DNA of 64,000 nt, from contig JANNWY010000193.1 in assembly GCA_031409335.1 (NCBI GenBank), positions 46,408 through 110,407 of the forward strand. The letters are read 5' to 3'. Position 1 is the first letter of the stretch, and the number at the start of each line of letters is the position of its first letter. The position numbers and the translations under genes were made by a program. Source of the stretch: Chthoniobacteraceae bacterium. Its GTDB lineage: Bacteria; Verrucomicrobiota; Verrucomicrobiia; Chthoniobacterales; Chthoniobacteraceae. Of this stretch, positions 1 to 64,000 are shown in pieces. Under the pieces are notes generated by a model. The model had not been told where the DNA came from, did not search any database, and saw only the letters and a list, made by a program, of their open reading frames with translations.

Positions 1-801
1 AGCTACCTTTCCCCGCGCATGAAGGCGCGCATGAACGAACTCGGGATGCACGCCGCCGACCTCGCGGGCATCCCCGGCAGCGGCGCGGCGGGCCGCGTGA
101 CGATCGACGACTTTGAAAAATTCGTCGCCCGCCTCGACGAACACAAACTCAGCCCCGCCTCCTCCATGCGCGTCGCCGTCGCCGACGCCATGCGCCGCTC
201 GTGGACACGCCCGCTCGCGACCGTCGGCATGTCCGTCGTCCTCGATCCGATGCTCGCGCACCGCAAAGCCAGCGACCCCAAACCCGGCCCCGCGCTTTAC
301 GCCCTGCGCGCGCTCGCCCTCGCCCTCGCGGAAAACAGCGCCCCCGCCGGCCGCCTCATCGGCGACAAAATCGTGCATCCCAAAGCGATCGACATCGGCT
401 TCGCCGTGGAAGCCGCCGACGGCGTGCTCGTCCCCGTCCTCCGCTCTGCGGAACGCACCACGCTTTCCGAAATGGTCGTGCGCTACAACGAACTCGTCGA
501 ACTCGCCCGCCAGCGCCGGCTGCCCGCGACCGCGCAGGGCGGCTCGATCGCGACCGTGACGAACTTCGGCACCTTCGGCCTCGAATGGGCCACGCCGATT
601 CCGCTGCCCGAACAAACGATGGTGCTCGGTCTTGGGGCAGGCCGCGTTGTGCCGAGTTGGGATAAGGCGAAGCAGCAATTCCTGCCCGTCACCGAAGCGT
701 ATCTCACGCTCAGCTTCGACCACCGCGTCCTCGATGGCGGTGGCGCGGGCCGGTTGCTTCAGCGCATCTCCGCGCTGCTGCAAACGCCCGAGACGCTGTA
801 G
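1..801 (+). CDS. 2-oxoacid dehydrogenase E2 (dihydrolipoamide acyltransferase), 5'-truncated by the window edge
   Basis: E3-binding motif (GSGAAGRVTIDD) and catalytic-domain motifs TNFGTFG and LSFDHRVLDG. Confidence 0.9.
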   Translation, partial: SYLSPRMKARMNELGMHAADLAGIPGSGAAGRVTIDDFEKFVARLDEHKLSPASSMRVAVADAMRRSWTRPLATVGMSVVLDPMLAHRKASDPKPGPALYALRALALALAENSAPAGRLIGDKIVHPKAIDIGFAVEAADGVLVPVLRSAERTTLSEMVVRYNELVELARQRRLPATAQGGSIATVTNFGTFGLEWATPIPLPEQTMVLGLGAGRVVPSWDKAKQQFLPVTEAYLTLSFDHRVLDGGGAGRLLQRISALLQTPETL

Positions 802-817
802 CGCAGCGCCTCGGAAC

Positions 818-939
818 CCGGGTAGCACGCTCGTCCCGCCGAAACGAACTTTCATCACGCATCGCTGGTAAAACTGTGAACGAGTTCCGTGACGATGCGT
901 CAGGAAAGTCCGTCGAGGCGGGACGAGCGCGCTTCCCGG
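818..939. repeat. REP-like inverted repeat, family A (short variant)
   Basis: Arms 818-852 and 905-939 are imperfect reverse complements and match the arms at 34195-34359. Confidence 0.8.
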
Positions 940-3900
940 AGTTCCCGTTCGCGCAGCCATGCGAAAATGACCGGCGTCACAATGAGAATATGAAGGAGAC
1001 TTGAAACCATCCCGCCGATCACGGGCGCGGCGAGCGGCTTCATCACCTCCGAGCCGACGCGTGTGCTCCACATGATCGGGAGCAGGCTGGCGACGATCGT
1101 CGCCACGGTCATTACTTTTGGGCGAAGGCGAAGACGTGCGCCTTCCTTGATCGCGTCGAGTAAATCGGCGCGCGAAAAATTTTCGCCGCGCTCGCTGCGT
1201 TTGCGCGCGAGGGCTTCCTCGAGATACACGACCATTACCACTCCCGTCTGAATCGCCGTGCCGAAGAGCGCGATGTAGCCGAACCACACGGCGACGCTGA
1301 AATTGTAGCCGAGCAGGTATTGCAAGAACACGCCGCCGGTCAGCGCGAAGGGCACGGCGAGGATGACGTGCGCGGCTTCCTTCACGCTGCCATAGACGAG
1401 GTAGAGCAGCAGGAAAATGATCGCGAGCACGGCAGGCACGATGAGTTGCAGCGTGCGCTTGGCGCGGATTTGGTTTTCGTACTGGCCGCTCCATTCGATC
1501 GTCATGCCGTCGGGAAGTTTGACGTCGCGCGCGATTCGCTGGCGCGCTTCATCCACAAAGCCGCCGAGGTCGCGGCCCTGCACGTTCGCCTGCACGAAGA
1601 CCCGCAGCCGCCCGTTCTCGCTGGCGATTTCGCTCGGGCCGGTGTTGCGCGAAATCGAGGCAAGCTGGCCGAGCGGGATTTGTTTCCCCGCGGGCGTCGC
1701 CACGAGCACGTCACCGAGGCGTTCGATGTCGTCGCGCTCGTCGCGCGCGACCCGGACTTGGATGGGAAAACGCTGCCGTCCCTCAATGGTCGTCGTCACA
1801 TTTTTTCCGCCGAGTCCCGCTTCTACCACATCGAGAATCTGCTGCGCGCGCAGGCCGTAGCGCGCGGCGGATTCGCGGTTCACCGCGATTTCGAGATACG
1901 GCTTTCCCTGCACCCGTGAAGGCGCGACGCCGACCGCGCCGGGGATTTCGCGCACGATTTTTTCGATCTCGAACGCCTTCGCCTGCAACGCATCGAGATT
2001 CGCACCGAGCACCTTGATGCCGACCTGTGCGCGGATCCCGGTCGAGAGCATGAGGATGCGATTTTCGATCGGCTGGAGAAAGCCGGGCACGTAGCCGGGG
2101 ACTTGCGTGAGCTTTTGCGTCAGCTCGGCGATGAGCGCGCCCTTCGTCATGCCCGCGCGCCATTCGTGCTCCGGTTTGAGCATGATCGTCGTCTCGATCA
2201 TCTCGACCGGCGCGGGATCGGTGGGCGATTCCGCGCGTCCGAGTTTGCCCGCTGCGGAGAGCACTTCCGGCGTTTGGGAAATGGCGGTGTCCTGCCACGA
2301 CATGATGCGTTTCACCTCGGTGAGGCTGGTGCTCGGCAGCAGCACGGGCATAAAAAGCAGCGAGCCTTCGTTGAGCGGCGGCATGAATTCCCGGCCCATG
2401 CGTGGGATGAGCGCGAGCGCGCCGACGAGCATGAGCGCGGCGCAGGCGAGGACGGATTTGCGATGCGTGAGCGCCCAGTCGAGCGTGGGATTGTAAATCG
2501 CGAGCAGCCCGCGCATGACCCAGTTTTTTTCCTCGGAATGGAACGGGCCTTTGACCAGCAGCACGCAGAGCACGGGGACGATGGTGACCGCGAGCAGCGT
2601 GGAGCCGATCATCGCGAAGGTCTTCGTGAAGGCGAGGGGATGAAACAGTTTCCCTTCCTGGCCGGTGAGCGCGAACACTGGCACGAACGCGAGAATGATG
2701 ATCGCCATCGCGAAGAAGATCGGGCGGCCGACTTGCTTCGATGCGGCGAGGACCACATCGAATGTTTCACCACGGGTCAGCGCCGCGCCCTTTTTCCCCT
2801 CCGCCTCCTCGCAATGCCGGATCACATTTTCCGTCATCACGATCGCGGCATCGACGAGCACGCCAATGGCGATCGCGATGCCGCTCAGCGACATGATGTT
2901 CGACGTGATGCCGAACTGCCGCATGAGGATGAACGAGATGAGAATCGAGACCGGCAGCGGAAACGTGACGATGAGGATGCTGCGGAAATGGAACAGGAAA
3001 ACGATGTGCGCGAGCGTGACGAGGATGATCTCCTCGGTAAGCGCGTGCTTGAGCGTGGCAATGGTGCGGTCGATCAATTCGCTGCGGTCGTAGAACGATT
3101 TGATCGTGACACCCGGCGGCAGGCTCGGCGCGATTTGCGCGATTTTTTCCTTAATGCGAGCGATCACTTCGCGCGCGTTTTCACCGGTGCGCATCACCAC
3201 GATGCCACCGACGACTTCGCGCCCGTTCACATCCAGCGCGCCGCGGCGGAAGTCGCCGCCGATCTGCACGGTGGCGACATCGCGCAGGTAAATCGGCGTG
3301 CCTTCGCGCTCGGCGAGCACGGTCTTTTCGAGATCGGCGGTGGACTGAATGAGGCCGATCCCGCGCACCACGAATTCCATGCCGTTTTCCTCGATCACCT
3401 TGCCGCCGACGTTGAGGTTGCTCTGACCCACGGCTTCCATCACTTCCTGCAGCGACACTTTGGCCGCGCGCATTTTCATCGAAGAGACCTCAATCTGATA
3501 CTGCCGCACGAACCCCCCGACACTCGCGACCTCCGCGACGCCGGGCACCGCATTCAGTTGATAACGCACAAACCAATCCTGCACCGCGCGCAGTTCGCCG
3601 AGGTCGTGGCCCTGCTTCGCATCATCCACATCGAGGTAATACTGGAAGACCCATCCGAGCCCGGTCGCGTCCGGGCCGAGCTTCGCGGTGACGCCGGCGG
3701 GCAGGATGTCGCCGAGATAATTCAGTCGCTCGAGCACGCGCGTGCGGGCGAAGTAGTTGTCGATCTTGTCGTCGAAAATAATCGTGAGCAGCGAGAAGCC
3801 AAACATCGAATTCGCGCGCACCGTTTTCACTCCGGCGAGGCCCTGGAGATTTACGGAAAGCGGATACGTGATCTGATCCTCGACCTCCTGCGGACTGCGC

Positions 3901-4064
3901 CCCGCCCAGTCGGCGAAGACGATGACTTGGTTTTCGCTGAGGTCGGGGATGGCGTCGATCGGCGTGCGGCGCAGCTCGAAGATGCCGAGCGCAATGATGA
4001 AGAGCGTGGCGCACGCGACGAGGAAACGGTTTCGCAGCGACCACTCGATGAGGCGCGGGATCAT
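900..4064 (-). CDS. cusA: CusA/CzcA family heavy-metal efflux RND permease
   Basis: Starts [14 protein letters not shown] with an ATGA overlap to the upstream gene; [31 protein letters not shown] and RLRPKVMT motifs; about 1,054 aa. Confidence 0.93.
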
Positions 4065-5752
4065 GGCTTCACCTCGCCGCCGCATTCGAGCATTTCGCGG
4101 CCAAAGTACGGATTGCGGATGGGCGCGGAGAGTTGCATCCATGCGGCTTTGGCGGGCGCGCCGGGGAAGGAGTCGGCGGTCATCGGGCAGCGGTAGATTT
4201 TCACCGTGGCGAATGCCGGATCGCGCGCGCGCAACTGCGCGACCCACGGGACCAGCGCATCGCCGAGCGGCTGGAATGCCTTGCGCGCCATCGGCAGGTC
4301 GGGCGCTTCCCGCAGGTCGAGAGTGCTCGCGACTGCCGGCACTTCGTCGCCGAAAACGGCGGTGAGCCGCGCGCGATTCTCCGCCGCAGTCTTCGCGAGT
4401 TGATTGAAACCGGCGAGGTCATCCGCGGCGAGCCGTTGCGCCAGCGCGTCGGCGAAAACGAAAAATTCCCGCACGGCTTCGCGCTGCGTGTCGGTGAGAT
4501 CGGATGTCATTGTCCGCGCGGGCGCCACGGATTCCCCACCCCGATTGAGCTGCGCCTGCGCATCGATCAGCAGGTTGCCATTGGTCACGACGTTCTCGCC
4601 TTCCGCCAAGCCGCTCGCGACCTCGTAAAAGTCGTCACCCACACGCCCGAGCTTCACTTCGCGCGGTTCGTACACACCCTCCGCTTTCACCACATACACT
4701 AGCGGATTCGCGCCGGTAGCGAGGACCGCGGATCGTGGCACGGTCAGCGTTTCCGGCGTTTCGACGCGGATCACGCCGTTGGCGTAAACGCGATGCAGCA
4801 GCTCGTGACGATGCCTCGCGGGGTCGCCGACGTGCGGGTTGTCGATGACCACGCGGATGCGCGCGGTGCGCGTGTCCATCATCACGTTCGGATCGATGAA
4901 TTCGATCGGCGCGGTGTAGGTTTTTCCTGGCACGGTGGGCGTCGAAATCTCGACCGTCTGGCCGATCTTGATCCACGCGAGATCGCGCTCGTACACGTCA
5001 CCGACGAACCACATTTTCGCGAAGTCCGCGATCTCGAAGAGCACGTCGCCCTCCTTCACATACTGGCCTTCATAGACCTTGCGCTCGACGACGGTGCCCG
5101 ACTTGGGCGCGAGCAATTCGATGTTGTCGCCGGTTTGCTCGGGGAGCTTCTCGATCTGCGCGAGCGTGAGGCCCATGCGGCGCAGTTTTTGGCGGCTGCC
5201 AGCGAGGCCGGCTTCGCGTTCGGGTGAGGGCGGCTGCTTCAGCGCGAGCAGGTATTCCCCGCGGGCGACGATCAGTTCGCGGCTGAAAAAGGAGACGAGC
5301 GGCTGGCCCTCGGTCACTTCCGCGCCGACGGAAGGCACGAACAGTTTTTCGATGCGGCCCTCGACCGTGGCAGACAGTCGGCGATGCGCGGAATCGTCGT
5401 CGTCGATCTGTCCAGCGACGTGCAGCGAACGGCGCAACGGCTCGCGCTTCACGGGCGCGGTCGCGACGTGGAGCACGTTGATGCTTTGCGCGCTGAGCGT
5501 GACGAGATTTCCGGCAGCGGGCTCCGCCGCCGCACCTTCGTACACCGGCACGAGTTTCATGCCGCAGATGGTGCAGTCGCCCGGTTTGTCGGATTTTATC
5601 CACGGGTGCATCGGGCTTTGGTAAAATAGGACACGCCGCTCGGCAGAGGGCGTGGAATCAGGCTTTGCGGGCAGTGTGCGCGCGGCGATCCAGCCGGCGG
5701 TGGCGGCGGCGGCGACGAGGAGAATGGTGCGGATGGAGTTTGGAAAAGACAT
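4061..5752 (-). CDS. cusB: CusB-type RND periplasmic adaptor with N-terminal heavy-metal-binding domain and DUF3347-like C-terminus
   Basis: [24 protein letters not shown] metal-binding motif, MFP core, C-terminal YRCPM...[14 protein letters not shown]. Confidence 0.9.
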
Positions 5753-5844
5753 GGCATTGGAGAGTTGAAGTGGAGCCGCGTTCCGATGGAGCGCGGCATG
5801 TTTGTGTGCCCGGACGCGGGCACACCACGGGCGTCAAGCCCCTC

Positions 5845-6174
5845 TCAAATGAGCCGGATGCAGGTCACGTCCAGGCGAGGCTGGACGGGCAGACGCGCGC
5901 GCGTGCGCTGCTGCGTGGACGCTGGCGGAACGACGAATTTCGGCTGCGCACCGAGGCAGACGAGGACGGGGACGACGGCTTGTTTCAAGTCCACCGAGCC
6001 GGTCGCTGCTGGCGGTGTTTCATCGGTTGGGGCGTTTCCTTTCGCGCAGCAATCCGCGGAGGGATCGGCGCAGCAGTGGCCGCACTCCGTTTCCCCGCAA
6101 GCGGGCGCGCAGCAGACCGGGCCGGTGGCAAGACCGGAGCAGAGCAGAAGCAGCAGGAGCAGGCGGAGAAACAT
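5845..6174 (-). CDS. small Cys-rich exported hypothetical protein at the head of the cus operon
   Basis: Hydrophobic N-terminus followed by CCAPAC-ECGHCC-DCC; same strand as and directly upstream of cusB. Confidence 0.55.
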   Translation of the reverse strand: MFLRLLLLLLLCSGLATGPVCCAPACGETECGHCCADPSADCCAKGNAPTDETPPAATGSVDLKQAVVPVLVCLGAQPKFVVPPASTQQRTRARLPVQPRLDVTCIRLI

Positions 6175-6239
6175 CGGTGTAAAAGATTTCAGCAAAGACC
6201 AAGCTGGGTCAATGGGCGTTCAAAGGTGCTTTCGCGCTA

Positions 6240-6338
6240 AGCGCTCTCGGACTGCGGCGATTCCTTCGCCGCCTTTTTTCCGTTGCGCGGACGTTATCCC
6301 GAAAGCGGCAAAGGAATTGCCGCAGTCCAAGGGCGCTT
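6240..6338. repeat. REP-like inverted repeat, family B
   Basis: GGACTGCGGCGATTCCTTCGCCGC...GCGGCAAAGGAATTGCCGCAGTCC; near-identical element at 46302-46412. Confidence 0.8.
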
Positions 6339-6536
6339 AGCGCGGCTCCGTCTCGCGCGTCCACTCGGTCCGCTGTTTTAGGAGGTAAAGCATCTCACTG
6401 GCCATAGTCATCCACCCAGACTGCCGCGGGATCGCGACAACCGATGCGGCGGATATCGCGTTGCGGAAGGAAAATTGCAGCCGTTCGTAGTCGGCGGAAT
6501 TCGACTATCGCGGAGAACCGATTCCCAAAGACTAGG

Positions 6537-6586
6537 GATGGTGCGCGGTACAGGGTTCGAACCTGTGACCCCTACCGTGTCAAGGT
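6537..6586 (-). repeat. att site: duplicated 3' part of tRNA-Val(GAC)
   Basis: 50-bp exact match to 14931-14980. Confidence 0.97.
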
Positions 6587-6592
6587 GAGGGG

Positions 6593-7498
6593 TTACACTG
6601 TAGCCGCGTCTTCGTTGCCGTTTCGTTGCCGTTTTTCCCGCGCCCACTTCCGCTTCCGGGAGCGAATTGGCGGCTTCGATTCTGCCGATACGGCCTTCGC
6701 GCCGACGATCGCGGAAACACGGCCCTCGTTCTCAATCGGGATGTGAAAGCGAGTCCCGGCAACGTCCACTGTCAGCTCGCGCCTCCACACAACCGCCGAT
6801 GTGGCGAACCCGCGCGCTTGTTCCTCGCCCTGCTTGAGCGTGATGACACCGCAAAGGGGATTCCAAAGCCGATAATGCAATTGCGTGGCCGTGGCCGATT
6901 CATCGTCGCTCCATGCGGGATTGTCTTTCGCCGCAAACGCCGCATTGCCGCGCATCCCGGCCCGCAGCGCTCCCATCACAACGTCGGACGTTTTAGTTTG
7001 TGCCGTGGCATTGCGCAGTAGCGCCGCCGTCGTCTCCTCAATCCCGAACTCGGCGCGCATCTCCTCGATCCATTGCGAGAGGACGCACACGAACGCCCTC
7101 AGCTTCGCAGGAGTCTTTTTCGTTTCTGAGCTATTCTCTCGGGACGCCCTGAGCATGAAGATGATCGCATCGGAGGCGCGTTTCTCGATGTGCTCGAATT
7201 CCCCATCGCTGTATTCCATCGCCTGCCACGCCTCCCACGTCTCCGACGTGTAGGGCTCGCCATTAAGTGCAACTGGCACGCCATCGGGCTTGAGTAGTGA
7301 GGCCGGGTCAACGCCAGTAAATGCCGCGATGCGGTTTGCCAGCTCTGCCGACATCAGTGACAGATACCCTCTGCTTTCGATGCTTTGGACTGTAGGACAT
7401 GAGCATCCAACCAGAGCGGCGAACCCTTGCTGCGTTAGTCCCGTGGCCTTACGCAAGGCTTTGAAGGCTAGCTTTAGATGGGGATTGGTCACAGGCAT
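6593..7498 (-). CDS. XRE-family helix-turn-helix repressor with long C-terminal region
   Basis: N-terminal FKALRKATGLTQQGFAALVGCSCPTVQSIES is HTH_3-like; divergent from the xis-like gene. Confidence 0.8.
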   Translation of the reverse strand: MPVTNPHLKLAFKALRKATGLTQQGFAALVGCSCPTVQSIESRGYLSLMSAELANRIAAFTGVDPASLLKPDGVPVALNGEPYTSETWEAWQAMEYSDGEFEHIEKRASDAIIFMLRASRENSSETKKTPAKLRAFVCVLSQWIEEMRAEFGIEETTAALLRNATAQTKTSDVVMGALRAGMRGNAAFAAKDNPAWSDDESATATQLHYRLWNPLCGVITLKQGEEQARGFATSAVVWRRELTVDVAGTRFHIPIENEGRVSAIVGAKAVSAESKPPIRSRKRKWAREKRQRNGNEDAATV

Positions 7499-7499
7499 G

Positions 7500-7516
7500 A
7501 CTTGTATAATACAAGT
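7500..7516. promoter_or_regulatory. operator-like palindrome in the repressor/xis divergent promoter
   Basis: Perfect dyad ACTTGTAT-A-ATACAAGT containing TATAAT on + and TATTAT on -. Confidence 0.7.
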
Positions 7517-7579
7517 TTAGTTAGTCACCACAATAACATTCTCGTTGTGATTACTTACAATGCGCGCCCATTAGTCGTC

Positions 7580-7768
7580 ATGCCAACTAAACAATACAGC
7601 AACATCGAGCAGCTATCCGAGAAGACCGGCATAGCGAAACGCACTATTCGTTCCCTCTATCAGCAGCGCAAAATCAGCGGGATAAAAGCCGGGCACCGCA
7701 CCCTGCTCTTCGATGCGGAAAAGGTCTGCGCCGAACTCGCAAGGTTCGAGGTAAAGGCCGTCCAGTAA
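7580..7768 (+). CDS. excisionase/AlpA-like HTH protein
   Basis: 62 aa, SNIEQLSEKTGIAKRTIRSLYQQRKISGIKAGHRTLLFD is HTH_17-like; first gene of the rightward operon. Confidence 0.8.
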   Translation: MPTKQYSNIEQLSEKTGIAKRTIRSLYQQRKISGIKAGHRTLLFDAEKVCAELARFEVKAVQ

Positions 7769-7968
7769 TGCGCGCCATAATTAAACCCGTCATCCCAAAG
7801 ATTGCCCACGAGCGCGGATACGTGCCAGTAACCGTCCCTTACCGCCCAAATGAGCGGGACGCCCTACGCAGGGCATTGGAAGGCATGAAGGGCGTGCGTT
7901 ACCTCTGCGTCGAGTCAACCAAAGGCCGGGGAATCTCCATTTGGCGTTTAGCCAGTGAAGTGAAGTAA
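7768..7968 (+). CDS. hypothetical protein (satellite)
   Basis: TAATG stop/start coupling with the xis-like gene. Confidence 0.6.
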   Translation: MRAIIKPVIPKIAHERGYVPVTVPYRPNERDALRRALEGMKGVRYLCVESTKGRGISIWRLASEVK

Positions 7969-8014
7969 CCGCAGAACAGAAAGCCGCTTCGCATCTATCA
8001 CGGATTTTTAAGTC

Positions 8015-8851
8015 ATGAATTACACAAAACTTTTCGCATCCATCATCACGTCAACCATCTGGACGGAAGATGACACGACGCGAATCGTGTGGATCACAAT
8101 GCTCGCCAGCGCCAGTAAGGATGGGGAGGTAATGGCGAGCGTCCCGGGACTGGCACGGATAGCCGGGGTATCAATGCAAGCGTGCGAGGCCGCACTGAAT
8201 AAATTCCTATCGCCGGACCCACACTCAAGAACGAAAGACGATGAGGGTCGAAGGATCGAGGTAATTGACGGCGGTTGGCAACTGCTGAATCACAAGAAAT
8301 ACCGCGAGATGGCCAGCAAGGAGGAATCCAGAGAGGCGGAAGCGAATCGCAAAGCTCGCTACAGGGCGAAGCTAGCCAGAAACGGAAAGTCCGGGATGTC
8401 CCACAATGTCCCGGACATGTCACATGAAGTCCCAAAAAACCGGCACATAGCAGAAGAAGATACAGAAGAAAAAGCAGCAGCAGCAGCGATCGACCTTTTC
8501 TCCGATCCCGAAAGCCCCAGCTCGGAAAACGACTTCGTGCAATCATGGAACGCACTCCCAGAGCCGTTCGCCAAAATCCAAGAAATGACCGAAGATATGG
8601 GAACTAAACTCAAGGCGAGGATGGCAGATAGGTTCTGGCGTGAGAATTGGCGAACAGCCGTGAAACAAATCCCGCAAAGTCCGTTCATGCGAGGGGAGGG
8701 CGAAAATGGATGGGTTGCAAGCGCGGACTGGTTTCTTAAACCCGATTCCGTGGATAAAAGCATTGAGGGTAAATACCGCAACGGCGCAGGACGATCAAAA
8801 GCCCGCCCCAAGCCACTGCCAAGCGCAGCGGACGCCAGAAAGGGGCGGTAA
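8015..8851 (+). CDS. phage-type replication initiation protein
   Basis: N-terminal YTKLFASIITSTIW wHTH-like region, central low-complexity linker with DNA repeats, C-terminal FMRGEGENGWVASADWFLKP...IEGKY typical of phage replication proteins. Confidence 0.72.
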   Translation: MNYTKLFASIITSTIWTEDDTTRIVWITMLASASKDGEVMASVPGLARIAGVSMQACEAALNKFLSPDPHSRTKDDEGRRIEVIDGGWQLLNHKKYREMASKEESREAEANRKARYRAKLARNGKSGMSHNVPDMSHEVPKNRHIAEEDTEEKAAAAAIDLFSDPESPSSENDFVQSWNALPEPFAKIQEMTEDMGTKLKARMADRFWRENWRTAVKQIPQSPFMRGEGENGWVASADWFLKPDSVDKSIEGKYRNGAGRSKARPKPLPSAADARKGR

Positions 8852-9135
8852 TGAAAAGAGCCATGCCCCGACCCACTAAAAAGCAGCTTGCTGAGTTATT
8901 GGATGAGCCCACCCACGAAGGCGTCACGTTACGCCAGCGACTTGAGCAAACGGAAGCCATCCTGAACGCGACTGACTCACGCGGAAGGCTGTGCGTCACG
9001 CGCTCTCAAATCTCCACTTTGCTCATCGGCCTTCGATCCTACGCCGGGAGGCATCCACTGTCAGACGCGATGATTGCGAGGCTAAAAGCCACCAATGGCC
9101 TAGCAGCCAGTCACTTAGTTCAAAGAAGATACTGA
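8851..9135 (+). CDS. hypothetical protein (satellite)
   Basis: TAATG coupling to rep; 94 aa. Confidence 0.55.
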   Translation: MKRAMPRPTKKQLAELLDEPTHEGVTLRQRLEQTEAILNATDSRGRLCVTRSQISTLLIGLRSYAGRHPLSDAMIARLKATNGLAASHLVQRRY

Positions 9136-9219
9136 CATATATGTAAGCCGCTCCTGCCGTTACGGTTATTCTCCCGGCGGGAGAAATTCCATTCACTCAC
9201 GAACTCATCACCCACTACC

Positions 9220-9576
9220 ATGAAAAAAAGCAGACTCGATCAAATCGTCGGTCCCGAACACTTAACCGAAGACCAAGCGCGGGCGGTAGGTAATGCCGTC
9301 GTCCGCTTCTTCTATGCTGAATACGAAGCATTCGGACCACGCATCAAAGCCGCTGCCACCGCGCAAGATCGCGATGCGATGGCCGCTCTTCGCTTAGAGG
9401 CAAAGGGGAACACGGCTTACCTTTGCAACTGGAATGCCAGAACTAAAGCGAAGTCGGAAAAGCTGGAACTCCTCGAAAAGTATTGGGGCGACACCGCCGA
9501 TAGCTTGACCGAAGCACTTACGCGAGACTTACCACCAAAGGAAGATTCTGAGGGCGGGGAATGGAAGCAATACTAA
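9220..9576 (+). CDS. hypothetical protein (satellite)
   Basis: 118-aa ORF in operon orientation with an A/C-rich upstream region. Confidence 0.6.
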   Translation: MKKSRLDQIVGPEHLTEDQARAVGNAVVRFFYAEYEAFGPRIKAAATAQDRDAMAALRLEAKGNTAYLCNWNARTKAKSEKLELLEKYWGDTADSLTEALTRDLPPKEDSEGGEWKQY

Positions 9577-9606
9577 CTTGACAAGTTAAAAGCTCTGCCA
9601 TTTACT
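9574..9606 (+). promoter_or_regulatory. sigma70-type promoter of the capsid/terminase operon with overlapping palindrome
   Basis: TTGACA (9578-9583), 17-bp spacer, TTTACT (9601-9606); the -35 lies inside the perfect dyad TAACTTG-A-CAAGTTA (9574-9588). Confidence 0.7.
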
Positions 9607-9803
9607 CGCATTCAGACAGACGAACCTTCCGTGCCTTATGGGTGCCGTTGGTTTGAAAGTTCGGCAAGCCTCACGCTCGTTGCGCATTCGCGCTGCCAGC
9701 CGCGCCAAAGAGGCAGAAAAGTGCGGCGGCTCTCTCATCCCGGTAGCGGACTACCGGGCACCCTTTCTTGCTCCCGCAAATCAAGCTCCTACTGAGTAAA
9801 TTC

Positions 9804-11606
9804 ATGCCTATTCGCACCCTAAAGATACCAGCAACCCTCTACCGCTCGGCGACGATCGAGAGCAAAAAGGGGAAGCTCTCCATGAGCATTTCCAGTGATG
9901 CCCCCTGCCTTCGCGATGACTGGACCGGCGAAAGATATTGGGAAGTTTTAGACCATAGCCCCGGCGGATTCGCCGATACCCGCCTTCGCACTGGCTTGCC
10001 ACTCCTGTTTAATCATAACAGGGACCAACATCTAGGACGCGCGAAGGGTTTTCAATGTGACGGCCACAAAATAACTGTCACGGCCCACGTCTGGAATCGC
10101 AGTGCCTTCGCACAGGGAAAGAAGGCGGACATGGAGGCTGGGAGCCTCGTGGACACCTCCATTGGCTACACGATCTTGGACGAGGGAAAGCAAATCGGAA
10201 GGAAGGATGGACACCCAATCTATCGGTTCAAGTGGGAGCCGCATGAGCACAGCCTTGTAACCGTTCCCGCGGATAGCTCGGTCGGAGTAGGCAGAAGCCA
10301 CAATCCCGCCGAGTTCATCGAAATTTCAATTCAAGATAACCAAAACCAAAACCAAATAGATACCAACTATATGCCAGCACCTACAACACAAACCCGAGAG
10401 AGAATGAGTCACGAACAGCTTCTTGAGCATCAAAATAAGATGCGCCAAACGGTCGCCGGAATCTCGAATCCCCAGTGGCGGGAGCAAGCGTCGGGATTTA
10501 TAGACGAGGCAATTCTTAACCAGCAAACCTTCGGCGAGTTTATCGTGCGTTGTCGGGATAGCTTCAAGACCTCCAGCGTGGCGATCGACTGCGATACTTA
10601 CGGATCAAGGGACTTCTTTGAAGCCCGGAACGGCAGTCGGCGTTCAATCGGCGAGCAAATCGCGCGGCATCCCGATATGCTCCAGTTTAGCAAAGGCGGG
10701 AAGCGGGCGGTCGCGTTCGATTTGAAAAACGTCCGTGCGTTCAACGAACTCCGCCAGCGCTCCACAACTACCACGACAAACGCTGGCGTTGTCACTGAAC
10801 AAATGCCCGGCATTCAAGGGATGGCGTTTGAAACACTGACAGTCGCCGACTTGCTCATGCCGGGAGTGACTAGCGGCGGGGCTGTGTCGTTTGCGAGGGA
10901 GGACAGCTTCACAAGTGAAGCGACCACAGCGGGCGAAGCATCACTAGCCACTGAGCAGACGTTCTCTATCTCGCCAGACACGGCCCCGGTAAAGAAGGTC
11001 AGCGCGTGGACCAAGATAAGCGATGAGCTGTTGGCCGACAGCCCGGCCTGCGCGGATCAAATCGGAAACCGCTTAGGGTTTGCTGTGAACAAGGCTAGCG
11101 ACCTCCAACTGTTGTCAGGTGATGGCATGGGAACCAATATCAAGGGGATTCTCACAACCGCTGGCATCCAGACGGTTCACAAAGGAGCAGAGTCCGCGCT
11201 TGATACCATCAGGCTTGGGATTGGCGCTATTGATAGCAATTCCGATTACCGCGCAACCGGCCTTGTCATTCATCCAACGCAGTGGACAACGCTTTCTTTA
11301 ATCAAGGACACGACGGGCCGATATATCGTTGGACAGGTGTTAATGCCAAACGAGTTCGGGATCATTCTTCGCATTCCTACACTTTGGGGCCTGCCTGTCT
11401 CCGTGTCCAAATCAATGGCTACAACTTCGGTGCTGGTAGTCAGCCGCGATGCCGGGTCCGTATTCCGCAGGCAGGGGTTGAGCGTGGAAGCGAGTAACAG
11501 CAACGAGAACGACTTCCTCAAGGGCTTGATTACCATTCGCGCCACTGAGCGCCTAGCCCTTGCCATCTACAACGCAACCGGGTTCTGTGAAGTCACCGGC
11601 CTGTAG
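9804..11606 (+). CDS. fused HK97-family prohead protease + major capsid protein
   Basis: Protease motifs LLFNHN, DTSIGY and EHSLVTVPAD, then HK97 capsid motifs KKVSAWTKISDELLADS, QLLSGDG...KGIL, TLWGLPV and NDFLKGLITIRATERL. Confidence 0.92.
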   Translation: MPIRTLKIPATLYRSATIESKKGKLSMSISSDAPCLRDDWTGERYWEVLDHSPGGFADTRLRTGLPLLFNHNRDQHLGRAKGFQCDGHKITVTAHVWNRSAFAQGKKADMEAGSLVDTSIGYTILDEGKQIGRKDGHPIYRFKWEPHEHSLVTVPADSSVGVGRSHNPAEFIEISIQDNQNQNQIDTNYMPAPTTQTRERMSHEQLLEHQNKMRQTVAGISNPQWREQASGFIDEAILNQQTFGEFIVRCRDSFKTSSVAIDCDTYGSRDFFEARNGSRRSIGEQIARHPDMLQFSKGGKRAVAFDLKNVRAFNELRQRSTTTTTNAGVVTEQMPGIQGMAFETLTVADLLMPGVTSGGAVSFAREDSFTSEATTAGEASLATEQTFSISPDTAPVKKVSAWTKISDELLADSPACADQIGNRLGFAVNKASDLQLLSGDGMGTNIKGILTTAGIQTVHKGAESALDTIRLGIGAIDSNSDYRATGLVIHPTQWTTLSLIKDTTGRYIVGQVLMPNEFGIILRIPTLWGLPVSVSKSMATTSVLVVSRDAGSVFRRQGLSVEASNSNENDFLKGLITIRATERLALAIYNATGFCEVTGL

Positions 11607-11706
11607 CTTGTCCTAGGCTTTGCTCGCGCCGTTTCATCGCGAGCTTGCACCGACCGCTGGCGGTGGGGTTTACCAGCGGGCTCCCCTTCCTCGCGGATTA
11701 GGGAGC

Positions 11707-11754
11707 GGGTCCTTCCCAAAGGTGAGGGCATTAGCAGGTTCCTCGGGTGCCCTC
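11707..11754 (+). promoter_or_regulatory. putative cos packaging site (cosQ-like heptamer plus dyad)
   Basis: GGGTCCT (identical to lambda cosQ) at 11707-11713, then the dyad GAGGGCA-N17-TGCCCTC ending about 50 bp upstream of the terS-like gene. Confidence 0.55.
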
Positions 11755-11802
11755 TGTCGCCGGTTATCACACTTTCCATAGTGGCAACAGCACGTCTTTT
11801 CC

Positions 11803-12273
11803 ATGAGCCTCCTATCCATAAACCAGCTTTCCAGCCTCACCGGACACAGCCGCGAACACGTAAAACGCTCGCTGTCGGACCTGCCATTTACCGAGGGCGC
11901 GAAGGGTGCGCACCTATACGATGCAACCCGCGTCCTAACTCTCAGGCTTAACGCTCACGGCCAGCTACTTGCCACCGAGCAGGAAAGCAGACGCAGTTTG
12001 AACGAGGCTAAAAAGCGCGTCCTTGAGTTGCAGGAGCAGTCGCTTAGGAAAGAGCGAATTCCGCTCAGTGTAGTGCAGAGAATCAATTCCCGCGTCTTGG
12101 ATACAGTCGCCCACATATTAAAATCCCGGCGCGGTAAAGTTCTGGATGAGCACACCATGAAGGACCTATTCCACGAGCTATCCGCCGCCGGGGATGGGGT
12201 AGATGGCTTTGTGAATCCGCCCGCCTCCATGCCTCCCACTAAGCCAAAGAGTAAGCCACGCCGAAAGAAATGA
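11803..12273 (+). CDS. terminase small subunit (Nu1/DUF1441-like)
   Basis: N-terminal wHTH LSINQLSSLTGHSREHVKRSL...HLYD followed by the coiled coil RSLNEAKKRVLELQEQSLRKERIPLSVV; lies directly after the capsid gene. Confidence 0.7.
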   Translation: MSLLSINQLSSLTGHSREHVKRSLSDLPFTEGAKGAHLYDATRVLTLRLNAHGQLLATEQESRRSLNEAKKRVLELQEQSLRKERIPLSVVQRINSRVLDTVAHILKSRRGKVLDEHTMKDLFHELSAAGDGVDGFVNPPASMPPTKPKSKPRRKK

Positions 12274-12455
12274 GCCCGAAAGACGACCGCCGCTGCGAGC
12301 GCCTGCTCCTAAAGATGTTCGCGGAAGTCATCCGCGAAATCTTCAAAACGCCGATTCAGTGGGATTCCGAGCCATCCATTGCCAGCGCCGTTAAGCGCAG
12401 CGCACCGCCACGGCTCACGAAAGGCAAATCCAAGGGGATGGGTGCGCCCCGGTAG
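12270..12455 (+). CDS. small hypothetical protein coupled to terS
   Basis: ATGA overlap with terS; 61 aa. Confidence 0.4.
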   Translation: MSPKDDRRCERLLLKMFAEVIREIFKTPIQWDSEPSIASAVKRSAPPRLTKGKSKGMGAPR

Positions 12456-12530
12456 CAATCAAGGGCCGTGGCGGGCATCCTCGCGCAAAGCGATCATCTC
12501 AGTTCGCCCGTATTGGAGCCATGCCAGCCT

Positions 12531-12863
12531 TCACCTTGGCGGGCATTGGAAACATTCCATCACCTTGCGAAACAGCGGCAGCCTTCGCGCCGTCGAAACC
12601 ACTCCGCGCCGGGCACCGATGAACTCCCGGCGAATCACGTAGAGATGATCGCACCGAACCGCCGTTGCGTTGTCCAAACCGTCTGCTTTATCCAACACGA
12701 AATGGATCGCCTTCGGTTGGAAATTCGGGCGCACCGAGCGGCAGAAAAGCCCGTTCACTTCCGCAAAGTCCGCATTCTCAGCGCGGGCGGGATTCGAGAG
12801 AATCAGAACGGGGTGACTTCCTTCCTTCTCGAAAGGGTAGTCATAGATTTCCCATTGCCTCAC
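12531..12863 (-). CDS. PemK/MazF-like toxin
   Basis: VRQWEIYDYPF...HPVLILSN...GLDNATAVRCDHLYVI...RGVVS fits the PemK fold pattern; GTGA overlap with the upstream small ORF (alternative ATG at 12881). Confidence 0.7.
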   Translation of the reverse strand: MRQWEIYDYPFEKEGSHPVLILSNPARAENADFAEVNGLFCRSVRPNFQPKAIHFVLDKADGLDNATAVRCDHLYVIRREFIGARRGVVSTARRLPLFRKVMECFQCPPR

Positions 12864-13036
12864 CGAGCGTGCTGGCGGCATACCGCCTCACCGATGCGGT
12901 TCGCTTCCTCGATGTCCTCCGCGTCATACCGCAGCGGTGAATGAGTCGCGCCCGCTCCACGAAGCATCCGCACCGGAAGAGCGGGTTTCTTTCGCGCGAG
13001 CTTTTTGGGGGATAGTTTCGCAACGGTGGTTTTCAT
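12860..13036 (-). CDS. putative antitoxin
   Basis: 58 aa with a basic N-terminus and an acidic patch near the C-terminus; coupled to the ligase (TGATG) and the toxin (GTGA). Confidence 0.55.
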   Translation of the reverse strand: MKTTVAKLSPKKLARKKPALPVRMLRGAGATHSPLRYDAEDIEEANRIGEAVCRQHAR

Positions 13037-13632
13037 CACACGGGAACAGACCACAGGGCGTGCTGACGCGCAATCAAATCGAACTCGGCGAGATGCTGCG
13101 GCTTGAACTTCAAAAGTCCGTCCACACGTCCCGCCCGGTATGAGCGGCCCCGCCGATGGATCATCAAGCCCTCGCCTCCTTTCGACACAACACGCTCCAA
13201 CATCTGCGGGAGTGAATCCATCGACGGCAAAACTTCCATCGGCACCACTTCCGCGAATTCGCCTAGATCAAGCCGCATCATTGCCGCATGTCGCAACGCG
13301 AAATCTCCCGCCACAGTCGGCGCATCAAAGATCATCAAACGCAGTGAACGCCAGTTTCCGGCCTTGCTCGCGACCGCACGGGAGACTTCATCCCGCGCGC
13401 CACGGCCCGCCCACAGCTCGCAATCGAGAATTCGGCGGGGAAGCCCCTCGGTGAACCAATCAGGGGCATTCACGGCCTTGCCAGATCGCAGGAAAAGCCG
13501 CGTGCCAGTCCACCGAACGCGCCAGCCATCTAGCTTTTCCACGACGTAGGAGCCGGAAAGATCGCCGTCGTTTCGGTCGAAATCGAAACCGTGCATCAAC
13601 TTGTTAATGGACCTTAACATTTGTCCTGGCAT
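13036..13632 (-). CDS. ATP-dependent DNA ligase adenylation domain (LigE-like) lacking the OB domain
   Basis: Motif I EKLDG, RSG, motif III LDCEL, IIIa IFDAP, IV EGLMI and V LLKFKP, then a stop about 20 aa later. Confidence 0.8.
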   Translation of the reverse strand: MPGQMLRSINKLMHGFDFDRNDGDLSGSYVVEKLDGWRVRWTGTRLFLRSGKAVNAPDWFTEGLPRRILDCELWAGRGARDEVSRAVASKAGNWRSLRLMIFDAPTVAGDFALRHAAMMRLDLGEFAEVVPMEVLPSMDSLPQMLERVVSKGGEGLMIHRRGRSYRAGRVDGLLKFKPQHLAEFDLIARQHALWSVPV

Positions 13633-13646
13633 CGCTATTTACCGAG

Positions 13647-14789
13647 TCACGCGGCGCGGGAAATCGAGACAACCTTTCCGTCCCGCGCTGGCGCGATCTT
13701 CCAAAAAGCTGCCGCGTCTTTCGGGCGAACAAGTTCGCGATAATGACGGAAGACAATCGAAGGGCTGTTGCCCATCTCCAAAGCGAGCCGTGCCGTGTCT
13801 CCAATGACGGGCAGGCGATATGATCCAAAACTGTGACGCAGCGCGTTCTGTGGCCAGTTCTCGCGCATCCCGGCCCGGTCCCTGTCCGCCTCAAGTTTCT
13901 TCCGCGCTCCAATCGGGAGAACGGGGCCGGATGCCTTCGCGTGTGCCATCAGCCATTCCCGCAGGTTGTCGGAAATTGGAATCAGTCGGCGGCTTCCCGT
14001 CTTCGCCTTCGCGGCCTTCACTTCGATCAAGCCCGCTTCCAAATCGACTTCCGCCCAATCGAGCCTTTCGAGTTCTGCGGATCGTAGGCCGGCAAATGCA
14101 CCGATGGACCAATACGGCAGAGTTTCCGCGCTCGCCGATTCGAGAAGCCGCGCCGTCTGCGCGACCGTCAGAATCCCAATCTCGCCGGATCGCTCCTTTG
14201 CCCGCTCCACGTCCTCAATCGGATTGCGCTCGGCGTAACCCTGTCGCCGGGCAAAGCTGAAAAGCGTTCCGAGACGGCTGCGCGTCGTGTAGCGGGAAAC
14301 CGCTCCAACGGAGAGCCCGCGAAGCCAGTCATGAACTTCTTTCGCTGTGATGTCCGCCACCATGCGCTCGCCAAACGTCCGCGCGAACGCATCGAACTTT
14401 AGCCGGATGTCCCGCAGATAGTCCGCGCTCGCACCATCGGCCTTGCGAGTCGCCAGCACTTCCGCCGCAACGTCGGAAAACGAGCGGCTTCCCGTCACCC
14501 GTCGCAAGTGCGCCGCGAAAAACTCCGCCGCATCCAAAATCGTTTTGCCAAACGGTGCCACGATCGCATCGGCCTTTTTTGCCAGAACGCGCAACTCGGT
14601 TGGAAATTCCGCGCCCTCCGTTCCCTGATTGATCGTCTCAATCGTCTTTTGTTGAGCGAACGTCTCTGCCTCCTTTTTCGTTCCGAAAAACCGCCGGGCT
14701 CGTTTCCCGTCATCCTTGAAATTGACGACGAACTTGAGCAAGGGCCGGTTGGAATCGGCGTATGAGCGAATCTTGAATTGGGTTCTCAT
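13647..14789 (-). CDS. int: tyrosine recombinase / integrase
   Basis: AGLRSAEL (Arg), KAKTG (Lys), NALRHSF, MGNS and FRHY (Tyr); adjacent to the att/tRNA. Confidence 0.95.
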   Translation of the reverse strand: MRTQFKIRSYADSNRPLLKFVVNFKDDGKRARRFFGTKKEAETFAQQKTIETINQGTEGAEFPTELRVLAKKADAIVAPFGKTILDAAEFFAAHLRRVTGSRSFSDVAAEVLATRKADGASADYLRDIRLKFDAFARTFGERMVADITAKEVHDWLRGLSVGAVSRYTTRSRLGTLFSFARRQGYAERNPIEDVERAKERSGEIGILTVAQTARLLESASAETLPYWSIGAFAGLRSAELERLDWAEVDLEAGLIEVKAAKAKTGSRRLIPISDNLREWLMAHAKASGPVLPIGARKKLEADRDRAGMRENWPQNALRHSFGSYRLPVIGDTARLALEMGNSPSIVFRHYRELVRPKDAAAFWKIAPARDGKVVSISRAA

Positions 14790-14932
14790 GTGGCGACCGT
14801 TGCCATCTGTTGCCATTTTTTCAACGAAAAACGCGCAAAAATGAGGATTTACCCGTCAGCATGAGTCACAGCGTTTTTTACCTCCAATCGCCCGCGCCCC
14901 CTGTATTTATGCGGTTTCCAGAGTAATTGAGA

Positions 14933-15007
14933 TGGTGCGCGGTACAGGGTTCGAACCTGTGACCCCTACCGTGTCAAGGTAATGCTCTACCACTGAGCTA
15001 ACCGCGC
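14933..15007 (-). tRNA. tRNA-Val(GAC)
   Basis: GCGCGGTTAGCTCAGTGGTAGAGCATTACCTTGACACGGTAGGGGTCACAGGTTCGAACCCTGTACCGCGCACCA folds as a cloverleaf with anticodon GAC and an encoded CCA. Confidence 0.97.
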
Positions 15008-15218
15008 GTTTTAACGAGCGGAACGAATAGGCAACGCGGAGGCGGCTGGCAAGGGGAGTTTTTGACGCTGCTCCGAATTTTGCCGCGATCGAATTTTGTG
15101 GCGATCCGAACGGAGAGTGCGTTGCAGGTTGCGTTGGCTGAAAGTGCGATTTAATCGTGGAAATGCGTTTGCGTCTCCCCGCTTCCATCCGGATTCCGCC
15201 TGTTCCGTTTTTGTTGTT

Positions 15219-17711
15219 TTGAAAAAGTTTATCTTCGTTTTCATCGTGGTCGGTTTCGCTGCGGCGCGCGCGTCAAATGTGATGCTGGTGCCGCTCGGGG
15301 CGGACTGGCGTTTTTTCGCGACGGGCGAGGCGGCGGCGGCGAATTGGGCGGTGTCGGGATTCGATGATTCGGGGTGGACGAATGGGATCGCGAAAATCGG
15401 AATCGGTCACGCCGATCACGCGACCAGACTGCCGCCGCCGATCGTGGCACCGCGAATGACCGTGTATTTTCGCCGTCAATTCACGCTGCCATCGAGTCCG
15501 TCGGAATATACGGCGCTGCTCGCGCGGATGGTCTGCGATGCAGGCGCGGTGATTTATCTCAATGGCGTGGAAGCGGGGCGCGTCGGGATGCCGGCGGGGG
15601 CGGTCTCGGCCGCAACGCCAGCGAGCGCCGAGCCTTTGTTTCCGCAAGAAGGTTCGTTGCGCACGGTGCCGATCGCTGGCGCGGCGCTTGCCGCTGGCAC
15701 GAACACGATCGCGGTCGAATTGCACGCTTCCTCGAGTTTCGATTTCGATCTCGATTTTGACATGGAACTGATCGCCAGCCGCAACGTGACGCCCGCGTTC
15801 GTGGTGCGCGGACCTTACCTTCAAAATGGCACGCCGACTGCCGTGACCGTGCGCTGGCGGACCGATGTGCCGACGTCCACTCGAGTCCGCGCCGGGGTTC
15901 TCACCGCTGATCTCAATCTCTCCGCATCGGACACCACGCCGACCATCGAACACGAGGTGCGACTCACCGGGCTTCAGCCCGACACGCGCTATTTTTATGC
16001 GATCGACGATGGCGCGGAGCTGATCGAGGGGCCCGGCGCGCAGTGGCAATTCCGCACGCCGCCCGCCGTGGCGACAGTGAAGCCAGTGCGCGTATGGGTG
16101 CTGGGCGATTGCGGCACGGGGCGGTCGGGGACTGGACGGGCCGAGGCTGCCCGCGATGGCTACCTCCATTCGCCGCAATACCAGCCGCCGGATGTGTGGT
16201 TGATGCTGGGCGACAATGCCTACGGAATCGGTGCCGATGATGAATATCAAAACGCGGTCTTCGACACCTATCGCTCGACGCTGCGCAGCTCCATCCTCTG
16301 GTCCACTTTGGGCAACCATGAAACTTACAGCGCGGGCATTCCCTATTTCTCGATGTTCACCTTTCCGACGGATGGTGAAGCAGGCGGCGTGGCTTCGGGC
16401 ACCGAGTATTATTACTCCTTCGACTACGCGAATATCCACTTCGTGTGTCTCGACTCGATGGAATCCGCACGCACCGCGCCCTCCGCGATGCTCTCGTGGC
16501 TGGAGGCGGATCTGGCGTCCACGTCCCAGCAGTGGATCGTCGCGTTCTGGCATCATCCGCCTTATTCGAAAGGAACCCACGACTCCGATTTCGAAATCGA
16601 ACTGATCGAGATGCGGGAAAATGCGCTGCCGATTCTGGAGGAATACGGCGTCGATCTCGTGCTGTGCGGGCACAGCCATGTGTATGAACGTTCCCATCTC
16701 CTAGACGGACACTACGGCTACTCGTGGAACCTCAATCCGGCATCCATCAAGGACGCTGGCAGCGGACGCGCGGACGAGCCCGGCGGCGCGTATGGCAAGG
16801 ATCCCGGACCGCACAATGGCACGGTGTATTGCGTCGCCGGTTCCGCGGGGCAGCCAGGCGGCGGCTCGCTCGATCATCCGGTGATGTTTCTGTCGTTGGG
16901 CGAACTTGGTTCGTTGATTTTTGATGTGAATGGCGACCGTCTCGACGCGAAGTTTATCAATCATCAAGGCGTGATTCGGGACTACTTCACGCTGTCAAAG
17001 GCGCCGCTGGTGACGCTCTCCGCGCCACAGCCATCGCTGCGGGAAGGCATCGGCGGCCCGGCGCAGGTCCGCCTTTTTCGCGATCGCGAAATGGATCGCG
17101 CCATCGCGGTGCAGCTTTCGCTCGCGGGCTCGGCGACGGCGGGCAGCGACTACGGCGCGCCGCTGCTGCCAGCGGTGATTCCCGCCGGCCAGCAGACGCT
17201 CGATTTGTTCCTCGCCGCATTTACCGACACGATCGCGGAAGGCTCCGAGACCATTTCCGTCACGCTGGAGGAAGACAGCGCCTACCGGCTGCCGAAGGTC
17301 GTTCGCAGTATCACGCTGTCCCTTGCAGACCGTCCGGTCGATGCGTGGCGTTTTGAAAAATTTGGCATTCAGGCGAATGATCCCGGCATCGCGGGAGATG
17401 CGGCGGATGCCGACGCGGACGGCCAAACCAACTTTTCCGAGTATCTTGCCGGCACGGAACCACGCGACGGTGCGAGCCAGTTTGCAGCGGCGGTGGCGCG
17501 AAATGCCGCCGGTCAATTCGTGGTTCGTTTCCTGGCGCGAAAAGGCCGGGGCTACACCGTGCTTCACCGCGCGGCATTCACCGCGGGCGACTGGCAGATT
17601 CTCGCGACGATTCCCCCGCCTGCGGCGAATCAGATCATCGAAATCCCAGACCCTTCCGCGGCGATTTCACCGCAGCGTTTTTACAAAGTGACGACGTCCG
17701 GTCCGCCGTGA
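15219..17711 (+). CDS. secreted purple-acid-phosphatase-like metallophosphoesterase with FN3-like and Calx-beta-like domains
   Basis: Signal peptide from a probable TTG start; GDCG, GDNAY, GNHE, HHPPY and GHSH motifs; C-terminal DADADGQTNFSEYLAGTEP repeat. Confidence 0.85.
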   Translation: MKKFIFVFIVVGFAAARASNVMLVPLGADWRFFATGEAAAANWAVSGFDDSGWTNGIAKIGIGHADHATRLPPPIVAPRMTVYFRRQFTLPSSPSEYTALLARMVCDAGAVIYLNGVEAGRVGMPAGAVSAATPASAEPLFPQEGSLRTVPIAGAALAAGTNTIAVELHASSSFDFDLDFDMELIASRNVTPAFVVRGPYLQNGTPTAVTVRWRTDVPTSTRVRAGVLTADLNLSASDTTPTIEHEVRLTGLQPDTRYFYAIDDGAELIEGPGAQWQFRTPPAVATVKPVRVWVLGDCGTGRSGTGRAEAARDGYLHSPQYQPPDVWLMLGDNAYGIGADDEYQNAVFDTYRSTLRSSILWSTLGNHETYSAGIPYFSMFTFPTDGEAGGVASGTEYYYSFDYANIHFVCLDSMESARTAPSAMLSWLEADLASTSQQWIVAFWHHPPYSKGTHDSDFEIELIEMRENALPILEEYGVDLVLCGHSHVYERSHLLDGHYGYSWNLNPASIKDAGSGRADEPGGAYGKDPGPHNGTVYCVAGSAGQPGGGSLDHPVMFLSLGELGSLIFDVNGDRLDAKFINHQGVIRDYFTLSKAPLVTLSAPQPSLREGIGGPAQVRLFRDREMDRAIAVQLSLAGSATAGSDYGAPLLPAVIPAGQQTLDLFLAAFTDTIAEGSETISVTLEEDSAYRLPKVVRSITLSLADRPVDAWRFEKFGIQANDPGIAGDAADADADGQTNFSEYLAGTEPRDGASQFAAAVARNAAGQFVVRFLARKGRGYTVLHRAAFTAGDWQILATIPPPAANQIIEIPDPSAAISPQRFYKVTTSGPP

Positions 17712-17749
17712 AGTTTGCCTCCGGCGGCTCCGCCTCGTACGTTCCCGAA

Positions 17750-18397
17750 ATGAAGTTTCGCCTTCCGTTCTTCCTGCTTGCCGTGCTGGTGATTGGGCTC
17801 GCGACATACTTGATCCGGAACGATTTCAACGGACCCGTTGAACCGCCGATTTCTGACAGCGGCCCTCCGATCGAGGAGCAATTGCGGGACGCGATCCGAG
17901 TTCCCGCAGCCACTGAAATGTCGGTGACCGTCGTTGAAAAAGAGGAGCCCGCGTCTGGCCCAACGCTGGAACTTTCGCGCGGCAAACTCGCGTGGGAAGC
18001 GACGATCGAAAGCGTCACGAACGCACAAGGCGTGAGCGACGCTGAGAAGGCGCGGCGATTGTTTGCGATGGTCGCGACCCTGCCGGAACCGGCGATGACC
18101 ACCGCCACCGAGGAAGCAGTGAAGCGTCTGCCCGATGCGGACTACGACGCGGTCGCGCTGCCGCTGATCGCGAATCCGCAGACGCATGGACTCGTCGAGA
18201 GTGTGCTGTTCGACGATGTGATGCGGCGACCCGATGCGATCGCGCTTCCGGCGCTGTTGCTAGTCGCGCGCGTTCCGAATCATCCATACGCAAAATTCGC
18301 GCGCGAAAATCTCGATCTGCTCATCGGCGAGGACTTCGGCGTGGATTGGCCGAAGTGGGAAATCGCGGTGAAAAACGCGCTGGCGGCGGAGAAGTGA
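17750..18397 (+). CDS. hypothetical membrane-anchored protein
   Basis: N-terminal TM helix, helical body, host-like codon usage. Confidence 0.65.
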   Translation: MKFRLPFFLLAVLVIGLATYLIRNDFNGPVEPPISDSGPPIEEQLRDAIRVPAATEMSVTVVEKEEPASGPTLELSRGKLAWEATIESVTNAQGVSDAEKARRLFAMVATLPEPAMTTATEEAVKRLPDADYDAVALPLIANPQTHGLVESVLFDDVMRRPDAIALPALLLVARVPNHPYAKFARENLDLLIGEDFGVDWPKWEIAVKNALAAEK

Positions 18398-18473
18398 TTT
18401 CGTGAAATGCAACGACGCGAACACGGAGCCCGTGTTCGCGTCGCGCGAAGTTTGGTCTTGGAAAAGCGGCTGC

Positions 18474-18713
18474 CTATTCGCCGTCGTTGGCGATCGCGGC
18501 TTGTGGGCAAACGGCGATGGTTTCCTCGGCAACGGCAAGTTCAGCGCCTTCCGGTTGCTTGTGGAAATACACCTTCGTTTCGTCGTCGTTGTATTTCAGG
18601 AATGCGTCGGCTCCGGCGACCTCAAGACAGGTGCGGCACGGGGTGCAGAGTTCATCATCGACGTACCAAGCTCCTGGGACGTTTTGCGGTACTTTTTTCG
18701 TTTTATCAGCCAT
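18474..18713 (-). CDS. ferredoxin (single 4Fe-4S cluster type)
   Basis: NVPGAWYVDDELCTPCRTC...AVCPQAAI. Confidence 0.88.
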   Translation of the reverse strand: MADKTKKVPQNVPGAWYVDDELCTPCRTCLEVAGADAFLKYNDDETKVYFHKQPEGAELAVAEETIAVCPQAAIANDGE

Positions 18714-18733
18714 GGGTGTTTGCGGGTTGGTGG

Positions 18734-21700
18734 TTAGTTTTGCGGTTTATCAGCATCTGCATTTTCAACTGCGTCTGGTGATTTTTTCGGTTCCTCCGGG
18801 ATAGCCGGTTTCGTGCCGCCAGGTGCGGGAGCCGAGCGCAACTCCGGCGGCAGGACGAGCGGATCAAAGCCCGGAATGATTGGCGTCGCGGGCGCTGTCG
18901 GCGGCGGCGGCGGCGGTGGTGGATTCGGGTCCACGAGTTCGCGCCCGCCTTTCGTGAAGACTCCGAGGCGCGAAAACTTCTGCTTCTTGCCGGCGATTTC
19001 CTTCTCCTCGACGACCGCCTTATTCACCACATCCTCGACGCGATACATATCGCCATCTTTGTGACGCAGGAAGGGCTGCATCTCGCTGACCTTGAAAGGG
19101 CGTGAGCCACGGCGTCCGAATACCACGGTCTGATTCCCCGTCTCATCCACGACGCGATCGCGATCGAGCCCGCGCGAGACTGCGAGCATCGGACTGTGGG
19201 TGTGATACGTGGCGATCAGGCGCGGCTCGGGGCGCGGGCTGAAGCCAGCGGCGCCATCTACAGTGTCGGGCGAGATCAGTTGCAAAATGCGCAGCCCGTT
19301 TTTCCCATCGGCCACGTGTGCATACATCGAAGCGGCCACGGAACCGATCTGCACGGCGCGCGTGTCGTTGAGCTTTCCGTCGGCGTTGTACATTTGGTCG
19401 AGCCGCGGACGCTCGGGATTTTCGATGTCGATGATCGCGAGCCCTTCCGCGCCGTTGGCGACGTAGGCATAGGTGCGGGCGACGTAAAGTTTGCGTGCAT
19501 CGCCAAGCCGGACCGTCGCGCCGGGCATCGCGCGTGGCCGCGTCGGCTCGCTGATGTCGATGACTTTCAGCCCTTCATCATCCGTGACGAATGCGTAGCG
19601 GAACTGGATCGCCAGCGCCTTCGGATTTTTCAGGAAGCCGGTCGCGAGTTCACCCACGAGCCGCGGTTGCTCTGGCTTGTCGATATCGATCACCGCCAGC
19701 CCGCGCTTGGTGCAAACGTAGAGCCGGTGTCCGGCGACCAGTCCATACTCGGCACCGTCGAGCACACCGTCTGGATTGAACGCATCGCCCTCCGGGAGTT
19801 TTGCGCGACGCAGGAAATTGTCCTCCGGGTTGCCATTGAAAAGGCACGCGACATTCACGACCACGAGCCCCTCCTCGCGATCGGTCACGAACACATATCC
19901 ATACAGCGGATGAATCGGCTGCTCTTCATTCACCGGCAGCCGCACGCGCATCGGATCGTTCAGCAGCGTGCTCGGCAGCGCGGCGGATGTCGCAAATTTC
20001 GTGCGCACATAAGTCCGCTGCCCGAGTGGTGAAACTGGCGCGCTGAGGAACCGTTCCGAGAATCCCTTCTGGTCGATGTTGGCCACGTCGAAGACCTCCA
20101 GGCCCGCCTTTCCATTCGCGGTATAGACGTATTCGCTGCGCAGCGTGATGTCGTTGATCTCCTTTGCGTGATGATGAAATGCGATGCGCTCCAGCCCATC
20201 CTGCTCGGTCGGTTTCAATTCGCGGCCGCGATCGAGATGCGCCTCCCAGTTCCGCGGATACGCGACCTTGTGAAAGGAGCTGCCGATCGGCGACTGCGGT
20301 TCTTCCGGCTCGGTCCATTGCACGCCATACAGCGCGTGCTCGCCGCCGATCCACGTGTAGCGCCCGAAGAAATTCACCGTCCCCGTGCCGAAGCCGAGCA
20401 GTTGCGTCATCCACGCATTGTTGTCGTTCGATTTGGAGAGGTGGCAGTCGGTGCAGCCTTTCGTCGTCCCCTTGCCACTCGTCGTGTGGGGAAAGTGCGG
20501 ATTGAAAGCCTGCCCCGCGTAGCCTTCGCCACTCACCGTTTGCTGCTGCGAATAGACCCACTCGCGATTCGCATTTTGCGAGCCGACCACGACGGCGCTG
20601 GATGAACGAATCACCGCCATGCGGTTCTTTTTCACCGAGCCATCGATGCCGAGCATGAAGACATCGTCGCGCACCACCTGCGGATTGTAGGTGATGAAAT
20701 TTCGGTCGATCACGCCTTCGTATTTGTTCTGCGCCACACGCGAATTGGCCTTCATTGGCAGATGGCAGCCGAAGCAACTCGTCGCCCACGAGCTGTGGCA
20801 GATCTGGCAGTCCATGTTTTCGTTGCTGTGCGCGAGCTGCGCTTTGCACTCCTCGGGCGACATCGGCACTTCGCCCCACTCAGTTCCGTCGCGTTGCAGC
20901 GTCTTTGCGTAGCGCGCCTTCGCATTGTAGCTCGGCGAATAGGGATCAATAATGTCCACGACTTGCGGCACCTGCCAGTGGATGTCCGGCGACATCACCG
21001 AGTGCTGGGTGAGCTTGCGCTTTGGGATTCCTTTCTCGTTCTTCGCCGGTTTCCCTTCGGGATCGAGGATGTCCTGCCACTCGAAGCGCGGACCCCACGG
21101 CGTCACGCCTTCCGCGAGATTCACCGGCCTCGTCTTCGTCGGCGACGAAGGATCGTAGTGGCCCGAAACGCCACTCGTCATCAGCGTTGGCCGTGCGTTC
21201 ACCGTGCCGTGGCAATCGATGCACCCGATCGTCGTCGCATTCCGCGGCTCGCCGTAGAGCAGCCCATTGCCGTGGACATCCACCTCGAAATGGCAGTCGC
21301 CGCACTGCATTCCGCGTTTGATGTGAATGTCGTTGAGATGGACCGCGTTTTTGAAATCACCATGCGCGACCACCTTGTCGTCGAGGTCGAGCAGGTTGCC
21401 TTTTTTGTCCTTCTTGAAGACCGCTTTGAAGACCCAGCCGTGGCCGTGGTAGTCGGCAAATTGGGTGTGCTTCAGCTTCGGATTCAACTCCGCCACCTTC
21501 TCCAGAAAGTCGAGATCGCCCCACTTCCCGCGCGCCGCCGCAGCCTCGGGATTTGCCACGGTTGCCTTGATCAAATCCGCGTCGGTCGGGTCTTTTTGTT
21601 CCTTCGGATACATGTGCTCCGCGTCCGTCTCCTGATCCCACCATGTGTAACCGAGATACGGATTCACGAAGAGATTTCCCTGATGCATGTGGCAGTTCAT

Positions 21701-22996
21701 GCACTGCGAAGACGGGATGGAGCGGGTGAATTTATGCATGACCGGATGGCCGCGCTCATCCTTCGGAATGGTGGGATCTTTCGAGAAGCTCAGACCCTGG
21801 TGCCCATACTTGCTCCACCAGCCCGAGTTGGTCGGCGAACGATCATTCGCATACACCACGTGACATGCCGTGCAGCCGCTCGAGCGGTAGTCGCCGGGCC
21901 GGTCGTTCGAGCCCATGAAGCCGAGCAGCGGATCGTGCAGCCGCGTCTTTTGCGCGCCGAGCACCACCGGATCGGTGCGGTTCGATGTGCCGAGGCCGCG
22001 ATCGGAAAGGCGGCGCTCCGGCTTGCCCGGCGGCTCGTCGAGCGTCGAGATGCCGAGTGAAAGCGGCAGCATTCCGCCCTTTTCAAAGATGCGGAAAAGA
22101 TTGCCCGGCTGGCTGCGGTTGAAGCGCGGGATTGGGATGATGTAAGGCAGGATTCCAAACTCCTTCGTCTCCGCTTTCGTCGGCACGAACGGATTTTCCA
22201 ACTTCAACGGCAAACCATCGAGCCCATAGGCCTGGCCGATGATCGGGTCCTTCAAATTGATCGCGCCGTTGTTATAGGCGGCGGCATTCCACAGCATCGC
22301 GCCGTGATTCATCATCGAGCTGCGCACGCGCTTCACGATGTCGCCGTGGCAAAGCCCGCACGCCACATCCGCCACGCGCAGGTCGCCCGGATTCACAAAC
22401 CGGATGAACTCTGCCGACTCGTGATTGAGCAGCACCGTCGAGTTATGCGGATTCGCCGAAGTTTCCCACAGCTCCGGATTCTGCGGCAGCACATGCGCGT
22501 CGCTGATGCCGAGGCCGCGCGCGGGATTTCCGCCGTGGCAATCCGTGCAGCCGAGCACGACGTTTGGCGATTCGTGCATCGTGTGCGCGTCCGTCGTCTT
22601 GTGGCAATCCATGCAACCGATGCTCTTGCGCTGCGCATCCTCGGGCGTCTGGTCGATCCAGTTGCGCGGTGGCAGCTTCACATTTGGGCGGGGAAATGGC
22701 GGCACCGAAACGCTCGGCCCGATGCCATTGAGCGCCTCGGGAAAGATGTCGAGCGCCTCCGTCATCTGCGGCACCGACATCTGCGGCCCGAGCCCCGTCG
22801 CGGGCAATGGCATCGCTGGCGGTGGCGCGACTTGTTTGATGCCAGTCTCCGAGCCAGGCACCGTCGGCAGCTCGGGTGGCAGCACCAGGGGCTTCGCGCC
22901 AGCGGCGGGCTTCGGAGTATCCTGGCTGCGGAGTGCAGCGGGGATGGCGACAGCGAACCAGACAAAAAGTAGAGCGGGCAGCCAGTGTTTGCGCAT
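18734..22996 (-). CDS. exported decaheme cytochrome c with C-terminal LVIVD repeats
   Basis: Signal peptide; 10 CxxCH motifs; repeated YAFVTD/YAYVAN...GL-x-(V/I)ID units. Confidence 0.85.
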   Translation of the reverse strand: MRKHWLPALLFVWFAVAIPAALRSQDTPKPAAGAKPLVLPPELPTVPGSETGIKQVAPPPAMPLPATGLGPQMSVPQMTEALDIFPEALNGIGPSVSVPPFPRPNVKLPPRNWIDQTPEDAQRKSIGCMDCHKTTDAHTMHESPNVVLGCTDCHGGNPARGLGISDAHVLPQNPELWETSANPHNSTVLLNHESAEFIRFVNPGDLRVADVACGLCHGDIVKRVRSSMMNHGAMLWNAAAYNNGAINLKDPIIGQAYGLDGLPLKLENPFVPTKAETKEFGILPYIIPIPRFNRSQPGNLFRIFEKGGMLPLSLGISTLDEPPGKPERRLSDRGLGTSNRTDPVVLGAQKTRLHDPLLGFMGSNDRPGDYRSSGCTACHVVYANDRSPTNSGWWSKYGHQGLSFSKDPTIPKDERGHPVMHKFTRSIPSSQCMNCHMHQGNLFVNPYLGYTWWDQETDAEHMYPKEQKDPTDADLIKATVANPEAAAARGKWGDLDFLEKVAELNPKLKHTQFADYHGHGWVFKAVFKKDKKGNLLDLDDKVVAHGDFKNAVHLNDIHIKRGMQCGDCHFEVDVHGNGLLYGEPRNATTIGCIDCHGTVNARPTLMTSGVSGHYDPSSPTKTRPVNLAEGVTPWGPRFEWQDILDPEGKPAKNEKGIPKRKLTQHSVMSPDIHWQVPQVVDIIDPYSPSYNAKARYAKTLQRDGTEWGEVPMSPEECKAQLAHSNENMDCQICHSSWATSCFGCHLPMKANSRVAQNKYEGVIDRNFITYNPQVVRDDVFMLGIDGSVKKNRMAVIRSSSAVVVGSQNANREWVYSQQQTVSGEGYAGQAFNPHFPHTTSGKGTTKGCTDCHLSKSNDNNAWMTQLLGFGTGTVNFFGRYTWIGGEHALYGVQWTEPEEPQSPIGSSFHKVAYPRNWEAHLDRGRELKPTEQDGLERIAFHHHAKEINDITLRSEYVYTANGKAGLEVFDVANIDQKGFSERFLSAPVSPLGQRTYVRTKFATSAALPSTLLNDPMRVRLPVNEEQPIHPLYGYVFVTDREEGLVVVNVACLFNGNPEDNFLRRAKLPEGDAFNPDGVLDGAEYGLVAGHRLYVCTKRGLAVIDIDKPEQPRLVGELATGFLKNPKALAIQFRYAFVTDDEGLKVIDISEPTRPRAMPGATVRLGDARKLYVARTYAYVANGAEGLAIIDIENPERPRLDQMYNADGKLNDTRAVQIGSVAASMYAHVADGKNGLRILQLISPDTVDGAAGFSPRPEPRLIATYHTHSPMLAVSRGLDRDRVVDETGNQTVVFGRRGSRPFKVSEMQPFLRHKDGDMYRVEDVVNKAVVEEKEIAGKKQKFSRLGVFTKGGRELVDPNPPPPPPPPTAPATPIIPGFDPLVLPPELRSAPAPGGTKPAIPEEPKKSPDAVENADADKPQN

Positions 22997-23221
22997 GAGT
23001 CAAATATTCAGGAGTCGGGTGCGCGGCATGTCGGAAAATCCGCGCGAGGAAATGCCATGCTGGTTTTTTCGGAGCAGCTTCATGATGGTGCGAGATTGCC
23101 GGGCAGCTCCGCGCATGACAACTCCATTTCCACTCAGCCCACAAATTCCCGCGGAGTGGACAATTGACGCTTGGTGCCGCGCGCGTCCTCGTCCATATAA
23201 CCGCTCCCGAACCAGGGCCAG

Positions 23222-24109
23222 ATGGAGTTCGAGATCACACACGTCACCAACTACAAATACGGACATCCCGCCGCCGAGGCGTACGGCGAGGCGCGTTTGA
23301 CGCCGCCAAATTTGCCGAGCCAGCGGGTGATCAGTCACAAGATCATGCTCGATCCCGAAGTCGCCACTTCGAGCTATGACGATCACTACGGAAATCGCGT
23401 GGATTTCTTTTCGCTGCCGTTTCGCCACGATCGCCTGACGGTGCGAAATGAGTTGTGCGTCGAGACCAGTCCGCCCGAGCGGCCTGCGGAAAGCATGGCG
23501 CTGAGCATTCAGGAAGCGCGCCAGATCATGCACTCGGCGCTCGCGGATATTTTTCAGTTCACGCAACCGACACCCGTGATCGAGATCACCCGCGAAAGTG
23601 TGCAGTGGGCCAGGAAATATCTGCGCCCGGGGCTGCCAATCGGCGAAGGGCTGGTGGCGTTGAGCGATGCGATTCACGGTGATTTCAAATACCAGTCGGG
23701 CTCGACCGAAAACACGACATCGCTCGCGACGATCTGGAAAAAAAAGGAAGGCGTCTGCCAGGATTTTGCACACATCGCCCTGAGCATCCTCCGCGCCGCT
23801 GGCCTGCCTGCGCGCTACGTTTGCGGCTATATCGAGACTGATCCGCCGCGGAATCCCGATGGCTCGATTGGCCGTCTCACCGGCGCGGTCGCGACCCATG
23901 CGTGGATCGAGGCGCTGGTGCCGGGAATGTCGTGGGTGGCGATCGATCCGACCAATAGACAATGGGTCAACGAACGTTACGTCGCAGTGTCATTCGGGCG
24001 CGACTACCGCGATGCGACGCCGCTGCGCGGCACCTTCAAAGGCAGCGGCGGCCAGGAGATGAAAGTCCGCGTGACCATGAAGCGCCGGGGAGGGAAACTG
24101 CGCGCATGA
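23222..24109 (+). CDS. transglutaminase-like protein (Bact_transglu_N + core)
   Basis: ITHVTNYKY N-terminus; GVCQDFAH, HAW and DPTN catalytic motifs; GRDYRDATP. Confidence 0.9.
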   Translation: MEFEITHVTNYKYGHPAAEAYGEARLTPPNLPSQRVISHKIMLDPEVATSSYDDHYGNRVDFFSLPFRHDRLTVRNELCVETSPPERPAESMALSIQEARQIMHSALADIFQFTQPTPVIEITRESVQWARKYLRPGLPIGEGLVALSDAIHGDFKYQSGSTENTTSLATIWKKKEGVCQDFAHIALSILRAAGLPARYVCGYIETDPPRNPDGSIGRLTGAVATHAWIEALVPGMSWVAIDPTNRQWVNERYVAVSFGRDYRDATPLRGTFKGSGGQEMKVRVTMKRRGGKLRA

Positions 24110-24951
24110 AAATCCGGATCCTCTACCAGGCGGAATACAGCTACTCGGACAGCGTCACGTTTTCCCCGCATCTCTTCCGGCTGTTTCCGAAAGTCGATCA
24201 CAACGTCCGCGTCCACAGCGCGGAATTTCGGACCAATCTCGACGCCTCGGTGAACTTCCGCCGCGATCTTTTCGACAACGAAATCGCCTCCTGCTTTTAT
24301 CCCGCGCCATCGTCGCTCCTCACTGCGAGCCTGGACATCGAACTCGAAGTGCAGTCGAAAAGTGCCTTCGGCTTTCTGCTCGACCGGCACGCCCTCGCAC
24401 TCCCGCTCGTTTACCAGCCAGCCGAATCGCGCGTGCTGGCACCCTACCTGCAAACGAAGGCCGCGCTCGCATTGCCATTCTGGAAGGTGCCGGCGACGCC
24501 CCAGCCCACGGCCGAGACACTCGTCGCGCTGAACTCGGCGATTCACGAAAACCTCGGCTACGAACGGCGCGATGAAGGCGAGGCGTTTTCACCCGCGGAA
24601 ACGCTCCAGCGCGGCAGCGGTGCCTGTCGGGATTTCGCGGTGCTGCTCGTGGAAACACTGCGCGGCATGGGTCTCGCGGCGCGATTGGCGAGCGGCTACC
24701 TCTGCGAATTCGGCGACGGCGAAAGAATCGCCGAGAGTGCGCTGCACGCCTGGGTTGAGACTTATCTCCCCGGCGCAGGCTGGATCGGGCTCGATCCGAC
24801 CAACGGCACCTTCTGCGATCACCATCACCTCACCGCAGCCGTCGGCCTCACAACCGCGGACATTTCACCGATGCTCGGCAACTACTTCCACCCGACCCAG
24901 CCTCCGACTCAAACGATGAGCGCCACCCTCAGCATCCTGCCGCATGACTAA
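24106..24951 (+). CDS. transglutaminase-like protein
   Basis: GSGACRDFA, ARLASGYL, LHAWVETYLPGAGWIGLDPT; ATGA overlap with the preceding gene. Confidence 0.9.
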   Translation: MKIRILYQAEYSYSDSVTFSPHLFRLFPKVDHNVRVHSAEFRTNLDASVNFRRDLFDNEIASCFYPAPSSLLTASLDIELEVQSKSAFGFLLDRHALALPLVYQPAESRVLAPYLQTKAALALPFWKVPATPQPTAETLVALNSAIHENLGYERRDEGEAFSPAETLQRGSGACRDFAVLLVETLRGMGLAARLASGYLCEFGDGERIAESALHAWVETYLPGAGWIGLDPTNGTFCDHHHLTAAVGLTTADISPMLGNYFHPTQPPTQTMSATLSILPHD

Positions 24952-26962
24952 AGCAACACCGCTCGCCGCGGTCGCAGCGAAAATCGAGGCATCGCTGGCT
25001 GCGTCGAAGGTCCAGCTCACTCTTGGCGGCGAACCCACCTATGTTCCCATCAATCCCGACGGCCAGGAATGGAACATCACCGCGCTCGGGCCCACCAAAC
25101 TCCGCTACGCATACGCGCTCGCCGATGCCTTGATCGCGCAGTCCCTGCCCGGAGCCGTCACCTTTTTTTCCCCAGGAAAATACTACCCTGGTGAAGGCAA
25201 CCCACGGTGGGCGCTGAACCTGGTCTGGAACACGGATGGAAAGCCCTTGGTCCCCGCACTGGCAAAGGCATTGCCTGCGAAACTGCCCAACCCAGGAGAC
25301 ATCGAAGCGTTCAAATCGACCCTGCTGAAAAGCCTTAAACAAAAGGCAAACTGGCTGCGCGCCGCCGATCCACTCATCCCGCGCCACTCCGCATGGGTGC
25401 TGCCATTGGATCACGACGGCAAGCATTTCCGCAGCGATCACTGGAAGCTGGGAAGGCGGATCGAACTACTGCGAACCGAAGGCCCGGCTGGTCTCCGGCT
25501 GCCGCTGGATCTCCTGCCAAACGATGTCGGCAAACGCGCGCTCACCATCGAAGTCCGCGACGACCAATTTCACGTTTTCCTGCCGCCGCTCTTGCAGCCA
25601 GCCTTTCTCACCCTGCTCGAAAAGATCGTGTCCGCCCTTCGCAAAGCGGGCATCGGTCCGGCTATTTTTTCCGGCTATATCCCCAGTGATGACTCGGATC
25701 GCTGGTGCAAACTCGGCATCGCCGCGGACCCCGGCGTGATTGAAGTAAACCTTCCACCCTGCCTTGCCTGGGTGGACTACGATGGGTGGCTGCACAGACT
25801 TGAGAAGGCATGCGTTCCAGTTGGCCTGCGTTCGTTCAAAGAAACCCCGGACGGTCAATCGCTGGGAAGTGGCGGAGGCAATCACGTCCTGTTCGGAGGC
25901 CCGACGCTGGATACCAATCCACTCTTTACCCATCCGCGATGGGTCACGTCGATCCTTCGCTACTGGCAGCACCACCCTCCGCTTGCCTACCTTTTCACCG
26001 GTCAATACGTTGGCGCATCGTCCCAAGCGCCGCGGCCCGATGAATCAAGTCGGTCGCTCTATGATCTGGAGATGGCCTACCAGTTTCTCGAGACGCTACC
26101 CGAAGGCGATCACCGTTTCCTGCTAAGTGAAACCATCCGCCATCTGCACACCGATGGCAGCGGCAATACCCATCGCAGCGAAGCCAGTTTCGATAAGTTT
26201 TGGAATGTCAGTTTCGAGGGCGGCTGTCGCGGATTGCTGGAGTTTCGAGCCATCGAAACGTTTCCGCACGCCAGTTGGATGTCGGCGATCTGCCTGCTCT
26301 GGCGCGCGCTGGCCTCATGGCTGCTCGATCATCCCTTCTCGAAGCCACTGATCGACCACGGCGAAAAGCTGCATGACTACTACTTCCTGCCGACCTGCCT
26401 GTGGGCGGATTTTGAGATCGTGCTCCGGGATTTGCGAAAGGGTGGCTTTGCCATGCCTGTCGATGTCTTTCGCGCCATCGCAGCCTGGCGCTTTCCCACC
26501 CTGCTTCACTTTTCAAATGGTCCGGCCACCCTCACGATCCGCAAGGCACTCGAAGACTGGCCGCTTTTGTGTGAAACACCGCTTGAAGGCGGAACCACGA
26601 GTCGATTCGTGGATACTTCGATCGAACGACTGGAGTTTGTCGCGAATCGGGACTTCGCCCACTCGTACGAAATCCGCGTCCAAGGTCGGCGACTGACCCT
26701 CGACCGTTTCCCCGGCAATCAATTTGGAGCCGGCCTGCGCTATCGTCGTACCGCGCTCCACCCTTCTCTTCATCCGGGAATGCCTCCGCAAATTCCGCTG
26801 GTGTTGTCCATCAAAAGCGATGAGGCGACCGCATTCTTCCAACTCGAAACGGGTCGCCGGATCTTTACCGCCACCTCTGCAAAGACCGCGAGCCGCCCCA
26901 GCCTTCGCCCATGCAAAAGCCTCCACCCAGGCCTGCTCACCCGCGATTTGCGGCTGGCTTGA
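24944..26962 (+). CDS. DUF2126-family putative amidoligase (stand-alone)
   Basis: LTLGGEPT, GKYYPGEGNPRWA, DPGVIEVN, GGGNHV, SQAPRPDE, GNTHRSE and GLLEFRA motifs. Confidence 0.85.
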   Translation: MTKATPLAAVAAKIEASLAASKVQLTLGGEPTYVPINPDGQEWNITALGPTKLRYAYALADALIAQSLPGAVTFFSPGKYYPGEGNPRWALNLVWNTDGKPLVPALAKALPAKLPNPGDIEAFKSTLLKSLKQKANWLRAADPLIPRHSAWVLPLDHDGKHFRSDHWKLGRRIELLRTEGPAGLRLPLDLLPNDVGKRALTIEVRDDQFHVFLPPLLQPAFLTLLEKIVSALRKAGIGPAIFSGYIPSDDSDRWCKLGIAADPGVIEVNLPPCLAWVDYDGWLHRLEKACVPVGLRSFKETPDGQSLGSGGGNHVLFGGPTLDTNPLFTHPRWVTSILRYWQHHPPLAYLFTGQYVGASSQAPRPDESSRSLYDLEMAYQFLETLPEGDHRFLLSETIRHLHTDGSGNTHRSEASFDKFWNVSFEGGCRGLLEFRAIETFPHASWMSAICLLWRALASWLLDHPFSKPLIDHGEKLHDYYFLPTCLWADFEIVLRDLRKGGFAMPVDVFRAIAAWRFPTLLHFSNGPATLTIRKALEDWPLLCETPLEGGTTSRFVDTSIERLEFVANRDFAHSYEIRVQGRRLTLDRFPGNQFGAGLRYRRTALHPSLHPGMPPQIPLVLSIKSDEATAFFQLETGRRIFTATSAKTASRPSLRPCKSLHPGLLTRDLRLA

Positions 26963-26968
26963 AGAAAC

Positions 26969-27043
26969 TGGTAGGCAGTGAGGGATTCGAACCCCCGACC
27001 AACAGTGTGTAAAACTGCCGCTCTACCACTGAGCTAACTGCCC
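26969..27043 (-). tRNA. tRNA-Val(TAC)
   Basis: GGGCAGTTAGCTCAGTGGTAGAGCGGCAGTTTTACACACTGTTGGTCGGGGGTTCGAATCCCTCACTGCCTACCA; anticodon TAC. Confidence 0.97.
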
Positions 27044-27101
27044 GAACGAACCGCTACTATGGCGTGCTTTGCCCCGACGGCAAGCCTTGACTCGCCATCG
27101 C

Positions 27102-27665
27102 TTAATACTGAAGAACGACTGGCGTGCCAATCTCCGCATTGGCGAAAAAGTGCATCGCCATTTCGCGCGGCAGACGCACGCAACCATGCGAAGCGCGATG
27201 ACCGGGAACCCGGCCGGCGTGCAATCCATACCCAGCGTGGAACCGCAAAAAGTATGGCATCTTTGCCCCCTTGAATTTCGCCCCGGCCGGCGCGCGATCT
27301 TTGGTAACGTCCACATTGCTGCGCACCACATCCCCGCCGTCGCCGACAAACTGCCCATACAGATTCGAGGCGTGATCCTTGTCTTTCTGGATCACCTTGT
27401 AATCACCCGGCGGCGTCTCAAATCCCTTCTTCCCCGTGGATGTAACCGACTCGCCAACCAAGGTGCCATCGCGAAAGAAATACACCCGTTGCCGGCTCAG
27501 ATCGATCACGATTTTTGGTTCGCCCGGAACGTTGTCCCCTTTCCAAAAGCTCTGCTTCTTGATTGGGAGCGCTTTCTTGACCACAACTGGCTTTGGCGGC
27601 GGCGGAGTCACGCAGCCGGACAGTGCTAGCGTCAGGAAGAGTGCGGCAAATAGGGCGGGTTTCAT
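27102..27665 (-). CDS. L,D-transpeptidase (YkuD) lipoprotein
   Basis: Lipobox LSGC; STGKKGFETP, MPYFLRF and GLHAG...ASHGCVRL. Confidence 0.92.
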   Translation of the reverse strand: MKPALFAALFLTLALSGCVTPPPPKPVVVKKALPIKKQSFWKGDNVPGEPKIVIDLSRQRVYFFRDGTLVGESVTSTGKKGFETPPGDYKVIQKDKDHASNLYGQFVGDGGDVVRSNVDVTKDRAPAGAKFKGAKMPYFLRFHAGYGLHAGRVPGHRASHGCVRLPREMAMHFFANAEIGTPVVLQY

Positions 27666-28009
27666 TGGAGACTGGAAAAGATTGGACGGGGGAGAGTAGG
27701 TATGAACTTCATGCTGGCAAGAAAATCATGCCGCGACACGCAACAGATTGATCTCGCGACAGTTTCGAGTCTTGAGTTAGTGCTTGCGATTAGCCAATCC
27801 ACCTCCAAAAGCGGTCGCCATGAAGCCAGTCAATCCCCGAATCGCAGCCTTGGAAAAACTCATCACCTGCGAGGAAGAACGGGCAATCGCCCAAAGTCAG
27901 TGGGACGCCATCGATTGGCGTGTCCCCGCACTGAGAACGCATCCGGAAAGGCGATTTCACACGCTCTCGTGCCGGGGCGATCTCCTGTGCGAGATCGCCG
28001 GAAGCAAGG

Positions 28010-28133
28010 CAGCCCTGAATGGGCGGGACACCCAGGTGCCTGTTGGATGCGCCGCCCTTTCAGGGCTGAGATGTTCTGGTTACTGTTACCCAGGGCGTTG
28101 CCCTAGGCTGTGTTGTTTCAGCCTTTCAGGCTT
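28010..28133. repeat. REP-like palindrome cluster, family C
   Basis: CAGCCCTGAATGGGCGG / CCGCCCTTTCAGGGCTG dyad plus CCCAGGGCGTTGCCCTAGG and GCCTTTCAGGC. Confidence 0.7.
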
Positions 28134-28160
28134 GGGAAGGACAGAGTTTGCAAACAGGTT

Positions 28161-28320
28161 CTAGCTGCCTGTTGAAGAAGTCGCGGATTCCCATTCCGGA
28201 CTCCTGCTCTTGCTCTTGCTCTTGATCCTCTGTGCCACGGAGTCATCAACCCTCGGGATCGCGATCAGGAGCAAGAGCAGGATCAGGAGCCCACCCGGAT
28301 GTTTTTCAACAGGCTGCTAG
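28161..28320. mobile_element. MITE-like element with IS-type terminal inverted repeats and CTAG at both ends
   Basis: CTAGCTGCCTGTTGAAGAA ... TTTTTCAACAGGCTGCTAG; non-coding interior with hexamer repeats. Confidence 0.7.
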
Positions 28321-28611
28321 GGCCTGGTCTGGGTGGATAGGTCAGCCTGACTGATGTGCCACCGGAAATCCGACCGGTCGCGTTTCATCCGCATTGGCAG
28401 ACGCTCAGTCCCAATGAGATGTGGTCGGGCGGGTTTGCAAGATGTCGCGATGCGAATGTCTTTTGCGGATGTTACGGCCGCGCGATTCCTTACGAAAAAC
28501 GAGTTGGCGTGAGGACGGGAAGTGGAAGATGGCGCTCGACGCATCATGCATCGTTCCGCCGCGAACCGCACTCGGCTCACGCGTTTGTTGCCGGCCTCTG
28601 GCTTTTCGCCT

Positions 28612-29367
28612 ATGTCACCGCTTCTAAAAATTCCGCGAACCTTGAAAATTACTCTCTTCATCCCGTGTTTTGTGGACCTCTGCTTTCCGAAAGCGGGCAT
28701 TGGCATGGTGAAAATCTTCGAGCAACTCGGGCACGAGGTGGAATACAAACCGGAGATCACGTGCTGCGGACAGCCGGCGTTCAATTCGGGATATTGGGAA
28801 GAAGCGCGACCGGTCGCGGAGCGGACGCTCGATTTGCTCTCAGACGCGGATGTGGTCGTGAGCGCATCCGGCTCGTGTGGGGCGATGCTGAAGGTTTTTT
28901 ACGGCGACCTGTTTAACGGAACCCCGCGTGAGGCGTCTGCGAAGCGGCTGGCTTCGCGCTGCTTTGAGTTTTCCGAATTCCTGGTCGATCAACTCGGCGT
29001 CACCGACCTCGGCGCGCGGTTTCCTGGGAAGGCCACCTTTCACGATGGCTGTCATGGGATGCGCGAACTCGGCGTGAAATCGCAGCCACGCAAGCTGCTG
29101 GAGAAAGTGGTCGGGCTCGAAATGGTCGAGATGAAGGAGGCGGAAAGCTGCTGCGGCTTTGGCGGCACTTTCGCCGCGAAATTCCCCGCCATCTCCACCG
29201 CCATGGGCGAGGTAAAGTGTGCGTCCGCCGTGGAGACCGGCGCGGACTTCATCATCTCGAATGATTCGAGCTGCCTGATGCAAATCCAGGGTCTGCTCGA
29301 CCGTCAGGGAAAACGAATGAAGACGCTCCACCTCGCGGAGGTGCTCGCGAGCCGGGCGGGCGATTGA
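28612..29367 (+). CDS. lutA: LutA/YkgE-family Fe-S (CCG domain) oxidoreductase subunit
   Basis: TLFIPCFVD, TCCGQPAFNSG, SGSC, FHDGCH and SCCGFGGTFA; start uncertain (28612 or 28642). Confidence 0.85.
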   Translation: MSPLLKIPRTLKITLFIPCFVDLCFPKAGIGMVKIFEQLGHEVEYKPEITCCGQPAFNSGYWEEARPVAERTLDLLSDADVVVSASGSCGAMLKVFYGDLFNGTPREASAKRLASRCFEFSEFLVDQLGVTDLGARFPGKATFHDGCHGMRELGVKSQPRKLLEKVVGLEMVEMKEAESCCGFGGTFAAKFPAISTAMGEVKCASAVETGADFIISNDSSCLMQIQGLLDRQGKRMKTLHLAEVLASRAGD

Positions 29368-29460
29368 CGCTGCCATGTGGCAGGCACATCGCCCATGCAC
29401 CAATGAGCGCACTTGCCCGAAGCCGACGTTGATATTCGGCGCTCCACGCCCGGAGCGGCG

Positions 29461-31173
29461 TTAGTGATCCTCCGCAGTCACCTGGAGAACTTCCTCGAGC
29501 GTCGTGATGCCCTGTTTTGCTTTGTCAATTCCGACGACGCGCAGGGTTTTCATGCCCTCGCTGATTGCCTGATTTTTAATCACGGCGGCGCTCGCCCGTT
29601 TGATGATGAGACGCCGCACGGGCTCGGAAATAGGGAGCACTTCGATGATTGCCGCGCGGCCCGAATAACCGCGGCGTTTGCAGCGGTCGCAGCCCGCGCC
29701 GTGGTAGAAGGTGGTGCCGATCATTTCCTCGATGCCGAGCTTGGTGAAGAGTTCCGGGTCCGGCACGAACTCCTCCTTGCAGTTCTGGCAGACGCGCCGC
29801 ACGAGACGCTGGGCGCAGGTGAGGATGGTCGAGGAGGCGATGAGGAACGGCTCGATGCCCATGTCGTCGAGTCGCGCGATCGCGCCGGCGGCGTCGTTCG
29901 TGTGCAAAGTGGAGAGCACTTGGTGGCCGGTGAGCGCGGCTTTCACGGCGATGTCGGCGGTTTCGTTGTCGCGAATTTCACCGATCATCACGATGTCCGG
30001 GTCCTGGCGCAGGATCGAGCGGAGCGCGTCGGCGAAGCTGAGTCCGATGTCCGCTTTCACCGCGACCTGATTCACGCCGGGAAGCTGGTACTCGATCGGG
30101 TCTTCGACGGTGACGATGTTGTAGTTCGGCGAATTCAACTCCTGGAGCACGGAGTAAAGTGTGGTCGTTTTTCCCGAGCCGGTCGGGCCGGTGACGAGGA
30201 TCATCCCGTGCGGCGCGGCGACCGCTTTTTTGAAAACGTTCACCGTGTAGTCGTCCATGCCGAGCGTATCGACTGAGCCCGAGAGCGCGCCTTTGTCGAG
30301 AATACGGATGACGATCTTTTCGCCGTAAACGGTGGGCAGCAGCGAGATGCGGAGATCGACTTCTTTTCCCGAAACGCGAATGCGGAACCGGCCATCCTGC
30401 GGCAGACGACGCTCGGCGATGTCGAGGCCCGAAAGAATTTTGATGCGCGATGCCATCGCGAGCTGGAGCGCCTTGGGCGGCGAGCTGGCCTCGATCAGAT
30501 TGCCATCCACGCGGTAGCGCAGCTTCACGGTTTTTTCGAAGGGCTCGATGTGAATGTCCGATGCCTTTTCCTTGAGCGCCTGCACGAGGATCAGGTTCAC
30601 GATTTTCACCACGGGCGCGTCCTCGGATTCGACGGCGAGCTTGTCGAGGTCGATGTCCTCACGCTTCAACTTCACTTCCTCGACGCTGTCGGCCTGGGCC
30701 TGCGCGTCCTTCAGCACTTGCTCCATCGAAGTTCCCGAAGTGCCGACGCCACTGAGCGCCTCGGTGATGCTCCGCTCAGTCGTGATCATCGGCACGATTT
30801 CGAGCTTCGTCCGCTGACGCAGGTCATCGAGTGCCAGCACGTTTAGCGGATCGGCCATCGCCACGAACAGCTTGTTCCCGAGCTTGCACACCGGCGCCAG
30901 TTTGTGTGTGCGCGCCATGTCCTTTGGCACGAGTTCCTGCAGCTCTTCCGGCACGCGGACTTTCGACAAATTGATCGGCGGCGTATCCAGGCAGCGCCCG
31001 GTCGCGATCACCATGTCCTGCTCGGTGACGTAGTTTTTGTCGGTCAGGATTTTCAGCAGTCTGCCGCCCTGCTTTTTCTGCAATTCCGTGGCTTCCTCAA
31101 ATTGATTGGGGAGCAGCAGTCCATCTTCGATCAGGACATCCGCGATACGTTCACCGAGAGCTTTGACGGCCAT
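29461..31173 (-). CDS. pilB: type IV pilus assembly / T2SS ATPase (PilB/GspE)
   Basis: MshEN-like N-terminus, ASDIHIEP, Walker A GPTGSGKT, LRQDPD and a tetracysteine motif. Confidence 0.92.
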   Translation of the reverse strand: MAVKALGERIADVLIEDGLLLPNQFEEATELQKKQGGRLLKILTDKNYVTEQDMVIATGRCLDTPPINLSKVRVPEELQELVPKDMARTHKLAPVCKLGNKLFVAMADPLNVLALDDLRQRTKLEIVPMITTERSITEALSGVGTSGTSMEQVLKDAQAQADSVEEVKLKREDIDLDKLAVESEDAPVVKIVNLILVQALKEKASDIHIEPFEKTVKLRYRVDGNLIEASSPPKALQLAMASRIKILSGLDIAERRLPQDGRFRIRVSGKEVDLRISLLPTVYGEKIVIRILDKGALSGSVDTLGMDDYTVNVFKKAVAAPHGMILVTGPTGSGKTTTLYSVLQELNSPNYNIVTVEDPIEYQLPGVNQVAVKADIGLSFADALRSILRQDPDIVMIGEIRDNETADIAVKAALTGHQVLSTLHTNDAAGAIARLDDMGIEPFLIASSTILTCAQRLVRRVCQNCKEEFVPDPELFTKLGIEEMIGTTFYHGAGCDRCKRRGYSGRAAIIEVLPISEPVRRLIIKRASAAVIKNQAISEGMKTLRVVGIDKAKQGITTLEEVLQVTAEDH

Positions 31174-31182
31174 AAAATCGAA

Positions 31183-32154
31183 CTATGCGGAAGCTGCTGT
31201 GAGCTTGAATTCCGAGGGTTCCGGACCGCCGCCGATGATGCCCGGCGGCGCGACGCGATAGATTTCGCTCAGCACCTTGGTAACCGCGATCGGCGAGGCG
31301 AGATGCCATTGGATGTTAAAATCGAGCAGCTTCTGGACGGCCTCCTTGCCATCGGCATCGAAGGGATTCGCCATCGCGACCATCAGCGTCCGGCCCATGA
31401 CATCGAATGGCACGATCAAGCGCCCGAGCGTGAGTGAATCCGGCAGCATCTTCACCACCTGGCGGTCCACCTCGTAGTATTCGAGGGGAATGTAGGCCAG
31501 TTTCGAGCGATCCACGATGGTGCAGAGCGTGGTTTCCAAATCCAGACCCGCCCGGCGCGCCACCTCATCGAGCAGCGAATGCGCCATCGTGTTTGCCGCG
31601 AGATCCTTGTTCTTTTTCGACACACGCTCGTGCGACGCCTTCACGATGTCCTGTGGCGCGATCCGGTGAATGAGCAGAAATTTCATGAGCAGCTCGTTGC
31701 CATCGTCCACGAGCAATCTCGTCGCCGCATCGATCGCAGCCGCGCTCCTCGACGGGGCTTTCATCGTGCTGCCGGTGGCGATGATCTGGCTGTTCCGAGT
31801 CGTGGTCACAGGCAGTTCCGTCTCCGCGATCGTCCCGTTCTCCCTGGCGATCCGTAGCTTTTCCTCCAGATCGCCGAACGCCTCCATCGCCTCCACATTG
31901 GCCGGGTCGTGTTCGAGGATGTATTCGTACTCCTTTGCCGCGCGGGGATACTGCTCCGCCTGAGTAAAGATTTCGCCTAGTTTACGCGCCGCATCCACTG
32001 CCTCGGGCACCTGGCCGATTCTCACGAATGCATCTTTCAGAATCTCGAGTGATTGCGCGTCCTGGGGGGATGCCTGGACGATCACGCCAAACATCTCAAT
32101 GGTTTGCATGATTTGCTCCCGTTCTTCAGGAGTTGGCGGATTGATTTGGCTCAT
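31183..32154 (-). CDS. TPR + GspE N-terminal-like domain protein (no ATPase)
   Basis: TPR-like N-half; C-terminal LIVPFDVMGRTLMVAMANPFD parallels PilB LAPVCKLGNKLFVAMADPLN. Confidence 0.75.
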   Translation of the reverse strand: MSQINPPTPEEREQIMQTIEMFGVIVQASPQDAQSLEILKDAFVRIGQVPEAVDAARKLGEIFTQAEQYPRAAKEYEYILEHDPANVEAMEAFGDLEEKLRIARENGTIAETELPVTTTRNSQIIATGSTMKAPSRSAAAIDAATRLLVDDGNELLMKFLLIHRIAPQDIVKASHERVSKKNKDLAANTMAHSLLDEVARRAGLDLETTLCTIVDRSKLAYIPLEYYEVDRQVVKMLPDSLTLGRLIVPFDVMGRTLMVAMANPFDADGKEAVQKLLDFNIQWHLASPIAVTKVLSEIYRVAPPGIIGGGPEPSEFKLTAASA

Positions 32155-32315
32155 GGGCAGATTCTCAATCCGCATAGAGCTAAATGCGTGCCTTGGTTTG
32201 CATCGGAAAGTTCACGAATCGCAGTTCGCGGCACGCGATCCGCGCCCCCATGCGATCGGGCGCAAGCGGATACGAAGATGGGAGGAGGAACACAAATCGA
32301 TCCAAAAGCGGCGAT

Positions 32316-32455
32316 GGAGATTGCCGCGGAGGCGACGGAGGACGCGGAAAACGCGGATGAGGAAGAGCTTGCGTTCGGTATTGCCGGGAGAGCTTCGTTC
32401 ACCCAATCGGTGAGTGGCTCAAGGCTCGCAATCTCCGCGTCCTCCGCGGTTCTCT
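32316..32455. repeat. REP-like inverted repeat, family D
   Basis: CCGCGGAGG...CGGAGGACGCGGA versus TCCGCGTCCTCCGCGG. Confidence 0.6.
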
Positions 32456-32561
32456 TCGCCAAATCGAGGATGAAATTGGTGACTTTTCCATCACAACCTT
32501 TTGTCGCATATGCAACAAAAGGTTGCAGTGGCTTCGTGGCTCGCGTCCAGGTGCCGGGCGC

Positions 32562-34175
32562 TTACCGTCCCGCCCGGGCCAGCTCTGCTGTGCGCCGATA
32601 CTGCGCCCGGAAACCATCCGCCAGCTCCTTCGCGAGTTGCACTTCCTTGATCCTCTTTTCCGGGCCGAGCGCCTGCTTGATCCGCCCGCTTGCGGCGTCG
32701 TAATCGACCGCGCTCACCTGCGCGAACGCTGCCATCGCCTCCGGCGGAAACCCCGCCGCGATCAGCGCGCCCCACGCTTCCTTCAGCTCATCGTGGGTGT
32801 CGATGCACATCACGCGGAAGATGAAGGCGATGCTGCGAAACAGCGGTGCGCTCCACTTTTCGTGGTAGGTGAAAGTCTTCGCGAGTTCATAGGGATTCAC
32901 CTCGGGATCGCTCCGCAACTGCTTGAATTCCGGCGCGAAAAGCTGCGGCAAAATCGGCAGCCGGCGCAGCGCGTATCGTTGCGGCCCGCCGGGGGTGCCG
33001 ATTTTCCAATTCCAAAGTTTCTGCCCCTCCGGCGACATCACAAATGCGATGAACTCCTTCGCCACATCCGCGTTTGGCGCGCCGCGGAAAAGCCCGATCG
33101 GATCGACGCCGACCGAGGTTCCGCCCGCCGCGTTAACGTATTGCACATGCGATGAGCCGTCCGGCTTCACCACATCCTCGCTCTGGAAACGCCCGTAAAA
33201 ATCAATCGTCATCCCCGCCGCCGCCTCGCCCGCGGCGACGTCGATCGAGATTTTCGTCGAGGCATTGGTGAAGTAGCGCGAGTTCGCGCCGATCCGCATC
33301 AGCAGCCGCATCGCCTGCGCCCAGCCCGCGCGCACCGCCTGCATTTCCTCGTCAGGTGAAAGTTTCCCGCCTTCGACCTTCGACTTTCGACCTTCGACCT
33401 CCGCCTGCATCTGCTGCTGGATCAGCATCTCGAAGGATTTGTTCACCGAACTGCTCTGCGTCGGATTCGCCAGCGCGATCTCGTGGAAGTAGGCGGGCTC
33501 GCCGAGGTCGTCCCATCGCGTCGGCGGCTGCGCGATGCCGAGGCGCGCGAGTGAGTCGGTGTTGTAAACGATGCCGAAGGACGACACGACATTCCCCAGC
33601 CAGCGCCCCTGCGGATCGTAAAATGGCTCGCCGCTCAATGTCTGCGGGACGGTCTGCTCATTGAAAATCTCGGGATGCGCCGCGACGAAACCGCAATCGA
33701 CGAGGTAACCCGCCGCGGCTTGCGATTGGAAATCGAACGCGCCGCCGCCGAAAAACAAATCCATCTTGCAGGAAACGTTCGATGCCAAAAACGCGTTGCG
33801 CGCCTCCTGTGCGAGCGGGTCGTCCACGGGCGCTTTTGGGTTCGCGAAATTCCGCTCGACCGCCGCGCTCCATGGCCTGCCGAGCGTGCGCGTCCAGTAG
33901 TTTTGAAACGCGCCGACGTATTCCCCGGCCACGTATCGCCCGATCTCGCTCGTCCCGCCCGGCGTGCGAAAATCCATGTGAACGCGCCGCCCGAACTTCT
34001 TTTCGTAGTGGGCGGAAAACGCGCGCCCAAATTCTGCGCGGATCGCTTCATTGTGCGGCGTGATCAAAATCAGCGCGCGCTCACCAGCCTTCGGAGCCGC
34101 ATCACGCTTGGGCCGCAGGGCGATCGGTCCGAGCAGAACGACAAGCAGGGCAAAGATGAGCGCGGCGTTTTTCAT
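32562..34175 (-). CDS. ABC transporter substrate-binding protein (Fe3+/polyamine-like cluster)
   Basis: N-terminal TM, ITPHNEAIR, DLFFGGG, FGIVYN and ANPTQSSS; adjacent to an ABC ATPase. Confidence 0.85.
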   Translation of the reverse strand: MKNAALIFALLVVLLGPIALRPKRDAAPKAGERALILITPHNEAIRAEFGRAFSAHYEKKFGRRVHMDFRTPGGTSEIGRYVAGEYVGAFQNYWTRTLGRPWSAAVERNFANPKAPVDDPLAQEARNAFLASNVSCKMDLFFGGGAFDFQSQAAAGYLVDCGFVAAHPEIFNEQTVPQTLSGEPFYDPQGRWLGNVVSSFGIVYNTDSLARLGIAQPPTRWDDLGEPAYFHEIALANPTQSSSVNKSFEMLIQQQMQAEVEGRKSKVEGGKLSPDEEMQAVRAGWAQAMRLLMRIGANSRYFTNASTKISIDVAAGEAAAGMTIDFYGRFQSEDVVKPDGSSHVQYVNAAGGTSVGVDPIGLFRGAPNADVAKEFIAFVMSPEGQKLWNWKIGTPGGPQRYALRRLPILPQLFAPEFKQLRSDPEVNPYELAKTFTYHEKWSAPLFRSIAFIFRVMCIDTHDELKEAWGALIAAGFPPEAMAAFAQVSAVDYDAASGRIKQALGPEKRIKEVQLAKELADGFRAQYRRTAELARAGR

Positions 34176-34194
34176 GACGCGTGGAAGTCGAAAC

Positions 34195-34359
34195 TCCGGG
34201 GAGCGCACTCGTTCCGAGTGCTGGATTCGGCGTCCCGCCGAAACGAACTTTGAAAACCATCCGAATCCAATTTGCGGATCTCATTCCCTAAGAGCGCGCG
34301 GGAAAGTCCGTCGAGGCGGGACGCCGCGACCAGCACTCGGGACGAGCGCGCTCCCCGGA
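34195..34359. repeat. REP-like inverted repeat, family A (full-length)
   Basis: About 57-bp arms at 34195-34251 and 34303-34359. Confidence 0.85.
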
Positions 34360-34374
34360 TTCTTTGCGCCGCCT

Positions 34375-35445
34375 TCATCCCGGCAATGCCACGACATCCT
34401 CCGGCTCCACTGCTGCGCGGAGTTCCCGATCCGCGCTCGAATCCACGAAGCGCGGATTCAGCTCATAGATTTTCAGCGAATGCGCGCCGTTCACGAAGCG
34501 GTATTGCGCCATCTCGCCAAGATACACGCGCTCCTGCAGCCTCCCGGAAACCACGTTCACCGCAGCTGCATCCACGCCGAGTTTCCAGCTCTCAGGGCGG
34601 ATCGAAAGCATCGCCGCGTCACCCGCAGTTGGCTTCCAGCCTTCGCCGCCGATCACTGCCTCGAAAGCGCGCAGCGGCGTCTCCACCATCACCCGCCCGC
34701 CGTTCACGGACACCACGCGGCCTTCGAGAAAATTCGTCTCGCCCATGAAATCCGCGACGAATTTCGTGTGCGGCGCGCGATACACCTCCGCCGGTTTTCC
34801 GACCTGCCGGATGTGGCCGCCTTCCATGATCGCCAGCCGGTCCGCGATCGACAGCGCCTCTTTCTGATCATGCGTCACGTAAATGGCCGTCAGCCCCGAC
34901 TCCTTGCAGACGCGTCGAATCTCCGTCCGCATTTCGAGGCGCAATTTCGTATCCAGATTGGAAAGCGGCTCATCGAGCAGCAGACAGCGCGGCCGAATCA
35001 CTAGCGCCCGCGCCAGCGCCACCCGCTGCTGCTGACCGCCGGAAAGCTGGTTGATCTTTCGCTCCGCATACGCACCCATCTTCACCGAATCCAGCGCCTG
35101 CCCCACGCGCTTCGTGATTTCGACTGCCGCGACGCGCCGCTCTTCCAAGCCGAACGCCACATTTTTCCCCACCGTCATGTGCGGCCACAGCGCGTAGCTT
35201 TGGAACATCATGCCAGTGTTGCGTTCGTGCGGCGGGAGGCGCGTCACATCGTCCTCGCCGAAAAGGATGCGCCCGCTTTCGGGAATGTAAAAACCCGCGA
35301 TCGAGCGCAGCAGCGTCGTCTTTCCGCAGCCGCTCGGGCCGAGCAGGAAAAAGATTTCGCCCGGCTCGATGCGCAGGTCGATCGCATTGAGCGCCACGGT
35401 TTCGCCGAAGCGTTTGGTGAGTTTTTCGATGGTCAGCGAGATCAT
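34375..35445 (-). CDS. ABC transporter ATP-binding protein (PotA/FbpC-like)
   Basis: GPSGCGKT, LSGGQQQR, LLLDEP and VTHDQ motifs; TOBE-like C-terminus. Confidence 0.93.
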   Translation of the reverse strand: MISLTIEKLTKRFGETVALNAIDLRIEPGEIFFLLGPSGCGKTTLLRSIAGFYIPESGRILFGEDDVTRLPPHERNTGMMFQSYALWPHMTVGKNVAFGLEERRVAAVEITKRVGQALDSVKMGAYAERKINQLSGGQQQRVALARALVIRPRCLLLDEPLSNLDTKLRLEMRTEIRRVCKESGLTAIYVTHDQKEALSIADRLAIMEGGHIRQVGKPAEVYRAPHTKFVADFMGETNFLEGRVVSVNGGRVMVETPLRAFEAVIGGEGWKPTAGDAAMLSIRPESWKLGVDAAAVNVVSGRLQERVYLGEMAQYRFVNGAHSLKIYELNPRFVDSSADRELRAAVEPEDVVALPG

Positions 35446-35514
35446 GAATCGGACGGGCGTTAGCTAATGCCCGATCGCCTCGAAATGACCAAGCGCGAAT
35501 GCGCTACGCCAGTC

Positions 35515-35610
35515 ATCCTGCTCCTGCTCCTGCTCCTGCTCTTGATCTTGATCTTGATCTTGATCTTGATCTCAATGCGACCGTCGGATGATCAGGATCA
35601 AGAGCAGGAT
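35515..35610. repeat. inverted hexamer tandem repeat, family E
   Basis: (CTCCTG/ATCTTG)n followed by the reverse-complement run GATCAGGATCAAGAGCAGGAT. Confidence 0.8.
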
Positions 35611-35614
35611 TCGA

Positions 35615-36397
35615 TCAGACCACTTCGCCCACCGCAAACCGCGGGCTGATCTCGCGCTGAGTCGCGCAAAAAACTTCCAGCGCTGCCGCTCCCGCCCGCT
35701 CGCGCACCACGCCCACGGCGAGTTCCGGGCTGTTGCAGTCGCGGCTCAAATGCCCGAGCACCGCGCGCCGCAGGTTCGCGTTCAGCAGTTCCGCGATCAC
35801 GTCCGCCGCCGCCGTATTCGAGAGATGGCCGTGCCGCGAGGTGATCCGCTGTTTCACCGACCACGGCCGTTTCGTGCAGTTTTGCAGCAGCTTTTCGCAG
35901 TGGTTCGCCTCGATCACCAGCGTCTGCGCGGCGCGCACGCGCTCATAGACGAGCTTCGTGGCAAAGCCCAAGTCGGTCAGCATTCCGAGCGCGTGATTTC
36001 CGCAGTGCAAAACGAATCCCACCGGATCGACCGCATCGTGCGGCACCGTGAAGGTCTGCACGGTGATGTCCTTGATCGTGAATTCGCTCCCGGTTTGGAA
36101 CACGCGCCAGTCTTTCAGCAATGGCGCGGAGTCGCGGCGCAGCACCTCGGCGGTCAGCGAGTTTGCGTAGATCGGCGTTGCGAATTGCCTGCACCACACC
36201 TTCAGCCCGCCGGTGTGATCGCCGTGCTCGTGGGTGAGCAGGATGCCGTCGATCTCGATCGGATTCACCCCGCACAGCGCGAGCCGCGCGACCATCTGCC
36301 GCGCGCTCAAGCCGCCATCGATCAGCAGCCGCGTCTTCCCCGTCTCGACCAGCGCGCAATTTCCCGCGCTACCCGAGCCGAGGATGGTGACGTGCAT
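35615..36397 (-). CDS. MBL-fold metallo-hydrolase (YycJ/PhnP-like)
   Basis: LGSGSAGN, THEHGDH, VPHDA, EANH, GHLSN and GHLS. Confidence 0.9.
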   Translation of the reverse strand: MHVTILGSGSAGNCALVETGKTRLLIDGGLSARQMVARLALCGVNPIEIDGILLTHEHGDHTGGLKVWCRQFATPIYANSLTAEVLRRDSAPLLKDWRVFQTGSEFTIKDITVQTFTVPHDAVDPVGFVLHCGNHALGMLTDLGFATKLVYERVRAAQTLVIEANHCEKLLQNCTKRPWSVKQRITSRHGHLSNTAAADVIAELLNANLRRAVLGHLSRDCNSPELAVGVVRERAGAAALEVFCATQREISPRFAVGEVV

Positions 36398-36427
36398 TGT
36401 GGAAACCGGTCGTCCGTCAGGACTGCC

Positions 36428-37060
36428 TCACGGCAGCACCTTCACCATGATATTCTTGAAATGCACTTCGCTCCCCGGATCGTGGCCTTGAATGGCGAAC
36501 GTGCCGCTGGAAATCAGCCGCGTCTTGAACTGCCCTTCGCGCTTCGCGTTTTCCTCCTCGGTGTAATCGATGATCACCTTGTCATTCACCATCGTGATCA
36601 CACGCTTGCCTTCGACTTTGATCGTCATCGTGTACCACTCGTCGTCCTTCGCCGGGGCCGTGAAATTGTCCTTGATCCCGTAAAGGCCCGCGCCCTTTTT
36701 TGCATCGCCGTGGGTGTTGTTCACCTGCACTTCGTAGCCCTTCGCCGGCCAGCCATCCGGTTGAAACGCGGTGTGAAAATACACCCCGGAATTCGCCGAC
36801 TTCTTTGCCATGATGTCCGCCTTGAATTCAAAATTCTTGAAGTCGTGATTTGCCACCGGCCCCACGTAAAAAAGATGCGCGCGATCCCCGCGCACCACGA
36901 TCTCGCCATCCTTCACCGAGAAAGTCTCGGGCTTCTCATTGGCCTTCCAGCCATCGAGGGATTTTCCGTCGAACAGTGAAACCCAGCCGTCTTTCGAGTC
37001 GGCGGCGAGGGTGGGGAGGATGAACGCAAAGGCGATCAGCGGGGAAAGGAATCGTTTCAT
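36428..37060 (-). CDS. DUF1080 (3-keto-disaccharide hydrolase-like) secreted protein
   Basis: Signal peptide; LFDGKSLDGW, NSGVYF, GYEVQV and IQGHDPGS..FKNI. Confidence 0.9.
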   Translation of the reverse strand: MKRFLSPLIAFAFILPTLAADSKDGWVSLFDGKSLDGWKANEKPETFSVKDGEIVVRGDRAHLFYVGPVANHDFKNFEFKADIMAKKSANSGVYFHTAFQPDGWPAKGYEVQVNNTHGDAKKGAGLYGIKDNFTAPAKDDEWYTMTIKVEGKRVITMVNDKVIIDYTEEENAKREGQFKTRLISSGTFAIQGHDPGSEVHFKNIMVKVLP

Positions 37061-37360
37061 GTGGGGACGTTACCGGATGCGGCGCAGCGGGCGCAATGCC
37101 GAAGCCGCCATCGCCACACTTCTTCCGATCCGCCGCAAAATGACGAAAGGGAGGCTAGCTGGGGAGATTCCAATTGACTTCAATGACTGGAATTCTAATT
37201 TCGCTAACTCGTTAGGAATCCATTCTCCTTCCCCCTGCATGTCGCTTTCCATCCACCCGTGGAAGTACAGTGTACCGCCACTCGACGGTTCACACGGCCC
37301 GATTTTCCACCGGGCGCAGGCAATTTTCACTCCCGCACCTCCAGCAACCCCACTCCACTT

Positions 37361-40300
37361 ATGAAACCCACGCACAACATCCGCAAAATTCTGACCACAA
37401 GCATTGCTGCCGCGCTGGCCACGTTCAGCGTTCCGCATGAGGCTGATGCGGCTACCAGCACATGGGGTGTGAATAACGCCGGCAATTGGAGCACCACCAC
37501 TAACTGGGCGGGCGGCATCGTTGCCGACGGTGCCACATTCACGGCGAACTTCACTTTCGACATCAATGCCGACCGCATCGTGACGCTCGATACGGCTCGC
37601 ACCATCGGCAATCTGTTGTTCACCGACGCGAGCAACAACTACACGATCGCCGGGGCCAACGTCCTGACGCTGTCCACGGGCGGCAATTCCTCGATCTCGA
37701 TGACGAATGCCGGGCGGACGGCGCTGGTGAACGTCCCGCTCTCGGGCACGAACGGCATCATCCTGCCCACGACGAGTCTCGGCATTGTTTCACTTGGCTC
37801 CAATGCCAGTGATTTCACCGGACCTTTGACCATTTCCAACGGCGCGACGCTGCAACTCGGCGCGGGCGCGGCGACGCTGGGTGCGGCGGGCGATGCGTCG
37901 GCATCGACGACTTCGCTGGGCGCGGGCCTTGCGGGCAACGAAACCATCGTGCAGGCGGGCGGCGCGCTGAATATCAACGCGCAAAACACCGGCAATCTCG
38001 AAATCATCCGCATTGCCGGTTTCGGCAACGCGACCATCGCGGGTGCGGCGCTCGTGAACAACGGTGGCGGCCAGCTCAACGCGTTAAGCACGGTGGTGCT
38101 CACCGCCGACGCGGCCATCGGTGGGAGCGGCCGCTTCGACCTGCGCAACAATGCGCCGTTGCTGGATCTCGCCGGTTTCCGCCTCTCGAAAATAGGCGCG
38201 AATCAGATCAGCGTCGTCGGTGGCACGATTACCGATGGCAACATTGATGTGAGCGTGGGCACCTTTTCCGTTGAGACAACTGCGCTCGTGCAGGGCACGC
38301 GCACGATCACGGTCAATTCGGGCGCCACGCTCGGACTCTGGACGAACACCGCCGGGCAGTTTACCCGCCAGCTCGTGCTCGCCGGTGGCAGCATCAACGA
38401 ACTCGGCAGCGGGTCGGCAACCTCGACCGTCAACAGCAACATCGTGCTCGCCAACACGACCAATGTCGTCGTCAACGCCGCCGCCACGGTCCTCACGCTC
38501 ACGGGCAATATTACCCAAGTCGGCGGCAACCTCGGCCTGAACAAGACGGCAGCCGGCACGCTCGTGCTCGAAGGCGTCCAATCCTGGAGCGGGCCGCTCA
38601 CGATCGCGAACTCGGGCGGGCAGGTGCGGCTTGGTGCCGCTGCGGCGCTTCAGACGCGCAACATTTCCATCGGCGACGCGGGTTCTTTCGATGCCTTGGC
38701 GGCGGGCGGCCATGCGCTCGGAGCGGGCGGCTCGCTAGTGGTGGGCAGCAGTGCCGCTGCGAATGATGTGATCGGCAATTTCAGCGCCGGGACCGGGTCC
38801 ACGATCACGGTCGGTGCGAATTTCGCGTCGCGGATCGCGACGTTTGCAAACGACCTGTCGATCGACAACACCACCTTGAACATGGATCTGGACGCCTCCG
38901 GAGGCGACACGATCAATGTCGGCGGTGCCTTTTCGGCAACCGGGGTCAATGCGATCAATCTTCGTCCGGCGAACAATTCCGGGTTCTTCTCGCCACAGTA
39001 CACGCTGGTCACCGCCACGGGCAGCCTCACCGCGACCCCGGCGAATTTCGCCATCGCGAACGCCGGAAATTTTCGCCAGACTTTCACCATCGACACGACA
39101 TCCGTGGTCGGCTCGGTGCTCCTGAATGTGGCTGGTTCCGCCGCTGCGCTGACGTGGACTGGCGGCGGCGCTGGCAACGCCTGGGACATCAACACCACCA
39201 GCAACTGGAGCAGCCCAGGCCCCGACAAGTTTTACGACACCGATGCCGTCACATTCAACGACCTCGGTTCGAACAGCCCTGCCGTGAACATCAAGTCCAC
39301 GGTGACACCGGGCATTGTCACGGTGAACAATTCCACCCAGGACTACGTTTTCAGTGGAAAAGGCCGCATCACGGGGCCGGCGGAACTCGCCAAGCAGGGA
39401 ACGGCCAGGCTGACAATGACCAACGACAACCACGATTTCAGCGGTGCCGTAAATGTCTCCGACGGCGGCACGATCAGTGGCGGTCTGCTCTCGAACAATG
39501 GCGTCGCGGGATCCTTTGGCACGGGAACGATCAACCTCGATCAGGGCTCCACTCTGGAATATTCGGGCGGCACCTTCACCTCGAACCGGACGATCATTCT
39601 CAACGACAGCTTGGCCACGGGGGCCAATAATTCGGTCCGCGTGGCGGAGCCGCTTGCCGTGCTCAACCTGAGCACTTCGATCAGCGGGGCGAGCGGGCTG
39701 ATTAAGAAGGGTCCCGGCATCCTGACTCTCGGCGCGGCCAATGTAGTGCAGAGTTTCTTCGGCAACATCACGATTGAAGAAGGCGTCCTGCGTCCGGCTA
39801 CGAACGCCACACTGGGCGGGAAAACGATCTTTGTGAACCCCGGCGCGACCTTTGATCCGAATGGGCAGAATGGTGCGAGCACGGGCGGACGGCCGACCCT
39901 GAACATCGCGGGCACGGGCATGCCCGGCGCGGCGGCGATCTGGAATGGCGGTGCCGCGCAAACCAACACGCCGCTCTATGGCACGGTCAACCTCACCGCC
40001 AACGCCACGATCGGGAGTCCCGTCCGCTATGACCTCAACGGACCCGTCGCAACCGGCGGCATGAACTTCAATGCCGGCACTTTCGACCTTACTTTGGTGG
40101 GCACGGGTGAAAAGTGGTGGGCACCCAATGGCGGCGCGGTCCTGAACAGTGTCGTGGTCCGACATGGTCGCTTTGGCGTGCAACTGTCGGACAACATGGC
40201 GTCCGATCCCAGCATCACGAACAGCGTGATCCGCGTGCTACCGGTCGGTGAATTGGCGACGTTTGGTGATGCGATCACGAACACGAAAGCCGTCCTCTTG

Positions 40301-43300
40301 AGTGGCGGCACGCTCGCCTCGACCGGTGGTGGGGCGGCGAACGGCCAATTCTGGCGCGGTGGCGTCACCCTGTCTGAGCACAGCTTTTTCGACAACCGCG
40401 GCACGACGGCGGCGAACCAAATTACCATCGACAATCTCGATGTCTCCGTGGCCCCGCTCGTCCTCGGTGGAAAGACCTTGGAAAAGCTCGGTTCCTCCGG
40501 TCTCCTCATCCTCGCCAATAACTTTAACTCGGCGACCGGCACCGGCGCGGGATCGCTCCGCATTTACAATGGCAATGTCACGCTCCAGAGCGGCTTCATC
40601 ATGGACGGCGCGGGCCAGGTGCGCATCCAGAATTTCGGCCAGCTCAATCTGAACAACAACGGCACCGCGCCCGTGCTCACCAAGGAGGTGAGACTCGATG
40701 GCGGCACGCTGAACAACGCGGTGGGCAACAACAGCGCCGGAACAATCGTCGTCGGCGCGCATGGCCGCGTCTTCAACAGTGCGGCGGGCACCACGCTTTC
40801 GCTCGGCAGCATCGCTGCGCCGACCGCGAGTGGAGTGCAATTTGGGACGACCGGCACCATCACCGTGCCGACCATCACGGTGAACGGCTCTCCCATCGTG
40901 GTCGGCGCGGGCAATCGCCTCGGCGTCAACTGGACCGCCGGTGCCACGCCCGCCACGACTGGCTTTGCCACGTGGAATGGCAGCGCCGTCGGCGTCCTCG
41001 CCACGACCGCGACAAATCCGACCGCACCCACGGTGGCGGACGATTCCTTCTACGACGCCGTTGCCGGCACCACGCTGGCTGGAAGCGCCACCACCAACAC
41101 ACTCATCACTTCGCGCGATCTCATCATCCCCAGCGGTGCCCTGCTTACCGTCGCCAGCGGCGGCATCGTCATGCGCGGCAACGACCATTCCATCAATACT
41201 CCCTCCCTCGGCACGGGCCGGCTCACGACTGGCGCGGCGGATGGCCGGCTCGTCATCAACGCCCCCGAGGCGATCGACGCCCGCGGCGCGCTGCACATCC
41301 GCGCGCAGATGGTGGATACGCCAGTGGGCGCGGGATTCCGGCTGATGACCGTGCAAAAGAACGGCCCTGGCGGTGCCACGCAATGGGGCACGGACAACGG
41401 CGGCAACATGCTGAACAACCTCTATTCCGGCGGCACGATCATCAATTCCGGACGCGTCGTCCCGAACGGAACGCTCGCGCTCGGCACCGGCAGCGTGACG
41501 ATCAATGACGGCGGCCAGCTCGGCACATTCAACCTGACGGGAGCCGCGTCCCAGGCCAGTTTTATCCATAACAACATCACTCTCACCGGACGCGGCGCGG
41601 GTGAAAACGCGGGCTACTTGGGTGCCATCCGCGTGGGAGCAAACTCGAACCTGTCCGGCAAAATCACCATCTCGGACGTGACCCGGATTCACAACCAAAA
41701 CGGACAGGGTGCCATTGCCGGAATCATTCAGGGCACCGGCACCTTGCAGCACACGGGAAACAACAACACCTGGCTGACCAATCCCGCGAGCACCTTCAGC
41801 GGAATCAATGAATTCGGCTTCCGCGACCAGACGGGGCAGATCCAAATCCTCGTCAGCAAACTGGCGAACGGCGGGCTGCCTTCGAGCATCGGGATGTCGT
41901 CCAGCGCCGCGTCTAACATCGTCTTCAACATCAACCCGATCCTGCGCTACGTCGGCAACGGCGACAGCACCGACCGCCTCTTCACGCTCGCGGGCGGCTT
42001 CAATATCAACGCCAATGTCAACACGACACCCGGCGCGATCATCGACGGCTCTGGCTATGGCGCGATCAACTTCACGAGCACTGGCAACATCGAATTCGGA
42101 CCCGGCAGCTTCCGCCAGCTCACCCTGCGCGCCAGCACGCTCAGCACCGGTGCCACAGTCGTCGGCGGCGTGCTGCCGCTGAACGTCTTCTCGCCAAATC
42201 TCGGCGATCCGGCGGATCACGGCTTCGGGCAGCTCCTGAAGGACGGCATCGGTCGCTGGGCGATCACGGCCAATCACACTTACAGCGGCACGACTGCGGT
42301 GAATGACGGCATCCTCATCCTCGGCAATGGCGGCACCACCGGCATGTTTGGCAATGGGGCAGGGGGTCTCGGACCAAACACAGTCACCATGGCGAACAAT
42401 GCCGCCGTCCATCTCAACCGCACTGACAGCTACACGATTCCGAATACCATCAATTCGAGCAACGCGAACGGGAACACCGAAATCGTGCAACTCACCGGCA
42501 GCACCGTCTCCCTCGCCGGGCCGAACGACAATTCCAGCACCCGCGTCCGGGTGGAAAGTGGTGTGATCGAACTCGCGAAGAAAAGCACAACGGCCGTCCA
42601 CGCCACGGCGCTGCTCGCCACTATCGGCAGCGGCGGCACGCTGCGTCTCGGCGGCTCCGGCGACGATCAGATTTTCGACGGCGCGACGAATGGCATCTGG
42701 ACCACCGTGCAGATGAACGGCGGCGTTTTCGACATGAACGGACGGGATGAAGCGGTCTATCGCGTGGAAGGCAGCGGCACGATCTCCAACAGCGCCGCGG
42801 GCACGGCCAGCACGCTCACCCTCGGCGGCAATCTCGCCCTGCTCGGAGGCGTGGGCAATGGCTCCAGCCGCAACGGCGGCGGAGTCGGCGCCACCATCGC
42901 CGACGGCGCGGGCACGGTCGCGCTCGCGAAGACCGGCACCGGCACGATCGCGATCATCGGCGGCAGCAACACCTATTCGGGCACCACGACCATCAGCAAC
43001 GGCATCCTCAGCATCGGCAACGGCGGCACCACTGGCGCGCTCAGCAGCAGTCCGGTGAGCATCGCCTCGCTCGGCGCGCTCGCGGTGAATCGCTCGAATG
43101 CCTTCACCGTCACCAACGCGCTCAGCGGCGGCGGCGGACTCATCCAGCAGGGCACCGGCACGACGACGGTAAATGCGCCGCTCGGCTACACCGGCCCGAC
43201 CACGGTGAACGCGGGTCTTCTCGATGTGAACCTGACCGCCAGCAACAACGTCCTCCCCGCCGCGGGCCGGCTCGTCTTAAATGGCGGCTCCGCGAGATTC

Positions 43301-46261
43301 ACCGGCGGGCCGGGTGGCACTTCAGCGCAGACCGTCGCGGAATTCCACATCGCGGGCGGCGACGTAACGGTGAACGGCACCGCCGGACTCACGACGCTCA
43401 ACCTGCCCGCCACATTCACACGCTTGGCAGGCGGCAGCGTGAACTTCGCGACCAGCGGAGCGACGGCGATCAATACGTCAGTCGCCAATGTGAACGCCAT
43501 CCTCGGCACGGCCACGGCCGCGTATGCCACCGTCAACGGCACGAATTGGGCGACGGGAAGCGGCACCGTCGTCCCCTTCGCGGCCTACATCGCCGACGCC
43601 TACGCCTCCGGCAATCACACCGATGTGGTGACAGCGCTGGGCGCAGCCGTTCCCGCTGCCAGCAGCACGAGCACCATTCGCTTGAATAATCCCGGCTTTC
43701 CCGCGCTGACGCTTGGCGGGTCGCTGGTTGTCGAGCAGGGCGGCATCCTCATCACCCCGGCGATGGCCGCAGGAAGCGCGATCACGGGCGGCACGCTCAT
43801 CGGCGCAGCCTCTGCGGGCAGCGAAATCGTCGTCCATCAGCACACCACGGGTGGACTCGCGAGCCCAACGCAGATCAGCTCCGTCATCGCGAACAACGGC
43901 GCATTTGCCACCGGCCTCACCAAAGCCGGCCCCGGCATCCTCGCCCTCACCGGAGCGAACACCTACAGCGGCGAAACGCATGTGAACCAGGGCATCCTCG
44001 CCGTCGGCGCGGTTGGCACTACTGGCACGCTCGGCACCGGCGCGGTCTTCAACGATGCCATCCTCGCCTTCGCCCGCACCAATACCATCCTCGTGGACAA
44101 CGTGATCAGCGGAAACGGCCAGGTCGTCCAGTTCGGCGGCGGCACCGTCCAGCTCAATGCCGCGAACTCCTACAGCGGCGGTCTGCTGGTCTCCGCGGGC
44201 ATCGTCCGCTCCGACCGGGGCTTCGCGCCCGCGAACCCAACCACCGGCGTCTTTGGCCTCGGCGGCGGCTCGACGCTGGCGCTGGCGAATGTCGATACCG
44301 CAAGCGGCGCGGGCTCGGGCAACATCGTCCTCGGCGACTCCAACACCGGCGTAGCCAACGTCGCGTTCCTCTCGGATGGCGGCGCGGATTTCGCAAACCC
44401 GATCACCGTCACCAACAACGGCACCGGCACCGCGTCGATCGGCTCGAACTCCGGCCCGGTGGCGAGTGCAAATCCCGCAATGTTTGCCGGCACGGTCACG
44501 CTCAACCGCGCGACCACGTTCCAGTCGAACAACCCGGATCGCACCAGCTACATCGGAGTCATCAGCGGCAATCCCGGCACGGTCACCATCAGCGGCGCCA
44601 CCGCCGGCACGAATACCGGCAACCTGAATCGCACGACTTGGGAGAACACGAACACCTTCACCGGCACCGTCGTCGTCGCCGTGAACTCCACGCTGCAAGT
44701 CGGCACCGGAGCCTTCGCCGCGCCGCTCGATCAAATCCCGGACACCGTGGGCGTCACGCTCAATGCCACTTCGTTCTTCACCCTCAACGGCGACAGCGAG
44801 ACCATCAGCACGCTCAACAGCACCGCGACCAACTCAAGGGTCCAGTCCGCGGCGGGCGGTGGACAGTCGCTCCGCGTGCTCAATGGCGGCACCTACAACG
44901 GAACCTTTGATGGCGGACTGAACGGAGGCATGACCATCGAAGTCGCCGGCAGCACAATGACCTTCGGCGGCACCGCCGACAATGCCACCGGGCGCATCCT
45001 CGTTACCGCCGGCACTGCGGTGCTTGGTAAAGTAAGCGCGATCGGCGTTCACGCGAACGCCGTGGACCTCACCCTCAACACCGGCGGCACCGCGCTCATT
45101 GGCGGCACATACACCGGCGCTTTGCCGAACTACGGCACCGGCGTGGTCCTCCCCGCCAATTTCCGCGACCAAATCTTCGACGGCGCGAACGGCGCGAGTT
45201 CGTCGGTCGTGATGAACGGAGGCACGCTGGATCTGGGTGGTTTCAGTGAAGGCCTCGGTCGTCTCGATGGCTTCAGCGGCACCGTGACCAATAGCGTGGC
45301 GGCCACGACGAGCACGCTCTTCGTCGGCACCGCCAATATCAGCAATCTCTTCACCGCCGGCTTCTACGGAAATGTGCAAAACGGCTTGGGCACCGTCGCC
45401 CTGGGCAAGGTCGGCAACGGCATCGCCATTTTTGCCGGTGACCTCCTCCACACCGGTGGCACGAGCATTTTCGCTGGCGCCCTCCAGGTCGGCAACGGCG
45501 GCACCACTGGCACGATCAGCGGCAATGTCGCGCTCGTGAACGCCAGCACCGCCAGCCTCATCTTTAATCGCGACGGCACCGCGCTCATCCCCGCGAACAT
45601 CAGCGGCGGCGGCCCGGTGATTTCCAACGGGACGGGTCTCGTCAAACTGAGCGGCAGCAACACCTACACCGGCACCACCACGATCAACGACGGCATCCTG
45701 CAAGTCGGCGACGGCGGCACCACTGGCACGCTCGGCACGGGCAACGTCACCGTCCATGGCACGCTCGCCTTCGACCGCAGCGATGCGCTCACCGTCGCGA
45801 ATGCCATCACCGGCCCCGGCACCGTGAATCAGGAAGGCACCGGAATCACCACCCTGAACGGGCCGCTGAATTTCCTCGTGGCTAACGTCAACGACGGCTG
45901 CCTGGTCCTCGACAGCACCCTTGCCAACGCCACGATCAACGACAACAACGGCGTCCTCATCCTCAACGCCAACGCCACCAACTCCACCGTCAACGTCGCC
46001 GACACCGCCTACTTCTCCGTCAGCCAGACTCTCGCCGCCCTGAACATCACTGGCGGCGGCATCGCCACGCTCGGCGCCGGAGCGCATCCCTCCCCGGCGT
46101 TTGTCCCAGAGGAGGGCGGCTTGCTGATCGTGGAGCAGGGCTTCGCGGGCGCACCCGCCGACGGCGGCGTGCAGGCCGTGCCGGAACCCGGCGCGATCAG
46201 TCTGCTAATGCTTGGCGTGCTCGGCCTGCTCGGCCGTCGCCGCCCGCAACGGCAATCCTGA
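37361..46261 (+). CDS. giant PEP-CTERM surface protein with autotransporter-associated beta-strand repeats (about 2,970 aa)
   Basis: Signal peptide; many KxGxGxL...NTYSGxTxV/IxxGxL repeats; C-terminal VPEPGAISLLMLGVLGLLGRRRP. Confidence 0.92.
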   Translation: MKPTHNIRKILTTSIAAALATFSVPHEADAATSTWGVNNAGNWSTTTNWAGGIVADGATFTANFTFDINADRIVTLDTARTIGNLLFTDASNNYTIAGANVLTLSTGGNSSISMTNAGRTALVNVPLSGTNGIILPTTSLGIVSLGSNASDFTGPLTISNGATLQLGAGAATLGAAGDASASTTSLGAGLAGNETIVQAGGALNINAQNTGNLEIIRIAGFGNATIAGAALVNNGGGQLNALSTVVLTADAAIGGSGRFDLRNNAPLLDLAGFRLSKIGANQISVVGGTITDGNIDVSVGTFSVETTALVQGTRTITVNSGATLGLWTNTAGQFTRQLVLAGGSINELGSGSATSTVNSNIVLANTTNVVVNAAATVLTLTGNITQVGGNLGLNKTAAGTLVLEGVQSWSGPLTIANSGGQVRLGAAAALQTRNISIGDAGSFDALAAGGHALGAGGSLVVGSSAAANDVIGNFSAGTGSTITVGANFASRIATFANDLSIDNTTLNMDLDASGGDTINVGGAFSATGVNAINLRPANNSGFFSPQYTLVTATGSLTATPANFAIANAGNFRQTFTIDTTSVVGSVLLNVAGSAAALTWTGGGAGNAWDINTTSNWSSPGPDKFYDTDAVTFNDLGSNSPAVNIKSTVTPGIVTVNNSTQDYVFSGKGRITGPAELAKQGTARLTMTNDNHDFSGAVNVSDGGTISGGLLSNNGVAGSFGTGTINLDQGSTLEYSGGTFTSNRTIILNDSLATGANNSVRVAEPLAVLNLSTSISGASGLIKKGPGILTLGAANVVQSFFGNITIEEGVLRPATNATLGGKTIFVNPGATFDPNGQNGASTGGRPTLNIAGTGMPGAAAIWNGGAAQTNTPLYGTVNLTANATIGSPVRYDLNGPVATGGMNFNAGTFDLTLVGTGEKWWAPNGGAVLNSVVVRHGRFGVQLSDNMASDPSITNSVIRVLPVGELATFGDAITNTKAVLLSGGTLASTGGGAANGQFWRGGVTLSEHSFFDNRGTTAANQITIDNLDVSVAPLVLGGKTLEKLGSSGLLILANNFNSATGTGAGSLRIYNGNVTLQSGFIMDGAGQVRIQNFGQLNLNNNGTAPVLTKEVRLDGGTLNNAVGNNSAGTIVVGAHGRVFNSAAGTTLSLGSIAAPTASGVQFGTTGTITVPTITVNGSPIVVGAGNRLGVNWTAGATPATTGFATWNGSAVGVLATTATNPTAPTVADDSFYDAVAGTTLAGSATTNTLITSRDLIIPSGALLTVASGGIVMRGNDHSINTPSLGTGRLTTGAADGRLVINAPEAIDARGALHIRAQMVDTPVGAGFRLMTVQKNGPGGATQWGTDNGGNMLNNLYSGGTIINSGRVVPNGTLALGTGSVTINDGGQLGTFNLTGAASQASFIHNNITLTGRGAGENAGYLGAIRVGANSNLSGKITISDVTRIHNQNGQGAIAGIIQGTGTLQHTGNNNTWLTNPASTFSGINEFGFRDQTGQIQILVSKLANGGLPSSIGMSSSAASNIVFNINPILRYVGNGDSTDRLFTLAGGFNINANVNTTPGAIIDGSGYGAINFTSTGNIEFGPGSFRQLTLRASTLSTGATVVGGVLPLNVFSPNLGDPADHGFGQLLKDGIGRWAITANHTYSGTTAVNDGILILGNGGTTGMFGNGAGGLGPNTVTMANNAAVHLNRTDSYTIPNTINSSNANGNTEIVQLTGSTVSLAGPNDNSSTRVRVESGVIELAKKSTTAVHATALLATIGSGGTLRLGGSGDDQIFDGATNGIWTTVQMNGGVFDMNGRDEAVYRVEGSGTISNSAAGTASTLTLGGNLALLGGVGNGSSRNGGGVGATIADGAGTVALAKTGTGTIAIIGGSNTYSGTTTISNGILSIGNGGTTGALSSSPVSIASLGALAVNRSNAFTVTNALSGGGGLIQQGTGTTTVNAPLGYTGPTTVNAGLLDVNLTASNNVLPAAGRLVLNGGSARFTGGPGGTSAQTVAEFHIAGGDVTVNGTAGLTTLNLPATFTRLAGGSVNFATSGATAINTSVANVNAILGTATAAYATVNGTNWATGSGTVVPFAAYIADAYASGNHTDVVTALGAAVPAASSTSTIRLNNPGFPALTLGGSLVVEQGGILITPAMAAGSAITGGTLIGAASAGSEIVVHQHTTGGLASPTQISSVIANNGAFATGLTKAGPGILALTGANTYSGETHVNQGILAVGAVGTTGTLGTGAVFNDAILAFARTNTILVDNVISGNGQVVQFGGGTVQLNAANSYSGGLLVSAGIVRSDRGFAPANPTTGVFGLGGGSTLALANVDTASGAGSGNIVLGDSNTGVANVAFLSDGGADFANPITVTNNGTGTASIGSNSGPVASANPAMFAGTVTLNRATTFQSNNPDRTSYIGVISGNPGTVTISGATAGTNTGNLNRTTWENTNTFTGTVVVAVNSTLQVGTGAFAAPLDQIPDTVGVTLNATSFFTLNGDSETISTLNSTATNSRVQSAAGGGQSLRVLNGGTYNGTFDGGLNGGMTIEVAGSTMTFGGTADNATGRILVTAGTAVLGKVSAIGVHANAVDLTLNTGGTALIGGTYTGALPNYGTGVVLPANFRDQIFDGANGASSSVVMNGGTLDLGGFSEGLGRLDGFSGTVTNSVAATTSTLFVGTANISNLFTAGFYGNVQNGLGTVALGKVGNGIAIFAGDLLHTGGTSIFAGALQVGNGGTTGTISGNVALVNASTASLIFNRDGTALIPANISGGGPVISNGTGLVKLSGSNTYTGTTTINDGILQVGDGGTTGTLGTGNVTVHGTLAFDRSDALTVANAITGPGTVNQEGTGITTLNGPLNFLVANVNDGCLVLDSTLANATINDNNGVLILNANATNSTVNVADTAYFSVSQTLAALNITGGGIATLGAGAHPSPAFVPEEGGLLIVEQGFAGAPADGGVQAVPEPGAISLLMLGVLGLLGRRRPQRQS

Positions 46262-46301
46262 TCGAAGCAACGGTCTTTCAACCCCCGAAAAGGAAAGCCG
46301 A

Positions 46302-46412
46302 AGGCTCTGGGACTGCGGTGATTCCTTCACCGCTCTGGAGAAAACGCGCGGCTTTACATTGCAGCGCGACACCTCGCCAAAGCGGTGAAGGAATCACCGC
46401 AGTCCAGAGCCT
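46302..46412. repeat. REP-like inverted repeat, family B
   Basis: GGACTGCGGTGATTCCTTCACCGCT / AGCGGTGAAGGAATCACCGCAGTCC perfect arms. Confidence 0.85.
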
Positions 46413-46575
46413 GCGGCGTCCCTGCCGCGGGCCGTTGGAGATAGCGAGCACGCGCTCGTGCTCCCGAGCTGGGAAATCGGATGAATGAACTTTTCTCAAG
46501 CGGCATGTGGCATGACTTCAGGTCGGCGTGATTTTTTGATTGCGAGTCGCGCTGCTCCCGCCCCGAATAGTCGGC

Positions 46576-47502
46576 ATGTTTGATCCGAGTTTGGGAAAGA
46601 TCGCGGTGATCGGCTCCGGTGCAGTCGGCTGCTACTACGGCGGCCTGCTCGCGCGCGCGGGGCGCGATGTGCATTTCCTGATGCGCGCGGATTTGGCAGC
46701 GGTGAAGGCGAACGGACTCACGATCGAGACGCGCGGGGAGACGGTGAAGATCCCCAACGTAAACGCTTTTGCGACGACGCCGGAAATCGGGCCGTGCGCC
46801 TTGGTGATCGTCGCGCTAAAGGCGACAGCGAATGCGGCGCTTGAAGATTTGCTGCCGCCACTGCTCGGGCCGGAAACGGTGGTGCTCACTTTGCAAAATG
46901 GTTTGGGCAACGAGGAGTTCATTTCCGAACGCTGGGGCGCGGAACGCACGATGGGCGCGCTTTGTTTTGTCTGCCTGAATCGCACCGCGCCCGGCGTGAT
47001 CGAGCACTACGATCATGGCACGTTTTCGGTCGGGGAATACCGGCACCCGGCGACTGCGCGGACGGAGGCCATTGCGTCTGCGTTTCGCGAGGCGGGGATC
47101 GAGGCCACGGCGGTGGAAAATCTCGTGACCGAACGCTGGCGGAAGCTGCTTTGGAACATCCCGTTCAACGGCCTCGCGATCACGGCTGGCGGTGCGACGG
47201 TCGCGGATGTGCTCGCGGATGATGATCTGCGCTTGCTTGCGCGGCGGCTGATGGATGAAGCGCTCGACGCGGCGCGGCGACTGGGCCACGAAATCCCCGA
47301 CGAATTTGCCGACTGGCAAATCGAGCGCAGCTACAGCATGGGCGCTTACAAACCTTCGAGCATGCTGGATTGGCAGGCGCGGCGTCCGGTGGAAGTCGAG
47401 GCGATCTGGGGCGAACCGTGGCGGCAGGGAATCGCGGCTGGCGCGAGCATGGCGCGCCTGGAGACGCTTTACCGATTGCTGAAAAACTTGACGAAATTAT
47501 GA
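46576..47502 (+). CDS. panE: 2-dehydropantoate 2-reductase
   Basis: GSGAVG Rossmann motif, LQNGLG, WRKLLWNIPFN and KPSSMLD...E. Confidence 0.88.
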   Translation: MFDPSLGKIAVIGSGAVGCYYGGLLARAGRDVHFLMRADLAAVKANGLTIETRGETVKIPNVNAFATTPEIGPCALVIVALKATANAALEDLLPPLLGPETVVLTLQNGLGNEEFISERWGAERTMGALCFVCLNRTAPGVIEHYDHGTFSVGEYRHPATARTEAIASAFREAGIEATAVENLVTERWRKLLWNIPFNGLAITAGGATVADVLADDDLRLLARRLMDEALDAARRLGHEIPDEFADWQIERSYSMGAYKPSSMLDWQARRPVEVEAIWGEPWRQGIAAGASMARLETLYRLLKNLTKL

Positions 47503-48296
47503 GCGACGAATTTGCAGAAATTCCAGCGGTGTTGCGGAACTTTCAACCCGAATGCGGCATCGTCCTCGGCTCGGGGCTCGGGCCATTTGTGGACGCGATC
47601 GAGACGGAGGCGAGCGTGCCTTTTCACGAAGTGCCGGGTCTGCCGGAGTCGCGTGTGCCGGGTCACGCCGGGCGCTTCGTGCTCGGGCGCGTGGGTGGAA
47701 AGCGCGTGCTGATTGCGCAGGGGCGCGTGCATTTGTATGAAGGCCGGACCGCGCGCGAGGTCACGGCGTTTGTGCGCTTCATCGCGGCGGTCGGTGCGCG
47801 ACGGCTGATTTTAACGAATGCGGCGGGGACGCTGAATCGCGAGTTCACGCCGGGGACGTGGATGATGCTGAACGATCATCTGAATCTCACGGGCACGACG
47901 CCGCTGCTTGGCGGGCCACACTTTGTCGATATGAGCGAGGTGTATTCGGCAAAGTGGCGCGCGCATTTTGCCGCCGTCGCGGCAGAGCAGGGGATGCCGC
48001 TGCATGTGGGCGTGTATGCGAGTCTGCTCGGCCCGCAGTATGAGACGCCCGCGGAGATCCGCATGCTACGCGCGATCGGCGCGGATGCGGTGGGCATGTC
48101 CACCGTGCTGGAGGCTATTCAGGCGCGCGCGCTCGGGATGGAAGTCGCGGCATTTTCGTGCCTCACAAACTGGGCCGCCGGGATGCAGGCGACGCTGGAT
48201 CACCAGGAAGTCCTCGCGATGGGCCAAAAAGCAGGTGCGACCCTGGCTCACCTTTTCATGCGCGCGCTTCCCGCGCTGGGTCTGGAGCATCGCTAA
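47499..48296 (+). CDS. punA: purine nucleoside phosphorylase (PNP I family)
   Basis: IVLGSGLG, GRVHLYEG, TNAAG, GPQYETPAE and DAVGMST. Confidence 0.92.
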   Translation: MSDEFAEIPAVLRNFQPECGIVLGSGLGPFVDAIETEASVPFHEVPGLPESRVPGHAGRFVLGRVGGKRVLIAQGRVHLYEGRTAREVTAFVRFIAAVGARRLILTNAAGTLNREFTPGTWMMLNDHLNLTGTTPLLGGPHFVDMSEVYSAKWRAHFAAVAAEQGMPLHVGVYASLLGPQYETPAEIRMLRAIGADAVGMSTVLEAIQARALGMEVAAFSCLTNWAAGMQATLDHQEVLAMGQKAGATLAHLFMRALPALGLEHR

Positions 48297-48408
48297 AATC
48301 GCTGGCAAACGGACGCTTCGACCCGCCGCATTGGCTGCGAGGCTTTGCTATTTGAAATTGCTTGAGTTGAGTGGTTGGCGGGCGAGGAGTTTGCGTATGC
48401 TCGATCCC

Positions 48409-50973
48409 ATGTTTCACGCACCCTCCGCCGATTCGTCGGCTGTCATTCAGTTTCCCACGACGAACGCCGTCACCACCACGCTGCCGAACGGGCTCGGGAT
48501 CATCGTGCAGGAGGATCGCAGCGCGCCGGTGGCGAGCGTGCAGTTTTGGGTGCAGACGGGCGGCATTCACGAAGGCGCGCATCTCGGCGCGGGCATCTCG
48601 CATTTGCTGGAGCACATGCTTTTCAAAGGCACGACGACGCGCGGGGCGAGCGAGTTTGCGCGGAGCGTGCAGGATGCGGGCGGCTATTTGAATGCCTATA
48701 CGTCGTTCGATCGCACGGTTTACTGGATCGACATCCCGTCAAAAGGCGCGGCGACGGCGATCGAGTTGCTGGCGGATGCGGTGCTGAATTCGACGCTGCC
48801 GCCGGACGAATACGCGAAGGAGCAGGAGGTCATCCGGCGCGAATTTGCGATGTGTTACGACGATCCCGATCGCGTGAGCGGTCACGCGCTTTTCGCCACG
48901 GCGTTCCGCGAGCATCCGTATCAGCATCCGGTGATCGGGCATCTCGATGTGTTCAACACGCTGCATCGGGACGAGGTGATGGCGTATTACAAACGGCGCT
49001 ACGTCCCGAACAACATGTTCGTCGTGGTGGTCGGCGATGTGGATGCGGAGAAGGTGCGCGCGCAACTTACGGAGTTGTTCGCGCCGCATCCGCGCGCCGC
49101 GCTGCCGTCGGTGTTCATTCCCGCCGAGCCGCAGCAACTCGGGCGGCGCGATTCGCACGCGGAATTCGAGACGGAACTCACGCGGCTGCATCTCGCCTGG
49201 CACGTCCCGCCGCTCACCCACCCCGACATCCCGGCGCTCGATGTGCTCTCGATCGTGCTCGGCGGCGGACGCAGCTCGCGCCTTTACAAAAAGCTGCGCG
49301 ACGAATCGGCGCTGGTGCATTCCATCGACGCGTGGTGCTACGCGCAGGGGCAGGCCGGACTGTTTGGCGTGGATGCGATCTTCGATCCGGGCCGGCGCGT
49401 GGAGGTCGAGGCCGAGGTGATGCGGATGCTGCATGAAATCCGCGATTTCGGGGTGACGCACGGTGAACTCGACAAGGCGCGCAAACTTTCACTCAGCCAC
49501 CAGCTCGGCGCGCTCACGACGATGCGCGGGCGCGCTTCCGATCTCGGGTCGAACTGGCTGCTCACGCGCAATCTCGACTTTTCCCGCGACTACCTTGCCG
49601 CGCTCCAGCACGTCACCGCGGACGATTTGCGCCGCGTGATCGCCACGCATCTCGTCGATCGCAATCTCAGCTCCGTCTCGCTCAACCCGATCGGAAGCCT
49701 CGCAAAAACGGCTGCCGCGACCGCGTCATCGGCCAGCGGTGAAATCCAAAAATTCGTCCTGCCAAACGGGTTGCGCCTCCTCGTGCGGGAAGACGCGCGG
49801 CTGCCGCTGGTTTCGATCGCCGCATCCTTCAAAGCCGGCTTGCTCGCGGAGACGGCGGAGAATAATGGCATCACCAAACTGCTCTCGCGCGTCCTGCTAA
49901 AAGGCACCGCGAAACGGACTGCGGAAGAACTCGCCGATGAAATCGAAGCGGCTGGTGGCAGCATCGGGACCGATGCGGGCAATAACAGCGTCAACGTCTT
50001 CGTCAAAGTGATGCAGCCCGATCTCGCGCTCGGCGTGGATGTGCTCGCCGACGTGCTGCTCAATGCATCGCTCCCCGAAAAAGCCATCGCCCGCGAAAAG
50101 GAGGCGCAGCTCGCCGGGATCAAGGCCGAGGAGGACGAAATGACCGTGGTCGCCCGGCACCTCTTACGCGCGCATCTTTTCGAAAATCATCCGTATTCCC
50201 TCCGCCCGCTCGGCACGCCTGAGTCCGTGGCGCGGCTCACGCGCGATGACCTCGCGGGCTTTCGCGACCGGCACTTCGTCGCAAAAAATGGCGTCATCGC
50301 CGTCTTCGGAAATGTCCGCGCCGATGAAGTCCGCCGCCTCATCGCGGAAGCGCTCGCGCCGATGCCGGTCGGCGAGGAGGCGCTCGTGCATCCGCCGCAA
50401 CCCGCCGCCCTTGCCGCTGCAAAAGAAGTCGAGACGATCAAAGACAAAGCGCAGGCCGTGCTGATGATCGGCTATCGCGCGACCGATATTTTCCACGAAG
50501 ATCGCGCCGCGCTCGAACTCATCGACGAAGCATGCAACGATCTCGGCTCCCGACTTTTCCTCCGCATCCGCGAACAAATGGGCCTCGCGTATTTCGTCGG
50601 CAGCAGCCAGGGGCCGGGCCTCGCGCCGGGGCCGTTCGTTTTCTACTGCGGCACCGATCCCGCGAAAGTCGATGCCGTGAAAGCCGCGCTCACCGAAGAA
50701 ATTCGCAAGCTCGCCGGGCACGGCCTCACCGCCGAAGAACTCGCCCGCGCGAAGGAAAAACTCATCGGCCAGGTGGACATCCGCAATCAGAGCAACGACG
50801 CCTTCGCCTTCTCCTGCGCGCTCGACGAACTCTACGGCCTCGGCTTCGCCAACTACCGAAAATGCCGCGCGCAAACCGAAGCCATCACGCTCGAAGAAGT
50901 CGCCAGGGTTTCCGCCAAGTACTTCGCCGCGCAGCCCGCGATCACCGCGATCGTGAGGCCGGCCGGCGAATAG
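48409..50973 (+). CDS. M16 (insulinase/pitrilysin) zinc peptidase with two M16 units
   Basis: HLLEH inverted zincin motif and NAYTSFDRT; second unit lacks the motif. Confidence 0.92.
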   Translation: MFHAPSADSSAVIQFPTTNAVTTTLPNGLGIIVQEDRSAPVASVQFWVQTGGIHEGAHLGAGISHLLEHMLFKGTTTRGASEFARSVQDAGGYLNAYTSFDRTVYWIDIPSKGAATAIELLADAVLNSTLPPDEYAKEQEVIRREFAMCYDDPDRVSGHALFATAFREHPYQHPVIGHLDVFNTLHRDEVMAYYKRRYVPNNMFVVVVGDVDAEKVRAQLTELFAPHPRAALPSVFIPAEPQQLGRRDSHAEFETELTRLHLAWHVPPLTHPDIPALDVLSIVLGGGRSSRLYKKLRDESALVHSIDAWCYAQGQAGLFGVDAIFDPGRRVEVEAEVMRMLHEIRDFGVTHGELDKARKLSLSHQLGALTTMRGRASDLGSNWLLTRNLDFSRDYLAALQHVTADDLRRVIATHLVDRNLSSVSLNPIGSLAKTAAATASSASGEIQKFVLPNGLRLLVREDARLPLVSIAASFKAGLLAETAENNGITKLLSRVLLKGTAKRTAEELADEIEAAGGSIGTDAGNNSVNVFVKVMQPDLALGVDVLADVLLNASLPEKAIAREKEAQLAGIKAEEDEMTVVARHLLRAHLFENHPYSLRPLGTPESVARLTRDDLAGFRDRHFVAKNGVIAVFGNVRADEVRRLIAEALAPMPVGEEALVHPPQPAALAAAKEVETIKDKAQAVLMIGYRATDIFHEDRAALELIDEACNDLGSRLFLRIREQMGLAYFVGSSQGPGLAPGPFVFYCGTDPAKVDAVKAALTEEIRKLAGHGLTAEELARAKEKLIGQVDIRNQSNDAFAFSCALDELYGLGFANYRKCRAQTEAITLEEVARVSAKYFAAQPAITAIVRPAGE

Positions 50974-50976
50974 CTT

Positions 50977-51990
50977 TCAGCGAAACCCGCAGCGTTCACC
51001 GAGCGCGAGGCATTCCGCGAGCGGCTTCAGGCCGCCGGTGCAGGTTTCGTCGCTCAGATTTGCCGCCGCCGCGCAGACGCCGATGCGGAGTGCTTCGTCG
51101 AGCGGGCGCTGCTCGTGCCAGCCGTAAAGCACGCCGGCGGTGAAGGCATCGCCCGCGCCCGCCGCGCCCTTGATGTAACCGGCTGGCAGGCGGACGCTGC
51201 CGTGTTCGCGCCAGGTTCCATCGCGCTCCAGTGCGCACGCGCCTTCCGGAAAATGAACGACAACGCGCTCACGCACACCGGCTTCCAAAAGCGCGCCCAT
51301 CGCTTCGCGGAGAGCGGTCCGGTCCAGCGCCTCGCCGTTGCGCACTTTCCGCCCCGTCACGCGGCCAGCCTCGAATTCATTCATGATGCAGGTGTCCACG
51401 TGCTTCAGCGCGGGTGTCACGATGCGGGCAAACCGGTCGCTGTCCTCGCTCACACAGTCGATCGAAGTCTTCAGCCCGGCGTCCGTCGCGCGGGCGAGGA
51501 CTTCGGCGGCCACGGTGCCGTGGGTGGCGCTCGGTTCGTCGAGTTTGTCGAGCAGCAGCAGGTAGCCGAGATGGAAGATTTTCGCGTTCGTTTTTCCAAA
51601 GTCGAAATGCGGCGAATCGAGCAGCGCATTCGATCCGCGCGCGTGGAAAAAGGTCCGCCGTCCGCTCGCCCGGACGGTCATCACATCGGTGTAACTCGTC
51701 GGCGCGTCTTTGGTAAATTGGAGCGCCGCGGTTGAAATATTGCGTTGCCGACATTCATTGACGATCCAGCGCCCGTTGTCGTCATCGCCGACGAGTCCGA
51801 CGGCTTCCAGCGCGAACGGGACGCCGAGGATGGCGAGATCGACGAGCACGTTGAATGGCGAGCCGCCGGTGCCTTTCGCGGTGGAGAAAATGTTGGCGAG
51901 GGCATCCTGCTGCGGCCAGGTGTCGATAATTTTGACGGCATCGACGATCCAGTTGCCGCCGGCGAGGAGGCCGTTTCGGGTGTTGCTCAT
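50977..51990 (-). CDS. PfkB-family carbohydrate kinase
   Basis: GGSPFN, GLVGDD, NEFEA and GAGDAFTAG. Confidence 0.9.
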   Translation of the reverse strand: MSNTRNGLLAGGNWIVDAVKIIDTWPQQDALANIFSTAKGTGGSPFNVLVDLAILGVPFALEAVGLVGDDDNGRWIVNECRQRNISTAALQFTKDAPTSYTDVMTVRASGRRTFFHARGSNALLDSPHFDFGKTNAKIFHLGYLLLLDKLDEPSATHGTVAAEVLARATDAGLKTSIDCVSEDSDRFARIVTPALKHVDTCIMNEFEAGRVTGRKVRNGEALDRTALREAMGALLEAGVRERVVVHFPEGACALERDGTWREHGSVRLPAGYIKGAAGAGDAFTAGVLYGWHEQRPLDEALRIGVCAAAANLSDETCTGGLKPLAECLALGERCGFR

Positions 51991-52079
51991 AGTGGGAAAT
52001 TGGCGGGGACTAAAGACGAACACCGCGCCAATGGCCAATACAGAAAGTGGCAAGGTTGCCGTCGGGAATCACTTCCGGC

Positions 52080-53687
52080 TCATGCCAGCGTCGCCTCCTG
52101 AAGCACCGCGAACCCGGCACCTTTTGCGGTGGCCGGAAAGTAGAGCGTGATTGCGGCACCCTCGCCGGGCTGGCGGCTGGCGTGAATGGCTCCCTCATGG
52201 TTCTGCATGATGCGATGCACCAGCGAGAGACTGGCGCCAGTGCCTGCACTGCCGGGCTCCGTGGTGAAGGGCGGCTCGAAGATGCGCGCCAGCGTCGCTG
52301 CGTCCGCGCCCTTGCCGGCGTCGCGGACGACGATGCGCGCGCACGTTCCGGCGGGGGCGCCGGGGGCATCCGTCACGGCATCGAGCGCGATGGTGATGCT
52401 GCCCGGCTGCCCTTGCAGCGACTGCCACGCGCTGGTCACGAGATTGAGGATGGCCTGCTCGACCTGGGCCTTGTCAGCCAGCACATTTGGCACGTCCGCA
52501 GTGCTGATCGCGACGACGTTCAAGTTGGGCGGGAGCGTGGCGCGAAGTAGTCGCGCGGTTTCCTCGATGATGGGCCGCAGCGCCAGCACGCCGCGTTCGG
52601 CCGGTCGATCATGGACGAGGTCGGCATTGCCGCGGATCGGTCCGAGGATGCTGCCAAACTCGCGGGCCATGCCGCCAGAGAGCGTCCCGGGAGTTTCGAG
52701 TTGCTGCATTTGGATGCGATCGGAGTCCAGCGCGACGAGTTCCTTTTCCGCACGATGACGCGCGGTCACATCCTGCACCATCGCCGTAAAGCCGCCCGGT
52801 TCACCACCGGGCAACACCAGTGGAGTGAAGGTCCAGTCGGTGAGCACGGTGCGCCCGTCGCCGGCGATGGATGCGACGCCCTCGCGTTGCAAAGTCGCGC
52901 AATTTGCGGCGGCGATGAACAGCTTCTCCGCCTCGGCGCGCTGCTCATCCGGGAAGAGCAATTCGTGCGGGGTGCGGCCCACCACGGTGTGGGCGGCGTG
53001 ACCGAAGATTCGAAATGCCTCGGGATTCCACTCGATGATGCGCATGTCGGGGCCGCACGTGAAACAGGCGATGGGCAGCCGCTCGCACCAGTGCGCGAAG
53101 CGATCGAGCAGCGTCTGATGCTCGAGCATTTTTGTCTGAAGCGTGATCTCCGTCATCACGGACGCGGCGAGATCGGAGAGCACGCCGATTTCGCCCGGCG
53201 TCCAAATCCGCGGCTGGCGGTCGATCACGCAAAAACTGCCGAGCACGTGGCCTTCGGCGGTCTGGAGCGGGATGCCGACGTAGGCGGCGATGCGCAGTTC
53301 CGCGATGGCGGGATTGTCGCGGACCAGGGCGTGCGTGCTCGTGTCGTTGATGATGAGGGGCCGGCCATCCTCGACGACGTGGCGGCAGAAGGAATTCAAG
53401 AGCGGCGTCTCGCGGCGCGTAGCCCAGGGCTCGGGCAGGCCAAGCTGGCTTTTGAAAACCTGGCGATCAGCGTCCACCAGCGAGACGTACGCGGCCGGCG
53501 TGCGGAGCAGCAGCGAGGCCAGGCGCGTGAGGCGATCGAAGGAGCGCACGGTGGGCGAGTCGAGCAGACCAGTGCGCTGGAGGGCGGCGAGGCGATCGGG
53601 GTCGTTGACGGGGGAATTTCCAGTCGAGATCGCGTCGGATACGCGGCGGCGCGCGGGGTCGCCGAAAGTGGGTCGTTTCATCAGCAC
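52080..53687 (-). CDS. GAF-PAS sensor with degenerate histidine kinase core (pseudokinase or decaying gene)
   Basis: Clear GAF and PAS domains; H box reads GGMAREF with no His, and the N/G1/F/G2 boxes are altered. Confidence 0.75.
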   Translation of the reverse strand: MLMKRPTFGDPARRRVSDAISTGNSPVNDPDRLAALQRTGLLDSPTVRSFDRLTRLASLLLRTPAAYVSLVDADRQVFKSQLGLPEPWATRRETPLLNSFCRHVVEDGRPLIINDTSTHALVRDNPAIAELRIAAYVGIPLQTAEGHVLGSFCVIDRQPRIWTPGEIGVLSDLAASVMTEITLQTKMLEHQTLLDRFAHWCERLPIACFTCGPDMRIIEWNPEAFRIFGHAAHTVVGRTPHELLFPDEQRAEAEKLFIAAANCATLQREGVASIAGDGRTVLTDWTFTPLVLPGGEPGGFTAMVQDVTARHRAEKELVALDSDRIQMQQLETPGTLSGGMAREFGSILGPIRGNADLVHDRPAERGVLALRPIIEETARLLRATLPPNLNVVAISTADVPNVLADKAQVEQAILNLVTSAWQSLQGQPGSITIALDAVTDAPGAPAGTCARIVVRDAGKGADAATLARIFEPPFTTEPGSAGTGASLSLVHRIMQNHEGAIHASRQPGEGAAITLYFPATAKGAGFAVLQEATLA

Positions 53688-53808
53688 AAATTTGGCGAGC
53701 CCGCGCCGGACGCGCTATTCCGGTAAGTGGGTATGGGCCGGTAACGTGTAACGGCTACGGTGAAACGGGGGTGATGAATTGTGGTGGAGGAACGACAGGT
53801 GCGGGCCG

Positions 53809-53916
53809 GTCTTTGAAAGTTGGAAGTTGAACGTTGAAAGTTGAGCGCCGGGGGCACCGCCGCTGCGCGGGGCTCAACGTCCAACGTCCAACGTTCAACT
53901 TCCAACTTTCAAAGAC
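53809..53916. repeat. inverted heptamer tandem repeat, family F
   Basis: GTCTTTGAAAGTTGGAAGTTGAACGTTG... and its reverse complement; the right arm has one extra heptamer. Confidence 0.85.
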
Positions 53917-53936
53917 TGCCGCCTTCCCGCTTCCCA

Positions 53937-54587
53937 CTATGGCTGCGCGAGATTGTTGCGGATCGCGTACCGCACGAGATCGCTCGCGGAGCGCAGCTGC
54001 AGCTTGCTCATCACGTTCTTGCGATGCGTCTCCACGGTGTTGAGCGTGATGCCGAGTGTGTCGGCGGCTTCCTTGTTCGATTTGCCTTCGGCGAGAAGCT
54101 GCACGAGTTCGCGCTCGCGCGGAGTGAGCCGGCTGCGCGGCGCGGCGGCGGGGACGGCGGAGGGATCGTTGAGCGTGCGCATGACCAGCTCGGAGACTTT
54201 CGGCGTGAAAAAAGTGCGGCCCGCCGCGAGGGCTTCGATGGCTTGCGGCAGCAATTCGGGCGCGTCGTTTTTCAGCAAATACCCGCGCGCTCCGGCGGCA
54301 AGCACCTCCTGCGCGAGCGCCTCGGAGTCGTGCATCGTCTGGATGAGGACTTGCGTGCGCGGCAGCGCGGCGAGGATTTTTCGCGTCGCATCCAGGCCGT
54401 TCAGCTCGGGCATCGTGAGATCGAGGATCACGATGTCCGGTCGCAATTCCTTCGCCAGCTCGACTGCGACGCGCCCATTTTCCGCCTCGCCGCAAACCTC
54501 CCACTCGCGCCGCGCCGCGATCGCCGCGCGCAGACCCTGCCGGATCATGCCGTGATCGTCCGCAATCAGGATGCGAATTGTTTTCAT
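53937..54587 (-). CDS. NarL/LuxR-family response regulator
   Basis: REC domain (IADDH, ILDLTMP, GYLLK) plus LuxR HTH (LTPRERE...TVETHRKN). Confidence 0.95.
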   Translation of the reverse strand: MKTIRILIADDHGMIRQGLRAAIAARREWEVCGEAENGRVAVELAKELRPDIVILDLTMPELNGLDATRKILAALPRTQVLIQTMHDSEALAQEVLAAGARGYLLKNDAPELLPQAIEALAAGRTFFTPKVSELVMRTLNDPSAVPAAAPRSRLTPRERELVQLLAEGKSNKEAADTLGITLNTVETHRKNVMSKLQLRSASDLVRYAIRNNLAQP

Positions 54588-54635
54588 GCGCTCGTTTTGA
54601 ACCCGCGCCGATTGAAAACGGAGATTCCGAAAGAA

Positions 54636-56672
54636 TCAATTCTCAATCGTTGGAATTCCCCCCACCGGCACTGCCGCCAGCACGGTGGTTCCCTCGGCAT
54701 CGGACTCGATGTTCAATTCTCCCCCGATCCGCGAAAGGCGCTCCCTCATCCCGCGCAGCCCGACGCCGTGCTGCGCGCCTGGCGGCAGGCCGCGTCCGCT
54801 GTCCTGCACTTCCAGCCGCACTTCCCCGGCGTCACGCTCGAGCCGGATCAGGACGGTGGCGCTGCCGGAGTGGCGGCGCACGTTCGTGAGGCTCTCCTGC
54901 GCGACGCGGAAAAGCGCCATCTCCTGCTCCCGCGGCAGATGCCCCGAGTAGCCCGCGGTGTCCACTTCCACGCGGATGCCGCTGCGTTTGGCGAAGCCCG
55001 CCGCGTAGTCCCCGAGCGCGCCGGCCAGTCCCAATTCATCGAGCAAAGGCGGATGCAGCAGGTAGCTGAGCGTGCGGATATCCTGCACGGATTGCGCGGT
55101 CAGCGAAAGCGATTCGGCGAGCAGTTGCGCATCCGCATCCGCGAGCGCGGCTTGGCGCAGCCGGGTCAGATTCATCTGGATGACGGCCAGATGCTGCGCG
55201 GTGGTGTCGTGCAATTCGCGGGCGATGCGGCGGCGCTCTTCATCTTCGGATTGGAGCAATTGCGCGTTCAACCGCTGCCGCTCGGTCTCGGCGCGTTTGC
55301 GCTCGGTGATGTCGCGCACGGTCGCCATCACGTGCGGGCCCTCGTGCAGCGCGATGACTTCGCCGGACACCAGACCGAGCCGCGTCTGTCCGTCCTTCAT
55401 GTGAAACTCTGCTTCCAGATCGGCCACCCTTCCGCGCTCTTGCAAGATCGCCAGGTATTGCTCGCGCACCGCGGGGCTGCACCAGAAATTCAGCTCCTCG
55501 GTCGTGCGTCCGATGATTTCCTCGCGCGCAAAACCGGTCAGCCGACACACGCCTTCATTGATCTCCACAATCCGCCCGCCGGGCAGGGAAGTGAGGATGA
55601 TGGCGTCGGGACTGTTGCGAAATGCGCGCTCAAATTTCTCATCAGAAAGTCGCAGCGCCTCGTCCGCCTCGATGCGGCGGGCGAGTTCCGCGCGCACTTC
55701 CGCGGTCCGGGCACGGACTCGCGAGGAGAGCGTGCGATTCCACGCGACCACTGACGCGAGGATCGCCAGCAGTCCCGCTCCGCTCCACAGCGCCAAATGT
55801 TTCAGCCGTTCGTTTGGCGGCGGTGGCTGGATTTTTACCCAGCGCTGGTAGATTCCCTGCCGCTCCGCCGGGGTGACGGTCGCGAGCGCTTTTTCCAAGA
55901 TCGCTCTCAGCTCCGGCCAGTCTTTGCGCACGGAAATCCCGAGCACGTAAGAGTAGCCCGCTTTGCCCGCGATTTTCAGATTCGCGATGCCTTCCGTTTC
56001 CATCGTGGCAGTGGCGACCGGCAATTCCGACACAAACGCATCTACCAATCCAAACGACACTTTGTGCAACCCCGTCGCGGTGTCGGGCACGGCATCCACG
56101 ATGACTTCGGGGAATTGCGTCCGCAAATATTCCTCCGCGGCCCAGCCCTGCACTACCGCGACGCGCGCCTTCGCAAAATGCGTCAGCGTCAAGCCATCAT
56201 CCGCGCCTCGGCGCGTGAGGATGTAAGTGGGAAAAACCAAATACGGTTGCGTGTAACTCCAGAATTGCGCGCGGTTCTGCGTCTCGGCCGAGGCGGTGAT
56301 CACATCGGCTCCGCGAACCTGCGGATCGAGCGACTGCCACGCTTCCTGCGAGAGCTGGATGAATTTGAACCGGTAACCCAGCCGCATTTCGATCAGGTGG
56401 AAATACTCCGAAGCGATTCCCCAAAACACTCCAGGCTCATCGAAGAACTCGACCGGCGGATAACTCGACGAGCCAGCGACACGGATCACCGGATGAGCCT
56501 CCAGCCAGCGTTTCTCCTCCGGCGTCAGCAAGTCCGGCCGCAACGACGTGTCGAACAACGGACGATCCGTGCCGAACGCGCACCCGGCGCAAATCAGCGA
56601 AACAATCGCGTGAAAAATCCAGCGCGGCTTGCGTGAAATCCAGCGCGCTCGATTTGGAAATGGGAAGCCCAC
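54636..56672 (-). CDS. sensor histidine kinase (periplasmic SBP domain, TM, PAS, HisKA_3, HATPase)
   Basis: ERRRIARELHD, ESLTNVRRHS, DSGRG and GVGLRGMRER; start position uncertain. Confidence 0.92.
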   Translation of the reverse strand: MGFPFPNRARWISRKPRWIFHAIVSLICAGCAFGTDRPLFDTSLRPDLLTPEEKRWLEAHPVIRVAGSSSYPPVEFFDEPGVFWGIASEYFHLIEMRLGYRFKFIQLSQEAWQSLDPQVRGADVITASAETQNRAQFWSYTQPYLVFPTYILTRRGADDGLTLTHFAKARVAVVQGWAAEEYLRTQFPEVIVDAVPDTATGLHKVSFGLVDAFVSELPVATATMETEGIANLKIAGKAGYSYVLGISVRKDWPELRAILEKALATVTPAERQGIYQRWVKIQPPPPNERLKHLALWSGAGLLAILASVVAWNRTLSSRVRARTAEVRAELARRIEADEALRLSDEKFERAFRNSPDAIILTSLPGGRIVEINEGVCRLTGFAREEIIGRTTEELNFWCSPAVREQYLAILQERGRVADLEAEFHMKDGQTRLGLVSGEVIALHEGPHVMATVRDITERKRAETERQRLNAQLLQSEDEERRRIARELHDTTAQHLAVIQMNLTRLRQAALADADAQLLAESLSLTAQSVQDIRTLSYLLHPPLLDELGLAGALGDYAAGFAKRSGIRVEVDTAGYSGHLPREQEMALFRVAQESLTNVRRHSGSATVLIRLERDAGEVRLEVQDSGRGLPPGAQHGVGLRGMRERLSRIGGELNIESDAEGTTVLAAVPVGGIPTIEN

Positions 56673-56875
56673 GCTGGCGGGAACGGCGGGCTCAACAGAC
56701 GGCGCGGAGTCGCGACCGTTGGGCTTTTGGGAAAATGAAATGGTTCATACCGCAGGACAGGGGAGTGAATGCCCGTTCCATCGCAAATGGCCAAGCCGGA
56801 ATTCCGCCTCGCGCTTTCCGCATTTCCCCGCCGTCTAAACGCGGACGTGAGCCGCCCTGCGATTGCGATGCGGAC

Positions 56876-58312
56876 TTACTTTTCCGCGCTTTCCGCAGGC
56901 TTCGGAGCCGCAGGTTCGGGCGCAGGTTTTGCCGGCGCTGGCGCAGCTTCCGGCGCTTTCGGAACGGGCGGTTTTTCTGGCGCGGGCTGGCCGGGCTCCG
57001 CTGGCGATGGTTTCGTGCCGGGTGGCAGCGGCGGCACGATTCCCGGCGGGAGTGGCGGAGCGCTGACGGGCGGCGTGGTGACGGTGATGGGCTCGCGCTT
57101 GGGCGGCAGCGGACTTGGCGCGGGCAAGCCGGGTGGCGGAGTCGCGGCTGCGTCCGGGGTGGGCGGCGGGGTCTCCGGTTTCTTTTCGGCGAGGAGCGCG
57201 GCGCGATCTTTCAGCAAGGAATCGAGCGTCGTTTTCGCAATGAGATACGGGCGCTGCTCGAACTTCTTTTCCGTCGCGAGCTTGTCTTCGAGACGCGCGA
57301 GGGTGGTGGCGAATTCCTTGTCGAGCTTCTCCTTGTCCTCGGGCTTCTCGTCTTTGCCAGGCTCACGGGTCTTCGCGAGTTCGGCGGATACGGCGACTGT
57401 CACCGGCACGTTTTCACCATTGGGTTTCCCGATTTTCAACACGTACGCAAATTTGTCGAACGTCGTGAAAGTCACGACCGTCGGCTTGTCGAGGCCGGTG
57501 TCCTCGGGCTTCGCATCAGGCGCGAGCACATCCGCGAAGGAAGCGCCCGAAAGCAGATTCGCGAACGAGGAAACCTTCGTCGCATCCAGCGGTTGTTCGT
57601 CCGGTTTCGCGTCGGAAAGTTTCCAATCGCCGGCCGCGGTTTCGCGCGCGAGCGTCCAATGCATCGGCTCGGTGGTCCCTTCGAGTTTGATCGTCTTTGG
57701 CAGTTCGATTTTGAAAAAGTCGCGCTTCAGCCACTTCTCCGGTTTCGCGTCCACATCATCGAGCGTTTCTGAAACCAGCGAGACTTTCGTGGAGCCGAGT
57801 GGCGCGACGTAGCGGCCCGCAGGAAAGCCCGACATTTCACCCGGCATCCCCATTGCCATCCCGTCGCTCTTCTTCAAATACTTTTTTCCGAGCAGCAGCG
57901 CCGAGAGCGTTTTCCCGTCCTTGTCCTTCAACTCCGCGAGGGTTCCAGCCGCTTCTTCCTTCCCCGGTTCGATGAGTTCGAGCTGCGGGAATTGCGACGG
58001 CCCGACCTTCACATCCTGCACGGTTTTCAGCTCCCAGAGTTTGCGGATCAAATCGCTGACCTGCTCATATGAAGCCGCGTAATCCGCGCGTTCCTGCACC
58101 GTCCAGTCATCGCCTTTTTTCACGAGATTCAACTCCGCGCCGGTGGCCTTCACGGTCACGCGGGCGACGTTGTTGATCTCGAAGTCGAGCACCTTCGTCC
58201 CCGCGCCATCGGTTTGCCGGCTCGCCGCGGCGTCGCCTTGTTGGAGTGAATACCACGCGCCGCCGATGAGCAGCGCGAGCAGGAGGATGAGGGCGAGATG
58301 TTTGCCTTTCAT
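56876..58312 (-). CDS. DUF4340-like protein with Pro-rich C-terminus
   Basis: N-terminal TM; last gene of the Gld-like ABC operon; LVKKGDDWTV...LLLGK pattern. Confidence 0.75.
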   Translation of the reverse strand: MKGKHLALILLLALLIGGAWYSLQQGDAAASRQTDGAGTKVLDFEINNVARVTVKATGAELNLVKKGDDWTVQERADYAASYEQVSDLIRKLWELKTVQDVKVGPSQFPQLELIEPGKEEAAGTLAELKDKDGKTLSALLLGKKYLKKSDGMAMGMPGEMSGFPAGRYVAPLGSTKVSLVSETLDDVDAKPEKWLKRDFFKIELPKTIKLEGTTEPMHWTLARETAAGDWKLSDAKPDEQPLDATKVSSFANLLSGASFADVLAPDAKPEDTGLDKPTVVTFTTFDKFAYVLKIGKPNGENVPVTVAVSAELAKTREPGKDEKPEDKEKLDKEFATTLARLEDKLATEKKFEQRPYLIAKTTLDSLLKDRAALLAEKKPETPPPTPDAAATPPPGLPAPSPLPPKREPITVTTPPVSAPPLPPGIVPPLPPGTKPSPAEPGQPAPEKPPVPKAPEAAPAPAKPAPEPAAPKPAESAEK

Positions 58313-58329
58313 GGTTTTTGGAAAAAAAA

Positions 58330-60234
58330 TTAACGGGCGGCCTCGCGTTTGCGGCGCGACATGGCGAGCACGACGCCGCCGATCGCGACGACCACGGGCA
58401 TCCCCGCGATGTTTGCCCATTTGATGCGGTTTTCGAGGGAGTCGATGTCGGCGCGCAGTTTCTTGCGCTCCGTTTTGAGCTGCTGTTTCACGTCGGTTTC
58501 CTTCTTGCGGAAAGTCGTGATCGCGGCCTGCTGCTCGGGAGAGAGGATGAAACGCTGACCGGCTTCGGGCGCTTTCGATCGCGCGAGTTCGTTCAAGTTT
58601 TTCTGCGCGTCGGCGAGGCTCGTTTCGAGGTCCTTGATCGTCGTGCGGTAGTTCGCCTCGGCTTTGGCCTGCATCTCTTTTACGACCGTGAAGGGCCGCT
58701 CCCGCGAAGCCCGGCTGCGGACGGTGATGAGATTGCTGTCGCCCGTGAGCTGCTCGACCGCGCCCTGCGCGAAAGCGAGGTTGCCATTCTGCGGCATCAC
58801 CATGCGCTGTCCGCCAAACGGGTTCATCGCTTCCGTCACCGCGACCTGATCCTGAATCATGTCCGTGTCGCCAATCAGGATCACGGCGCCGTCCTGCGCG
58901 GATTCCTTCAAACTTGCATCGGTCTTTTCCTCGGGCTTCGGCACCTCGGGCTGGCCGTCGGCGGGTTTGGCGTCGGGAGCCTTTGGTTTTCCTTCGGGAA
59001 ACGCCGTCTTAAATTTACCCGCAAGCCGCACGGCGAGGGGATACTCGGTGCCCGACGCGGCGAAGGATTTGGAGATTTGATCGCCACCCATTTGCGCTGT
59101 CATCGGATCGACGAGCTGCGAATTCGTGGAGGAATGGATCAGCACAGTTTGCGTGAGCCCCGCTGCCGGAGTGCCGGCAAAGGCGCCCGCGAAAACCATC
59201 AGCAGGCTGTCCGTATCGCCAGTGAGCACATCGTCCTTGCTCACCGCTTTCTCCGTGAGCTGAAGGACGGCGGGCGCGGGCCCCTGCCGGGTGCGACCGA
59301 CGAAATTGAGATCGGCGACGACCTTCGTCGAATCGAAAGTGAGTCCCCAAGCCTTGAGCAGTTTGTCGAGCGAGGAACTGCTCGGCGGCGCACCCATCCC
59401 ACCCATTTGCGATTGCCGGTCCAGCACACTCAGCGGATCGAGAAACGCGATCAGCTTTCCACCGCGCAGGACGAATTGATCGATCGCGAACTGCGCCGCA
59501 TCGGAGAGCATCTTCGGGTGAATGAGCAACAGCACCTTCACATCGTCCGGGATCGCGTCCACCGTCATCTCCACGGTCTTCACCGTAAAGTCGCGCTGCA
59601 TCTCCGACATCAGCACCCACGGCTGCTGTCCCTGCTGGCCCATGCGCATCATCATCGGATTCATCTGGCTCCCGCTCACGGGCAGCGAGCTCATCACGCC
59701 GACCACCGGCTTCGCGGGCGTCGCGACGCGCGAGACGGCACGCGCGATGTCATATTCCAGCAGGCGCTCGCGGTTCGGCGCGAGGAAGGGGATCGCTTCT
59801 TTTTGATCCAGCATGCTCACGCTGACGCCGAGGTAAATCTGCTCGCCGGTCTGCATCATCTGACCTTCGATGCCATCCAGCTTCGCGGAATCTTCCGCAT
59901 CGGAATCCGGCTGCGGATCGAGTTTTTGAACGCTGATCTGGCCTTTGGAAGCCTGGCGGAATTCGCCGAGCAAATCTTCCACGCGTTGTGCGTACGTCTT
60001 CAACATCACCGGCATGTCGTTCTCGCCGCGCGAGGCGTAAAAGCGGATTTGCACGGGCGTATCGAGCTTGGTCAAAATCGCCTTCGTGCCCGGCGACAGC
60101 GTGTAGGCGCGCTCCGCGGTGAGGTCGATGCGCTGCTTGCCACGCGCGGCGATGATGTTGATGGCGACGACGATGGCGAGCATCACGGCGATGCCGATCG
60201 TCGAATAGAGATAGGTTTCGAGGCCTCTTTTCAT
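58330..60234 (-). CDS. GldG-like ABC-type auxiliary component
   Basis: RIDLTAERAYTLSPGT, LEYDIARA and IDQFVLRGG; TMs at both ends. Confidence 0.88.
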   Translation of the reverse strand: MKRGLETYLYSTIGIAVMLAIVVAINIIAARGKQRIDLTAERAYTLSPGTKAILTKLDTPVQIRFYASRGENDMPVMLKTYAQRVEDLLGEFRQASKGQISVQKLDPQPDSDAEDSAKLDGIEGQMMQTGEQIYLGVSVSMLDQKEAIPFLAPNRERLLEYDIARAVSRVATPAKPVVGVMSSLPVSGSQMNPMMMRMGQQGQQPWVLMSEMQRDFTVKTVEMTVDAIPDDVKVLLLIHPKMLSDAAQFAIDQFVLRGGKLIAFLDPLSVLDRQSQMGGMGAPPSSSSLDKLLKAWGLTFDSTKVVADLNFVGRTRQGPAPAVLQLTEKAVSKDDVLTGDTDSLLMVFAGAFAGTPAAGLTQTVLIHSSTNSQLVDPMTAQMGGDQISKSFAASGTEYPLAVRLAGKFKTAFPEGKPKAPDAKPADGQPEVPKPEEKTDASLKESAQDGAVILIGDTDMIQDQVAVTEAMNPFGGQRMVMPQNGNLAFAQGAVEQLTGDSNLITVRSRASRERPFTVVKEMQAKAEANYRTTIKDLETSLADAQKNLNELARSKAPEAGQRFILSPEQQAAITTFRKKETDVKQQLKTERKKLRADIDSLENRIKWANIAGMPVVVAIGGVVLAMSRRKREAAR

Positions 60235-60266
60235 TGGGTAGTAAGGGAAGTGGGTTGCTCCTCCGC

Positions 60267-60360
60267 CTCTTGGTCTTGCTCCTGCTCCTGATCTTGATTT
60301 TCCGGCGATGGGTGGAAGATCAAGATCAAGAGCAGGATCGAGAGCAGGATTAGGATTGAG
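60267..60360. repeat. inverted hexamer tandem repeat, family E
   Basis: TCTTGCTCCTGCTCCTGATCTTGAT ... ATCAAGATCAAGAGCAGGAT. Confidence 0.75.
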
Positions 60361-60371
60361 ACATCGGAGTT

Positions 60372-61118
60372 TTAGCCCGCGCGATGGGCGCGGATGATGA
60401 CGCCGGTCGTGAACAGCGAGAACACGATGACCGACAGGAAATAGAGGATGTCGCGCGAATCGAGCACGCCCTTTTGGATGCTCTCGAAATGCGTCATCAC
60501 GCTGAACGCGGCGACGCCATCGACGAGCCACGGCTTGGCCCACTGCACGAGCAAGTCCGTGACGGGCGGCCATCCGCAGAGGATGAGGAACAGCGAGAGC
60601 ACCACCGCGAGGATGAAGCTGACGACTTGATTGCGCGTCATCGCGGAAGTCATCGCGCTGATCGACAGGTAAGCCCCGGCCATCAGCAAACTCCCGATGT
60701 AGCCTGCGAGCACCACGCCGTTGTCGGGGCTGCCGAGATAATTCACGGTCCACACGACCGGGAAAGTCAGCGCCAGCGCCAGCGCGATCACGGCCCACGA
60801 GGCGAGGAATTTTCCGACGATCGCCTGCCACGTCGTCACCGGCATCGTCAGCAGCAGCTCGATCGTGCCGAGGCGCCGCTCTTCCGACCACATGCGCATC
60901 CCGACGGCAGGCACAAGGAACAGATACAACCACGGATGCCATGTAAAAAAGGGCATGAGATTCGCCTCACCGCGCTGGAAAAAGCCGGCGACCATGAAGG
61001 TGAAAAATCCCGAGAGCAGCAGGAAAATCACGATGAACACGAACGCCACCGGCGAGGAGAAATACCCCGCGATCTCCCGCTTCGCGATCGTTTTGATGTT
61101 TGAGAAACTTCCGCTCAT
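60372..61118 (-). CDS. GldF-like ABC transporter permease
   Basis: KREIAGYFSSPVA, EERRLGTIELLLT and GKFLA; multiple TMs. Confidence 0.9.
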   Translation of the reverse strand: MSGSFSNIKTIAKREIAGYFSSPVAFVFIVIFLLLSGFFTFMVAGFFQRGEANLMPFFTWHPWLYLFLVPAVGMRMWSEERRLGTIELLLTMPVTTWQAIVGKFLASWAVIALALALTFPVVWTVNYLGSPDNGVVLAGYIGSLLMAGAYLSISAMTSAMTRNQVVSFILAVVLSLFLILCGWPPVTDLLVQWAKPWLVDGVAAFSVMTHFESIQKGVLDSRDILYFLSVIVFSLFTTGVIIRAHRAG

Positions 61119-62083
61119 ACGCGCTCTCCTTTCGACGCCACGTCGGTATCCGGCAGCGTGATGTTTCGGAAGACCTCATCCAGCCGCCCTTCTTCCGTGT
61201 GCAGCTCGCGGATCCGCCATTTTTCGCGCGCGGCGATTTCGCCGAGCGCCAGCGCCATATCCGCGCTGTCGCCATTTTTTCCGGGAAAAGCGCGGACGGT
61301 CAGTGGCGATTCGCTGATGACCACCGAGCGGGCGACGCCCGAAATCTGATTCACCTTCGCCGTGACGCTCGCCGCCACGCCTTCCGCCAGGCTCATCGTC
61401 ACCGCGCCCGCGTTTTCCGAGCGGCGCTTGAGTTCCTGCGGCGTCCCATTCGCGACGATCGTGCCACGGTCGATGATGATCGCCCGCGAGCACGCTGCCT
61501 CGACTTCCTCCAAAATGTGCGTCGAAAAAATGATCGCCTTCTTTTCACCCATCCGCCGGATCAGCGTCCGCACTTCATGCTTCTGATTCGGATCGAGACC
61601 GTCCGTCGGTTCATCCAAAATCAGCACCTCGGGATCGTGAATGATCGACTGCGCGAAACACGTCCGATGCCTGTAGCCTTTCGAGAGCGTTTCGATGCTC
61701 TGATGCCGCACCGGCTCCAGGAAACACATCTCGATCGCGCGATCCACGGCCCGTTTCAAATCGCCGCCGCTCAGCCCGCGCAATTCCGCGGTGAAGCCGA
61801 GAAAACCTGCGACCGACATGTCCGCATACGACGGTGCATTCTCAGGCAGATAACCGATCAGCCGCTTCGCCTCGATCGGCTTGTTCACGATGTCGAAGCC
61901 GCCGATGGAAACTTCCCCGCCGGTCGGCGGAATGAAGCCGGTAATCATCCGCATCGTCGTCGATTTTCCCGCGCCGTTTGGCCCGAGAAAACCGAGCACT
62001 TCGCCCTTTTCCACGGTGAAGGACACACCGTTGACGGCCACTTTCGAGCCGAATGTCTTTTTGAGGTTACGAACTTTGATCAT
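61115..62083 (-). CDS. GldA-like ABC transporter ATP-binding protein
   Basis: GPNGAGKST, LSKGYRHR, ILDEPTDGLDP and STH. Confidence 0.92.
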   Translation of the reverse strand: MIKVRNLKKTFGSKVAVNGVSFTVEKGEVLGFLGPNGAGKSTTMRMITGFIPPTGGEVSIGGFDIVNKPIEAKRLIGYLPENAPSYADMSVAGFLGFTAELRGLSGGDLKRAVDRAIEMCFLEPVRHQSIETLSKGYRHRTCFAQSIIHDPEVLILDEPTDGLDPNQKHEVRTLIRRMGEKKAIIFSTHILEEVEAACSRAIIIDRGTIVANGTPQELKRRSENAGAVTMSLAEGVAASVTAKVNQISGVARSVVISESPLTVRAFPGKNGDSADMALALGEIAAREKWRIRELHTEEGRLDEVFRNITLPDTDVASKGERV

Positions 62084-62262
62084 TGGAATTTGGTTGAAAA
62101 AATCGCGACGGAGCTTTTGAGGAAACAGTGCGCATCGGACAGATGTCGAAGAAATTCGTTCACGTGAATTTTCCACGATTCATGCGCATCGACCAATCCG
62201 GCGAAGCGTCACTGCATTAGAAAAAACCAGCACCCGCCGCCACCGGGCGCGCTTTTCGGAGC

Positions 62263-63222
62263 CTATAAATTCTCCACCTTCGTGATCGTCTGCTTGATCA
62301 CCTGCTTCATTGGGATCGACATTTCCTCGTCCGGTTTCTGCGGATTCTTCATCTTCAACTCCATCTTCTGCGTGAACTCGGCATCCCGGCAAAGCCCGAG
62401 CGCGGGATCGAACCACAGCGTTCCCGCCATCGTCCCCTCGGTCGCACTCAAGCCCAGCGCCTGCAAACTCGCCCCGGCCGACGGGTCGGCTGGCGCAGTC
62501 GTATCGATCGCGAGTTTCGCGGCAATCGCCAGTTCCACGCACTTCGCGCCACCGCGATCCGCCTGCCCCTTCATCGTGTATTTGCCGTCCATCGAGATTC
62601 TGCCGACGGGCGGCATCGCCACGCCGAAAACGAAAGGCCACGAATCTCCCGCCTTCACCGGTTTGCCGGGCGTCGCATACAGGGAGCTTTGACGCATCAT
62701 ATTTTTCATCGCGTCCTTGCTAAACATCGCTCCCAACGACGCAGCCATCGGATTCCCCGCGGCCATCTCCTTCATCATCGCCTCCAGATTCTCCACGTCG
62801 AGGAGCTCGTCTTTTTCATCCAGCACCAGCTTGATCTCCTTCCCGACAAAGATGCCCAGCGATTTCCCCAATCCGAGCGGGTCCGACGCGGCATCGCCTG
62901 GCTTGGCGGAATCATACTTCATCGCCTGCCCAGCCATGTTCATATCCATCGCCACCCGGTCGTACTTCATCGTCACGCGCTTGTGTTTCCCATTTTCATG
63001 CGCCTTCACGGCCAGCGTGGAATCCATCGTCATTGCCACCTTCTGCTCCATCTTCTGATCGCCAAACGTCATCGTGGACGACTGATCCATCTGCATGGTC
63101 TGAGTAAACTTTTTCCCCACCGGCCACTGCGGCTTGAGTTGCACCGTCTGTGCGGACAGCGGCGCGGCGGCGGTGAAGAGCAAAGTGGCAACGGGAATGA
63201 TGTGGCGGAGTGGTGTGTGCAT
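62263..63222 (-). CDS. secreted Met-rich beta-strand protein (DUF6263-like)
   Basis: Signal peptide; YDS, PGKPVKAGDSW and GTLWFD patterns. Confidence 0.65.
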   Translation of the reverse strand: MHTPLRHIIPVATLLFTAAAPLSAQTVQLKPQWPVGKKFTQTMQMDQSSTMTFGDQKMEQKVAMTMDSTLAVKAHENGKHKRVTMKYDRVAMDMNMAGQAMKYDSAKPGDAASDPLGLGKSLGIFVGKEIKLVLDEKDELLDVENLEAMMKEMAAGNPMAASLGAMFSKDAMKNMMRQSSLYATPGKPVKAGDSWPFVFGVAMPPVGRISMDGKYTMKGQADRGGAKCVELAIAAKLAIDTTAPADPSAGASLQALGLSATEGTMAGTLWFDPALGLCRDAEFTQKMELKMKNPQKPDEEMSIPMKQVIKQTITKVENL

Positions 63223-63344
63223 GAGGTGTGGCGGTTTTGAAGAAGGTGCTGGCTACCGGGAAGGCGGCGGGTTGTCGAGACATTGGCGGGCACAAATTTC
63301 CGATCGCGCCTGAAAGCCGGAGACCGATTCTGGCGAACCGAGAT

Positions 63345-63788
63345 TCACTCGCGAGACGAAGCATCGGCTCGATTTACTTCGCGCTCGAATCCTCGAATCT
63401 CGTCTCCTCGAGAGTCGGAGCGAGCGAGAGCGGCAGGATGGGGTTTCTCGATTTGAGCTGGCGGGTCACACGCTGCTGATAGCTCCGCATCTGACGTAGG
63501 TTGTGGGCTTCGGCAGATGTCGACGCCCGTCCGCGGCGAACGCATGAAAAACCGCTCTCCATCGAAAGATGACCGCTCGCCGTTTGCCCTTTCGTCCGAC
63601 GCGACGGTCAAACTTTTCTCGTGGCCCGCGGCGGCCTTCGCGAACGACAAAAGCTCACTTTCCATCAGGACACGGTTGCGCGGCCTTTCGGCGGAAATTG
63701 CCGACGCTGCTTCTCGCGTTGCACCCGGCTGCCGACGCTGCTGCAAACCTGCCATCGCGCCGAGAACCAGCAGCGACGCCAAAAACAT
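63345..63788 (-). CDS. hypothetical protein
   Basis: Hydrophobic N-terminus; upstream TTGACA-N17-CATTAT on the minus strand (about 63840-63868); no recognisable domain. Confidence 0.3.
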   Translation of the reverse strand: MFLASLLVLGAMAGLQQRRQPGATREAASAISAERPRNRVLMESELLSFAKAAAGHEKSLTVASDERANGERSSFDGERFFMRSPRTGVDICRSPQPTSDAELSAACDPPAQIEKPHPAALARSDSRGDEIRGFEREVNRADASSRE

Positions 63789-64000
63789 GATGGGGCCGAG
63801 CCTGAGCGCAGGTTGTTTAACACCTTCATGGCAGTTAAAATAATGTCGGCAGCCGGGTGGCGTGTCAAAGCCTCATTCGATCCCCGATCGCATCTCGACA
63901 GTTACTGATGAGACGCTTGCATAGGCTACAAAGCACGCGGTCAAGGCCGGTGCCGGAGGCACCGCGGAAAATAGCCGGTGGTGAAGCGAGTCCGCGAGCG

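Follow-up and report, generated by a model that had tools for sequence, protein, structure and literature searches.

The 8.4-kb segment that ends in a tRNA-Val(GAC) gene of this Chthoniobacteraceae genome carries an integrase, a capsid gene and a small terminase gene, and it raises the question of whether it is a complete phage satellite or what is left of a prophage. The window analyzed was the whole stretch of 64,000 nucleotides. The reading reached, with a probability of about 0.7, is that of an apparently intact PICI-type satellite of a Chthoniobacterales host, a putative parasite of cos phages of about 40–43 kb with a GpA terminase and a lambda-type portal.

Boundaries, gene content and host genome

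The perfect att repeats of the original prediction proved exact over 50 bp and could not be extended exactly in either direction, and the tRNA-Val(GAC) containing the right copy is intact (Table 1). A specific att site with flanking repeats belongs to the PICI definition of Fillol-Salom 2018, and the spacing of the repeats, 8,394 bp, fits the PICI size of about 9.5 kb in de Sousa 2023. With a GC content of 56.3% the element lies below its genome (62.0%), and 90% of its length is covered by 13 ORFs.

Table 1. Features of the element, with positions in the window
Feature	Position	Strand	Evidence
att core, distal copy of the 3' part of tRNA-Val	6537..6586	.	exact 50-bp repeat
XRE-family repressor, 301 aa	6593..7498	-	PF13560 E 1e-6
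Xis/AlpA-like HTH, divergent from the XRE gene	7580..7768	+	TIGR01764 E 0.0018, below cut-off
66-aa ORF, coupled to xis	7768..7968	+	ORF call; no family match
Replication initiator, phage O/DnaD-type	8015..8851	+	phrog_10469 E 4e-22; phrog_345 (O-like) E 6e-13
94-aa ORF, coupled to the initiator	8851..9135	+	ORF call; Atlas best score 0.82, a lead only
Conserved helical protein, 118 aa	9220..9576	+	4 homologues, 118-153 aa, 31-37%
S78 protease, scaffold-like linker and HK97-fold capsid in one frame, 600 aa	9804..11606	+	Peptidase_S78, Phage_capsid
Predicted cos site	11707..11750	+	cosQ-like heptamer 11707-11713, 23 nt, cut 11736/11737
Nu1/DUF1441-like small terminase (TerS), 156 aa	11803..12273	+	phrog_141 E 1.6e-5; DUF1441 E 1e-4, below cut-off
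61-aa ORF, overlapping the TerS stop	12270..12455	+	ORF call; no family match
PemK/MazF-like toxin	12531..12881	-	PF02452 E 8e-4, below cut-off
Putative antitoxin, 64 aa	12860..13054	-	position only: overlaps the toxin start; no family match
ATP-dependent ligase, adenylation domain only	13036..13632	-	phrog_114 E 5e-21
Tyrosine integrase	13647..14816	-	PF00589, PF22022
att core inside the tRNA	14931..14980	.	exact 50-bp repeat
tRNA-Val(GAC), intact	14933..15007	-	right att copy is its 3' part

Family matches bore out the predicted integrase, replication initiator and protease-capsid fusion. The integrase residues R245, K272, R327, H328 and Y359 were invariant in all five aligned sequences, and an integrase is among the PICI genes of de Sousa 2023. 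The regulator of the same definition, an AlpA, MerR or Stl homologue, has its counterpart in the divergent pair: of the proposed XRE/xis switch the XRE half stood above the cut-off, while the Xis/MerR-like HTH stayed below it. The repressor is 30% identical to the XRE protein of the related satellite L210. Fillol-Salom 2018 places the integrase beside the regulatory pair; here the integrase and the XRE gene lie at opposite ends when integrated, and judging from the layout they would be co-oriented across attP only in the excised circle. In the relatives L210 and L309 the integrase and regulator are adjacent. A repressor truncation dependent on integration was ruled out, as the XRE stop codon lies inside the element.

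No primase was matched in the element, and an O/DnaD-like initiator is present instead; a PICI type B variant without a recognized primase is described in the accessible text of PMC10085698. Four 7-mer units at about 8399–8436, spaced 10–11 bp apart, may be iterons, the support being weak as four units were also reached in 3 of 25 codon shuffles. The profile of the 118-aa protein matched L210 (E 2.9e-5) and L095 (E 0.035), and in L210 this family is likewise found upstream of the packaging module. Promoter and terminator scans of the element stayed at or below the shuffle level, and PADLOC gave no defence match except a weak HTH.

The predicted toxin–antitoxin cargo stood in part, as a toxin below the cut-off and a putative antitoxin suggested by its position. 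The toxin is 43.5% identical to a host copy on another contig, and the MazF-like pair probably stabilizes the island. The ligase has an intact KxDG motif and misses the OB domain; a homologue of 189 aa (61%) has the same end point, and the Atlas clusters found (178–214 aa, scores 0.96–0.97) are mostly viral. Neither the ligase gene nor the loss of capsid cross-link residues described below was part of the original account.

As predicted, none of the 15 ORFs scanned matched a portal, TerL or tail protein, and de Sousa 2023 defines PICIs by the absence of tail, holin, portal and head–tail genes. A gpA-type TerL prophage was also sought in the host genome (98% complete), where PF05876, PF03354, PF04860, PF05136 and custom TerL and portal profiles all remained without a match; no helper prophage was found with them, and the only capsid gene in the genome is the element's own. 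At tRNA-Val(GAC) of congeneric genomes, no homologue of the element's genes adjoins within about 1–1.5 kb on either side in any of the three loci read, a point in favour of the satellite reading. In run X1 the read depth of the element was 10.5, against 7.4 and 9.6 for the flanking contigs, and in run X2 the ratio was about 1:1. None of the 15 joints shown (28 in all) crossed att. No sign of activity was thus seen in these contigs, which break in the repeats and are uninformative on this point.

Packaging site, candidate helpers and related elements

The predicted cos-like site was matched once in the window and never in 100 shuffles. Its heptamer lies 23 nt before the predicted left end and upstream of TerS, the same geometry as in lambda and EcCICFT073. 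The predicted cohesive end is 10–11 nt long; its flanks are symmetric at a length of 11 nt, vs 10 nt in the phage contig G737, which counts against the match. The predicted cut agrees with where the contigs of two phages with a GpA terminase, about 40–42 kb in size, end: G736 starts with GGTTCC and its end is GCA behind the heptamer, and G737 has at both ends a 10-nt repeat starting with GGTTCC, 23 nt past the heptamer. Altogether six distinct viral contigs open with GGTTCC, and this core also precedes the TerS gene in L210, L309, L095, L216 and L297. The strict cos pattern was matched twice in the viral contigs, both times near phage head genes. A loose pattern matched in 19 of 401 genomes, which is chance level because the reversed control was at least as frequent; among the matches followed up (all but 17), that in L297 alone proved phage-related.

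The Nu1-like TerS of the original prediction, a gene type also required of PICIs by de Sousa 2023, was upheld. The protein could be aligned over the full length of its nearest phage relatives (126–157 aa), and in the TerS tree it clustered with seven TerS proteins of GpA phages (97/94), whose genes precede a GpA TerL. The TerS model matched the RppC–TerS entry 6hn7 (Z 6.6, rmsd 3.0, 53 residues), tied with Xis and BldC. Foldseek with the model gave no match at E 0.001 or better, a PDB search with the TerS alignment gave nothing meaningful, and a single-sequence search found TerS itself alone among 48 candidates.

GpA and PF05136 were present in all 10 candidate phage loci scanned. The TerS and the cos site suggest, as had been proposed, that a lambda-like (GpA) helper has to supply TerL, portal and tail, and the seven GpA phages of the TerS clade are candidate helpers, which a common packaging signal matching phage contig ends allows to be named. 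Even the closest TerS shares no more than 40% identity, which means that the true helper is missing from the phages sampled. The SSB in candidate phage contigs is 67% identical to that of the host, by which the phage hosts are not established.

Five capsid-encoding relatives without a portal were found in Chthoniobacterales genomes (L210, L309, L211, L095 and L216), and in six related loci none of the 114 ORFs scanned matched a portal, TerL or tail protein. The repeats of L210, 46 bp long, lie at tRNA-Arg with a spacing of 9,152 bp, and those of L211, 39 bp long, at tRNA-Pro with a spacing of 10,220 bp; L297 has cos and TerS and no capsid gene. With five related elements, two of them with att repeats of their own, the element is a member of a family of Chthoniobacterales satellites and not a one-off deletion, and the range of capsid-encoding PICIs is extended to this order.

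That a full prophage lost a large internal part and left the element behind as a dead remnant is very improbable and already largely refuted, even though its protease and TerS are closest to those of full phages, its initiator is phage-like and no activity was seen in contig data that cannot tell. The order capsid–cos–TerS is that of an E. coli PICI, not the phage order cos–TerS–TerL–portal–capsid; the candidate phages share with the element only patches of 64–74% identity and at most 421 bp; the capsid clusters with a satellite and not with phages; no pseudogene debris was seen; and independent elements of like design lie at other tRNAs.

In an intact satellite, the XRE protein would silence the element until a helper infects, and Int and Xis would then excise the 8,394-bp circle. 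The O-like initiator with host or helper DnaB would make concatemers. The satellite TerS, alone or paired with the helper TerS in an Rpp-like manner, would recruit the TerL of the helper to cut the satellite's cos at 11736/11737, and the DNA would be pumped through the helper portal; also the neck and tail would come from the helper. The least certain part of this mechanism is the capsid step.

The protease-capsid fusion

The fusion frame is unbroken, the protease residues His71 and Ser119 are invariant, and the capsid domain (PF05065, E 1e-38) supplies the capsid gene of the PICI definition (de Sousa 2023). In the covalent chainmail capsid of HK97, K169 and N356 form the cross-link (PMC5701804). 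Among 19 aligned capsids the element's alone has lost the cross-link triad, which is kept in all 18 other HK97-like relatives; by these residues it would not form a covalent chainmail of the HK97 kind. Ala382, Gly574 and Thr581 stand in the alignment at the positions of HK97 K169, N356 and E363, the last of which is the catalytic residue. The triad is also missing in all eight phages of a distant capsid clade, TerS-related ones included.

In the capsid tree the element, L210 and seven context-less proteins formed one group (92/99), at a great distance from eight GpA-phage capsids, four of which are TerS-related (100/100). The nearest protease is that of P0009 (99/96), and the protease swap test was borderline (p-AU 0.0497). 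A non-cross-linking helper capsid would go well with the missing cross-link residues; as the fusion of P0009 retains the triad, only TerS speaks for such a match. The short contigs of P0002–P0017 are not diagnostic, because the phage-type P0009 is also on a short contig. A scan of viral contigs with the single capsid protein gave no match, and a metagenome scan gave mostly distant phages among the matches listed. A family 3 encapsulin was rejected (NF041188, 34.6 bits vs a cut-off of 180), with protease, cos and TerS adjoining. With a mean pLDDT of 53.8, the structure model of the complete fusion does not allow capsid size or T number to be read from it.

The most likely role, at somewhat less than even odds, is that the self-cleaving fusion assembles together with the capsid of the helper and, like Ccm, modifies or poisons the head. 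It is rather unlikely that the capsid gene of an active satellite is drifting and dispensable, with concatemers of about five copies packaged through TerS and cos into helper heads of full size, as lambda packages EcCICFT073 (PMC6092414), the capsid gene of which is dispensable for interference in the accessible text of that paper. The element's capsid deviates at 6 of 19 otherwise invariant columns, its relatives at 0–3, and these changes and the broken capsid genes of L210 and L095 fit decay; the capsid-less L297 points the same way, as do five of the seven candidate helper contigs, whose lengths are 4.99–5.15 times that of the satellite, a weak argument as most small elements fit some multiple. 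Against drift stand the intact frame and protease residues and the retained E366 and R423, the equivalents of HK97 E153 and R210. Of the six changes, four hit the cross-link site (residues 382, 383, 574 and 581), and the chance of all three named cross-link residues being among the six is about 0.02, calculated post hoc.

Also unlikely is a half-way cf-PICI, in which the fusion alone would assemble an entire small head (T=3 or T=4) and only the portal, TerL, neck and tail would be stolen. One chain does hold the protease, a helical linker and the full HK97 shell, mixed shells are harder to imagine with a capsid so distant from those of the TerS-related phages, and the shell of the cf-PICI EcCIEDL933 is likewise without cross-links in the accessible part of bioRxiv 10.1101/2025.02.11.637232. 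However, the same fusion type occurs in full phages and therefore does not indicate autonomy, and the Ccm of SaPIbov5 is unable to form capsids alone (PMC8569155, accessible text). The cf-PICIs share with the element a capsid and prohead protease of their own, but encode also portal, TerL, HNH and head–tail connector proteins, of which the element has none (L341; PMC10085698, accessible text).

More speculatively, and improbably at present, a PICI lineage of Verrucomicrobiota may keep pace with its helpers through an exchange of protease and TerS modules with GpA cos phages; the present member would have moved to helpers without cross-links and shed the chainmail chemistry, its polyprotein building or reshaping a small non-covalent head round a stolen portal. 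If true, such a state would stand half-way from capsid-modifying PICIs to cf-PICIs and offer a natural test of the purpose of chainmail. The one-gene fusion is useful here, since near relatives retain the cross-link residues and one member lost them, and it makes the role of capsid genes in Gram-negative PICIs amenable to expression and microscopy without the uncultured host.

Comparison with known satellites

Searches of the literature outside subscription journals found VEIME work on phage satellites in Verrucomicrobiota (PMC9618062) and no capsid satellite, nothing related on Chthoniobacter prophage satellites, and from 2023 on no satellite with such a fusion; the Logan paper has only P4 among satellites. 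Capsid-encoding PICIs have hitherto come mostly from Proteobacteria, Firmicutes and Mycobacterium according to PMC10085698, the main text of which has no mention of 'Verrucomicrob', while its supplement may list such hosts.

VEIMEs are likewise small integrative satellites, some of them in Verrucomicrobia, and are defined by the lack of a major capsid gene and by concatemers in virions (PMC9618062, accessible text); the element, with its capsid, falls outside them. PICI-like tycheposons (bioRxiv 10.1101/2020.12.28.424599), also small and integrative, have a capsid or TerS and never cargo, whereas the element has all three. SaPIbov5, too, is a cos-type satellite that has an HK97-like capsid homologue and lacks a portal, but it has a Gram-positive host and no identified protease in the accessible text of PMC8569155, where the function of Ccm is demonstrated; for the element's capsid such a function is a proposal.

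EcCICFT073 has, like the element, cosQ, 23 nt and a cohesive end before a winged-HTH packaging gene, and its helper is lambda-like with GpA, as proposed here (PMC6092414, PMC9026076, accessible parts). It has a 351-aa capsid and a decoration protein instead of a fusion. Rpps (RppA/RppC), winged-HTH proteins of the DUF1441 type that miss the C-terminal TerL-binding part and form a heterodimer with helper TerS, are 30–40 aa shorter than the latter, while the element's TerS is no shorter than its phage relatives; its DUF1441 and 6hn7 matches are weak, yet it aligns to phage TerS over the full length.

The architecture was originally taken to be unusual, a view that found no support. SatelliteFinder defines a PICI by an integrase, a regulator, a replication gene, a capsid and a TerS in the absence of portal and tail (PMC10085698, accessible text), and the design is already known from an E. 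coli PICI, the Ecol_224 island L340 (cspD–clpS, NZ_CP018948.1), with the same fusion–cos–DUF1441 order. L340 has, as the element, an integrase, regulator, replication gene, fusion, cosQ-type site, DUF1441/TerS and small ORF, and lacks portal, TerL and tail; Gram-negative PICIs of its kind and the type A and B PICIs of SatelliteFinder are likewise about 8–11 kb (PMC10085698, accessible text). The element's TerS and the DUF1441 protein of L340 are 25% identical over 80 aa (E 2.6e-5). The element differs from L340-type PICIs in its host phylum, in an O/DnaD-type initiator instead of a primase, an XRE/Xis pair instead of AlpA–Icd, a regulator far from the integrase, an S78 protease instead of ClpP, and the toxin–antitoxin and ligase cargo.

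Boundaries and gene content of the element

The element is real, intact and of PICI type, and it is very probably a satellite (probability roughly 0.85). The original reading of a satellite without portal, TerL and tail was borne out by the gene set, the att repeats and the existence of portal-less relatives. The predicted perfect 50-bp att repeats proved to be exact copies bounding 8,394 bp, the right one lying inside tRNA-Val(GAC), which stays intact. At 56.3%, its GC content was below the 62.0% of the genome; 90% of the element was taken up by 13 ORFs. The leftmost gene, XRE, was on the minus strand and was followed by a plus-strand run of Xis-like, 66-aa, initiator, 94-aa, 118-aa and protease-capsid fusion genes, the cos site, TerS and a 61-aa gene. 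From the tRNA inwards, a minus-strand run included the integrase, a ligase domain, a putative antitoxin and a MazF-like toxin. No homologue of the element genes was found beside tRNA-Val(GAC) in any of three congeneric genomes, with approximately 1-1.5 kb read on each side. The flanking metallophosphoesterase-like gene also adjoins the empty tRNA-Val site in genome G705 (73.5%).

Coordinates of features in the window and in the compared loci
Feature	DNA	Positions	Description
Left flank	window	900-6195	heavy-metal RND efflux-like genes (by eye)
Inverted repeat	window	6233-6344	43 nt (88%), just outside left att; probably a host repeat
Left att repeat	window	6537-6586	50 bp
cosQ-like heptamer	window	11707-11713	
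GGTTCC	window	11737	23 nt after the heptamer
Ligase domain	window	13036-13632 (-)	ATP-dependent; adenylation domain only
Right att repeat	window	14931-14980	50 bp; 3' part of tRNA-Val(GAC)
Right flank	window	15096-17711	metallophosphoesterase-like gene (by eye)
ORF after capsid	L210	11313-12785	490-544 aa (with L216)
ORF after capsid	L216	3708-5342	490-544 aa (with L210)
Island	L111	43-9222	Proteobacteria MAG; gene order as in the window (integrase, protease-capsid fusion, cosQ site, TerS)
Small element	L297 (G474:C19)	about 1287-4223	at tRNA-Gly
Second island of this genome	L298 (G000:C316)	10037-19617	related integrase (36%), tRNA-Thr at far end; primase- and helicase-like ORFs (by eye); capsid and TerS absent
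Integrase	L299 (G000:C293)	9107-16233	region with a related integrase at tmRNA; relaxase-like ORF (by eye) nearby
Integrase	L300 (G000:C145)	5784-7431	broken, near tRNA-Lys

In the fusion protein, the protease residues His71 and Ser119 were invariant, and the shell was HK97-like both by sequence (E 1e-40) and by fold. Among 19 columns that were invariant in the other sequences, the capsid deviated at six, and four of the six lie at the cross-link site. E363 of HK97 is catalytic in cross-linking. According to PMC5701804, K169 and N356 form the cross-linked pair. The positions of K169, N356 and E363 were Ala, Gly and Thr in the window capsid; all 18 HK97-like relatives kept K, N and E, and the triad was absent in eight phages of a distant capsid clade, including four of the seven TerS-related phages that are candidate helpers. 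Either a change of helper followed by concerted loss, or a relaxation of selection, may account for these changes. That the capsid acts like the SaPIbov5 capsid-modifying protein (PMC8569155) is given slightly less than an even chance.

The ligase domain resembles a natural OB-less family, because a homologue with 61% identity stops at the corresponding position and the Atlas clusters (178-214 aa) are mostly viral. The host also encodes a full-length ligase on contig C209 (41%).

Related elements and mosaic origin

A profile built from 17 fusions found matches in 12 of the order's 401 genomes and in seven of the family's 151, this genome counted in both, and a second profile matched eight of 355 genomes of a sister family. 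The neighbourhoods fell into two groups. Full prophages (L002, L098, L313, L314) showed the order cos-TerS-GpA TerL-portal-fusion-tail, GpA being the lambda-type large terminase. Among the portal-less elements, L210 (9,152 bp, 46-bp repeats at tRNA-Arg) included integrase, XRE (30% identical to that of the window), Xis, initiator, TerS, fusion and a homologue of the 118-aa gene. L309, on an 8.7-kb contig that shows neither end of the element, included integrase, Xis, initiator, TerS, fusion and a TA toxin. L211 (10,220 bp, 39-bp repeats at tRNA-Pro) carried a primase and a ClpP-capsid, TerS not being found, and L095 and L216 were on partial contigs. In both L210 and L095 the capsid gene was broken. 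The very small L297 shared the cos motif, TerS and initiator, lacked a capsid and may be a minimal satellite that exploits the same helpers. Portal, TerL and tail families had no matches among the 114 ORFs scanned in these six loci. Further profile matches (L212, L215, L218, L311) were remnants or not assignable to either group. The alternative of a one-off deletion derivative, raised in the original prediction, did not stand, as portal-less relatives exist, two with their own att repeats; the element belongs to a family and is no accident.

The ORF after the capsid in L210 and L216 had no PHROG match, and its start resembles the tape-measure-like genes of L098 and L002 (by eye). Portal and TerL were also absent from the L111 island.

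Trees were constructed after removal of duplicate loci. The capsid domain fell together with L210 and seven proteins lacking DNA context, with support of 92/99 in a careful tree (28 rows) and an SH-aLRT value of 99 in a quick one (51 rows). The protease nested among phage fusions as sister to the fusion protein P0009 (99/96), away from the proteases that accompany the related capsids, with a borderline AU test (p 0.0497). TerS grouped with seven phage TerS proteins (97/94), to which it was at most 40% identical in alignments spanning their whole length. The element is a mosaic satellite and did not arise by recent deletion from any of the phages sampled, because the gene groupings differ and the DNA common to it and the candidate phages was limited to short patches of 64-74%.

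Cos site, candidate helpers and activity

In the lambda record, the cosQ-like heptamer of the window recurs and finishes 23 nt short of the genome end, and the spacing in the E. coli PICI EcCICFT073 is identical (23 nt). The two-part motif had one match in the window, none in 100 shuffles, and occurred once in the genome. Across 3.68 Mb of compared loci it occurred, besides the window, on four further distinct contigs, always upstream of TerS; a loosened motif lacks specificity. The heptamer was found within 400 nt upstream of TerS in 37 of 102 distinct TerS loci. The most telling support comes from the ends of two phage contigs: G736 (41,863 bp), with its TerS in the window's TerS clade, has the heptamer plus 26 nt at its end and GGTTCC at its start, and G737 (39,542 bp) has the heptamer plus 23 nt, its two ends sharing a 10-nt repeat, which is what a filled-in cohesive end would give. 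G740 fitted this register less cleanly. All these belong to a group of 36-43-kb contigs (L009-L038, G736-G740, G1025-G1029) that encode a GpA terminase, a portal of lambda type and a protease-capsid fusion. Several of them have GGTTCC at the left end, and three of five tested have an integrase; the group probably consists of Verrucomicrobiota phages. The proposed packaging, by satellite TerS and cos with the TerL and portal of a helper, is considered likely.

The element's capsid was the only one in the genome. The gpA-type TerL prophage envisaged originally was not found in the host: no GpA, TerL or portal was detectable in the assembly (97.98% complete), and therefore no helper is resident in it. 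Activity was assessed from assembled contigs of four runs of one study, two of them possibly the source. Element depth equalled flank depth, integrated and excised forms looking alike because contigs break inside the repeats; an att-crossing joint was absent among 15 of the 28 joints.

Comparison with known satellites

The original view of the design as unusual was not upheld, since both the SatelliteFinder PICI definition and an E. coli island already show it. The definition in PMC10085698 includes integrase, regulator, primase-replicase, capsid and TerS, forbids portal and tail, and has a median of 9.5 kb. The Ecol_224 island has a ClpP-capsid fusion, a cosQ site, a DUF1441 gene and a small ORF in the window's order. 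It adjoins cspD-clpS, whereas Table S1 of PMC6092414 places EcCI224 at frmR-thiM; that strain may therefore have a second island, namely this one. The literature searched gave no account of satellites with a capsid gene in Verrucomicrobiota, although the supplement of PMC10085698 might list some; VEIMEs, reported in this phylum, carry no capsid according to PMC9618062, unlike the present element with its fusion. The PICI design is thus known, and what differs here is the Chthoniobacterales (Verrucomicrobiota) host, a different phylum from that of Ecol_224-type PICIs, together with an initiator in place of the primase, S78 in place of ClpP, a regulator distant from the integrase, a full-length TerS, the lost cross-link residues and the OB-less ligase.
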